DNA of 64,000 nt from Amoebophrya sp. A120 (Eukaryota; Protista; Dinoflagellata): NCBI GenBank assembly GCA_905178155.1, contig CAJINV010000003.1, forward strand, positions 7,336,601 through 7,400,600, read 5' to 3'. Positions within the stretch are counted from its first letter, which is position 1, and every line of letters begins with the position of its first letter. The notes under the pieces were generated by a model. That model did no database searches. It was not told where the DNA came from and saw only the letters and a program-made list of their open reading frames with translations. The translations under genes were made by a program, and so were the position numbers. Positions 1 to 64,000 of this stretch are shown piece by piece.

Positions 1-1239
1 CGAAGCCTCGAGGCAGCGAAGCCCCGAAGCAGCGAAGCCTCGAGGCAGCGAAGCCCCGAAGCAGCAAAGCCTCGAGGCAGCGAAGCCCCGAAGCAGCGAA
101 GCCTCGAAGCAGCGAAGCCTCGCAGCGAAGCAGCGAAGCCTCGAAGCAGCGAAGCCTCGAAGCAGCGAGGCCTCGAAGCAGCGAAGCCTCGAAGCAGCGA
201 AGCCCCGAAGCAGCGAAGCCTCGAAGCAGCGAAGCCCCGAAGCAGCGAAGCCCCGAAGCCTCGAAGCAGCGGAGCCCCGAAGCAGCGAAGCCTCGAAGCA
301 GCGGAGCCTCGAAGCAGCGAAGCCTCGAGGCAGCGAAGCCTCGAAGCCTCGAAGCAGCGAAGCCTCGAAGCAGCGAAGCCTCGAAACAGCGAAGCCTCGA
401 TGAAGCAGCGAAGCCTCGAAGCAGCGAAGCCTCGAAGCAGCGAAGGCTCGAAGCAGCACCTCGAAGCGGCGAAGCCTCGAAACAGCGAAGTTTCTGAGCA
501 ACGAAGCCTCGAAGCGGCGAAGCCTCGGAGCGGCGAAGCCTCGGAGCGGCGAAGCCTCGAAGCGGCGAAGCCTCGGAGCGGCGAAGACTCGAAGCGGCGA
601 AGCCTCGAAGCGGCGAAGCCTCGAAGCCTCCCTCGACGGCGAAGCCTCGAAGCGGCGAAGCCTCGAAGCCTCGAAGCGGCGAAGCCTCGAAGCGGCGAAG
701 CCTTGAGGCGGCGATGCCTCGAAGCGGCGAAGCCCCGAAGCCTCGCAGCACGCAGCGAAGTCTCGAAGCACGCAGCGAAGTCTCGAAGCACGGAGCGGCG
801 AAGCCTCGAAGGAAGCGGCGAAGCGTCGAAGCCTCGAAGGAAGCGGCGAAGCCTCGAAGCGGCGAAGCCTCGAAGCGGCGAAGCCTCGAAGCGGCGAAGC
901 CTCGAAGCGGCGAAGCCTCGAAGCGGCGAAGCCTCGCAGCACGCAGCGAAATCTCGAAGCACGCAGCGAAGTCTCGAAGCACGCAGCGAAGCCTCGGAGC
1001 ACGCAGCGAAGCCTCGAAGCACGCAGCAAAGCCTCGAAGCACGCAGCGAAGCCTCGAAGCACGCAGCGAAGCACGCAACGAAGCCTCGAAGCACGCAGCG
1101 AAGCCTTGAGGCACACAGCGAAGCCTCGAAGCACGCAGCGAAGTCTCGAACCACGCAGCGAAGCCTCGAAGAACGCAGCGAAGCCTCGAAGCACGCAGCG
1201 AAGCCTCGAAGCACGCAGCGAAGCCTCGAAGCACACAGC
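1..1239. repeat. GC-rich tandem satellite; 16-bp unit GAAGC(A/G)GCGAAGCCTC grading into a 20-bp unit GAAGCACGCAGCGAAGCCTC
   Basis: Dozens of near-identical tandem units are visible. The GCA variant dominates to ~460, the GCG variant ~465-930 and the 20-mer ~940-1235. Confidence 0.95.
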
Positions 1240-3020
1240 CGGTGCCAGATCAGGGTCGGGCCGGTTCCACATCGTGGCCAAGCCTGCCCGTCCCAGATCA
1301 TGGCCAAGCCGGTGCCGGGTCCATCATGGCCAAGCCTGCCAGCCGGCGCCAGATCACTGCCGAGCCGCCCGGTGCCAGATCTTGGCCAAGCCATCCAATG
1401 CCAGGCCGTGGCCAGGCCGGTGCCGGATCCTGGCGAAGCCTGCCGGTGCCAGGTCGTGGCCAGGCCGGTCTCTCGCTCGCTCGCTCGGTGCCACATCATG
1501 GCCACGCCAAGCCTGCCGATGCCAGATCATGGCCAGGCCTAGCCGGCCGGTGCCAGATCGGCACCAAGCCTGCCAGCCGGTGCCCGGCAGATGGACCATG
1601 GCCAAACCGGTGCCAGATCATGGACGAGCCCGCGCCACCCAGCTCATGGCTTGGCCAAGCCGACGCCAGGTTGTCCATGGCCAAGGAAGCCTGTCGGTGC
1701 GTGCCAGATCATGGCCCGGACCGCTGGCGCCAGGTCGTGGCCGAACCGCTGCAAAATCATGGCCAAGCAAGCCTGCCAGCGGGTGCCAGGCCGTGGCCAA
1801 ACCGGTGCCAGATCATGGCCGCGCCTGCGAACGTCGGTCTGCGTGCCAACCTGCCCGCCGGTGCCAGATCATGGCCAGGCCGGCTCCGAGTGGTGCTGGT
1901 GGCCAGACCGGTGCCGGATCATGGCCAGCCCGATGCCAGATCATGGCCAAGCCGGTGCCAGGTCATGGCCAAACCAAGCCGGTTCCAGGTCGTTACCAGG
2001 CCAGCGCCAGATCATCGCCAAGCCGGTGCCAGGCAGGCCGTGTCCAAGCGAGCCGGTGCCAGATCATGGCCAAGCCGGTTCCAAATCATGGCCAGGCCGG
2101 TGCCAGGTCGTTACCACGCCTGCCGGTGCCAGATCATGGCCAAGCCGGTGCAAGGTCGTGGCCAAGCCGGTTCCGGGTCGCGACCAAGGCGGTGCCAGGC
2201 AGATGATGGCCAAGCCGGCGCCAGATCATGGCCAAGCCTGCTTGCTCCAGGTCGTCTGCGGCCGCGCCCGCCGGTGCCAGATCATGGCCAAGCCGGAGCC
2301 AGGTCGTGGCCAAGCCGGTGCCAGAGTATGGCCAAGCTGGTGCCAGGTCGTGGCCGGGCCGGTGCCCGATCATGGCCAAGCCTGCCGGCCTGCCGGTGCC
2401 AGATCGTGGCCCGGCCGGTTCCAGATCATGGCCAAGCCCGCGCGCCGGTGCCAGGTCGTGGCCAGGCCGGTCGGTGCCAGATCACAGCCAGGCCGGTGCT
2501 CGCTCATGCCCAAGCCGGTGCCAGATCATACATCCATGGCCAAGCCAAGCTGGTTCCGGGTCGTGGCCAAGCCGAAACCGGTGCCAAATCATGGCCACGC
2601 CAGCCAGCAAGCCGGTGCCAGATCATGGCAAAGCCGAGCCCTTGCGCCAGATCATGGCCAAGCCGGTGCCAGATGGATCATGGCCAAGCCCGCCTGCCGG
2701 TGCAAGAGCATCGCCAAGCCGGTGCGAGATCAAGGCCATGCCTGCCTGTGCCAGGTCGCGGCCAAGCCGGTGCCAAAGCATGGCCGTGCCGGTGCCAGAT
2801 CATGGTCGTGCCGGTGCCCGATCATGCCCAAGCCGGTGCCGGACCCTGGCCACGCCGGTGTCAGGCCCTGGCTAAGCCGATACCAGACCCTGGCCAAGCC
2901 GGTGCCCGACCATGCCCGCCCCCCGCCGCCAGATGGATCGCGGCCCCGCCGGTGCCAGCATGCAAGATGGCGGCAACGGCCAACCTGCCAGCCGCGCCGG
3001 TGCCGGATCGTGGCCAAGCC
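1240..3020. repeat. Degenerate tandem satellite, ~22-bp unit GGCCAAGCCGGTGCCAGATCAT
   Basis: Repeated GCCGGTGCCAGATCATGGCCAA with variants. It abuts the first satellite directly. Confidence 0.93.
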
Positions 3021-3445
3021 ATTCTGGCGCTTTGAAAATCGCAGGCAGATGGGCCTGCCTGTGCTGAAGCGCCGACGACGATTTTCCACAGAAAGACGCT
3101 GAGTGCTACTATTCATCTAGCGGAATACTATTAAGTCTGCACGTTACTGTACACGGGAAGCGGGATAAGGCTAGTAAGCACATAGATACTGTGAAGATGG
3201 GGCGGTCACGGGAACAACACGAAGCCCCTTCTACTAGCTGTCAGTGATTTGGATCTCGATTGTTATTTTTGTCCTTGAAGAAGTAGTTTCTGCTTTCATC
3301 GGAAGAAGGTCGCTACTAGAAGCTTGATGTGCAACTAATGTCCACCACAAGACACAATTTCTATTGCGTTCCTGGTCTGGGGGCCGCCTAAGATGTTCGT
3401 AGGGTTTTGATCTTACAGTTTTTCTTTTTGTTTTTATTTGGTTAA

Positions 3446-6400
3446 TCAGAACCCAAACTGCAACCACCACATTCCGTCCGAAGCAAAGTACACCGGCTTT
3501 CGAAGTCGCTTGGCGATGGCCACGACCGCCATCGCGAGGCCGGGGTATTGCCACTGCAAATCGTGGCCGCAAAGCACCACCGGTCCCTCGGGCCTAAGTT
3601 TTGTTATCCAGGCGGTTACATCTTCTGCAACAGCTCGGTAGTCGTGGCGTGCGTCTAGAAAAATGAGGTCAAAGCCCTGCTCGGAATGCGCAGGTGGTGC
3701 GTGCTCCGCCTCTTCCTCTTCGGTTCCACCTGCAGTGCGTGACGAAATTTGTTCTGTCGTGCCTTTGCTGATGACATCGGCTCTGTTCTTGTCCTCTTCT
3801 GGTTCCATACCTGCTCGCGCATCGCTGGCAATCTTACCAAATATAGCCGCCGGGGCGGGGGTAGTGAGGTGGGTCGTGGGCGTTTTTTTGCCGACCACAG
3901 CCTTGGCCGCAGCGTTGCTTTTTATGGGCTCGCCATACCACCGCGAGTAACGTTATGCCGCACGGTATGGCGGCCACTTGGGAAACGTCGCAAATTTTGG
4001 CAAATTCCCGAAATTCCTTCCCGAAAGCCAGCCCCAATGCTATGGGGCCGATCCGGGTGCCACGGGGGGCGCCCAAAAAGCAAAGGAAAATCGGGCCCAT
4101 AGCATGCGGATTGGCTTTGCGCGTGCGGGCCGCTTTTCCTTTTTCGCGTTTTTATTTTTCACGCCGGCGCTTTTTGCAAAGCTTCCCAGGCTCTGAAACC
4201 GGAGAAAAGGCGGCCGCTTTCGCGGCCGCCCAAAATGCTCCGGAATCGCGGCCGTGCCATGCTGTTTCGCTGTTCTGATTTTGGGCGCGTTTTTTGCGCG
4301 CCCCTTTTTGGACGTTCCAAATCGCCAGAAACTAAGGCGGTGAGCGCCTCAGAAGGGCGCCCCTTTTGCCAGCTCCCCTGCGTCGTTTTATCAAGTGCGA
4401 ATCGATAGTTTTCGACCGGGCTTGTTTGACGGCAAAGCCCCGTCCGCTTGATAATTGCAAATTTTTTATGTCCAAAAACGCTTCCGCCCGCTTGGAAACT
4501 GCCGGCCGTTTTTCACGGGACATGGCAAAAAAACTCCCCGGTTAGAACCGTTCGGTGACCTCACTACATAATATGTCTGTTCTTGTCCTCTTCTGGTTCC
4601 ATACCTGCTCGCGCATCGCTGGCAATCTTAATGGACGACCAAGGAATCAAGTTGCTCAAATTCTTGGAATCACGTTGGTGACTGGAATCAAGTTACATGG
4701 AATCAAGTTGGATCCTGGAATCAAGTTGACTGGAATCAAGTTGATTCCTGGAATCCCGTTACGTGGAATCAAGTTGATTCCTGGAATCCCGTTGCGCGGA
4801 ATGAAGTCGGAATGGAGTCGAGTCATTGCCAGAACAACATCTGCGTGAGAACTTTAGGGAGAAGGCTCGACACTTCCAAAGTCTGTCAACGAACTTCCCA
4901 TGGGGCCCATTGCCGCAGACGACAGACACAACTGAACCGCAAGCCGCGAACCCCCCGCCAAGAACCTCCATACGAGAAAGCGCCTCGCCCCCCCGGCGGG
5001 AACCGGGTCCGGGTCCCCCGACAGGGAGAAGGTCCGGGTCCCCCGACAGGAAACGTTGTTCCGGGCCTCCCGCACAGGAAAATTGTAGGCCTCTCTGAGC
5101 CGCGGAAAGTTTCGGGCCGAGAGGCCAGCTAAGGTGCATCCGGGACCCTTGCATGAGAAACGGCAGGCCCCCCGGGGCGTGGGAAACATAAGCCTCCCAG
5201 GGGGAGAAAATTGTGGCCCGGCCGGCAGGGGAATCCAATTGGTTCCTGGATTCCGGGAAGACAATGCCCCGGGCCTTCCGGAAGGGCAAATTCCGGGCCT
5301 CCCGGGCATGAATGCGACGGCGCCCCAGGACGCAAAAGCCTCGGGGCTCCCCGGCGCAAAGGCTGTAGACGTGCCCAACCCCTGTCTGCGGCAAAGTTGC
5401 GCGCTCCGAAACCGAATCCAAAACGCCTCGGCGAGCCCGGGCACAGAAAAATTCTGAAGAGCCCGCGCCGCGCAGGAGGTGTAAGTGAGCTCGCGCCAGT
5501 CGGCACGCGATGGCGAAAGCTCCGCGCCAGCCAGGAAATAAAAACAACTGCGACTTCCCCGAAAGGGAAGCAACGGACCTTCCGCAGGAAAAGATCCGCC
5601 AGAGCTTCCGAGACCGAGAGGTACAGGGCTGCCGAAGGTAAATAAGCTTCGGAGCCTCCGAAGGTCAAAGCTCCGGTGCTTCCGAAGGTAAGAACTCCGG
5701 ATCATCTCCCGAAGGCGAAGATGCCGAAGTGGAATCCTCGAGACACCTGCGCAGGAAGGCGAAGTGGAAGTGGAATCGCGAGAGATATGGATCGTGATCT
5801 TCCGAGAGTGAGAAGGCGAAACGAGCATGGAACTCCGAGAGGGACGGACCTTCCGAGGGAAGGCGAAATGCAAAGGGAATCCCCCGAGACATACACCTTC
5901 CGAAGGAAGGACGCACAATGAAATGGAATCCCGGGAACTTCCGTCTAACGTTATTCGCCACGCCTCTATCGATCAGATACAGAAAACAAAGCCAGCAACC
6001 TGTGATAAACGTGGCCGCGTTTGAAACAAACCCAGCGAAGAACTTTAGGCACGAGGGTATGGCAGTCACAAAGCCTAGAAAGAGCGCCAGACTCTTCCAA
6101 GGTGAGGCAATACGAGGAGGAGGGCTGACGAGGATGAAGCTGTAATGGTTTATTTGATTCCATTCAACTTGATTCCAGGAAGTAACTTGATTCCATGTAA
6201 CTTGGTTCTTGTCCTCTTCTGGTTCCATACCTGCTCGCGCATCGCTGGCAATCTTAATATCGTCAGTCCGGCTGATGGTGTCCTTGAACAGCTTCGCTGC
6301 TTCCAAGCTGGTGAGCCGAAGGAGGCGACTTCTCGGGGCAACCGCACCGAAACCAGACGGTCGAGCGGTGGAAACTACCTCGCTGTTAAAACGCGACAGC

Positions 6401-8334
6401 TTCTCCCGGACGTGCTCATGCATGAGGTCACCATTCCTCTCGTAGGGCAGTAGTTTTGGGTCCTTCTATCCCAAACAAAAGAACCATTGCCCCCGTCACT
6501 TTGTAAAGATAGAAAAAGAAAAACGTGTTGCCAAAAATGAAAGAAAGTATGTATTGCAATGCAACTCCAAGTAGAAATACTCTCATCTTGTCTTCTCCCT
6601 TCATGCAGCAGCAGCAGGTGCACTGAATTGTTATCGTGTGCGCATACATTACAACTAGCAGATCTTCGAGGGTGTTGATTTTCCCAAAAGTACGTTCATG
6701 TAGGGATCCACACCGACGTGCAGCTCCAGCTCCCTGGGGCTGTAGGTGTCTAGTAAGCGCTCCGTGCTATTTGCGGTGTCGATTCCCACCTCCACCATGC
6801 GGAGCGGGGTCCGGCGAAAAGCCAGCAGCGTGTCCAGGAGGTGGGTCAACACGTTCCAGCGCTTGGGCCCCACATCCACAAAGAGAAACGGTGTGTGCAG
6901 TGCCTCGTGCGTCCCGCCAATCAGGTCCACGAGCAAGCGCGCGTTGAAGTGCGTTTGTTGCTGCTCCTCCACCGAGGCAGCAGAGGCCGTGCCGAGGCTG
7001 GCCGTGGAGGACTCGAGGCGCCAGAGGTGAAAATTCACCAACACACTCATCGACCAGTTCTCAATGAGCAGGCTTGTGCGACGGTGTATCGCCTCGACCA
7101 CCCCGGGCCACCCGAGTTGCTGCTCGCCTTCGTCAACCTCGCGCACCAGTGCCTCGAAGTGGCGGTGCGCCACCACGGTCGTGGTGTTGCAAAACCGAGG
7201 GGGCCGATCCAGCTTGACATAGCGTCCGGGTTCCTCCGGATGCGCCAAAATCACGAAACCCTTGGTCTCTGGGAATGAACTGTGTGTTATTTTTTCTGTG
7301 GCTGGTGACAGCCTGTTGGAATCTACCTCGTGAACTACATCCTGTCCTGCGCTAGTGGACGATTTTTTAGCTGCACGTCTTGGCTCGTCGCTTAAGGCTC
7401 TTAGAGGCGACCACGCTGTGCCTTGTTTTATCGTCTCGTCTATTGGTGCTGCGACCGCACTTCTTCGTGCACCAAGATCCGGGTTCAGGCCGGCGAAGAT
7501 AATGCTGCGCTCATCGTCGTAGCTTTCTCCGGCAGCCGCAAGCATTGGAGATTGCGATGTTTGTTCATCATAGGGAAGAACATTTTCCGCTTTCGGAGGG
7601 GGCGATGCTGTGTCTACTCCCTGCTCCGCCGGCGCTGTCTCGCTACTTCCGCCCGCTGACTCGACGTCATCCTCGTCGGTCCATTCGTGGTAGGTGCGAG
7701 TGCGTCTCCGCATCGTCTCGAGAAAATCTTGCCATGTGGTGGATTCAGAAAAATTGGAGCTGGCGCTCGAAACTACTTCCGGCTCAGACTTGCTTTCGTC
7801 CCCTTCAACATAATGTCCTGAGGTCGCAGCTCCACTTCGCATCTTGGAAACGGTCGCGTCAAACGCCGTTTCAAACAGCGTCACAAAGTGCTGGCAAAGA
7901 TCAAGACTCCACTTGTCAGCGTCGTACGTGAGGTAAAACGCGTTGTCGGGAGTAATAGCAGTGCAATCCAAGTCGCTCAGCATATTTGCTCGCAACGCGT
8001 CGAGGCATGTTAAAAAAGGTGCTGTCCCTGACTCGTCCCCAGCGCTGTGAGCCGTTCCATCCGCTGTGTCCGGTTTGCCGTCCGCCTTCGACATCGTACC
8101 AGACCGACAATCCTCCCACCGCAACGGCCATCGGACGTCGTAATATTCGTCAGGGAATCGAAGTACCGCAACCGCCACTGCCGACCTGACAAAGATTGCC
8201 CACGCTGCGGCACGGACTCCGCGGCAGAGCGAGCGCAAAGTCCCTGTGGTTGTGAGGCGGCGCAGGCCCCGCGACTCGACGGCCATGTTCAAACAATCAC
8301 AATGTCTTCGATTCACTTTCACCTCCACGCGCAA
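3446..8334 (-). CDS. Class I SAM-dependent methyltransferase (Methyltransf_24-like) with long N-terminal extension; multi-exon and interrupted by insertions (possibly disrupted)
   Basis: The end of ORF 6655..8334 carries MVEVGIDTANS and GVDPY. The middle exon ~6205-6445 reads HEHVREKLSRF...LLRLTSLEAAKLF. The last exon 3446-3832 carries FDLIFLDARHDYRAVAEDVTAWITKLRPEG...LCGHD. Junctions and start are approximate. Confidence 0.75.
3782..3836. repeat. Direct repeat copy 1 of a 52-bp core of methyltransferase coding sequence
   Basis: GTTCTTGTCCTCTTCTGGTTCCATACCTGCTCGCGCATCGCTGGCAATCTTA is identical at 3785-3836, 4579-4630 and 6205-6256. Confidence 0.97.
3837..4575. mobile_element. Non-coding 739-bp insertion flanked by a 55-bp direct duplication
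   Basis: Lies between repeat copies 1 and 2. It has a subterminal 10-bp inverted repeat GTAGTGAGGT (3861-3870) / ACCTCACTAC (4558-4567) and alternating A/T tracts and GC runs. Confidence 0.55.
4576..4632. repeat. Direct repeat copy 2 (57 bp, retains both flanks)
   Basis: Shares an extra TCT on the left with copy 1 and an extra AT on the right with copy 3. Confidence 0.97.
4633..6204. mobile_element. Foldback-like non-autonomous insertion (~1.57 kb) with inverted subterminal arrays of TGGAATCAAGTT, flanked by a 54-bp duplication
   Basis: A TGGAATCAAGTT array at ~4643-4800 is mirrored by an AACTTGATTCCA array at ~6153-6204. Internal repeats include GGTCCGGGTCCCCCGACAGG x2 (~5006-5050) and many (C)TTCCGAAGG motifs. 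No transposase ORF is evident. Confidence 0.65.
6205..6258. repeat. Direct repeat copy 3
   Basis: Identical 52-bp core plus AT. It is in frame with the upstream methyltransferase exon (IKIASDARAGMEPEEDKN). Confidence 0.97.
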
Positions 8335-9149
8335 GCCACTGGAGAGAGTTCTTTTGAGTCATGCGTGTTTACCGCCACAGCTGCACGGAACCGAGACGCC
8401 CCTATCCTCCGCCGGAGGACCCGAGCTTATCCTTATCTTTCCTTCGGCGAGAAAAAGACTTTGAATAAAAGTAGAATGATGCCAGGATAAATTTTCCAGG
8501 ACAAGTTTTCCTGTCGCCTTCTTCAGCAACACAACAACAGCCGTCCTCTTACTTATCGAACATCATCGTCGCAAGTACTTCGACCTTGCTTATACCGGCG
8601 CCAAGGGTTACCGTCACTAAGTGACTCCATCTTGTACGGGCGAACTATGAATGTTTTGGTACGCGTTAACTACAAGATGTTGCGAAAAAAACAGTCATGC
8701 GGGGCGCAAGATTTTCAAGCTCAAGGCTGGAGGGGCGAGCCTCAACGTCCTCAAACCACATTGGAGTCAATGCGCCGGAGCGGCAGGATTATATACTTAT
8801 CCACTTTTTATGTGCGTCGTATCACCGATCATACATTCATCAATATTGGAAGAAGCTTGGCTTTTCAGAAAAGATGCACATTATGAATCACGCATCCGTC
8901 AGCACGAAATGAAAACGAAACGTAGCGAAATATTAACAAATCACTGTGCATTTTGATTTTGTGTTAAAGATCACGCGATGTTCCTGGTGAAGGGGGTGTA
9001 CAACCTCAAACATATGAATATCATCTTGAAAAGAGATCATCATGACCGCGATCTTTTTATACAATTACAAAGTCAGAAACTTAAACTCGTAAGCAACAAA
9101 GCTTTTCAATTTCGCCGATATCTTTACTGCAGCGCGTCGCTCGAGGTCC

Positions 9150-12100
9150 CTAATCCAAAAGGCGGAAGAGCGAATCATCTGAGGCTTCAATGGTATGAAA
9201 CGGGTCCTCGTCCGCCGTTTGAAGTTGATCAGCGGCATTGTACTGACGCCCGTTATCCGGCCCATCCTCTACTTCTTCATTTTTTTGAGAACCCCTATTA
9301 GTCTGCCCGTCGAAGCGGCCACTGTCGCGGTCCGACCCCGGCCTGGTCGCTGCCTTCTTCTGAACAACTACCGCATTTTGATTTTTTCTCCGCGCTGGTA
9401 TGAAGATTTTGTACTTTAGTTGCTCGGACCATGACATATCCGACTCTCCTAGAACATTGCCGGTTCCACCAAAAGCTCCATTTCGACGAAGAAGTGCACC
9501 CCGAAACAGCGGCAAGCGATACAGTACGCCACTGTCATCTCCTTGAGCTCGCTCGTCTCGGATGTGGTCGCTGCTCTGATCTTCTTGTTGTGCTACTTTT
9601 TCATCTTGTTCAGTAGGATCTTCGAGATCAAAAAGCGTCTTGCGTTCCTTTCTTGCAGTACTCTTCTCTGCAAGAATGATATGGGTATCTTCCTGCAATA
9701 GCGACCGCTCTAGTTCGTACTCAACCTCCGGATCCGCTCCCGTTTTCGCGGTGGATAAGGCAGTGCTATTTCTTTCGTTTCGACCTGTCTGTGCAGCTCC
9801 GCGATTTTTGTGATTGAATCCTTCTTGGCGCGCTGCTTTATTCCGTAGAAAGGTGCGCACATGGTTCTCGACCGCGTCCACGTCGGGGAGTGCGGGCTGA
9901 GATGCATCAACAGTCCTCGCGGGGACCACGAATTTTGCGACCTTGGTGCCGCTAAGGACATCGAGAAAATCCCTCGTCGTAAATGTTGTGTGCTGCCTTT
10001 GGACGGAACCGAAGATATCGCTCCCCGCGGATTTCTTCTCCTTGGCAACATATCCGGGCGGTGACACGAATGCGGCTTTAGCGAGAAAATCCAACACCGG
10101 CATGCTGCGCAGATCAAAACCTAGTAGCTCACGCAGATCTGCATTCATACGGTCACTGCAATCATCGATCAAGTCGACTAGAGATCTCGCGCTCGTTCGT
10201 TCGCCAGCGGCTCCCGCCCAAACAGCCGAACCAGAAGCAGCTAAGCTTAGCGGAGTAGAAGGATCCTGTTCATCTTCTTGCGGCGCACTGTAGAAGGTCT
10301 CATCCGCTGTGCAGCCGTTCCGGCGGAGGTACTGCCAAATTGTGTCGCTCGCCACACTGGAAGGGAGCTCGATTCCGGCCTCGAGATCCCCCGTCCCCGC
10401 GAGTGAGCGAGCGTTGACGTTCGCGCTGGACACCACCGATACGCCCGCCCTGCGCTCGGAATGATTTCTCAGGCTTGCCGTTTTGCTTCTTTGCAGGTTG
10501 CGTTCGTGGCGACCAGGCTCCCCGTGCGTCTCGCTCGCGGCAGACGGTTCTGCCACAAGAACTCCACTCTCATCAAAAAAAAACCCGTTCGTTGGTTTGA
10601 TTTCTTCCGAAGGCGAAGTAGGCCCTCGGGGCTCAACATCGACTCCACTCTCGTCATCTTCTTCTACCACAAGCATTTTTGAATGGACGTACACTCCATG
10701 AAACTCCACCAGCCAGCGACCGTCGTTCGTTTTGGCAAGGAAGGCAGATGCCATGTGAAAGAAGCCTACTCGCCCGCAGGTGTGGTTCCTATACAACTCT
10801 TCTTCGTGCGGCCCCAGGTTCTGGTTCACGTGTTCTTGGCTATGTTGCGAGGTGGTGGACGGTTGGCCGTCTATTGCAGCTGGTTGTGGAGAAGTAGTCC
10901 ACGCTGGGTCGCTCTTGTCGTGCAAAGCAACGGGAGCAGCCTCCTGATTGCTACCAGTACTGATTCTGCATGGTTTCAGGTAGTGCCGCAGCATCGGATC
11001 CGCCTCGAAGCGTTCTATCGTACGCCATGTCAGAGCAGTTTCAAGGGTATTTCCGCTGTTCACGTAGGGAACGGTAATCGCGAGGCTGTATTTCGTCCTC
11101 CGGTCGAGACTAACACTACTCCTTTTTACCTTCATCTGCTTCACCGTTTCGGCCGGCATAAAGACATGAGCGTGGTTTTTCTTTTCCACGTGTGAATCAG
11201 CAGCCTCGGGAGATGCCATTCCTTGTAGTGCTACGCTAGAGGTGGGGCGATTCTTGATGCTCTCACTGGTGGAATTGGATCGCGTACTTGCTGAAGCTGA
11301 AGCTGAACTAACGTCGGCTGCAGTGCTCTGCATAACCCTTTGTATCAGTAGACAGGGAAGCGGCACGACCGACACGCTTCCTTGCGCAGCTGGCCGCACT
11401 CCGTCACGCGCGAACGGGGGAGGACGTGTTCGAGAATCACGAGCCTCGTTGTTCTTGCGATCGTAGAAGTCGGCGCCGACGTCATGATCTCCTTGCTGTA
11501 CAAACGCCGAAGACGATGAAGATGGGGCCGTGCAGGTTTCCCGCACACCAAGCTGAAAATATTGAGTTTCGAGGTAGACGAAGCCGGCTCCTGCACTGCA
11601 CCGAACTGCGCGCTCGAGTGCCTCGGATAGCTGACGTCTCCCGAATGACTGGCGTGAAGACACTTCCTCACCAGCTGTGCCGTCCCTTGTCAGAATCCCG
11701 CCGTTCCAAAGAACTTCCAAAGAAGTAGTAGGAGCTTCATTTTTTTCACAACCCGCCGCGTCGCCCTCTTCCTCTTGTGGCATCTGCAGGAGATTTTGTT
11801 GTCCGCCCTCACCACGGTCCTCTGGTCCATTACCGTTATTTGAGGGTTCAGGCGTTGGCGCCGTTTTGAACCATCGCAGGAACCAAGGGAAAACCGAGGC
11901 AGCTGCCCCGGAAAAAGATACCCACGACCGCGGAAGCGTCGCCAGCGTTGTTATGATGTGTGACAGCTGGTTTCGCAGTGCACGCGTAACCTGGGGCGCG
12001 GCATTGCGGATCAGCACTGCCACATCCTGCCGCTCCTGTGTCACAAGGTCAATGTGGGGGCTGCTGGTGCCACTTGTCTGCTGCACCATGAGGTCGTGAG

Positions 12101-22710: not shown

Positions 22711-25700
22711 CTACAGGAGGCAGCTCACCGTATTCTGAATTTCCGAGACCGGATGCTTCTGCAGGAGGTACTTCCGCCACGATCGTGCCAGGTTCTGCGT
22801 CTTCTCGTTACCGAAAAGAGGACTCGCGGGACCAGTGGCGGACGCGGCGAAAGGCGGCGCTGGTGCCGGCGCGGGTGGTTGGTAAGACTCGTAGCGCCAA
22901 GGATCAAAGACCGGTTGGTCAAACATGTCCTGCAAGGGCGGATCCTTGGAAAACACGCGGTAGTTGGGGGGTGTGTAGCCGCTTGCCTCCTCGTCGGCCA
23001 CGGGCACGTACGAGCCGCCCGGCAGCTGCGAGTCGGGGGACCCGTCAGCGGCCGGTGGTCGGTTGAGAAAATCGGGCTTCGGAGGGTTCTTTATGGTCTC
23101 TGGAGCTACATCGTAGACGAGTTTCGGACCCGTTTTCGGTGAGATTTCCAAAACGGGCTTGTGATCGTCGGTCTTTGTTCGGAGGAGTGTCGAAGGAGAA
23201 GAGGCCTTGTTCGCCACTTCTTCTTCGTTTTCCTCGTCCGCAACCACTTCACCATCTTCAGCTTCATCTTCCTCGACCGCGTCGTCTCCTGCACCTGTAT
23301 TTTTTTGCTTCGCCAGCTTCGGCTCAACCTCTGCCAAAGATGCCGAGGCACCACTTTCCTCTGCACTCGGGGTGACACTCGCACCAGTGGATTCGGCCTC
23401 GGGTGACCCTGTCTGCGAAGGAGGTCCTGCTCTTTGCGCACTAGCAGAATTCGTAGACGACGTACTGCTTGAAGTAGAATCATCATCCCCAGTATTGAAC
23501 GGCCAGAACCTAGAAGTTGTACCCCTGTGATTTCTCCGGAGAATTTGTAAGAAGGCCGGCGCTGCGGGTTCATCGCCAGCGCCGCCGCTCGTCCCAGGCG
23601 CCACACCAGTAGCAGCAACAGCTCCCGGTTCCTCCTCTGATGTTGCGCTGCCTTTTGCCGTCCTCGTGCTGGGCAACAATACGCTGAGCGAGAGCTGCTC
23701 TTCACGTTTTGCCTCTTTGATGTTGTCCATCGTCTTCTTGTGGTGGACTCCTTTTTCGACGCTGTGACGTTTAGGTGCGAAACCGACGGGTATTTCCCCA
23801 TCTGCTCGCTCCGATTCTGCCACTGTCTTCGTACCGCCCCTTTGCACGTCTGGGTCCGTCGTGCTCAGCTGCGTCTGCTTCTCTCCTAATCTTGCAGAAG
23901 GTTTTCTTGCACCCTTCGCTTTTCTGCCGGAAAATTTCTGTAGTCGTGGTGCCAAGGAGGATTTCTCAACAACGCTCGTGGCCCGGTCTGTGCTAACAAG
24001 ACTGGCAGTCTCGTCTTCAGCGTTCCCAGTTGCGTCACCGTCTTCCGCGTCCTGCGATGCTGGAAAGGTAGCCTCGTCGGCTTGTTTTTTCTCCTCTTCG
24101 ATGGCTTTCGCCTTCGCGGCCAATTGGGTAAACTCGTCTGCCACAGTGGCAGCGTCGGACGATGTTGATCCATCCGCCACTGCGGCGGCGTGCTCGTCCG
24201 CGAGCGCCTTCTGATTCTCGAAATCCTGCAGCAGCTCCGTTTTCCTCTTTTCCTCGTCCGCCTTCAGTTTTGCAGCGGCCTTTGCCGCCTCGTCCGCCTT
24301 TCCGCGCAGGGCTTCGAGCTTTTCTTTTGCGGCCTGCACTTCGGCCTCCGCGAGTTTCACGTCTTCCTGCGCACTTTCGGCATCCGCTGCCTCCGCCAAC
24401 CTTTCCACATTTAGTGCCACCTCCTTGCCACTGCTTTTCGCACCTGCAGTTCCTGTTCCGTTGGTCGTTGCATTATTCATCTTCGCAGGTGCGCCAGAAC
24501 CGGGCTTGGCCGAGGTCATGTTTCCAACCGCGTAGGGTGCGTAGTTTCGGTGGTTCAGAGGTCCGTACGCCATCAGCTGGCGCCAGGCCTGCGCGAGCTG
24601 CTGGGACCGCTTCCCGAACGAAGCTTCCGCCTGCGACCGCTCTTGCAGCACGGCGTGCAGCTGCTGTTGGGCGTGCATCAGTTCGTAGCTCAGCTTTTCG
24701 TCCAGATCCCGCAGCGCGTTCGCCTTGTCCGTTATCGACGCCTGGAACACGCCCGCCACATAATCGCCGTCCCCGCCGGGGGGGCTGCTGCTCCCGGAGG
24801 CCTTCTGCTCGCGCGGAGCGTTGCTGAAGTGATCACGGTAGTCCATTTTTTCCCCGGCCTTGCCGTAGTGGTACTGCTGGCGCTCCAGAGCCTGCTTGTA
24901 CAGGTTTGGCGACGCCGGGGGTCCGCCCGTGGGAGGGCCTTGCTGGTAATGCTGGTACTGGTCCCCCTTCCAGTACTCCGGGTAATTGTCGGAGCTGAGC
25001 TCCGGGTTGGGGTCATCGAAATCGCGCCCGACGCGGAAGATTCGGGAACTCTTCTTGTACTTGTCCGGATTCTTGTAAGTCGTGTAGGAGGGCTTCTCCG
25101 CGACGATGTTGGTTCGCCCGTCTGTCACCGTGGTGTGGCAGTCCTTGCCCACACAGTGCTCGAACGCCTTCGCGCCGTACTTGGTCGTGGTCGTGCCTCC
25201 GCCTCTCGCGCAGTCCTCAACGGGGCACGTCTGCATGCACGACTTTTCGCAATTTCCGCAGCCATGGTTTTTCAAGCAGCACTCGTGCCAGCAATTGCGG
25301 TAACACACAAACACGTTGTCGTAGGGGTTCATCTTGGTCTTGCCACCACCTCCACCGTCTTCCTCTCCACAGCTAGCCTTTATTCTCGCCAACTGCCGCT
25401 CCAAATCCTGAATCCGGGCCTGCTGCTGCGGAGATGAAGCTCCCCCTCCCGGTGGTCCATCTCCGGGATAGTTGTACATGGCGCCATCCGCTCGGTCCCC
25501 CCCGTATTGCCGGTAGTTTTTGAAAATCTCCTCCTGCCGGGCGCCCCCGTCCTTCGGGCCAAACGAGCCGGAGGCGGAGAAGCTTCGCGTCCACCACGCG
25601 TTGGGATCCGGCTTGGGGGCCTTGCAGCTGTTGGAGGTCGGGGGCGGCAGGTCGTCGCTGTATCAAAAGCAAAAATCCCCCCTCCCCATATCGAACAGGT

Positions 25701-26510
25701 ATGTTTTCGAAAATTTGCATTGCTGATTTGAGGTCGCAAATCACATTTGTATTGCAAGAAGACAAGGGCAGAAGCTTCCGCCCCACTATGGAAGCGATTT
25801 GTCATGCTGTTGGCCCTAAAAGGGATCCGTTTGCCATGCTGAACAACTAGACCCTTACGCCCCTACCTAGCCTGGGGATCTGGCGCTGGCCGCAGTGCCT
25901 CTCTGCAATACAAACCTGATTTGTGTACACAAATCCAGCATCAGAAATTCCGTTTTGATATGGGGAGGGGGGATTTTTCCTTTCGATACGCTGGGCCGCT
26001 TGGTCACCACCAGGGAGATCAGCGTTTCGTCGTCCATGCTTTGGATGTCCTTGTCGCTGAGAAACTTGGTGTTGATTTCCCGCGTATGCATTGCAAAAGT
26101 ATCGCAATAGCCTAAATTGCATCACAAACTTTTTCAAAGAGAAAAATGCAATGTGTAATGCTGCTTTACCTTAGGAGGAAGATTTGTCACGCATGTTTGC
26201 AACTAGTACGAGTACGATACTTTTGCACAGCATACCGCGGGCTGATCTCGGCCAGCGCGTGCGGTTGCTGCGCTGAACCCCCGTCGGGCTGCTGCTGCGA
26301 ACCTGCGGGAAAGGGCGAATACTTCATGAAATCCTCTTCCACCGGGCACCCGCAGCCCTTCGGCGGGCAGAACGAAAAACTCCCGCACCGGCTGAAGTCG
26401 GCGCAGCTGCCAACGTAGCTCTCGCACCCGGTCGCCATCTCCTTTGACAGCAATTTGCTGACGTCCTCGAACAACTCTCCCGTCAACGGAAAGGTGGTCA
26501 TCTCGATCTT
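22711..26510 (-). CDS. Large hypothetical protein (Cys-rich patches, coiled coil, low-complexity tail); may be the C-terminal part of the GT31-like gene
   Basis: The 922-aa ORF 22711..25479 extends upstream in frame to ~25655. Removing elements 25661-25988 and 26085-26234, each with one 5-bp repeat, gives ...EISPR|EINTKFL...KRPS|DDLPPPTS... in frame. Confidence 0.7.
25661..25988. mobile_element. Introner-like element (non-canonical intron), 5-bp duplication CAGCG (sense), long TIRs
   Basis: TIR TATC(A/G)AAAG(C/G)AAAAATCCCCCCTCCCCATATC is 30/32 identical and continues imperfectly for ~100 bp. CGCTG occurs at 25656-60 and 25989-93. Excision restores the frame. Confidence 0.9.
26085..26234. mobile_element. 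Introner-like element, family A (TIR TATGCATTGCAAAAGTATCG), duplication CCGCG
   Basis: 20-bp TIR with 2 mismatches. CCGCG occurs at 26080-84 and 26235-39. Excision restores the frame. Confidence 0.9.
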
Positions 26511-26714
26511 ACCGATGCGCCTATGCGACTAAAAAATGCTACCGTATAGCCAAACTTTCTCGCGTGCCGTCATGTCGATCTGTAAGTCGTCTATCCTATA
26601 TCTACAACGACCTCACTCGGTCGTGTGCGTGTGCCTCCCCCCCGAGATGCAAACTGACATAATATTTCATGATGAAGTACGCAACATATATTCGTTTGTC
26701 ACCTGCTCGCTCCC

Positions 26715-28963
26715 TCAGGACCACAGGCAGTCCCAGCAAATAAAATGCAGGAGCTGCACTCCGAGTTTGACTTGAGGCAAAAACTTTAGTGTTGAGTACT
26801 GCGTCGCCCAGCTGAATTCCCTCGGAGCGTGGTACATCCATAGAAAGAGCAGCGAGTTGCCCCGTTGCAACTGGCTTTTCTGCGGGCCGCTGAAGTCACT
26901 CTCCTCTCCGGCGGTCTGAGCGGTCGCGTTGCTTGCGTCAGTAGCATTCGTGCTCGAGCTCGGCTGCGTTGGTTCATCACCGTCATCCCGACGCGCTGTG
27001 TCCGCAGTGCCGTCACGAAAATGTTGTAGTTTGTTCGCAAGACTTGCTTGCTCGCGCTCCTCCTGATTCGCGGTCTTCTTCTTGCTTGCTCTCGTGCCGC
27101 CACGGTGCATCTTAGTCTCAATAGTCTTTGCCCGTTTCGTCTTGGCGCTCCTTCTCCCTCGTGTCATCTCCTTTTGGTGCACTTGCAAAAACGTGGCAGT
27201 CGTCGATGCAACGCCCAGGGTATGAAAACGGAGAACGCCCCCGCTACCACAAAACAGCAAAGAAACGAAAGAACGAAGGGCTTGCAGCGCTGAGGCCACA
27301 GCAACCTAATAAGCGCAAAGATAAAGATGAGAACAAACGCACAATTAGTATTTTGCGCGCAGCGCGGCTGTAGTATGGGCAAGATCTATCCATTGTACCA
27401 AAACAGCATGCTGCCGGGCGGCCGAAATTCTGCGACACGAATACCAAAAGACGTCGCGCAGGCGCACACACAGTTCCGGTTCCCCATTCCCGGAGCATAC
27501 ATGAACAGCACCTTTCGTTTTTACAAACTTTTATTAATTTTATATCTTTTATTTTCTTGTATGAAAAAATGCTAAATTTTCGCGCTTCTAGGAGCAGAGC
27601 ACTTCTCGCATCAATACAGAATCCCGGTGCTGTTGCTCGCTTGTCCGCCGGGTGCCAATTCGATGCCGTCCAGCGACAGCTTCACGACGTCTGTTCCTTT
27701 GGCGAGGTCTGCCGCGGAGATCACCGAGCTGCCAGAAACAACGAACACAACGAAAACCTGTATCCTTCGCAAACACGCTAGGCTCACGCTCTTCTTATAT
27801 TTTTCAGTGCAGTCGTGGGCCCTCGCTCCAGGCCAAAGGAAAAATAAAGCACAGCTTTATCATGCATAGTGTTGCTGAAGGGGAACCGAAGCAATCACAA
27901 GCACGAGAAACTTCGGAATAATCTGACCTAGCGATTTTCTGCAACGGATACCATCACATGCGTCACTTTCTCCGTCGGGGTAATCGTTTAAGAGGCAAAC
28001 ACCTGTCGTAGATTTTTCATGTGCATCCAAGAATATTAATTTCTCCTCGGTTCGTCGTTTTATCATCTTGCTTCGAAATTATTCGAGAACGAAGAACTTG
28101 ACAATTGAGAAAGCCGGTTCAGAAGTAGAAGTACTAGACGAAAAACGTCGGCACTACCAACCTTCTTGCTTCATCCACGTGTCGCGCAGTACCGCCCGAC
28201 GCGCCTGGTCTTGATTCGGTTCCGTGAAGATTCCCAGGATGATTTTGGCCGATTCTGCAGCCTTTGCGCGAAAGTCCACCGTGCTCTTCCCCGCGTATTT
28301 CCTCGTTAATTCGTGCCAGGCTTCGTCGAAAGCCGGGAGCGAGTCTGCGTCTGAGGGCTCGTCGCCCCGACGATTGCCACTCTGGATGAGATTCAAGTGG
28401 TGCGAATCCACATCTTCGCGCTCATCCACCCAAGCCCCGGTTTGGTCATCTTGTTCCGGGGAAGATATTCTAACACTCCTCGCTTCCACAACCTCGGCTG
28501 CTTTTGGGCCACCACCTCCACGACCTTGTTCTCCTTCATCTACTTCTACTTCGCCAGCTACCTTTTCGTCAACCCGCCGAAGTAGAGCGGCGTCTTTGAT
28601 TTCGCTGCTCGTCCTAGAGGAGGACCCAAAAGCATTTGCTGCGCTGCTTGTCTTCACACGCGTTTCGCGTTCGGCACTTGTATCCTCATTGGCGGTGCCG
28701 GATATGGCCTGATTAACAACGGCACCTCTGCTCCTAATCTTGTGTCTTGCAACTGAGGCCGCCCTGCTGGAAGACGCTCGCAGCGCCAGCGTTCGATCCG
28801 GAAGTAAAAGTATCAAGACGGCAGCAAATGGAACGAAGGTAAAAAGCCGAAACCCGTCCGCAAACGATGGCATCATTTTTTTGGTAGCAGCCCGCGCCGA
28901 TGAAGATTCAGACGGAATCCCAGGCCGTCGCAGGCCGCCGAGGCTCCGTCGTTCTACCATCAC
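26715..28963 (-). CDS. Putative GT31 (galactosyltransferase-like) glycosyltransferase, multi-exon
   Basis: N-terminal TM/signal segment; IILGIFTEPNQDQARRAVLRDTWMKQ (RR..IR.TW-type motif); FVVFVVSG exon; LFLWMYHAPREFSWATQY exon. The exon chain is only partly resolved. Confidence 0.45.
27761..27950. mobile_element. Decayed introner-like element (TATCC...GGATA)
   Basis: Ends are TATCCTTCGCAAA and, reverse-complemented, TATCCGTTGCAGA. Removing the element plus 5 bp gives DG|FVVFVVSG. Confidence 0.55.
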
Positions 28964-29739
28964 ACAGTAACGCCATGCGCCATTACTTTCACGGGTTTTT
29001 TTTCACATGTGCCTTATTTTTTACCGAAGCTACGACGGAGCTGAGATCTATTAATTTGCCATTGTACATATAAAATCGTGCCTCTTCAACACTCGGATTC
29101 TCGACATTCAGCCGAGCATCAGCTACTGCAGCAGTACTTTGTATGTCACGCATGCACAAGCACTGCAGCCGCTGCCCAACTCGATACGGTCCCACTCAGG
29201 CAATCGGAGCTGCTGGAACCTTTGGGAAAACAAGGGCAAGCGCAAAGCGAATGTCACAGCAGTCGTAGTGAGAGTGCAGTACTTCACTCACTGGCCAGGT
29301 CACAATGAATTCGCGTGGCACGCGGTGCAGCACCTGCTGGGAACACAAATCTCCGTGTCTAGTACTAAAGTTGAAAAAGAAACACCGCAGCGAGCCGAGC
29401 TGTACAAAGTACATAACATCAAAGCCAGGTTGATTGCTGTTGTACTCATTTTCTGTCAAGTATTAAGTTGTCAGCGACAAAAATTCCGGTAAAAGCATCC
29501 CGTAGAGAGACAAGGACAACGCGCACTCAACAGACCGTCATAGTTTAGGAGTTTACTTTTGCTTCATTTTGAAACTGGTGCTATCATAAAAACTCCAGCG
29601 GCAACGCAAGAGTAAGTCAACGTAGCGACAGCGCAAAATGAAAATGTGTTGTGCGAGGGCTCACCCTGGTCCTGCTGCGTGCGGTATTTGCGCACTGTTC
29701 CTCCTTGACAACGAACTGGAGCTGGTGCGTCATATGTAC

Positions 29740-31406
29740 TTACTTCCCTTTGACTTCCGCGCCCTCCTTCATTTCCGGGAGATACGATATGACAGCAATG
29801 CCGATCAGGTTCAGCATGGCGCCCCCGAGCGTCCCGGCAGCGGAACTGTAGGAGAACCTAAGGTACTCCTGGAAGAAGGTGACACCAATAAGCATCTGGA
29901 GTACCAGGCCTAGATCGTATCGTGAGAAAAAAGTGCTTCATTGCAATGATTTCCGAAGTTTATTGCTGATCTTCATTTGGCCTCGAGGCGAACCTTAATT
30001 TTTTGTCATTTTCAGCTGACAACAAAAAATAAATTGCTCTTCTGTAGAAATCGTCACAGTGAAGCAGTTTTTTCTGACGATAGACCGCAATCAAGCGTAA
30101 TAGTGGTGGTCGAGGCAAAATACTTCATGCTCAAGGACACCGTCATGGTTGCCAGGATTGCGCAACTGATGACCAGCCCCGTGAGAAACAGCAGCAAGAT
30201 AACCGACGCCGGCAGATTCCAGGCCGCGCCCAGGTTCGGCCTCCCCTCGCTGAAGGCCACCTGCTCGTACCTCAATAAGCCAAAGAGGCATTTGCTGAAG
30301 ACGACGCTCAATGCCCCGCAGGCACAGGACAGCACCATCAGTGGCAGTTGGCGAAGGTTGGTGGTTCTCTTCAACAAGTGCGGCGCCGCATCCTCAGCAT
30401 GTTGCCCCGGTTCCGTTCCGCATTCGTTGGCACGATTCATCTTTTCATGCCCCGCATCGTGCCCAACCTCTGTCCCCGTGTGCGACTGCTGATACTCGTT
30501 GTTTGCATTGCAAGCTCCTGGCGATTGCTCATCGACAAGGGTCCTACCTGGCGAGTGCGGCCGCTTTCCGTTCGAATCGTCCTCGCTGCACGAAGACCCA
30601 GATGCAAAGTCGCGCAGGGAGCTTGCTTCGATACGCGTCATGCTCGCACTTCCAGGTGCCAGCGTACTGGTTGTTGAGGTAGAAACACTCCTCATCTTTT
30701 GCGACGTCGGCACGGAACCGTAACAAGTGAGCGTGGTCGTTGCCTTGGTTGCAGATTCGTCAGCGGCTCGTCTCTCCTCCCCCGATAATTCCTGCCTGCG
30801 CTGCGAGTCTGGTCCGGGTTGTTCTTTGTGTCGCGGAGAAGTTCTGACAGATCCCGGCTGCGAGCAGCTTCTACCAGTCAGCAACGCATTTTTTTCAACT
30901 CTCCCGGAAGTAGATACAACATCAACCGACCTGGTGCTGAAGAGCCAGGGCAGGATGTACTCGCGGTAAATGGTCCGTCCCTCCGGCCACACCAGCACGA
31001 GCACGGTCCCCAGCACGCAGAGAAACAGCGGGCTGGTGAACTTGTGCGCAATGGCGACCGGGCCCATGTCCCTCACGTTTTCTTCCTGGCGGCGGCCGCA
31101 CAGCACCCCGACCAGACAACCGCAGAAAATCAAAAGCCCGCTAACGACGTGCAACCGCGTAAAGTGTTCCCCTAGCAGCAGTGGTGACAAAAAGCTGGAG
31201 ATCACCAGGGACGACGGCAGAAGACATGCCAGCAGCGAAATTGGGGCCAGGACAAGGGCAACGGGCATCAAAAGCTGACCGATCACCCACAGCGCCATAC
31301 CGAAATACCAAATCCAGGGCCTCGCCCGCAACAGCGACAGCTTCTGGCAGATCAGCCCCAGGGTGCAGAGAAACGACGAAGCGATCGACAAAACCACACC
31401 GCACAA
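29740..31406 (-). CDS. NIPA-family Mg2+ transporter / DMT superfamily membrane protein
   Basis: GVVLSIASSFLCTLGLICQK...WIWYFGMALWVIGQLL...ALVLAPISLLACL...LLLGE. The last exon 29740-29912 (GLVLQMLIGVTFFQEY...GK*) is joined after removal of element 29918-30082. Upstream exons are probable. Confidence 0.8.
29918..30082. mobile_element. Introner-like element, duplication CGGTC/CGATC (sense)
   Basis: ~36-bp TIR TATCGT(G/C)AGAAAAAA(G/C)TGCTTCA(T/C)TG. Excision gives TLDCG|LGLVLQ in frame. Confidence 0.88.
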
Positions 31407-32041
31407 CCAGGGATATCAAATGTAATAAACACGTCCGGGCTCTGCCAAATGAAAAGAATATAGAAGCATCATATGACTTTATTTATATATTTGTTCGGAA
31501 GAATTTCTAGATCGGCCTTCACGTGAGTATTCCTCAAAGAAAATCTTCAGAGGAAGAGCTCCATGTTGACGATGCTCGTCGCATATAAGCATATTCACAT
31601 GCCTGTCAAGTACTTTTATCAGCACAGAGACCAGAGCTGCAAAGAAATACTACGGAGTTCTGCGCAAAAACGGCTCGAGTGATAGTCCTCAGCATTGCCT
31701 TTTTTCACGAGCATGCCCAGACTGCAAATTAACGAAGCATAGGTGCCACGAGGTGGTGGTTGCAGAATCAGTGCCGCGCGTTATGGGAGTGTACGATTCC
31801 CCCACCGTCTCATTTGGAAGGGAGGACTAGCAAGTAAGAAGAAGTTTAGCAGGAAAAGAAATGCTTGCACGCTCTGCATTGCAAGTCTGCGCTTGCGCAT
31901 GGATCTTAGTACTATTCTGAATGCTGCAAATGCACTTTTTCAACATAACACGCGAGATAGTGCTAAGTACAAGGCAACGGCAGGCAGAGGAGTTGCGTTT
32001 GTCCATGACAAATGAGGCGGAGGGGCAGTTCTTCGTGTGCA

Positions 32042-33112
32042 CTCACTTTCATAACTTCCATGCTCGTTGGTCCCGGAGAAAGTGGTACCGCCTGCACGGG
32101 CCTGCTGGTTGCCGACTGCTCGTCATCTGGCTCGTGTAGGCGCGCCTTGGCTTTGCTTAGGTTTACTCTCCTTTACATTGCAAAAGTATCGTTTTCGTTT
32201 TTATCGTAATCCTCGTAGTCGTATTGCATTAGTAGAAATCGCATGACAAATGTTTGCAAATAGAAAAATCATGCAGATTCAAATAAGAGAGCGAACCCCA
32301 ACCCGTCGTGTAGTATTGCGATTAGAACGACGAGTGCGATACTTTCGCAGTGGATATCTCCTTTCTCGCAGCAAAAGGTCGGATTTCAGGAGATCCGGTG
32401 CTCGTTCGTGTGCCGGAGCCGCGATCCGAGAGGACGACAGAGCCGAGGACCAGTCCGCTGGCGTAAATTGTCGGTCTTGCCCAAAGTCCTGGGTGAAACG
32501 CAGGTCCCTCTGACCTTTTGAACCTCTCGTCCCCACCATGCTGCCCTCTCCGTCACCAACGCCGGTGGCTTCATGATGCCCGTGGGCAGGCCCCTGTTCA
32601 CCTTGGGCAAAGGTAGACACCAAGGTGGACGTGGCACCACCCGGCAAAAAACGACCTCCTCGACTGGTGCCGCCGCCGCGTGCAGAAACAAATTCTTCGC
32701 TAGTACGTTGATCATCGTTTCGCAAATCACCTTCACCTCCAGGGACTTGGCCTTCAGGTTCATGTTCATTATCAATGACACTCACAATACGGCGAGTTGC
32801 GCCTCCATTCTTGGTACCGCCCACCCTCCCCCCGCCGCTTGCGGCACTGGGCCTCACGTCGTCATCTGTTTCCACATGTCCGCCGCGATCGGCCTCGTCG
32901 GCATCACCGATGTTTACTGTAGTAGCAGGCGCAACAATTGCCCCGCTATTTGCTATCCGGATCTCCTCATGGCAAGGGCAACCCCATGACGATAGCAAAG
33001 TAAAGAAAAAATACTCGATCACGCCTCTGCCAAAAGAAGAAAGCAGGCCTCGCCGTCGGATTGATCTAATACCAATTTTCATTTTGATTTTCATTTCACA
33101 GAAAATAAACAC
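32042..33112 (-). CDS. Hypothetical coding exons (possibly the N-terminal part of the NIPA gene)
   Basis: ORF 32279..33112. After removal of element 32172-32356 the frame continues RR|VNLSKAKARLHE...MEVMK to a GTGAGT donor-like site near 32042. Confidence 0.5.
32172..32356. mobile_element. Introner-like element, family A, duplication TCTCC
   Basis: TTTACATTGCAAAAGTATCG / rc TATCCACTGCGAAAGTATCG. TCTCC occurs at 32167-71 and 32357-61. Confidence 0.85.
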
Positions 33113-34218
33113 TTACAATCGAGCTGCCCTGCGAAAGCTTACTTCAAGAAAACAACAATATCTTCGACAGAGAGAAACACATCCATGCGCCTATGGAGCG
33201 TAAAAATGAGAATGAGGTTCTTGTCTTTTACTGTATATGCCCTGTTTGTTCCGGAGGGACAGAGAGACAAAAAGATTTGCCGTTCGCCTCAAAATCTGCA
33301 CGTGTTTTTACGAGCCCCGATATACATGGCTCGTGCACACTAAACACGTACCGGATAGAGTCCTCGACGCTGCTGACAATCAATACTAAATCGACACGAG
33401 GATGAGAGATGTGCTACGACAAGGAAGATTCCCTTGTGGTTGCGGTCGTCCATTTGCCCGAATCATTTTCACGATTTTTGTACCAATACTGCACCGATTT
33501 TCGTACTAGAAAGTTCGTTCGCAGTGGAGCATCGATGTAAAACGGACAGATGAGTATAGGCGCGTCTGGCGAGGGCGAACCGATATCGAAATAGTTTCGA
33601 GCACGAAGAAATGAAAACCGACACAAAAGGGTGAGTTAAATGCATACCAAACCGATGCACGGCTATTTTAGATGGGTAACGCAAGCATCAGTTAAAGAAT
33701 TTGTGCAATTTTTTGCTTTTGTAGCTTTAGCGGAAGTCAAACTTGTATTTTTTGGTACAAAGCAAGCGCGAAACAAAGTTTCACGGTTGTCTCGGACAGT
33801 TCATTCTACTGCATGAATTCAATGATATCGACGCGGTGCATTTACAAGTATGATTGCGACAGAGCGCACGTCGTTGGCGTGTTCTCCTATTTGCATTTGA
33901 TATCATAAAGTACTGAATTTTCGATCCGACTGCGATCAAAAAACGTACTGCGCCATACAAAGACATGTGTCAAAGTCAGACGTGTCCTCATTAAGTTCAA
34001 TAAATTCCAGGGCTAGAGATTCGGTACTTACGGTGAAATTCTTTCCAGTTCTTCTTCTTATTGCTTTTTTATATGAGTGAATGAGAAATTTCCATCGGAC
34101 TAGTGAAGTCGGGTGAAGGCGAAGGGCGCAGGGCGCTCCCGCAAAAATACAAGTATAGGAAACATCTTTGCCGGGGCATCACCAGCGACGCTCTACCGGA
34201 GGCAGCAAAGCTCCTTGT

Positions 34219-37200
34219 TCACGATTTCCACTCGTGCAGCGATTTTATGTAGTAGTCGGGAAAGATGCGATACTGGGCTGGCTCCACAGCGGCGTGGGGG
34301 AGATACATATCGACCTCAACTGTATCCTCCGCCAGGGCACGTTCCCTTTCAAGCTGTGCACGCCGTTCCTCTGCTTCGTCTTCATCCTCGCCAGTATGCA
34401 GAGAAGAGAAAGTGTCTGATCACCGGGTGTACATATCAGTTTCTTCTGCAACCAAGTACAACAAAAATAGATGAAGTAGCACTTTGCTCTGCCTGTGGCG
34501 TTGCACGGCGTTCCTGTCCCGAGAGTGCCAGCGACGACCCGTACGCCCTTCGCTTGGGACAAAGAAAAAGAGACAGCACATCAGCCGTAATACTCGTAAA
34601 ACAAATGAAATTCTTGAAATTATGCCTGTGACAAATCATGATGAATGCAGAAGCTGATACCATTTACCGTGAACGCAGACACATGATTTTTCTGATGTCG
34701 TAAATCTTTTCCTGCGTAAGATTTTATTTGTGCTCAGTTCTTCGTTTTCCGCAGGAGCAGACAGAGGCAGAAACATACATGCAAAAATGAACAAGCATTC
34801 AAATTCATAAATGCTCGGAGACGGAGCCAATCGCATCACATCTCTGTTTGAAACGAGGTCGGAGTGGCCAGTTCAAAACGAGAAGATCGGGATTGATTCT
34901 GCCACAACCACACAAGACCTTGTCCTCTCCCAGGATGCGGATGCCTAAGCTGATGGTGGTCACGGTTACTATACTGCATGCCTAAGCTGATGGTGGTCAC
35001 GGTTACTATACTGCTCATCCTACTTACTTCTACATTATTTTCTCGGTCAATAAGAATGAAATTGCAGGAGGCGGATGTATCAGAAATTCAAATTGCCATG
35101 CAAACCTCTCCGTCCTCGTCGCCGTCCTCTTCTGCTTCTTCCTCCTTCTTCTCGCCGTCCTCCTCGCCGTCTTCGTCGCCGTCGTCTGCGTTGCCCTCGT
35201 TGGGATCGGCGTCGGGCACCACTGGTGGGGGCGTCGGGTCCACATATGGTGACTCTGTGCTGGGCAGAAAAACCCACTTCACAAAGGCGTCAAATTTGTC
35301 CTCCTGGAAGACCCCGTTCAGGATGTCGGTACCGTCGGGGTTGCGGCACCCCTGTATCGAGTACTCCTTCAGAAACAACAGGAATTCCGAGAAATTTATC
35401 TCCGTTTCCAGAAAATCCGCTATCCCGATATCTGCACGTTGGTCGGTTTTATTCATGGTTGCAGTGTTGAGCTTCTGAATATCTTATCATTCTTTTTCGT
35501 TTGGCGCGTCTACACCGAGAAAGCGAAATGAACATCAAATAATCTTTGTTCTACAGTCTCCCGCCGTCGAGGCATGCCACCGGAGAGCCGCTACCGTCCC
35601 CGGGTGCATTGAATCCATCATGCACTCCAGCATGGGAGCCAACGACATAATCCAATTTATGTCCGTCGCCATCTGTTGGGTGCACTCCACGCCTTCACCT
35701 CGATCCGCGCGAGTGTATTCCGGCTTGAGTTATGCAAAGAAACAATGAAGCTAGTAGGGGTCACTACATTTGTTTGTGTTTCTTCTTTCCTGCTACCCTT
35801 TTCAATCAATATGAGACAGACTCACTTTCGTCCATTTTCTGATTCTTCATCATCATTTGTGGTGCGCCCGAGACGTGTGCGCTTCCGCCAATGCAAGTGC
35901 TGGCGGATGCACAAGCATGCTTGCTTTGTCCAGGGGGAGAACTCCCGCTTTTGTTCCATCCTCTTCCTTTAATAGGAAGCATTAGCCATCTATTAAGCCA
36001 ATAAAGTATTGTCGTTTTGACGAGCAGCACACAGTAAAAAAGTACATACAAAAGAGCCCGCTCGCTCACTACTCTTAAGGCGGGCCTAGAAAGTGAAACT
36101 GTGAGCCCCAACCTTGTTGACTTACATTTCTTACAGCACCCGTGGCGTTCGCAAAGAGGGCGTTTAACCTGAAAGTGGAAATGTTTCTTTGCCAACTTTA
36201 GCTTTCCATGTTTTTTGTCACAGCACGCGCCTGATGCTGCGGCGTCTGATTAAGAAGAGTACAAAAGAACTAGTAGAATGAAGAAAACAAAAAACCTGCT
36301 ACCGAGATCTCCTTCAATGGTATTTGTCTTCAAGATCAAGAACTAACAATCACGTAATTCTTCCGTACCCTTGCTTTTTTTCCTCCTTGTAGTTGAGGGA
36401 GCCCCGGTTCAGTTGCGTTCGGGTGATGCTTTGCTTCAGAATACCCAGGTCGTCGTCGCCTTCTACATCGTCCAAGAGCGCGGGAATGACCGCCGAATTC
36501 AGGTCTACCACGAGGTTTAGCCTCGATTTCAAGAGGCCCAATCGCTTCCACAGCTGCAAGACCTTTTTGAAGGTCGTCGTCACGATCTGCCGTCCATTAA
36601 TGTGCGCGCGACGACTGTTACTGACGAACTTCGAGGTGCCGGCGGGGTCGAACAGCCCTCCTGCCGTAACGGTGTCGCTTCGTGGGCGGCTGGAACTTGA
36701 ACTGCTGCTACTACCGCCGAAGGCGCCCGTGCCGTTGCACATCGTCCCGCAAAACAAGTCCCACAGCTGCGGGCGGTGCTGGTCCAGCACCACCTTCCAT
36801 TCTGGCGCCCGAAGCATGTCGAAAGTCGCAAAGGACGTAGAGGGTACCAGCAGGAGCGGTTTGATGTTCTCTTTGAACAGCTTCTCTAGTTGCTTCTCCA
36901 GATCGCACAGGTAGGGATACCGCGCAATCGCAACCCGTGTCAGCCCTTCCAGAAAGTGTCGAAATAACATCGTGACGTTGTATTCGTGCGCGTCTTGTAT
37001 CTGTAGTGTTTGTTTTCAACCGCCCAATTTTCATGTGACAAACCGCGTGCTGGTTAAAAGAGATAGCCAAATAAGGCAAAGGCAAAGCCCCAGGCATGAT
37101 AATTTATTATGCATTAACTTCTTGTCATACATCAGCTCACCCTGTGTCAATAGGTATGGGAGATAATTCAAATTTTACAAAATTTTACGGGAAATTCAGG

Positions 37201-39916
37201 CTCAGTGGTAAATACCTGATAACTATCTCCAATTTTTCGTGCGTATCCAAGCTCCTTGTCAATAAGGTCGCCCGGATGCTCCAGAACGTTGAAATCAGTT
37301 GGACACTTTTCTTTGTGCCACCTTGGACCCCCGACGAGCCACCGTGTGAGCCTCGCTAGACTGCAAACAGGAGAAAGCTGGAATATTAATTTTTGGGTGC
37401 GAATGTCGAACTTTTATTTTGGCGTGAAAAAAAAGGATACGGCTGAGCCTCGGATGGGAAAGTCGATCTTGATCTATCAGATAATGACATGCTCATCACA
37501 CTATCGCAAGCAGATAGAGCAATGAGCAAAGTAGAAGTACCGAGTACAGGGCAATGAAAACATTAAAACTCAGATTGACGAAAAATAACTAGCCTACCAA
37601 TCTAAAATCCTTGGCGAAGCACCAGAACTGCAAAAGTGTTAGCACGTAGGGATCGTCGTCGTCGGACTTGAGGACTTTTCGGTACCGCAGGTACATCTGC
37701 TTCGTCTCCGACATGTAGCGGAGAAGCAAGTTGTAGCTGCCGGTGAGGGGATCCTTCACGACGCGTGTGGGGTCCTCCTTAATGAAGACCACAAGGTCCT
37801 GTATGCTGATGCACAGCCGCACGGGGTTGTCCTCACCCCCGATGTTCAAAGTTGTTTTTGCTACGGCTTTCCCCCGTGGCGGATTGACCTAATTCGGTGT
37901 CAAGAAGATAGTTGGCATTTCGACTACAAAATTCTGTCTCTACTACCGCTGCGTAGTACCTATTACCATGGCGTACCACTTTAACTTTTCTGCGTTGGTA
38001 CTAGCGTGGTTGTAGTGATCGAATTTTATGTGTTGTCAATTCAGAAAGTAAATATTGGAAACTCGGAACCTCATCATCAGAAATTTAATTTCACTGCAGA
38101 TTGGAGTATACCATCGTGTCATTCCTGAAGGCGCCACAGTAGACTGAACCGTCTTCGAAGGTAAATCGCCCGTTGTCATCCTGTTTGAGATTCTCCACCC
38201 AGTGGCCTTCGTATTTTGCTCCGTTTGCATAATGAAAAACCCCAAAGCTGTATGGTTATTATTTCGTAGATTAGACTAACCTCGACAGGGCAGTGGGCAG
38301 AGCGTTAAAAGGGCAGTGGAAGTGCGCAACATTGAATATCAATCGCAATCGGAAACGAAAACATCATGAACAAGTACACGAAATATAAGAGCCAAAATGT
38401 CGTCATGCTCTTTTTGCAGCAGGAACAGAAACTTTTCTACCCGTGCCGCTTTCCTGCCTTCCATTGTCCTTCATAGCGATTGTTCATTTGCTGCGAGGTG
38501 TGCTTGTCGACTTCGTTCTTGGCGTTGTTGAGTGCCTCCCACATGTGGCAGCCCTCTCCATCGGGTAGATTGCTTGACCACTGTCCGGTGTAGCTCTCGT
38601 TGACCCGCCCGTCCTCTTTCCATGTCATGCTGCCGCTTCCTTTCATGTACCCCTCCGCCCAATACCCGTCATATACGACTCCCTTGCGCCACTGCTGCAT
38701 CCCCTTACTGTATTGAAGTTGAAAAACATTCACAAACCCACGCAGGCAGAGGCACTGCATCAATTAAGTATCCGCGCGTGCAGTCAAAAATAAAGAAAAA
38801 AGTGCGTACAAAATACAAGTGTCAAACTCAAAACGGCTCACTCCAGAATAAATAAAACATCATGGTTAGCTGGAGTTGTATTAGCAATGTTTCAAAGTAG
38901 AAGCTCTCGATTTTTTGATTCGAGCGCAGCGAGACCAACAGCAGACTTGTCAAATGGATTTTCGCAAGGACAAAACGCAACCGCGACGAGGACGAGCCGT
39001 GTCCTGCCACATCTACAAGCGCACAAGGAGAAGCATATTACGATAAATCATACAAAATAAATTCACTACCCGTGTTTGAGTCCGCCCTCCCACTGTCCAA
39101 TGTACCAGGACTGGTACTCGGCGCAATCGAAGGCTTTGTCATACTGCTCGGAGTCCACTTCGTCCTTCTTTTTTGGTGCGGGGGTCTGGAGGTCCTCGGG
39201 AGCGGGTCCTCCTGATGCCGTGGAGGGTTGGGGGTCCAGCTGCGTGGTGGACGACGAGGAGGACTTTCGGGGCTTTAACTTGGGGAGGCTGGGGTGGAAT
39301 TCCGAGTCCTTCGCGTAGACCATCACCCCGTACCCGTGCCGCTTGCCCTTCAGCCACGAACCCTTGTAGCGGCAATTGCCGTCGGCCGCAAAAAAGAGGC
39401 CATCACCGGTACGGTAGCCCTCCACGAAGTCTCCGTCGTACCATCGCCCGTCGATCCACCGGCAGGTCCCGTGGCCCTGGATCTGGCTATTGCGAAAGGG
39501 ACCTTCGTAGTAGATGCCCGCTCCCTCCCAGTGGTAGCTGCCAGTGCCAAACTATGCATCGCACAAGTATCGCGCTACAGCACGTGACTTTTCTCCAAGT
39601 TGCGTCACGAACTCGATGAACTGCTGGTTGTATCCATGCTGGGTCAATAAAAAGTTGACTTTTTGTTATTTCTTACGACGACGTGCCATGCAAAAACAAA
39701 GCTCCAACTCTCCTCGATCTTGTACACGGCCTACGATACTTTTGCAGAGAATACCTCCAGCACCTGCTCCCCGATTGACGACACTTTCACCGGCCCAGTG
39801 TACATCCGGTCGGGCATCATCTGCACTTGCCGGATCTCATACTTCTTCTTCTTTTTTTTCGGTGACGTCTTCTCCCCCGTCGCTATCTCGCTATACCGAC
39901 TCGCTGTCGCGGACAT
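34219..39916 (-). CDS. MORN-repeat protein, radial spoke head 10 (RSPH10B)-like, multi-exon
   Basis: MORN repeats (YKGSWLKGKRHGYG, YIGQWEGGLKHG, YDGYWAEGYMKGSG, YEGQWKAGKRHG), then LLRYMSETKQMY...LTLLQFWCFAKD, LFRHFLEGLTRVA and EINFSEFLLFL, then an acidic tail. The 3' end is approximate. Confidence 0.7.
34941..35014. repeat. Perfect 37-bp tandem duplication (probably intronic)
   Basis: ATGCCTAAGCTGATGGTGGTCACGGTTACTATACTGC x2. Confidence 0.95.
39553..39753. mobile_element. Introner-like element, family A, with decayed downstream duplication
   Basis: TATGCATCGCACAAGTATCG / rc TATTCTCTGCAAAAGTATCG. Removing the element plus 5 bp gives VLE|GTGSYHW, a correct MORN repeat. Confidence 0.85.
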
Positions 39917-42900
39917 TTCCGATCTATGCAAGTAGAAACCTCCGCTGGTACAATCTCAACTGGAGGAACAAGAAGTTGAAGATGCAAAATCAACTCGGAT
40001 TGGCTGACTGGGACTAGGTCTATCTGAGCTATTGTATTGCTCGACAACTCTATGCAGCTCCGAAATGCACGTATACACGGACAGAGATAAATATGATGTA
40101 AAGCTGTAGTAAATAGACTTTTCTTTTGGTTTGTTTTCCTTTACGGACGGTCTTTGCATTTTTGAGATTGTTACAGCTGAGGGGTTCATACGATTGAGTT
40201 TCCGCTTTGGCTCTGCGTTCGGCTTCCGCTTTTCAGGCTCTGGACCGAGCCTTTACCTCGGATTGGTTGTGTATTTCCAAATTCTTCGTCGTAAAATCCT
40301 TGACCTTGTCGATGCTGGTGGCGCTCTTGCTCTCGTGGGAGGTCCTCGTGCTCTTCCCGTACTTTCAGTGCGGAGATTATTCTAGTGTAGTTGACTATGT
40401 ATGTACCCCCAAACCTCAGCGAGAGCTCCAGCTCTTTGGCGCACCGTCAGGGTGGCTTTCGCTTTCTTTAGGCCCTTGCTGGTTGTACTTGCAACGTCGG
40501 TCGTATACGCGCTGGTCGCTTGTCTAAGCGGTGTATTTCATCAGTAGCTGCAACAGATTGTAATTGGTCCAGCCCCAAATCGATGACACTTCGTCATTGC
40601 GAGACCGCGCATCCACAACTGTCACGGCGATCTCGTGCTCTTCTCCACTTGATGCGAATCTTGTCGCTCCTCTGCTATTCTCGGAGGAAGTTTCACCCGC
40701 TAGGCAGCAGGTTTCACTGAGTCTGGAAGGGGCCGCGGATGCTCCCCAGAACGGAGGGGGCCGTGTGTAATGCGGGGTAGCATCAAAGATAGAACATCTG
40801 CGCAGCGACCGGACAAATTGCGCTACCGAAACCAAGAGGGAAAAACTACAAAGCTTCCATATTTATCTCCCATTTATTGACTTTCTGTTTACAACAGCCT
40901 TTTGCCGCTTTCACGAAGATTCTTCGTATAGAAGACGCCACACCGAGTGAGGCCGAGATTGCTTTGTTTCCACTCATAAACGAAATACTTCATGGAACCC
41001 TCGTATCGACTAGCGGATTCAAGAAGAGAAATATAATTTTCTCTTGATTATCCGCGATGAAGAGGGAGCAAGAAACGGTGACCTGCAGCTGGTCACACCG
41101 AACTACAAATTCCTCTTCGACTTTCTCGACACTCTTTCTATGATTGCCTCTCACTCTCGTCCACCCAAGTACGATATGAAGATTTCGTATTCCAGGACAT
41201 CCACGACAACGAACGACCTTCACAACTTCACGGCTTCCACTCAAGAACGTAGCTGTGAAAAAGCTCCCCGCGATACCAGTGGCGGCAACGCGTCGCTGTA
41301 CAATGCCAGAGAGAGGTCTCAATTGGGCTGGTAACAAAGAGGATGTACACCCTGCCAGCACGATTGCGATTTCAACGAAACAGGACGACCGGAACTCCGA
41401 ATGACAGTGTCTTTGTGGTCCCAGTCGCTCCAGAAACCAGACGGCTTTGCCATATTCGCGAACAATGCCATCTGGCAGGCTTATACCCTCCCACCAGGGT
41501 CAAGTCGGCGCGTGTCGCGACCTTTCTTTGTTGATGTCGCCACCATCAACAAATTTCTGAGATGAGTGTAATATGTTTTCTGACAAGAAGGGATCTGAAA
41601 ATTGTAGCTGCTTCCTACATGCACAGATGCAGTTGCTGTTCCTGGTTCTGTAGGGTACAACGCACAATGCAAATCCGATCTTTTTCTTTGTTATGGTCGT
41701 TTGACGACTTTCAATGTCTTTGAATACCATGAGTTTTTTTCCCGAGTCAGAATGCTATGAACATGATTACGACGTTGCCGCACAACAAAAAGCATGCGTG
41801 ACGCGTCTATGTGAAAGAAAATGAAATAAGGCAGTCACACATGTATGCATCGGTCTCCACGTGACTGTGCCTCGAGCTCGACTTTCCTCCCCATATTACA
41901 CAAATGATGCACATGATCTTCCAAAAGATTAAGTACACGCTCAATGCATTCTGAGCAGGTGGCAACGGAGTACTTAGTCGGCCACCTTCAAGAAAGTTCA
42001 AGAAGCAAGATAGACGCGATGTAAGTAGTAGAGTTCCAAAAATAAAAGAGCTTGCTTCTTGCTCCTACCTACAGCTACTTCCGCACCCAAATGCTTCGTA
42101 CTGTGGTTCTCGTTCTCGAAGCGGAAACAAAGAATCGATACATTTCTCATGTAAAAAAACGCTGCAAAAGAAGTTTCCCTGCACAAAGCGAATCACGGTT
42201 CTGACCAAGGATAAAGAAACATTTATGTTTCTGTACTATGAGTATGTTGGTTAGAAGTCTATCTAAGTACAAAAGTAAAACACCAAAAAAAGGTTCGCAA
42301 ACGGGAAGAAGTAGGAACATATCAACTGTAAAAGTGTCTGGGTCTGGAAGAATTCATGTTTGTCATGCTTGTCTGGCATGGCTCTTAAATCTGTCATGCA
42401 CGTTACCCAAGCGCTCCGTTTTTCTGTGATGCAGGAGCGCAGTTTGTCATGCAGAATAGGCAACACCTAGGAGCTCAGAAACTTGTCATGCTGAGCCAGC
42501 ATTTGTAGCCTCATCATGAGACGCCACCCAGCATCACAAGTTTCCAGACCCAGACATTTTTACATTTGATAGAACAATAGCAGTAGCAACTCAGGGTAAA
42601 GAAGCTGCTGCATGTTACCCACCGCAAACCGCACCCGATAAAGCATTTCATTTCGTAAAAAGTCTCCCTGGGCAAAAACAAATACAAATAGAACAACTAA
42701 ACACCAATTACCGGACTAGGAAAATTACACACGAAAGAAAATACATTCAACATCGGACCAAAAACAAAATATAGGAAAAAGCTCACGAAAATGGATAATC
42801 TTACTTAAATCAATTATCTGTTGTAGCACGTTAACCCGCGGTGGCTGCAGTAGCTGCATTGACCGAAGGTCTTTTTTAGAAGTAGCTGTGCATTTGTTTG

Positions 42901-43480
42901 TCGTTGTCCCATACCTAATCAACATTCATAGGGAACGGAAAGCGTCAAACTGTTGATGTGGACATCTTCGTCAGCGCCAGTTCTTGTAGAGGCAAATAGC
43001 TTGTAAGCACAACTAGGTTCTTGGGAGCATCCTCTCCACTACAAGTCGTGCTAGTGCTCCCCGACACCAGCAACGACAATCGTATGGATTAGAATTTCTC
43101 GTGGCCTCATCGTATTAGAAAGACCATTATAAATAGAGTACTGCTTATGTTCATGCTCCTTAAAAGAAATGATCTTCTCGGAAGATGGATGAAACATATG
43201 ATATATGCTATTGCTAATCACGACAACTCATACAAAAACTCACTCGTAGTTCCTTCGTGGAAAATAGCGGACAATAGCTCCTTCTTGCCGATGCGGACAC
43301 AGGTTCGAATCGTGACGATGAGGCATAGTAATAGTTTAGTACTATGTGGAGGAAGATATCATTTTCCACATCAGCCGCTCGGAATTTGGTAGCTCGAAAT
43401 TTCTACTTCATAGACAACTTCGTTAAACTAAATACTTAAACACGCTGTCTATCAAATTCTTTCCAGCGGAGCATGCATGT

Positions 43481-45370
43481 TTAGTCGATCTTCGTCCGGG
43501 TCATCTCCAAAGCCTCCTGCGCAACTTCATCCAGATTCTTCAGCGTAATGCGGATCGCCTCCCAGTACGGCAAGCTTTTGTACTCCTTCCCGTGCTTTTC
43601 GAATACGGCACGCACACGCGGCGAAATCTTCGGGAAGCGAAACTGTGGCATTTGCGGCCACAGGTGATGTTCGATCTGTATATTATTGAATTTCATTTTG
43701 CAAAAGTAGTAGCACAGGAACTTGGAATCAGTTGCTTTGCCTGATACTTTATGTGTTCTGATTCTTCGTGATCCTGTCTTAGGATAGTGGTACTCAACAT
43801 CGGAGATGCTTCTAAATGCCAGCGACGTAGCTGTTAGACACAAGCGCAACTACAGGTGTAGGAAGAGAAATACACAAAACTGCTTTATACTTCTGCTGCT
43901 ACGCATTATTTACAGATACAGACGCAATAAAAATTGTAAGTATGAATATACGAAAACCATGCGAACCTGAAAGTTGAGGAAGCTCATCCACCAGTTGGTA
44001 AGAAAGTGGCTGTCGCAGTTCATGGTGTGGTCGGAGGCGTATTCCGCCCAGTTCCGGTGGTCGTCCTCGGGGACGACGTCCAGATGCGTGTGGGAGACAG
44101 TGCGTATCGAAACAAATTTCGAGTCGAATCCAATGCAGAAGATGAAGATTTTTGAAGTGTCCATGAAAATAAAGTGTCGTTCTCGCACATCAGATGGTTG
44201 CGTTTTTAGTTTTACCTCTTTTTCTTTTGATGCGGCCCCTAAGCTGCAGAGAAGAAATTGAAAGCGTGTGCCGCGTTTGTGTGTGCATTGTCCTTTTTAT
44301 TGTGCCGTTCTTTGCATTAACTTTAACTCGAAATTGTTTCGCTTGAGTAACGAAATTGGTGAAGATGTAGCTCGCGCCAAGCTGGACGTAGACAACGTAA
44401 AACATGACGCTTCCTAGAACGGACCACTGCAGCGACCCGACCAGGAACGCGAACAAGGCGACGTAGCGACAGGTCATCCAGAGCAGCTCTACGTAGTTCT
44501 GCGTGCGCATCGAGTGGCGGGGGTGCAGGTAGAGTTGCCAGAACAGCGCAACCAACAGACAGATCAACGGAGAGAACAGGTACGCTTGGTTTTTCAGCCA
44601 GTAGTTCGCCCACAGAGTGAGTTGTTTCTGCTTCGGGCCGGCAACCAGCTTCTGGCCCGCCCGTGTGTCTGTCACGGCTCCGGTGTGGAACGCGACCAGC
44701 GGTAAAGTGTTCAGGTCCACGTCATGTCCCACCTTTTGGGGGGTGGCGTGGTGTTTGTTGTGCTGGTTCGACCACCAGGAGGCTGCCATGCCGCACCCGA
44801 ACCCGTAAATGAACTGCTGCAGACGCTTGTCCAACTTCATCCAACCGGTCAACGAATAGTGACCGCCCTCGTGCTGGAGCCAGCCGCAGCGCCCCTGCGC
44901 GATTCCGAGGGTGATCAGACCGAGAAGCACGAACGTCGCGGAAAGTACGGAGTCCACAAAATGATCGCCGGCCGTGCCCCGGCTGGTGCCGGTGGTCCTC
45001 GTGCCCGCGTAGTACAAAAACCCGAGCCCGATGACGTGCATACACACGATCTCGGTCACGCGATACAGTGCGTGCAGGGGAGAGGGCTTAAAGTACCCCT
45101 CCGCGTCCAGTTCCGCCTCCAGTGCGCGGATGTCCGCAAGCAGCGCCTGGTTACCGACGTTCACGAATTCCGCTTTCTCCTTCGCACTCACGGGCTCGCG
45201 CTTTGGCAACTTTGCCAAAATCTTCGCTGCCTTGGCGGACCGGTGGTGGAACTGCGCGAACGCGTCCGTCCCATCGGTCCCCGCCATGAACTCCAAAATC
45301 CGTCCACCGGGATGCTTCTTCGTGTAGCTGGTCACGTCGACAATCTTCCCGTCAATGAAGATCTCGATTT
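43481..45370 (-). other. Domain: cytochrome b5 + front-end desaturase, delta-5-like
   Basis: IDGKIVDVTSYTKKHPGG; GIAQGRCGWLQHEGGHYSLTG; WWSNQHNKHHATPQKVGHDVDLNTLPLVAF; LNFQIEHHLWP. Resembles thraustochytrid/algal delta-5 desaturases. Confidence 0.85.
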
Positions 45371-48300
45371 TCTTCGATCCCTCCGCAGCTTCCTTCTTCG
45401 CCTCGTGGTCAGGTTTAGCATCAAGACCAACGACCAGTTGTGTCGCTTCCTCCGGCTTCTTCATCTTCGACCCCTCCTGCTCCTCCTGTCCCTTCAGGAG
45501 AGTGACAGCGGAAGTAGAAGACATGATCACGTTTTTGGTGTCGACAGCGTTACTAGTGCAGCTATCGTCGGTGCTTAATATCAACGCAGCAGCGGCCGGG
45601 AACTCTACCGGATGCAGCATGCCTGTCGTCGGCGAACGGATCATCTTTTTCACCGTGGTTCCATCCTCCACCTCATCAGCACACTTCTTCTTGGGGGTCG
45701 CCGCTGATGAAATAGATGACGTGCTGGCGTAGTGGCTCGTAGTCGTACCAGACTTCGACAACTGTTTCATGGAGTTGGCGATTCCGCCGGTTTTGGACGT
45801 GGACTGGTAGAACTGCACCCCGTGCACACCATTGACGTGCTCACACGTCTTGATCACGTTGCAGAGCACCTCGGAAAACACCGGGCGGGGGTCGAAGCGA
45901 TACAGGGACCCCAGAAGCGGCTTTACGCACTCCGTGGCCTCCGCGGCGTGGTAGTGCGGAATTTTGAAGTTCAAGTGATGCATGACGTGGGTGGACCCGA
46001 TCTTGTGGTGCAGGTGGTCGATCCACTTCGGATACGGCCGATCGATCGTGCACAGTGCCCCGCGAAGCCAGCTGAAGGACTCAGGACCGAAGTGGGGCAC
46101 CTCTTCGTCCGTGTGCTGCAGCCAGGTGTACAACACCAGCCACATGTTGGTGACAAGGTAGGGGCCAAAGTAGTACACCAGCACGGTTTCCACCCCCGCC
46201 CGCTGCGCCCACGCGGCCAGGAGTCCGGCCATGAGCACCAGTCCGACGGCGGACAGGTTCACGCGCAGGTGCCAACTGGGCGGAAAAATTTCGGAGGACG
46301 CGCCCGCATAGAAATGCGTGACGTTCTTTTTCTTGTTCAGCTTTTGGCCCCTCCAGTTGACGCGACCCCCGGTGAGGTTGAAAACCAGGTACATGGGCCA
46401 ACCCAGCACCAAGTGCAGCACTAGGTCAAGCAGGACAACGAAATTCTCCGAGAAAACCGGCACGTGCTTTAGCGAGTCGGACAGCTTGTGCAGCCACGTC
46501 GGTTTCGCGGGCGGCACGTGCGTTTCGCCCAGGGTCAGGTGGTTGGTGTACTTGTGGTGCTTGGCGTGGGTGAACTGCCACGCGAAATAGGGGACGAGCA
46601 ACACCGTGTGCGTGACAAACCCCACCACGTCGTTCAGCAAGGAAGACTCAGAGAAGGCGCCGTGGCCGCACTCGTGTCCCACCACCCAAACGCCGGTGGC
46701 GGCCGTGCCCATTAAGGCCGCGTACACAACGTTCAGTAGCAACCGGGGCGCGCCGAGAACGTCCGCTCCGAACGGAATGACGTGGAAGCGAAATGCGTAG
46801 TAGATCCCCGCACAGTAGACGCAGTCCCGAAAGAGATAACTTGCGGACCAGAAAGCGCTACGCTTCTTCAGCCGGGCGGGAATGGCAGCCATCACTTTTT
46901 CCTTGGTCAGGTAGTTCGTTGCGGCTTCCCACTCCTTGATGTCTTCGATCAAGTCCAGGGCACCCGCGGACACCGAGGATGGAGTTTTCATTTTCGTCAA
47001 GCAGGCCGCCCCTTCAGCCGAAGCGTTTTTAGTGGGCGCAAAGTCGTCCTCACGCTCCGACTTGGCAGAAAAGTTCGCCAAGGTCGGCTCTTTGCCCTCC
47101 TGCAGCCGGAGCTGCCCACCCTCGGCCATATCTGCACCAACGGAAGCGACTTTTGTGGGCTCTGCTTGTTCTCGCGGCAGCTGCTTCACGACGGGCTCGA
47201 ATTTCAAGTTGCGCACCTTGCAGAGCGGCGGGCCGGAGAGCGACTCGATCATCACTTCGCCTCGGTCGGCAGCCTTCTTCTGCATCCGGTTTTTCCGTTC
47301 CGTCCACATCCGGGTGCCCCGCTTCCGGTTCTTCACGAGCCCGAAGGCGGCCAGAAGGTCGATGAAGAGCTTCGTGGGGTTCCACTGCTGCAGGCAGCCC
47401 AGCTCCGCAGTGGCGTAGTCGAACGCGAAGGCGTGGTGCCAGCTGTGCCAGCCTTCCCCCATGGCGAGGAAGGAGACCAAGCGGGACTCGGACGGCGGGT
47501 GCTCGGGATCGTAGGGGGACGGCCCGAAGTCCGTGTGCACGATGCTGTTCACAGCCCAGGTGCAGTGCAACACGTACACGTACCGCAGCACCCCGGCGTA
47601 CAAGAACCCGTTCCACAGGGTCTCGTCCCACGCGAACACCGCCACGAACGCGGGCACCGCGAAGCACCACGCGAAGTTCCACCACGGGTCCGTCTTCTTC
47701 TGGAACTGCACGAACGCGTCCGCCTGCAGGTCCGTCACGTCCACCTTGCGGCCCGCCAACCGCACCGGCTCCGGCTTCTCGACTAGCAACCAGCCCATGT
47801 GCGAGTAGAACCACCCGCGGTTGCTGTCGTGCGGGTCGCTGCCGGTGTCCGAGTGTAGGTGGTGCGTTCGGTGGTCGCGCGCCCAGTGGAAGATGCTGCC
47901 CTGGTTCGCGATGGAGTTGAACAGCATCAGGAGGCAGCGGGCCACAGACCCGGCCTCATAGCTCTTGTGCGCCCACAACCGGTGCGCTCCGGCAGTGATC
48001 CCCAGCCCCGAAATGGGCCACAGCGCCAGGGACAACGCCAGCGTTTGCCACTTCACCGGCGCCGCCAGGTCGGTTGGGGAGAGGATGGCATCTTCGGACA
48101 GAATGCCCGCGTGCACCAGCACCACTCGGATGCCGGTGTCCAAAAGTTGCAGTACCAAGTCCTTCCCGCCCATGCAAAGCAACACAACGCAAGCGTGCAA
48201 CGCAAGCAAGTGGTTGATGCCGAGGTAAAAGCACATGAACACATTTAGCCGGTGCCCGAACGCGAAGATACCCGCCGTCTTCGTCTTGCTCCGGGCCCCT

Positions 48301-51300
48301 GCAGTGGCCGACGCGTCGCCGCCGTGCTCCTGCGCCGCTTTGTTGTACTTGTACTCCGACTCGTCCTGCTCCATAATGGCCTGCTCCAACTTGAGAAATT
48401 GCCGCTCCAGGAACTTGGGACCGGCGGTGCGGGGACCCAGCAGGCCCATGACGATGCAAACAGGCGTGTACGCAAAGTAGAAACTCCCCACATAGACCAT
48501 CAGCAGGTACACAGAAATCACCAGGTAGAACTCGAAATCGCCGGAGAAGAAAATCTTCTCAAAGCCCAGCTGTACCGGAGCCAGCAGCAAACGCAAAAAG
48601 AAGCTAACCAGGTCCCCGACGGTTGTGCGGCGTTCCGCTGCCTCGTCCTCCTCCTCCTCGTCCCCAGACCAGAGGTCCTCTTGTGACGACGCAGATGTGG
48701 AGCAAGTGAGACTGCGCGGCAGAGGCAGCTGCATCACCAGGTCCTCGCCGGCACTATCGGAGGACAGATCCACGGTCTTGTCCTCCGCACCAAGCAGCTT
48801 CTCATGGTCGCAGCTGCCGTTTGAAGAGGAACGGGCCAGCGGGACCACATCGCTGTCGGCTTCAAAATCCGAACAGTCTCCCGAGCTTGCAGAACTGGTC
48901 GCGATGGATACGTCGGAGGCCGGCTTCTTCAACAAGCTCGCAGGATTGATGTGTTTCATCTTCGAGGTGGAGTCCTCTGCGGCGTCGACGTCCCTCGCGG
49001 CACCGAAAGCCGCACCACGCCGTTGCTTTCGGCTGATGTTGGCAAAGGCCGGACTCAGGTCGCCAAGGACCTCCAGTCCGCGGATGGTGCACGAAGGAGC
49101 TGCATGGCCGTGCGCACTGGCCCGAAGAAACTGGTCCGCTGACAGATCCACGACCTGCTGCTCCTGCTCGACGAGGAAATTGTTGTAGCAGGATTCCAGA
49201 TCCTTCTCCACAGCGCGCATCCAATTCTTCACACGGTACATGGGAATTTGGGCCAAGCGGTTTTTGGCGAATGGCAGCCCATGATGCAACGCGCTACGAT
49301 TGCCGCTGCCTGCCGGTGAAGTGGTGCCACTTCTCAGCAGGTTTCGCGACTGCCCCCCGAGAAGATCCGTGGCGCGCGGGCGCGTCGCCTTCTCGAGCAC
49401 CCTGGCCCATTTCTGCAGCTTCTTGGTGAGCCCGGGAGCGAGCTTGTCCACCGAAGCGGTCCGCGACAGGTGGTGCTCCTCCTCTTCGTCCGAAGAAGAG
49501 GAAGAACTCGTCCCGCTGGCGCTGTGCGAGAAGCCGGCGCGTTTCTTCTCGGCGCGAGACCACTGGTTCAGCCGCATCAACACCAGCGGAACTACGAAGT
49601 AATTCATTGAGAACAGCACCGTCTCCCAAGTTGGGAGCACGAACAGACAGGAGAGCAGATGAGGCTCACCGGCGACGGCGTGACGATGCAGCAACCCCAT
49701 GGCCGCGACGGTGCCAATGCAGGTCAGTGCGAAGACGTTGCGCCGCTCCAGCAGTGCGCCCAGGATCCGGTTCTGCAGCGAGCTCGGGGAAAACACGTTC
49801 TGGGCGCAGTCTCCCCGCACGCAGTCTATTCCCGCGAAGGCCACGCAGGAGAGAAAGACGCCGCACAGGATCCCGACGGGAGAAGAGAAGGACGTCGTGA
49901 ATAAAAAGCCCAACACCAGCAACAAAAACGCCTTCATCAGTGTGCTCGTGGACTGCCGGAAAGACGCCTCGGTGTGCACACTTTTGCTCAGTTTGGTCGA
50001 CGTCGTCAAGGAGCGCTCCGCCGAACAAAGCTGCGTCTCGCCACAGTCACTCTCTTCTACTTCGACGGGAACTCCCGTACTATCGTTCGGCTTTCCAAAA
50101 ATCTTTCCACTTGTTCCCGTTGTGACAGGTGTTGTGGTCGAGGTGGAAAACATGTGCAGCCGACACATGTTCCGCTGCACGTTCTCCTTCAACAGGCGGA
50201 AGCAGATCGACACACAGTCTTTCAAATTGTCCTCCGCAAATCGAATCTGGTGCTCGCCGCACACCTCTTTCACCAGCGAGGTCATCTGGCGCAGGTTGCA
50301 CCGCGGCATCAAAGGAAACAGGTGGTGCTCAAACTGCGTGTTCAGGCCGCCCGTGAGCCAAAACCACGCGTCCTCCTCCACTTTCGTCCGCGAAAAGGAG
50401 CGAATGTTGCGCACCGTCCGCGCAGTTTCCTCCAGCAATCCAATGCGCCGAATCTTGAGAAACTCGGAAGCTGGAGGTTCTTCTTGCGGTGCCTCTTGCT
50501 CGCCTACTTGTTCCTCGTTGCTTTCTTTTCTGAGACCGTGCGCAGTAGACGAGTTGCAGTTGCTCGTCGCGGTCCTCTTCACGAGAAAGGTCTCGAAATC
50601 CTCCACCGAGAGACGTTCCTCGCCATAGTGCGACGCAAATACAACGACGCCGCTCGCAAGTCCGGAGAGGTAGTAAGCCCCCGCCAGCCCGGCAAAGGTG
50701 AAGAGGGTGCAGCCGCAGCAGTAAAAAATCGGCGCCACGATGCACGCATAGTGGAGCAGCAACGCCAACACGTCCCACCGCGCGTGCGCCCGAGTTACCT
50801 TGTTCTTCGAGCTCCAGTGGTGGGTGGAAGCGATCCACGACTCCACGTGCCAAAACAACAGGGGGACCAGCCCCACCAGTGGGAGGAAATACAGGTGCTG
50901 CAGTTTCGTCACCAGACCAGGCGTGAAATCCTCGAAGAAGTGGAGCACCGGCGAGAGCTTGATGTCCGGGTCGTTGTCGATCTCATTGGTGACCGCTATG
51001 GTGATGCCAAACGTGTTTCTGTGGACATCTGTTGCATGATCTTTTGTCAATTCGTAACGCAAGAACACAAAGGTCGGAGCGTGCTGTGTGTGAGTGTACG
51101 ATTCTTGCGTTACAAATTTGGCACGGGTTTCGTTGCTGTTCAGTGCATCGCAAACTTGTCCTGCAAAGTAGCTATCAATCTATGTTGACTATGACTAGGC
51201 GACGGCCGACCCAATGAATGGAGCTTCATCTGGTGCATGAACAAACCAAGAAAATAAAAACATATTTAGATATATAAGATGTCGATCTCCACACAACGTT

Positions 51301-54008
51301 CGAGAAAGCCATAACCGCATGGTGGGTGTTGTGCCGCAGCTTCCAGGACAGCACGCTGGTTGGGCGCACGATGGTCAACGCCCAGGCCATCCAGTCATTG
51401 ACCCTACAGAACTGGGTGGTGCTCTTCACCAGCATGGTGTGGTGCGACCAGTCGTGCCCAAGCCACCCGAGCTGGTACCAGCCAAAGGCCATCGACAACA
51501 GTCCGCCGAAAAACCGCGGCTCCGCCCCGCCCGCGGACGCACACACGAAGTACATGCCCACAAAGACGAAGCCGAAGCTGTAGAAGGCCTTCCACATCTC
51601 CGAGCCAACCTGGGCCCGGAACAGCCCGCGTTTCTGGGCAGTTTCCCAGAGCTGTTCGTACAGACTAGGTTCGTGCGGGATCTTGGCGAGCTCCGGTTCG
51701 GGAGAGGACACTTTCGCCATGGTCTCAATGAGGCGCCGGGCTTGGTCCGAGTGCATTGCCAGCATCACGTCGGTTGCATCCCGCAGGTGAAAAATCCGCA
51801 GTACCTTCACCCCGCCCGGGTGCTTCCTCTGCCATTCTTCTGTGATGCGGATGGGCTGACCCTTGTAGTAGATCACGAGGTCCTTGCCTTTGATGCTCGA
51901 GTCCTTTTTCTCCGCGACCTCCTGCGTCGCGACAGAAGAACCTGTGCAGCTGGCGTTGCCCTTGTTGTTCATCGTGGTCTGCGACTGCAGCTCCAAGGGT
52001 CCGTTGCCGTTTTTACCCAACAGCGCGGCTCCGTGTTGTTCGTCCTTGCCTTTTTGTTTGTGCTGGTTCGCTTTCTTCTTCAGCAAGTAGGTCTGCCGGT
52101 AGAAGTTGATAAACATGGTCAGGTTCATGAGCACGTAGCCGTAGTTGAACAGGAAAGCGGTCCGCTTCGCGTCGTCTTCCCAGAATCCCGGCACGAACAG
52201 GTACGGCAACACGACACACAACCCAGACACAAACTGCAACAACTGGAGTTTGTTGTGGCATAGTTTTATTCAAAATCTTTTTGCGCATATTGAAGAGACG
52301 CATGATGTACACATCTTCGTTCATATACTTTTACTCACATACTCATAAATATACTTCTTTCGAAAAGCGTGGTACCTGCAAGTTGGTAATCATCTGCTTC
52401 CAGGGAAACGGCCACTTCATGATGCAGCACGCGTAGTAGTAGTACATGACGGTGTGGATGAATCCGTTGAAGACTACGTAGATCCACGTGCGTTTATCCA
52501 GAACAAATTTCGAGTCAAGTCACAGAAAGCAAAATAATGAAAAATACAACTGCTGCAAATCGAGTTTTCCCCTGTTCGTGCGATTGCTCGAGGCCATATC
52601 TCCTTCGTTGTGTAAGAATCGAAGAAGTTCACATTTTGCATTCGCTATCAATATTATCAACGCCGTACCGCTCCTTTCAACATGCAAAACGACCGAGAGC
52701 GGACGAGTAAATGGGCAGAGCCAGAAGAGTAGGTCGCAAGCATCTTTTGCGACTTCTGTAGCAGGTACAAGAATATGATCACTTTTGACGCAAGATTTGG
52801 TGGTTGGATAGCCCTCAACCTGGTTGTTGTGCCAGACTCCAACGTCCAATGGCGCGCCGATGTGGTGCAGGAACTGCAGCCAGATCACGGGGCGGTTGCA
52901 GAGAATCAGGAAGTAGGTGTCCAGGTATTCGAAATACTTGGAGAGGTAAAAGTAGTTGGAAATCCGCGCGTACGTTTCTGATTCGTAGTGCCCCAGCCCG
53001 TAAACGCCGGCCGGAAGCTCCGTGCACATGGCGTAGACCATCACCACACAGGCGTACAAGGAAAAGGCAGCCATGGCGAGGTTGTACACGCACATGATCA
53101 TCTTGCACTATGCGGATCAACAACTACCCCTCCATCTTTTACAAGTGTCATTCTTGTTCCAAAGGACATTGAAATTAAAAATTCTGATGCTGCATGACCA
53201 CTAGCCGCAGTCCTTCAACGCCGGACTGTGTCGATCACAGCACATCTTCGTACGACTACTGCCTCTTTTTATCTTTTCCCGCAAGACCACGAGCGATACA
53301 TATTTACCAGTACCTCTCGTTCCAGTCAGTGCTTTCGTTACAACTGTAGCGCCAGTCTCCTTTCATTATGACACGGCGAGGATGGAGGGCGTTCTTTTCG
53401 ATTTGGGTAAGCAAAACTTCTTGTTCTTTTCGTACACGTCGGTCGTCTGCACAAACCGCCGAAACAGCTATCAAAGGAAGAAAATGAACTGTCCGTTAGG
53501 GTTAGGTCAAAATAAAAATTTGCTGACAGGAGCGTAACAGTTAGTGCAATGCATAGCCCAGCTATCTTCAAAGTGTGGTGCAGTATACTCGGAGAAAAAT
53601 TTGGGATTCAACCACCGGTCCTTGTCAAGTGCCCGGATGAAAAGCGACACTGCACAACTTATTTTGTCTCGCTTTCTATTCTTTGGACATGCTTCTTGAT
53701 TCAGGCACTGGAAGTCAACGACATGCCTGACCACGAGCCTAGTGAGAGTAGGGCTCAATACCGCACGCTCACACTTTCGGCTTCACTTCATGACATTTCA
53801 TCAGTGCATTTGATAGCAGCGGCTGTCCCACAATGTAGGGAATCGTGAGCAAGTACAAAGGGTCGAGAAAGTGCTGCACAACCGCAGTTTCCTGCAAGGA
53901 ACTCAGGAACCCAGCGTCCTCGATTTTCATCTTCGCACCGTCCAACTGCACAGTGGACGGATTCGCGATAATCTCCGACACCAGGTCGGAAACCGATGAA
54001 GAAGCCAT
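43481..54008 (-). CDS. Multifunctional PUFA biosynthesis fusion protein (~2,847 aa): ELO elongase + b5/delta-8-like + degenerate desaturase + delta-9 + delta-12 + b5/delta-5-like desaturase
   Basis: Predicted exons: 54008-53775, 53107-52811, 52489-52376, 52242-51316, 50993-44352, 44101-43967, 43675-43481 (8,544 nt, all in frame). Most junctions rebuild conserved motifs (EG|TWIYVVFNGFIHTVMYYYY; NLQ|LLQF; HNTHHA|VTNEIDNDPDI; NF|xVSHTH; LNFQ|IEHHL). Confidence 0.9.
45800..46920 (-). other. Domain: delta-12 (FAD2/omega-6-type) desaturase
   Basis: AAIPARLKKRS; GVWVVGHECGHGAFS; WQFTHAKHHKYTNH; WLVLYTWLQHTD; LRGALCTIDRPY; HVMHHL. Confidence 0.9.
47290..48260 (-). other. Domain: acyl-CoA delta-9 (SCD/OLE1-type) desaturase
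   Basis: GLGITAGAHRLWAHKSY; WARDHRTHHLHSDTGSDPHDSNRGWFYSHMGW; TWAVNSIVH; GEGWHSWHHAFAFDY. Confidence 0.93.
49180..49970 (-). other. Domain: degenerate methyl-end (FAD2/FAD3-like) desaturase relic lacking intact His boxes
   Basis: GIDCVRGDCAQNVFSPSSLQNRILG aligns by eye with GVWVVGHECGHGAFSESSLLNDVVG. ALHH...QIPMYRVKNWMRAVEKDLESCY aligns with VMHH..KIPHYHAAEATECVKPLLGSLY. Confidence 0.6.
50170..51880 (-). other. Domain: cytochrome b5 + front-end desaturase, delta-8-like
   Basis: WQRKHPGG...RDATDVMLAMHS; QLGWLGHDWSHH; WKLRHNTHHAVTNEIDNDPDI; VVFASHY; GGLNTQFEHHLFP. Confidence 0.8.
50997..51313. mobile_element. Introner-like non-canonical intron, duplication GCGGT, TATGG...CCATA ends
   Basis: GCGGT occurs at both junctions. 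No register gives GT and AG together. Excision rebuilds the second His-box region. Confidence 0.75.
52080..54008 (-). other. Domain: ELO/GNS1-SUR4 elongase, delta-9-elongase type
   Basis: FYLSKYFEYLDTYFL; WLQFLHHIGAPLD (Q-x-x-HH variant characteristic of delta-9 elongases such as Isochrysis ASE1); NGFIHTVMYYYY; FNYGYV. Confidence 0.88.
52495..52810. mobile_element. Decayed introner-like non-canonical intron (TATCCA...TGGATA)
   Basis: 6-bp terminal inverted repeat. Duplication is AGGGC/AACGC. Removing the element plus 5 bp gives QVEG|TWIY. Confidence 0.65.
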
Positions 54009-56024
54009 GACTCGCGCTGACTTTTCTGCTCTAGCAGTTAGCAGGAGAGCAATCTTCTATTGCAGTGCTGGCTGCTTTATGAACTTGTGCCGAGTACAAC
54101 AACTGTGCGGGGAGACACAGTTTACTGCTGCCCTCTTTACGCCTATTAAGCACAAAATGAAAGATATTTAGCGACTCATCGATGGTAGAAGTGATAAGCG
54201 GCCTTTGTTCCAGAAAGGAAAGCTGAAGCAGAAAGGAGAGCTGAAGCAGATTCGCTTTTTGATTTTCACGACATGTCACTCGCTCCGTCCGTTTTTCAAC
54301 AATTTGGGCCTAATATTGATCATTTAGATTCCTTTTTGGCTTTGTTACAAGATCAGCAGCGGATTCTGGTTTGATAAATACTACATCGCCATCGTGCTGC
54401 GCAGTTAGAAATACTGCACACACTTCGCTAGTGTTCACTACAACTCTATCAATTTTGCGTGTACCCTGGTGTCGAAGTGCGAGTGCTACACACTTCGTGA
54501 ACAGTTCTTGATACCTCGACAAGGTTCGGTTGGACCAGCATCGCAGCGAGCTTGAGCAAAAATGTGATAAATATCGTTCTGTGAACATAAACAAAAACCA
54601 CCTCGGACGATATACTTTTAATCCACTTTGGCACTACTTCTAGCTCTACCGCGGGTACAAGGCCTATATATGAAAATTGGTTCATTATCCTTTGCTACAT
54701 GGTAAGGCCGGATCCGGATGTAAGCGAAACTACAAGGAGCCTCGCTGTACGTCAGGACGCGGGCGACATAAAAAAGATTGTGCAATTCCCGTGTTGCCAT
54801 GAATCACGCTAGGCCGCGCATTTGCTCTTTACCGAGTCCACCGAGACTTCCAAGCAATACATCTTGGATGTGCAGCAGCAGCACGACGTGTGCAAGACTT
54901 TGCATTCACACGCACCTGGTTCCACGCGGGCGTCCGCGTGGCATGGATATGGAACGAGTGGCGGCACACGACAGCGGAGCCTCTTACCTCAACCCGCGAC
55001 GCACAGCCTGGAACTCCTTCGCTGTGGTTCTAGTCCGCGAATCACGTTCAATTGCTTTATCTTCAAGGTGTGACATGGGTCTACGCAGCGGCATGACAAT
55101 GGAAATGGCTTTATTGGCAATACTATTCTATGAAAATTCGAATTCCTTTGGCTGATTTCCAAAAAATGCATGCCATCACTGTAGCCGTTCTGCGAGCCGT
55201 GAGCCCAGCCTATACCGACCGCGCGGCTGTCACAACAGATTACGCGTCAAGGCCTAGAAACGTCAGATATATCTTTATTTACATACTTACTTGAATCAAG
55301 CTTCGTTTTTCTTGGAAATCCGTGGTTGGCGCGCAGTTTCAGTTTCAATGAGCAGCATTATTACAAAAAAAAACTTCGATTGATAAGCCTTCCAAATACA
55401 AGAAAGCACTGCGATTATTCGTAGCATACGTAGATAAAAACGAGAATTCGCGAAAGGAACAAATGGACGTTTGGTTGACGTCAGCGTGACACTCAAAATT
55501 CAACTTAACAGAAATAGACCAAGTAGACCTACAAGAGCGCGACGGTACGTACCTAAATTTCATCTGACCTGCTAAGTTAGAAGTAGTACAGCAGCGATCG
55601 CCAGTGCGACAACTGGTGGCTTGAGGGTGTGTCACAATTTTCCGCCAGCAATCTCAGATCGATAGTTCAAAAAAACACTTTTTTGTTCGCAACTACAGAA
55701 TGCGATGGTGTGCGAGCACGTGTGATTATTTTAAATCGTTTCGGTAAGTACAGCTAGGAATTGAAAGGATGCCTTGTAGTTATCTAATCAGTTGCAAAAG
55801 CAAATTTCTCAACAGCCCCTCGAGCAGGTCATTATGTATAAAAATATTGAATTATACGCAAACTTGTTTCTTGTGCTTCGAGGAAATAATTCGAATTTCC
55901 TCAATCCGAATTTTACCATTATCATACTCGACGGAAACAGAGTGAGAAAGTAGAAGTCACCTGCGTGCACCAAAATTATATTGTTACCGTCTAAACATCA
56001 ACGAACTAGGACAAAGGTCTATAC

Positions 56025-59000
56025 CTACGGGCTCGGAGCTGGAGAAGGAGCGGGGGTGTCGCTCTTATCCTTGTTTTTTCTCCAACATTCCATCCCCTCT
56101 ATACCGCCATCGTAGGCGGAATGGACCTGTATCATCGGCACATCCTGAGGAGCCCCTCCCTCTTTGTCTTGTGGTATGTGCCTCGAAATTACGTGGTAGT
56201 TGATAAGGTTATAGGGGTGTACAAGAATGTATTCACGGTCGGGACGGGTATCCTCGGGGCCAATGACGGTCGGCCCCTTAGTCTCGTCGATATGCACGCC
56301 AAGAAGCTTGCACGTCGGACCCTTATGGAAGTTTCAGCATCGAAATCGACAAAATCGAAAAACTTGTGATGCATAAAATCGATACCAGTCGGAGCCTAAT
56401 TTTGCAAGTGGCGCATGACAAATTTCGGGAGCACCCAAATCCAGTCTGTCATGCTGTTTGGGCAAAGTAAGAAGACTGCTCCCGTCATGCTACTCTGGCA
56501 GCACATTGCATACCCCTACACAGGCTTACAATCGGTCTCATTTGCCTGCTCCCCAATACAGGCCTCCGGTGCCCTACATCTTACGCGTCGCAAATTTTTC
56601 GATTTTGTCGATTTCGATCCTGACACATCCATAACCCTGCGCAGTGACGTAGTATTTCTCGAAGCCGAGGCAGTCCGCTATGGGATTCTCAGCCGTTACA
56701 TTCTCAGCTGTTACATGATTTGTCATGTTGGGAGACTAAGGGCAGGGCGTCCCTGTTTAAACCACAAGACTACAAACTTAAACCGTTGTCGTCGTCGTAG
56801 GCAGCCGTGCGCGCACGAATGCGGGCGGAATAGTGACGACCAGAAGGGTCAGGAGACTCACCTTTTGCGAAGGAAGAAAGACTGCTGAACCCGCACGCAA
56901 AGCTTCGGCGGGCCGACACAAGTGCCGGTCTTGTAATGTAGAGCAATCGAAAATCCGACGTCCTTATGTTCGCTGTTGTTAAGCTCCTGCCGGTGATCGC
57001 AGCACCTGGAGCCCGCACGAACTGAAAGAGTAGCGCGCAGCTAAGGACTAACTAGACTCGAACGCCTCTGGCCACCACAAGCGGTGACCGTTTAAATAAT
57101 TACTCCCCGAGCGGGTAAACTCTAAGATAGAAACTTGATTTGTCATGCAAAATTACCATGAGCCAGCAGACGATCTCGATCAAGCTACCTTGCATGACAA
57201 ATCCCCGATGGGCTAAACAGCGCCTAAATCTGTGCCGAATTTGTGATGCGAGAGTTGCGAGCTTGCTCCTTTCACTGTTGCGGCTCTTGCGTCACAAACT
57301 CATCCCATGTAACAGTTGAGAGTGTAACGTTTGAGAACACCATATCCGCAAACTCGTCGCACAAAGCCCCGCATTGCTGCCACGTGGGCGCGTTCGACAA
57401 TTCTATCTCTTCCGACTCGAGATAAAAGGTTGTCACGGCCCAAGGCCGGTAGCCCCCACTCGCTGCCACGCAAAGACCGTCCCCCAAGTTCTCGTAAGCC
57501 TTCTCGACAAGCACGCACTCGTGGTAGCCCATTGCTGTGAACTCCTCGAGGGCAACGTGATGACACTCGACTGGGTCCTCCGCATAATTTTTCATGCAGC
57601 AAGCGCCCTTGTGGTGGTGCGCTTCGCTCGCCAGCCCGTCGCAGCTCGTGCAAAAACCGGGCTCGCAGTGACTGCTGCAGTCCCGTTGCCGGGGCCCACA
57701 GCCATCGCACACCGGTGCTCCAAAATCGGGCGTCGCAATCACGGGCACCGCATTCGGATCATTTTCGAACAGCCAGAAACCGCAGAAACCGAGCGCATAC
57801 CCTTTCTTCTCAATCCTTATCGAAGATATTTCTTGGTCGACTGCAATCCAGGTTCCGAATATTGAAAGTGAAGTTGGGAGCACGATGTCCGGCTGCGTCT
57901 GCGAGTTTTCGTTGAGATAAACGTCTGCGCCTTCAACTCCATCTTCGGATATATTATCCTCTATATCGCGTTTGAAGATAACAAATCCTGTCACGTTGCG
58001 TGGTTGGTCCAGCTTAATTTTCCACCAGTGCAGCGTATTTTCCTCATACTTCGAAAAAAAGCACTCTTCGCAAAGGTTTTCTTTTTTGCACTCGCTTTTC
58101 TTGAAAGTGCCTCCTCTAAGATCGTCCAGAAACAGATGTCTGTTAGGAAACTTGTGGTTAAACACGCTTTCAGGCAGCCAGTTGGCCCAGGTGAAAGTGG
58201 TTGGATATGTACTTGAAGCCGTCGCATTAAACTTATTCGCTACTGGATCAAGAAACCGACCCGTAATTTCCTCCGGAGCATATATGTTTGTCGTACCCGC
58301 ACGCCCCAGCTTCCGCTTCTGCAACAAGCTACTCGCCTCGCGGTCCCATACGGGGGTTCGCGCACCTCGGTCGTCCGGATCCTGCTGTCCCGCTTCTGCT
58401 GGCATGTCCTCCAGATGAAAAGGATCAACACGCTTAGTTGTAGAAGATGACCCCGTGTCGTGGGCCTTTTCACGTGACCGGGCCACTGGGCCATGCCCCG
58501 TGGCAGCACGGGCGAGGGGCTGTAGTTGCAGCAACAGCGACTCGTCTCCGGTTGTTTGCTTCTCCTCTGCGTTGTCTGGGAGCACCTGAACCGGAATCAC
58601 ACACACGTGGTAGTCCGTCACTCCAAAAAATTCGTTTGCAGCCACACTTGCGCACTCCCGGCTAGTGGACGTATCCTTTTGGCAGCAAGCGCCGAAGCTC
58701 GTTCCGTCCTTCGAATCGCACGCACTGCACCAGCCACCACCCTTTGTGATGTCGCACACATGGGCACACTCCATCTGCCTCGGCCCCAGCCTGCTGTCGT
58801 CCTTGATGAGATCCTTGGTTTCCCTTCCCGGCATTTTCTCCGGCGTGTACAGCACGCACTGGTGGTAGTCGTAGTAGACCCCCGGGTCTCGGGGTGGGTT
58901 CATGTTGTTTTGCCGGCGAATCTCCCCAGGTGTATTCATGCCGAAGTGACTGAAGGGAATCTGTTTGCATTCCGGCGGATCAGTGGCGCGGTTCGCATAG

Positions 59001-62000
59001 CAACACGCCCCCTTTGCACTCCCATCTGCTGCGTCGCATCCGTCGCAGTCGCCAGCGCCGCCGCACATGGTTGAGCATTCTTTCATTCTCGGCCCACAGC
59101 TCTTAGGTCCATCGGCGCACTTGGGTGTCGCGCCAGATGAAAGAAATGCCACGTTGCCGCCGTATTTGATATTGTCAGTACTCCACGAACCTTCACCTTT
59201 AAAAGGGTCAAGGAGTGCGGTCTCAATCTCTAGTAAGTGAAGGACGGCCCCATCTTTTCCCGGAACCACGGTGATCTTATGAACCGACCCGACGCCGCAA
59301 GAAACCCCTCCCCCCAAGCAGAAACTTGAGGCATCGCGCGCGTCGAATTCTTGTTCATCGTTGTTGCTGTCTACCGGGTAACCGTTAGCGTACAAGTTGG
59401 TTTCAGAGGTCGCACCGTTTTTCGTGAACGCCTCACTTCGGATTTTGTACCACGGTCCTTCGTCCATTCTGAGCCAGATCAGGTCGCCATTAGCTGCGTT
59501 GACCGATGTTGGATATTGGTCCGCTGGGATACCGGAACCGTCCAAAGACCTTGCCAAATCAATGTTCGTTGGCGGAGTTCCACGAACGCGGGCAGAAAAC
59601 TTGAACAAGTCACTCGGATTCGGGCACCCCTGCTGTGGATCGTGTATCTGCAGGCATTTGGCCTCCCCCAGCGCCATGAAATAGAATACCGCTTCGCTCT
59701 GGCTCAGGTCGTCGTCGCACGTCCCATCTCCAGGTCCATCGCTGCATGTCCTTTCCTCGCCGCCCGCGGGATTGTCGGGACACCAGATCGCGTCTGGGTA
59801 CGAGCTGCCATCGTGCTTCCTATAGAGCGGCTGCCAACACCCAGACAAAGTGCCTTGTTGTCCCCGGATGTGCTTATTTTGGCCTGACCGGCCGAAAAAC
59901 CAGCCATATCCAGAGTGGTCGGCGTAAACCCACGTTTTCTCATTGGCTCCAATCTGTGAAGCTATCTGAGTGTTTACAATCTTCGCTCCGAGATCGGCCT
60001 CGGCAAGAGACGTATCCGCGGTGGCACTATAGATGTGTGCTGTGGCTGGAGGTGGAATGAGCCCGAAAAATTGCCACTCAGCCCTCGACCTCCCCCGCAG
60101 ATTCCTTGGCACACGGGTTTTATCTAATGAATTTTCCGTCCTGGTGTTCCGGGGCCGTCTATTGCTCCACAGCATGCAACAGGCATGCTCCATCTTGCCT
60201 GCTGCCACTCCGCCACCCAAAACTGGCGGCTTCATAAGCGATGCCATGCTGTAGTCCCGGTATGCGTATACGCGGTCCTCTGTTGCTACACTGCCAGAAT
60301 TGCTGTCCTCAATCTTGCCCTTGTACACGCTGAAAGAAGTGCAGCCGACGGTCGTCCGGCATCTGTCCGCGCAGTCCTGCGGGTGTCCGCTGAATGTAGA
60401 CCCGCGTCTATCGCATCTAAAAACCTCCACCCCAGAACGTCAATGATCAAAGCAAGCGTATGCGTATCTATACTCGTGGTCTTACATTCGTATAAAAGAA
60501 AACCATGCGAGCGGCTCAGACCCGAGTTTTTTCGCTGCCTGTCGCGCACCATGACAGGAAAGCATAATGCGACTGCGCAAACGACCCCACGTCTGTGACT
60601 GATTATATTCATTTTTCGACTTTGTACGTCATGTTTCCGCCCGGAGAACGGTCACCGGCGTGAGTGTGTTGACCGGTGGATGAAAAAACACGACACATGA
60701 TGAAGACGAGAACAAGACGCCTCGCAGCATCTCCAATCAATCGCACGCGGCCTAACCATGGTAACGCGATGGAGGAAACAAGATTGCTACCAAACAAGGA
60801 CAAAGGCCACTCCCCCCAAAGAAAGCCAGACTCTACCTCCATCGGCTTTGCCCTGCGAGATCCAAATCCAATCGCGAATATTGGCATTGAGATTTATGTA
60901 AATATAATAAATATGGAACGGTATCACTCGTCGCTGCCTACAGTTAGTGAGCAACAACGGAAACGACGGACGAGTGATGAGACAGCCCTGGCCTCGGTTC
61001 GTGCCTCATGATTGAAGAGTGCGGCCTCCCAGTAATATGGGAATGCTGAAGAGCCTTGGTCTCATCGTGGCCAATCACAATAACAATATGCAATATCATC
61101 AAACAATTATGTGAGGCGCATTCATTATACGCAAGTGCACCACTTTGCGTTTATCTCCTTCTGCAGTCAGACTGTTACGGTTTAAATGAGTCACTTCTCA
61201 TGCCCGTACCGTGCGGAGGTTCTTACACAGCATATTCTCCGACTCCAAGAGAAGGAAGGTATTCCTCGGATTCGAATAGTTGGAACCCGCAGAAGCCCCA
61301 GCCTTTCGGACCACTCTGCTTAATCTGTATTCCGCTAATTCTTTCGTCAATATGAACCCAGGTCCCATACGGCGAAAGAAAACCAGGAAGCGACATATCG
61401 GGCGAAGACGAATATGATCCGGCGCCCCGCTTTAGATGCACGTCCGCACCTTGGATCCTGTCGTCCCATTCTCCACCGCGATCGATGTCTCTTCGGTAAA
61501 TAAGAAACCCAGCAACGCGCCGCTCTGCGAATTCAACCTGCCAATAATGAGTAATATAAGCGTCGACCTTTGTCCAAAAGCAAGAATCTCCGTACTCCCA
61601 GCTCCAATCCCGTTCGCCTGCTCCTTCTCTCTTCAAGCTCGCATCATAAAAAGCCAGATCAAGCGAAGACACGTGGTCCGGCGGGTCTGTGCGTAGATAC
61701 TTCATGTGAAGCCTTTCGTCGCACCCGGGGGGTGATGTAGTGCACGCATCTTCTGCCGGATTTATATCAACGAGCTCGTTCGGGAATCTGCGCGCGAGCA
61801 CTTGTGCCGGGTAGTAGTAAATTTTGAGACCTGGTTCCGCACTTGTATCTCTCGTGTCGCCGGTGGCTGTCAACTCAGGACTCCCATCTTGATAGGGGTG
61901 TACATAGTGACCCACGACTGGGGCACCGGTGGCCTTCTCAAACAGCCAAAACCCGCAGAAAACCAGATGGTGATACCCACCTTGAGCCTTGTTGGAACTC

Positions 62001-63990
62001 TCGATCTTTATCGCGGAAATCGTTGCGTCCACGTTTACCCAAGTCCCGTACAGATCTACGACGCTCGGAAGCGTTGCTTGCGCTACTTCTGTACCTCCGT
62101 TCTGCAGGGTGTAATTAGCTTCATTAATATTTACGTCTATAGAAGATTGGACATCCCGACGGAAAACTACAAAACCCGCCACGTGGCGGGCCTGGAAATC
62201 TGTCTGCCACCAGTTCGTGCCAGCACTCCCGGTTGAAGCGAAGCACTGCTCACAACGGTCTTTGATGCAGTTTTGAGTAGGATCGCTTCCGGCAGCGTGT
62301 CCACCAAGGCCAAAAAGCTCATTGGGCATCCTCCGTAAGAAGACATTACCTGGGAAGTAGCCAGGATTGGCAAAGTCGTCGTCTTTGGAAAAGTATGTTG
62401 AGCCGGCCGTTGCCGTTTGTTCGGAGGGGTCCACAAGCTGACCCCAGCATCCGCTCGGAAGGGTGCGCTTCGGCATATAGGCCTCCATTGACTGCCCCGA
62501 ACAAGTGCCATACATACCCCAGGCGTCTGCGTTCCTGTTGTGGTTCCCAGGCGATTCGTCCCAAGAAAAGGGTGTCGGGTCCGTGTATGCAGCGAAAAAA
62601 TCCAAAGTACACCGACCACCCCCAGATTTGAACGATTTCCTTAGCCCGGCACAGAACCTACTTTACATTTTGATTTTCATTTACTATACGGCAGAAAACT
62701 ATATCGGACACGGGCACCCGGTAAAATTTCGTGCCGGCAAAATCCATTGCGTACTTGCCTTCCAAGGGGCACGAGTTGTAACGGTGCTTGACGTGTATGC
62801 ATGAAAAACTATTATACCTGTACTTACCACTGTAACAACATGCCAAAGAAATGAAAAGCGAGCGTGGTTGCATGAGGATGGAAGTGTGCACTTCAACTTC
62901 TACTTTTCTCTCGAATAAATTGCTTGACCACTTTCCTTGCAAGGCCCCAAAACCACTACGAAGACTTCGCCGGTACTCGTCCACAATGCTGAGAACGGTC
63001 CTGCGACAACTTCCGGTCATAATGGTCGAGTCGCTGTTGGGTTTTGCTTGTAGCTGCTCTTCAAAGTCCTCACCGCGGAGCAGCATCAGGGTGCACAACT
63101 CCGCCTCCCCCTCATCCGTTGTGTATCTACCTACAGTGACACAGACGAGACAAGCTCCAGTCAATGATGCAGTTTCATCAGAAACACAACTCTGTTACCG
63201 AGGATTTGTTTTTTCCTTATCTCGGCTTGCTTCTGAAAGTGTCTGTCATGCACAAAAAATGGCGAAGCAGAAAGTAAAAGTAAGAAGCGTCATCGTCATG
63301 ATGTAGTGGACACCCGTACCCAGCGCCACAGGTCAAGGATCCCCTTCCCGGGGGGTGGGCGAGGAAGCACTTATTTCGGCGACCTCATCAGACAATTTCG
63401 AATAGAAAGGATTGGGTAATACAATTTTGAATGACAAATGAGATGGAGAGGCAGCTGTGCGTTTTCATAAACAAGCGACAGCTGTCAAACATGTCTCCAT
63501 ATCAAGTGCAAATATGCCTGGGTCGGGAAGAATGCAACTTGTGATGCTGTACTTGGATTTGCGTGACGAGCAAGAAAAGTCCAGTTTGTGCTGCGCGGGG
63601 CGGGCATTTCTCATGCGGAATAAGCATCAGAGAGCTCTCGAAAAGTGTCTGATGCTAGGTCATGCATTACAGGCATCACGGGTCACGCAGAATATGCATG
63701 ATGACAAACTCTCCCAAGAAGCTTCCAGACCGCCCAGACATATTTGCATTTGATACTCCAGAATCTGAAACGAATCGAAGTCCCGTGCATTCGACAAGCT
63801 CGGCACAGTACGTAAGGCATTCGTAGTAGGTGCGCAATCCGCTAGCGCGATCGTACAGACCAATCGTATCGATTGCAGCGGCTGTACTATGCACGTTCAC
63901 GTGAATTGGGCAGTCTTCATACAGCGACAACTCCTTCGGCAAAGACGAAGTCGCCCCGGCGCCTCTGCGCAGCTTTGTAGTTGCATCGCT
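56025..63990 (-). CDS. Large Cys-rich adhesin/lectin-like protein, multi-exon (F-type lectin/discoidin-like repeats, 8-Cys repeats, PAN/apple-like motifs); 5' end probably outside the window
   Basis: ORFs 61223..62605, 57272..60430 and 56025..56297 plus small exons. Three repeats of C..(H/N)(W/Y)W....V.GF..(F/Y).RD...GTW.......I..I.I......FCGF.LFE. Three GPR..(E/D)C...C...C..CD....GACC....EC....YH.CV repeats. Joining across 60440-61220 is unresolved, so this could be two genes. Confidence 0.65.
56324..56633. mobile_element. Introner-like element with ~56-bp TIRs, duplication ACCCT
   Basis: TATGGA(A/T)GT(T/G)TCAG(C/G)ATCGAAATCGACAAAATCGAAAAA TIR. ACCCT occurs at 56319-23 and 56634-38. Excision gives YYVTAQG|PTCKLLGVHIDETK in frame. 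Confidence 0.92.
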
Positions 63991-64000
63991 TAACCCAGCC

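Follow-up and report, generated by a model that had tools for sequence, protein, structure and literature searches.

A single spliced gene of the dinoflagellate Amoebophrya sp. A120 encodes, in one reading frame, five intact enzymes of the families needed to make arachidonic acid: one elongase and four desaturases. Spliced contigs, Pfam matches, His boxes and homologues all bear out this core of the original prediction. The reading that we favour, with a probability of roughly 0.65, is that the product of 2,850 amino acids is one uncleaved protein of the ER membrane, predicted to take 18:0 to arachidonic acid by the alternative route. This conversion normally needs five separate genes.

Gene structure and transcript

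The window, the whole stretch of 64,000 nucleotides analysed here, comes from contig CAJINV010000003.1 of Amoebophrya sp. A120; Amoebophrya is a marine parasite of algae. Joined as in the spliced contigs, the coding sequence (54008..43481, reverse strand) comprises 8,553 nt, that is 2,850 codons and a stop, with no internal stops, and its translation is identical to an unannotated A120 database protein (P0001, 2,850 aa). A stop lies in frame 17 codons 5' of the ATG. The frame is thus continuous through the introns, as had been proposed, but the proposed number of six introns was too low: the coding sequence holds seven, two GT-AG and five non-canonical, and the 3' UTR one more (257 nt, repeated, at 42315-42571, with a 23-nt terminal inverted repeat). 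The large exon given as 6,642 nt is present, and by the listed joints measures 6,641 nt; its joint can slide within a direct repeat. It lies in an open frame of 2,329 codons from stop to stop (44190-51179, reverse strand) with four FA_desaturase stretches and a b5 domain; the desaturase C-half, Δ9, Δ12 and b5 front-end desaturase described for it are there, and a sixth, inactive domain had been overlooked. The join in the preceding exon was read correctly, since frame 51226-52269 runs from the ELO C-terminus through b5 into the desaturase N-half with no stop between.

Features of the gene in the window
Feature	Position	Strand	Residues and His boxes	Basis
5' leader, transcribed	54009..54144 (at least to 54144)	-		contig pieces
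Exons (n = 8)	54008-53817, 53464-53411, 53104-52811, 52489-52376, 52242-51314, 50991-44351, 44100-43967, 43675-43481	-		spliced-contig joints
ELO-family elongase, predicted C18 Δ9-elongase	52081..53882	-	43-272; variant LQFLHH	Pfam ELO, motif
b5 (HPGG) + front-end desaturase A, predicted Δ8	50151..51885	-	338-808; HDWSHH/HNTHH/QFEHH	Pfam, motifs
Conserved inactive domain	49170..49973	-	868-1135; no His boxes	homologue alignment, profile match, model helices
Element X (76 aa, hydrophobic, conserved)	48375..48602	-	1325-1400	alignment
Stearoyl-CoA (Δ9) desaturase	47190..48242	-	1445-1795; HRLWAH/HRTHH/HSWHH	match to PDB SCD1, motifs
Methyl-end desaturase, predicted Δ12	45801..46979	-	1866-2258; HECGH/HAKHH/HVMHH	motifs; relatives annotated omega-6/Δ12
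b5 (HPGG) + front-end desaturase B, predicted Δ5	43484..45383	-	2398-2850; HEGGH/HNKHH/QIEHH	Pfam, motifs
3' UTR, transcribed, ~1.7 kb	41560..43480	-		joint, depth, record offsets; end point estimated

All seven joints were seen in each of four spliced runs (X1-X4; two samples, one study), and the same seven segments are retained in a DNA-like run (X5), which contains none of the joints. One spliced contig of 7.4 kb covers all five inter-domain junctions; as a short-read assembly it does not by itself prove single molecules. The RNA contigs break at 45238-45272, a 35-mer shared with a stand-alone paralog, where the DNA also breaks. An artefact of assembly or annotation that chained adjacent genes is already largely refuted, and we assign it a negligible probability: five of the seven introns are non-canonical, so that splice rules alone cannot build the model, but for run X5 no difference from the window is listed, the RNA-derived contigs yield identical joints, the same architecture occurs in three independent data sets at 39-53% identity, and non-canonical introns make up more than 60% of the total in Amoebophrya (PMC7789003).

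Depth was higher over the 3' contig than over the 5' contig in all four spliced runs (2.7, 2.7, 5.6 and 4.6 times), which may reflect either 3' bias or the presence of a shorter Δ5 transcript. The long frame could be expressed mainly as shorter mRNAs, chiefly Δ5-only, if transcripts start internally or receive a spliced leader there; there are in-frame methionines ahead of the second b5 domain (desaturase B), and this domain readily gives rise to stand-alone Δ5 copies. We consider this very improbable as the main mode of expression. Bias explains the depth equally well, and the 7.4-kb contig is unbranched in all four spliced runs and no loose ends are listed for it at 95%, although contig building can clip short spliced-leader tips. 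Moreover, the linkers are stop-free in four divergent homologues, a state that requires translation through them. Shorter mRNAs are in any case compatible with the full-length protein, and both can coexist.

Domains and the predicted route to arachidonic acid

Only ELO, Cyt-b5 and FA_desaturase exceed the Pfam cut-offs. From N- to C-terminus the order is ELO elongase, b5-desaturase A, inactive desaturase-like domain, Δ9, Δ12 and b5-desaturase B, which differs from the order of the pathway. The specificities given here are predictions from motifs, automatic names and general knowledge of these families; the sequence matches included no biochemically characterised Δ8, Δ5 or Δ12 desaturase or Δ9-elongase.

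Against PF01151 (cut-off 27 bits) the elongase scored 54.7 and 27.8 bits as exon fragments, and its full homologues scored 129-139 bits. The LQFLHH motif at residue 158, present in all fusions, is a QxxHH variant of the HxxHH box of ELO/ELOVL proteins; this variant occurs in some PUFA elongases, and in thraustochytrids it marks a group called C20 elongase (PMC11951076). We regard the box as not diagnostic of specificity. No characterised or informatively named protein was found among the elongase matches. The LHHxGAPxD context, which we take to be like that of the Isochrysis and Euglena Δ9-elongases, would be consistent with a C18 Δ9-elongase of the IgASE1 type.

Both b5-desaturases have the front-end signature, with an N-terminal b5 carrying HPGG and three boxes of which the last is QxEHH (PMC11951076). 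The nearest named relative of A is a b5-desaturase of Perkinsus olseni (37%) and that of B, at 44%, a Trypanosoma theileri protein named 'putative delta-5 desaturase'. A tree puts them in separate clades, whose named members are only the hypothetical Perkinsus protein and the 'putative' Trypanosoma Δ5. A is a predicted Δ8 and B a predicted Δ5 desaturase. The Δ9 domain matches PDB SCD1 (E 3.8e-63) and has its HRLWxH/HRxHH/HxxHH boxes. One point against the favoured reading comes from AT5.2, whose closest Δ9 sequence stands alone as a gene model of 399 aa; this model looks mis-predicted. The methyl-end domain carries the FAD2-like signature H(E/D)CGH/HxxHH/HVxHH and is predicted to be a Δ12 rather than a bifunctional Δ12/ω3 desaturase.

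Residues 868-1135, which follow desaturase A and precede the Δ9 domain (26-54% identity across homologues; predicted structure a four-helix bundle), were rejected as an active methyl-end desaturase, as the box 1 site reads GDCAQ and HxxHH is absent. They are likely a degenerate methyl-end (ω6-type) desaturase: hhalign gave a weak match at His box 1 (E 8e-4, 36 columns only, probability 25%), and 6 of 16 dead-domain regions outscored all of the 336 controls, the A120 region with a margin of only 1.3 bits over the highest control. Fold searches returned generic helix bundles. It probably serves as a structural spacer and came along with the Δ9 module. Element X (45-67% identity among homologues), which had no Pfam or family match, accompanies the dead-domain/Δ9 module and occurs also in shorter stand-alone proteins.

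With these assignments, the Δ9 domain would convert 18:0 to 18:1 on CoA and the Δ12 domain 18:1 to 18:2, a step that known enzymes of its family carry out on phospholipid. The ELO domain would condense 18:2-CoA with malonyl-CoA, the cell's separate reductase, dehydratase and reductase completing 20:2; desaturase A would then form 20:3 and desaturase B 20:4n-6. EPA could come from the same enzymes if the host gives 18:3n-3, or with an ω3 desaturase. Electrons for the two b5 domains would be drawn from the cell's b5 reductase, and the Δ9 and Δ12 domains, which have no b5 of their own, would use free or neighbouring b5. Since substrates must shuttle between CoA and phospholipid pools, the benefit is probably that the enzymes are expressed together, in fixed stoichiometry and at one place, and not that intermediates are strictly channelled.

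The same protein could perform other chemistry, with A as a Δ6 desaturase and ELO as a Δ6-/C20-elongase, or with a bifunctional Δ12/ω3 methyl-end domain, so that the route or the end product (EPA or longer) would differ. Front-end desaturase sequence is an unsafe guide to specificity, the thraustochytrid 'C20' group shares the QxxHH box, and an ω3 desaturase appears, without gene ids, in the KEGG rows of both strains. Nevertheless we think such chemistry unlikely: Δ8 desaturases appear in the KEGG rows of both strains, the elongase motif context seems like that of Δ9-elongases, and P. marinus uses the Δ8 route, with Δ6 not found among its ESTs (PMC2868825). We favour the Δ8 route because the nearest named relative of A is a Perkinsus protein, and because a three-domain fusion (P0175) consists of exactly ELO, A and B, matching the activities that Perkinsus co-transcribes for the Δ8 route to arachidonate (PMC2868825).

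Homologues, linkers and integrity of the protein

Three full-length homologues with 39-53% identity and the same domain order were recovered: P0002 (a complete transcript ORF on a 9,893-nt contig), P0003 (from A25) and P0004 (2,755 aa, from a contig of 8,989 nt). In 4 of 4 proteins the ELO box, the two HPGG motifs and each of the 12 desaturase His boxes are intact, and the boxes agree with published subfamily signatures (PMC11951076). Catalytic domains are 45-79% identical among homologues, while linkers are 0-26% identical and variable in length, with no stops. The six A120 linkers total 566 stop-free codons; shuffles contained a mean of 20.7 stops, and none of 20,000 was stop-free.

Most linkers are long, of low complexity and predicted to be disordered, as they might be in a polyprotein from which a host protease frees the separate enzymes, the fusion then serving co-expression only. 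Dinoflagellates make some plastid proteins as polyproteins, and three homologues share an RSPTTG motif in their Δ12-Δ5 linker. This motif is missing in P0004, however, a 2A-type motif was absent from all five of five, no 5-mer is common to different linkers and no cleavage motif is repeated between units, and in P0002 the Δ9-Δ12 linker is about 3 aa long. For these reasons we doubt the polyprotein and predict that the full protein, of about 318 kDa, acts uncleaved. ELO proteins have a lumenal N-terminus and a cytosolic C-terminus, which suits the first place that ELO occupies in 6 of 6 fusions of its elongase clade.

Besides P0175, further partial fusions were found. We tentatively suggest, at less than even odds, that the A120 protein is the largest of an unrecognised modular protist family of elongase-desaturase fusions, with five catalytic membrane domains in one uncleaved complex sharing two b5 domains and making arachidonic acid from stearate off one transgene, and with domains shuffled, duplicated and inactivated like PKS modules.

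Known systems and significance

A literature search found no description of such a five-enzyme fusion, in line with the original prediction, and the closest natural case is the Δ5-elongase/Δ4-desaturase 'multizyme' of Euglena gracilis (Damude et al. 2008, via PMC13326528). As described there, it likewise fuses an elongase and a PUFA desaturase for consecutive steps in one reading frame, but its two activities serve the final DHA steps, whereas the Amoebophrya protein has five catalytic domains, all intact and drawn from four subfamilies, a dead domain and a predicted route from 18:0. The Δ9-elongase/Δ8 fusions engineered into EPA strains of Yarrowia, which pair the enzymes that make up the first 808 residues of the A120 protein, are artificial and bifunctional only; they are functional, with Δ8 activity nearly doubled (PMC4322222).

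The comparison with Perkinsus marinus needs one amendment: its Δ9-elongating, Δ8 and Δ5 genes are co-transcribed and separate (PMC2868825; Venegas-Caleron 2007), but the elongating enzyme is, by the title of the report, a plant-like FAE1 ketoacyl-CoA synthase and not an ELO. Both organisms are alveolate parasites with the same three predicted C20 steps; Amoebophrya differs in using a single frame, in condensing with an ELO and in adding Δ9 and Δ12 domains. A Perkinsus-type cluster was rejected for the Amoebophrya locus, where the frame has no internal stop, the condensing enzyme is ELO and no KCS Pfam domain was found in the protein.

PUFA synthases (Pfa, PKS-type) are also multi-domain routes to long-chain PUFA, but are ACP-tethered and oxygen-independent; this identity was rejected, as KS, ACP, KR and DH were not found. 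The shikimate and AroG-tryptophan fusions of Amoebophrya consist of soluble enzymes; in the protein described here all catalytic domains are integral membrane enzymes. These pathway-scale fusions, the former with six domains (PMC6482013), and the trifunctional crtIBY of thraustochytrids (PMC10016063) are whole-pathway protist fusions too, but serve other pathways. Long apicomplexan and chromerid 'stearoyl-CoA desaturases' (1,042 aa in Toxoplasma and 884-997 aa in Chromera) combine an ELO or ELO-like region, Δ9 and then a Δ12-like part. They differ in their HxxHH-type elongase clade, a Δ12-like part without His box 1 and a separate Δ9 clade, and probably arose independently.

A 2026 review of PUFA engineering called the Euglena fusion underexplored and asked why, if fusion helps, it has not evolved more often (PMC13326528). 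With a conserved natural five-enzyme fusion and its two-, three- and four-enzyme relatives, the worth of fusion can be tested directly by comparing the same domains fused and split. The fusion would let yeast or oilseeds make arachidonic acid from a single gene, where many cassettes and silencing are limiting, and it suggests that Amoebophrya can synthesise its own long-chain PUFA rather than only taking them up from its algal host.

Reading frame, introns and transcripts

We found ten sequencing runs and compared the contigs of eight with the window. In four of these (X1-X4, two samples from one study that we presume to be RNA), seven coding-region segments, identical in every run, were missing from the contigs; the DNA-like run X5 contained all seven, with zero letter differences from the window. 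The coding sequence therefore has seven introns, not six as in the original prediction. Splicing at the X1-X4 joints gave a coding sequence of 8,553 nt and 2,850 aa with a single stop at its end. This confirms the predicted continuous frame: the translation matches, residue for residue, the database protein P0001 (Amoebophrya sp. A120, "unnamed protein product"). Two coding introns are GT-AG and five are non-canonical, a class that comprises >60% of introns in the genus according to the available text of PMC7789003. Direct repeats of 2-5 nt flank four of these five, and terminal inverted repeats of 10-11 nt, equalled by 1-6 of 200 shuffles, occur in four of five.

A 7.4-7.5 kb contig, assembled and thus not proof of single molecules, was present in all four spliced runs; it begins before the start codon, continues to 45238-45243 and therefore covers all five inter-domain junctions. 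The break lies within the second b5 domain, at a 35-mer where run X5 also breaks with raised depth and to which paralog contigs map; the same strain encodes P0007, a stand-alone Δ5-type paralog of 522 aa. The 3′ contig overlaps the 5′ one and is 2.7, 2.7, 5.6, and 4.6 times deeper in the four spliced runs, a difference explained by 3′ bias or else by a shorter message.

Features of the locus and full-order homologues
Feature	Position (strand)	Description
Long frame	44190-51179 (-)	Stop-free over 2,329 codons; four desaturase stretches and one b5 domain inside
Preceding frame	51226-52269 (-)	ELO C-terminus, b5 and N-half of desaturase
High-copy repeat	42315-42571	Spliced from 3′ UTR; 23-nt terminal inverted repeat, introner-like
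High-copy repeat	about 56330-56880	
Transcribed contig	54550-56318	Immediately upstream of gene; no frame of at least 200 codons
Neighbour gene	9150-12872 (-)	Phospholipase D motif, borderline
Neighbour gene	30054-31415 (-)	NIPA/EamA-like transporter
Neighbour gene	57272-60439 (-)	Cysteine-rich repeat protein, no Pfam match
P0002		Full-order homologue; complete transcript ORF, 9,893-nt contig
P0003		Full-order homologue; Amoebophrya A25
P0004		Full-order homologue; 39% identical, 8,989-nt contig

Conservation and proposed assembly of the domain order

A homologue search among 6,374 candidate proteins of 1,218-3,877 aa matched five proteins. The complete order of ELO elongase, b5-desaturase A, a dead domain, the hydrophobic element X, Δ9, Δ12, and b5-desaturase B was found in four proteins including P0001, so that the same architecture recurs in three further homologues. 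None of the four has lost any of the 12 desaturase His boxes, either HPGG motif, or LQxLHH. Identity to P0001 is 45-79% in catalytic domains and 0-26% in linkers, which range from 3 to 189 aa. The P0001 linkers contain zero stops in 566 codons (20.7 expected; none of 20,000 shuffles was stop-free); selection has therefore kept the frame open while linker sequence stays free. This is one gene with a single spliced frame, intact active-site motifs, and a conserved domain order.

P0175 (1,181 aa) consists of ELO-A-B only, combining the three C20 steps in one frame with all motifs intact, and offers a smaller object for testing. Dead-domain/Δ9 and Δ9/Δ12 modules also occur separately, some possibly as fragments. 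On the simplest reading, a dead-domain/Δ9/Δ12 block would have come to sit between A and B of the ELO-A-B trio. P0005 (2,014 aa) lacks the B (Δ5-type) domain, carries an extra intact Δ9 behind the ELO and has no His boxes left in its original Δ9; it points to additional domain shuffling in which a new active Δ9 was inserted and the original inactivated. Stand-alone Δ5-type genes (P0007, P0008, P0010/P0351) occur in every sampled Amoebophrya lineage, each nearest its own fused domain. In the tree, a lineage's stand-alone B groups with its fused B (support 100/100 and 94/87, and weakly at 86/62), a pattern that suggests recurrent copying or conversion.

Domain families and predicted specificities

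The elongase domain belongs to the ELO family (Pfam match) and the Δ9 domain to the SCD family (E 3.8e-63 against SCD1 structures); the methyl-end and two front-end desaturase domains were assigned by the His-box signatures in the accessible text of PMC11951076. All families in the original prediction were thus matched. The Δ8, Δ5, Δ12, and Δ9-elongase specificities are predicted. A and B fall in separate clades. The only named sequence grouping with A is from Perkinsus olseni and is annotated as hypothetical; with B it is a Trypanosoma theileri Δ5 labelled "putative". Cluster look-ups for the elongase returned no informative names. We take the LHHxGAPxD context of this elongase to resemble that of algal Δ9-elongases. 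QxxHH is also characteristic of a "C20" elongase group (PMC11951076, available text). As far as the accessible portions state, Perkinsus marinus uses the Δ8 route to arachidonate, through the products of three co-transcribed genes (PMC2868825); the condensing enzyme of this trio is FAE1-like (a reference title within PMC4973703).

Residues 868-1135 have no Pfam match and no His boxes; outside a short insert they are 26-54% identical across homologues. This region precedes Δ9 in 14 shorter proteins among 218 classified, one from Paramoeba. By eye it can be aligned with the ω6-type domain of P0173, which is active and itself joined to a Δ9. The supporting scores are weak: hhalign gave E 8e-4 for methyl-end domains and 0.01-0.6 for the other domains. 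In profile scoring, six of 16 dead-domain regions exceeded every one of the 336 controls (reversed or shuffled sequences), with scores between 33 bits for P0089 and 3.6 bits for residues 868-1135. The predicted structure (mean pLDDT 59) is a four-helix bundle followed by disorder, and fold searches returned helix bundles of a generic kind. The dead domain is likely a degenerate methyl-end desaturase retaining its membrane helices.

Related fusions and physiology

Overlong Δ9 desaturases of Toxoplasma, Hammondia, gregarines, Hepatocystis, and Chromera (P0217, P0056, P0065, P0068, P0115, P0234) end in a C-terminal Δ12-like domain. In the proteins examined from Toxoplasma, Chromera, and gregarines, this domain has lost its first His box. 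An N-terminal ELO is clear in Chromera, with a weak ELO-like remnant in Toxoplasma (E 1.7e-5, 13-protein search). These long apicomplexan and Chromera proteins represent a different fusion, ELO/Δ9/dead-Δ12, in a separate Δ9 clade (FastTree only), and they appear to be remnants of an ancestral ELO/Δ9/Δ12 protein. Further Δ9 fusions (P0047, P0125, P0040, P0058, P0094, P0109, P0054, P0173) join Δ9 to b5 and b5 reductase, to a cyclopropane synthase-like methyltransferase, to ELO, to ELO and a Δ12 with intact first His box, or to an ω6-type domain. On an AT-rich viral contig (L012:9977-11066) an elongase gene adjoins a short b5/desaturase-like frame; the frames are separate, and we rejected it as a fusion.

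We infer an ER location, an uncleaved chain, and an electron supply for the protein. It contains no 2A motif and no motif repeated between linkers, and P0002 has a linker of 3 aa, all of which count against cleavage. Strict channelling is unlikely, since elongases work on acyl-CoA and several desaturases on phospholipid (available text of PMC4973703 and PMC13326528). Δ8, Δ9, Δ12, and ω3 desaturase KEGG terms are among dinospore-upregulated genes in both strains (PMC6176090, Table 5); the table carries no gene identifiers and therefore cannot be linked to this gene.

According to the accessible portions of the respective papers, a natural Δ5-elongase/Δ4-desaturase fusion in Euglena (PMC13326528), engineered Δ9-elongase/Δ8 fusions (PMC4322222), the Perkinsus co-transcribed cluster (PMC2868825), and pathway fusions in Amoebophrya (PMC6482013) were already known. 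In the literature available we found no description of this protein; its novelty may be affected by patents, by papers behind subscription, and by supplements other than those of PMC6176090. "Desaturase" is absent from the main text, as available, of the Amoebophrya and syndinian papers PMC6482013, PMC9478091, PMC7789003, and PMC13693241, and the accessible parts of PMC3114564 and PMC10864609 yielded nothing further. The fusion is apparently undescribed so far. Each of its parts comes from a family already described, and fusions of two such enzymes occur in nature; this real, expressed, and conserved five-enzyme fusion gene is an extreme case.
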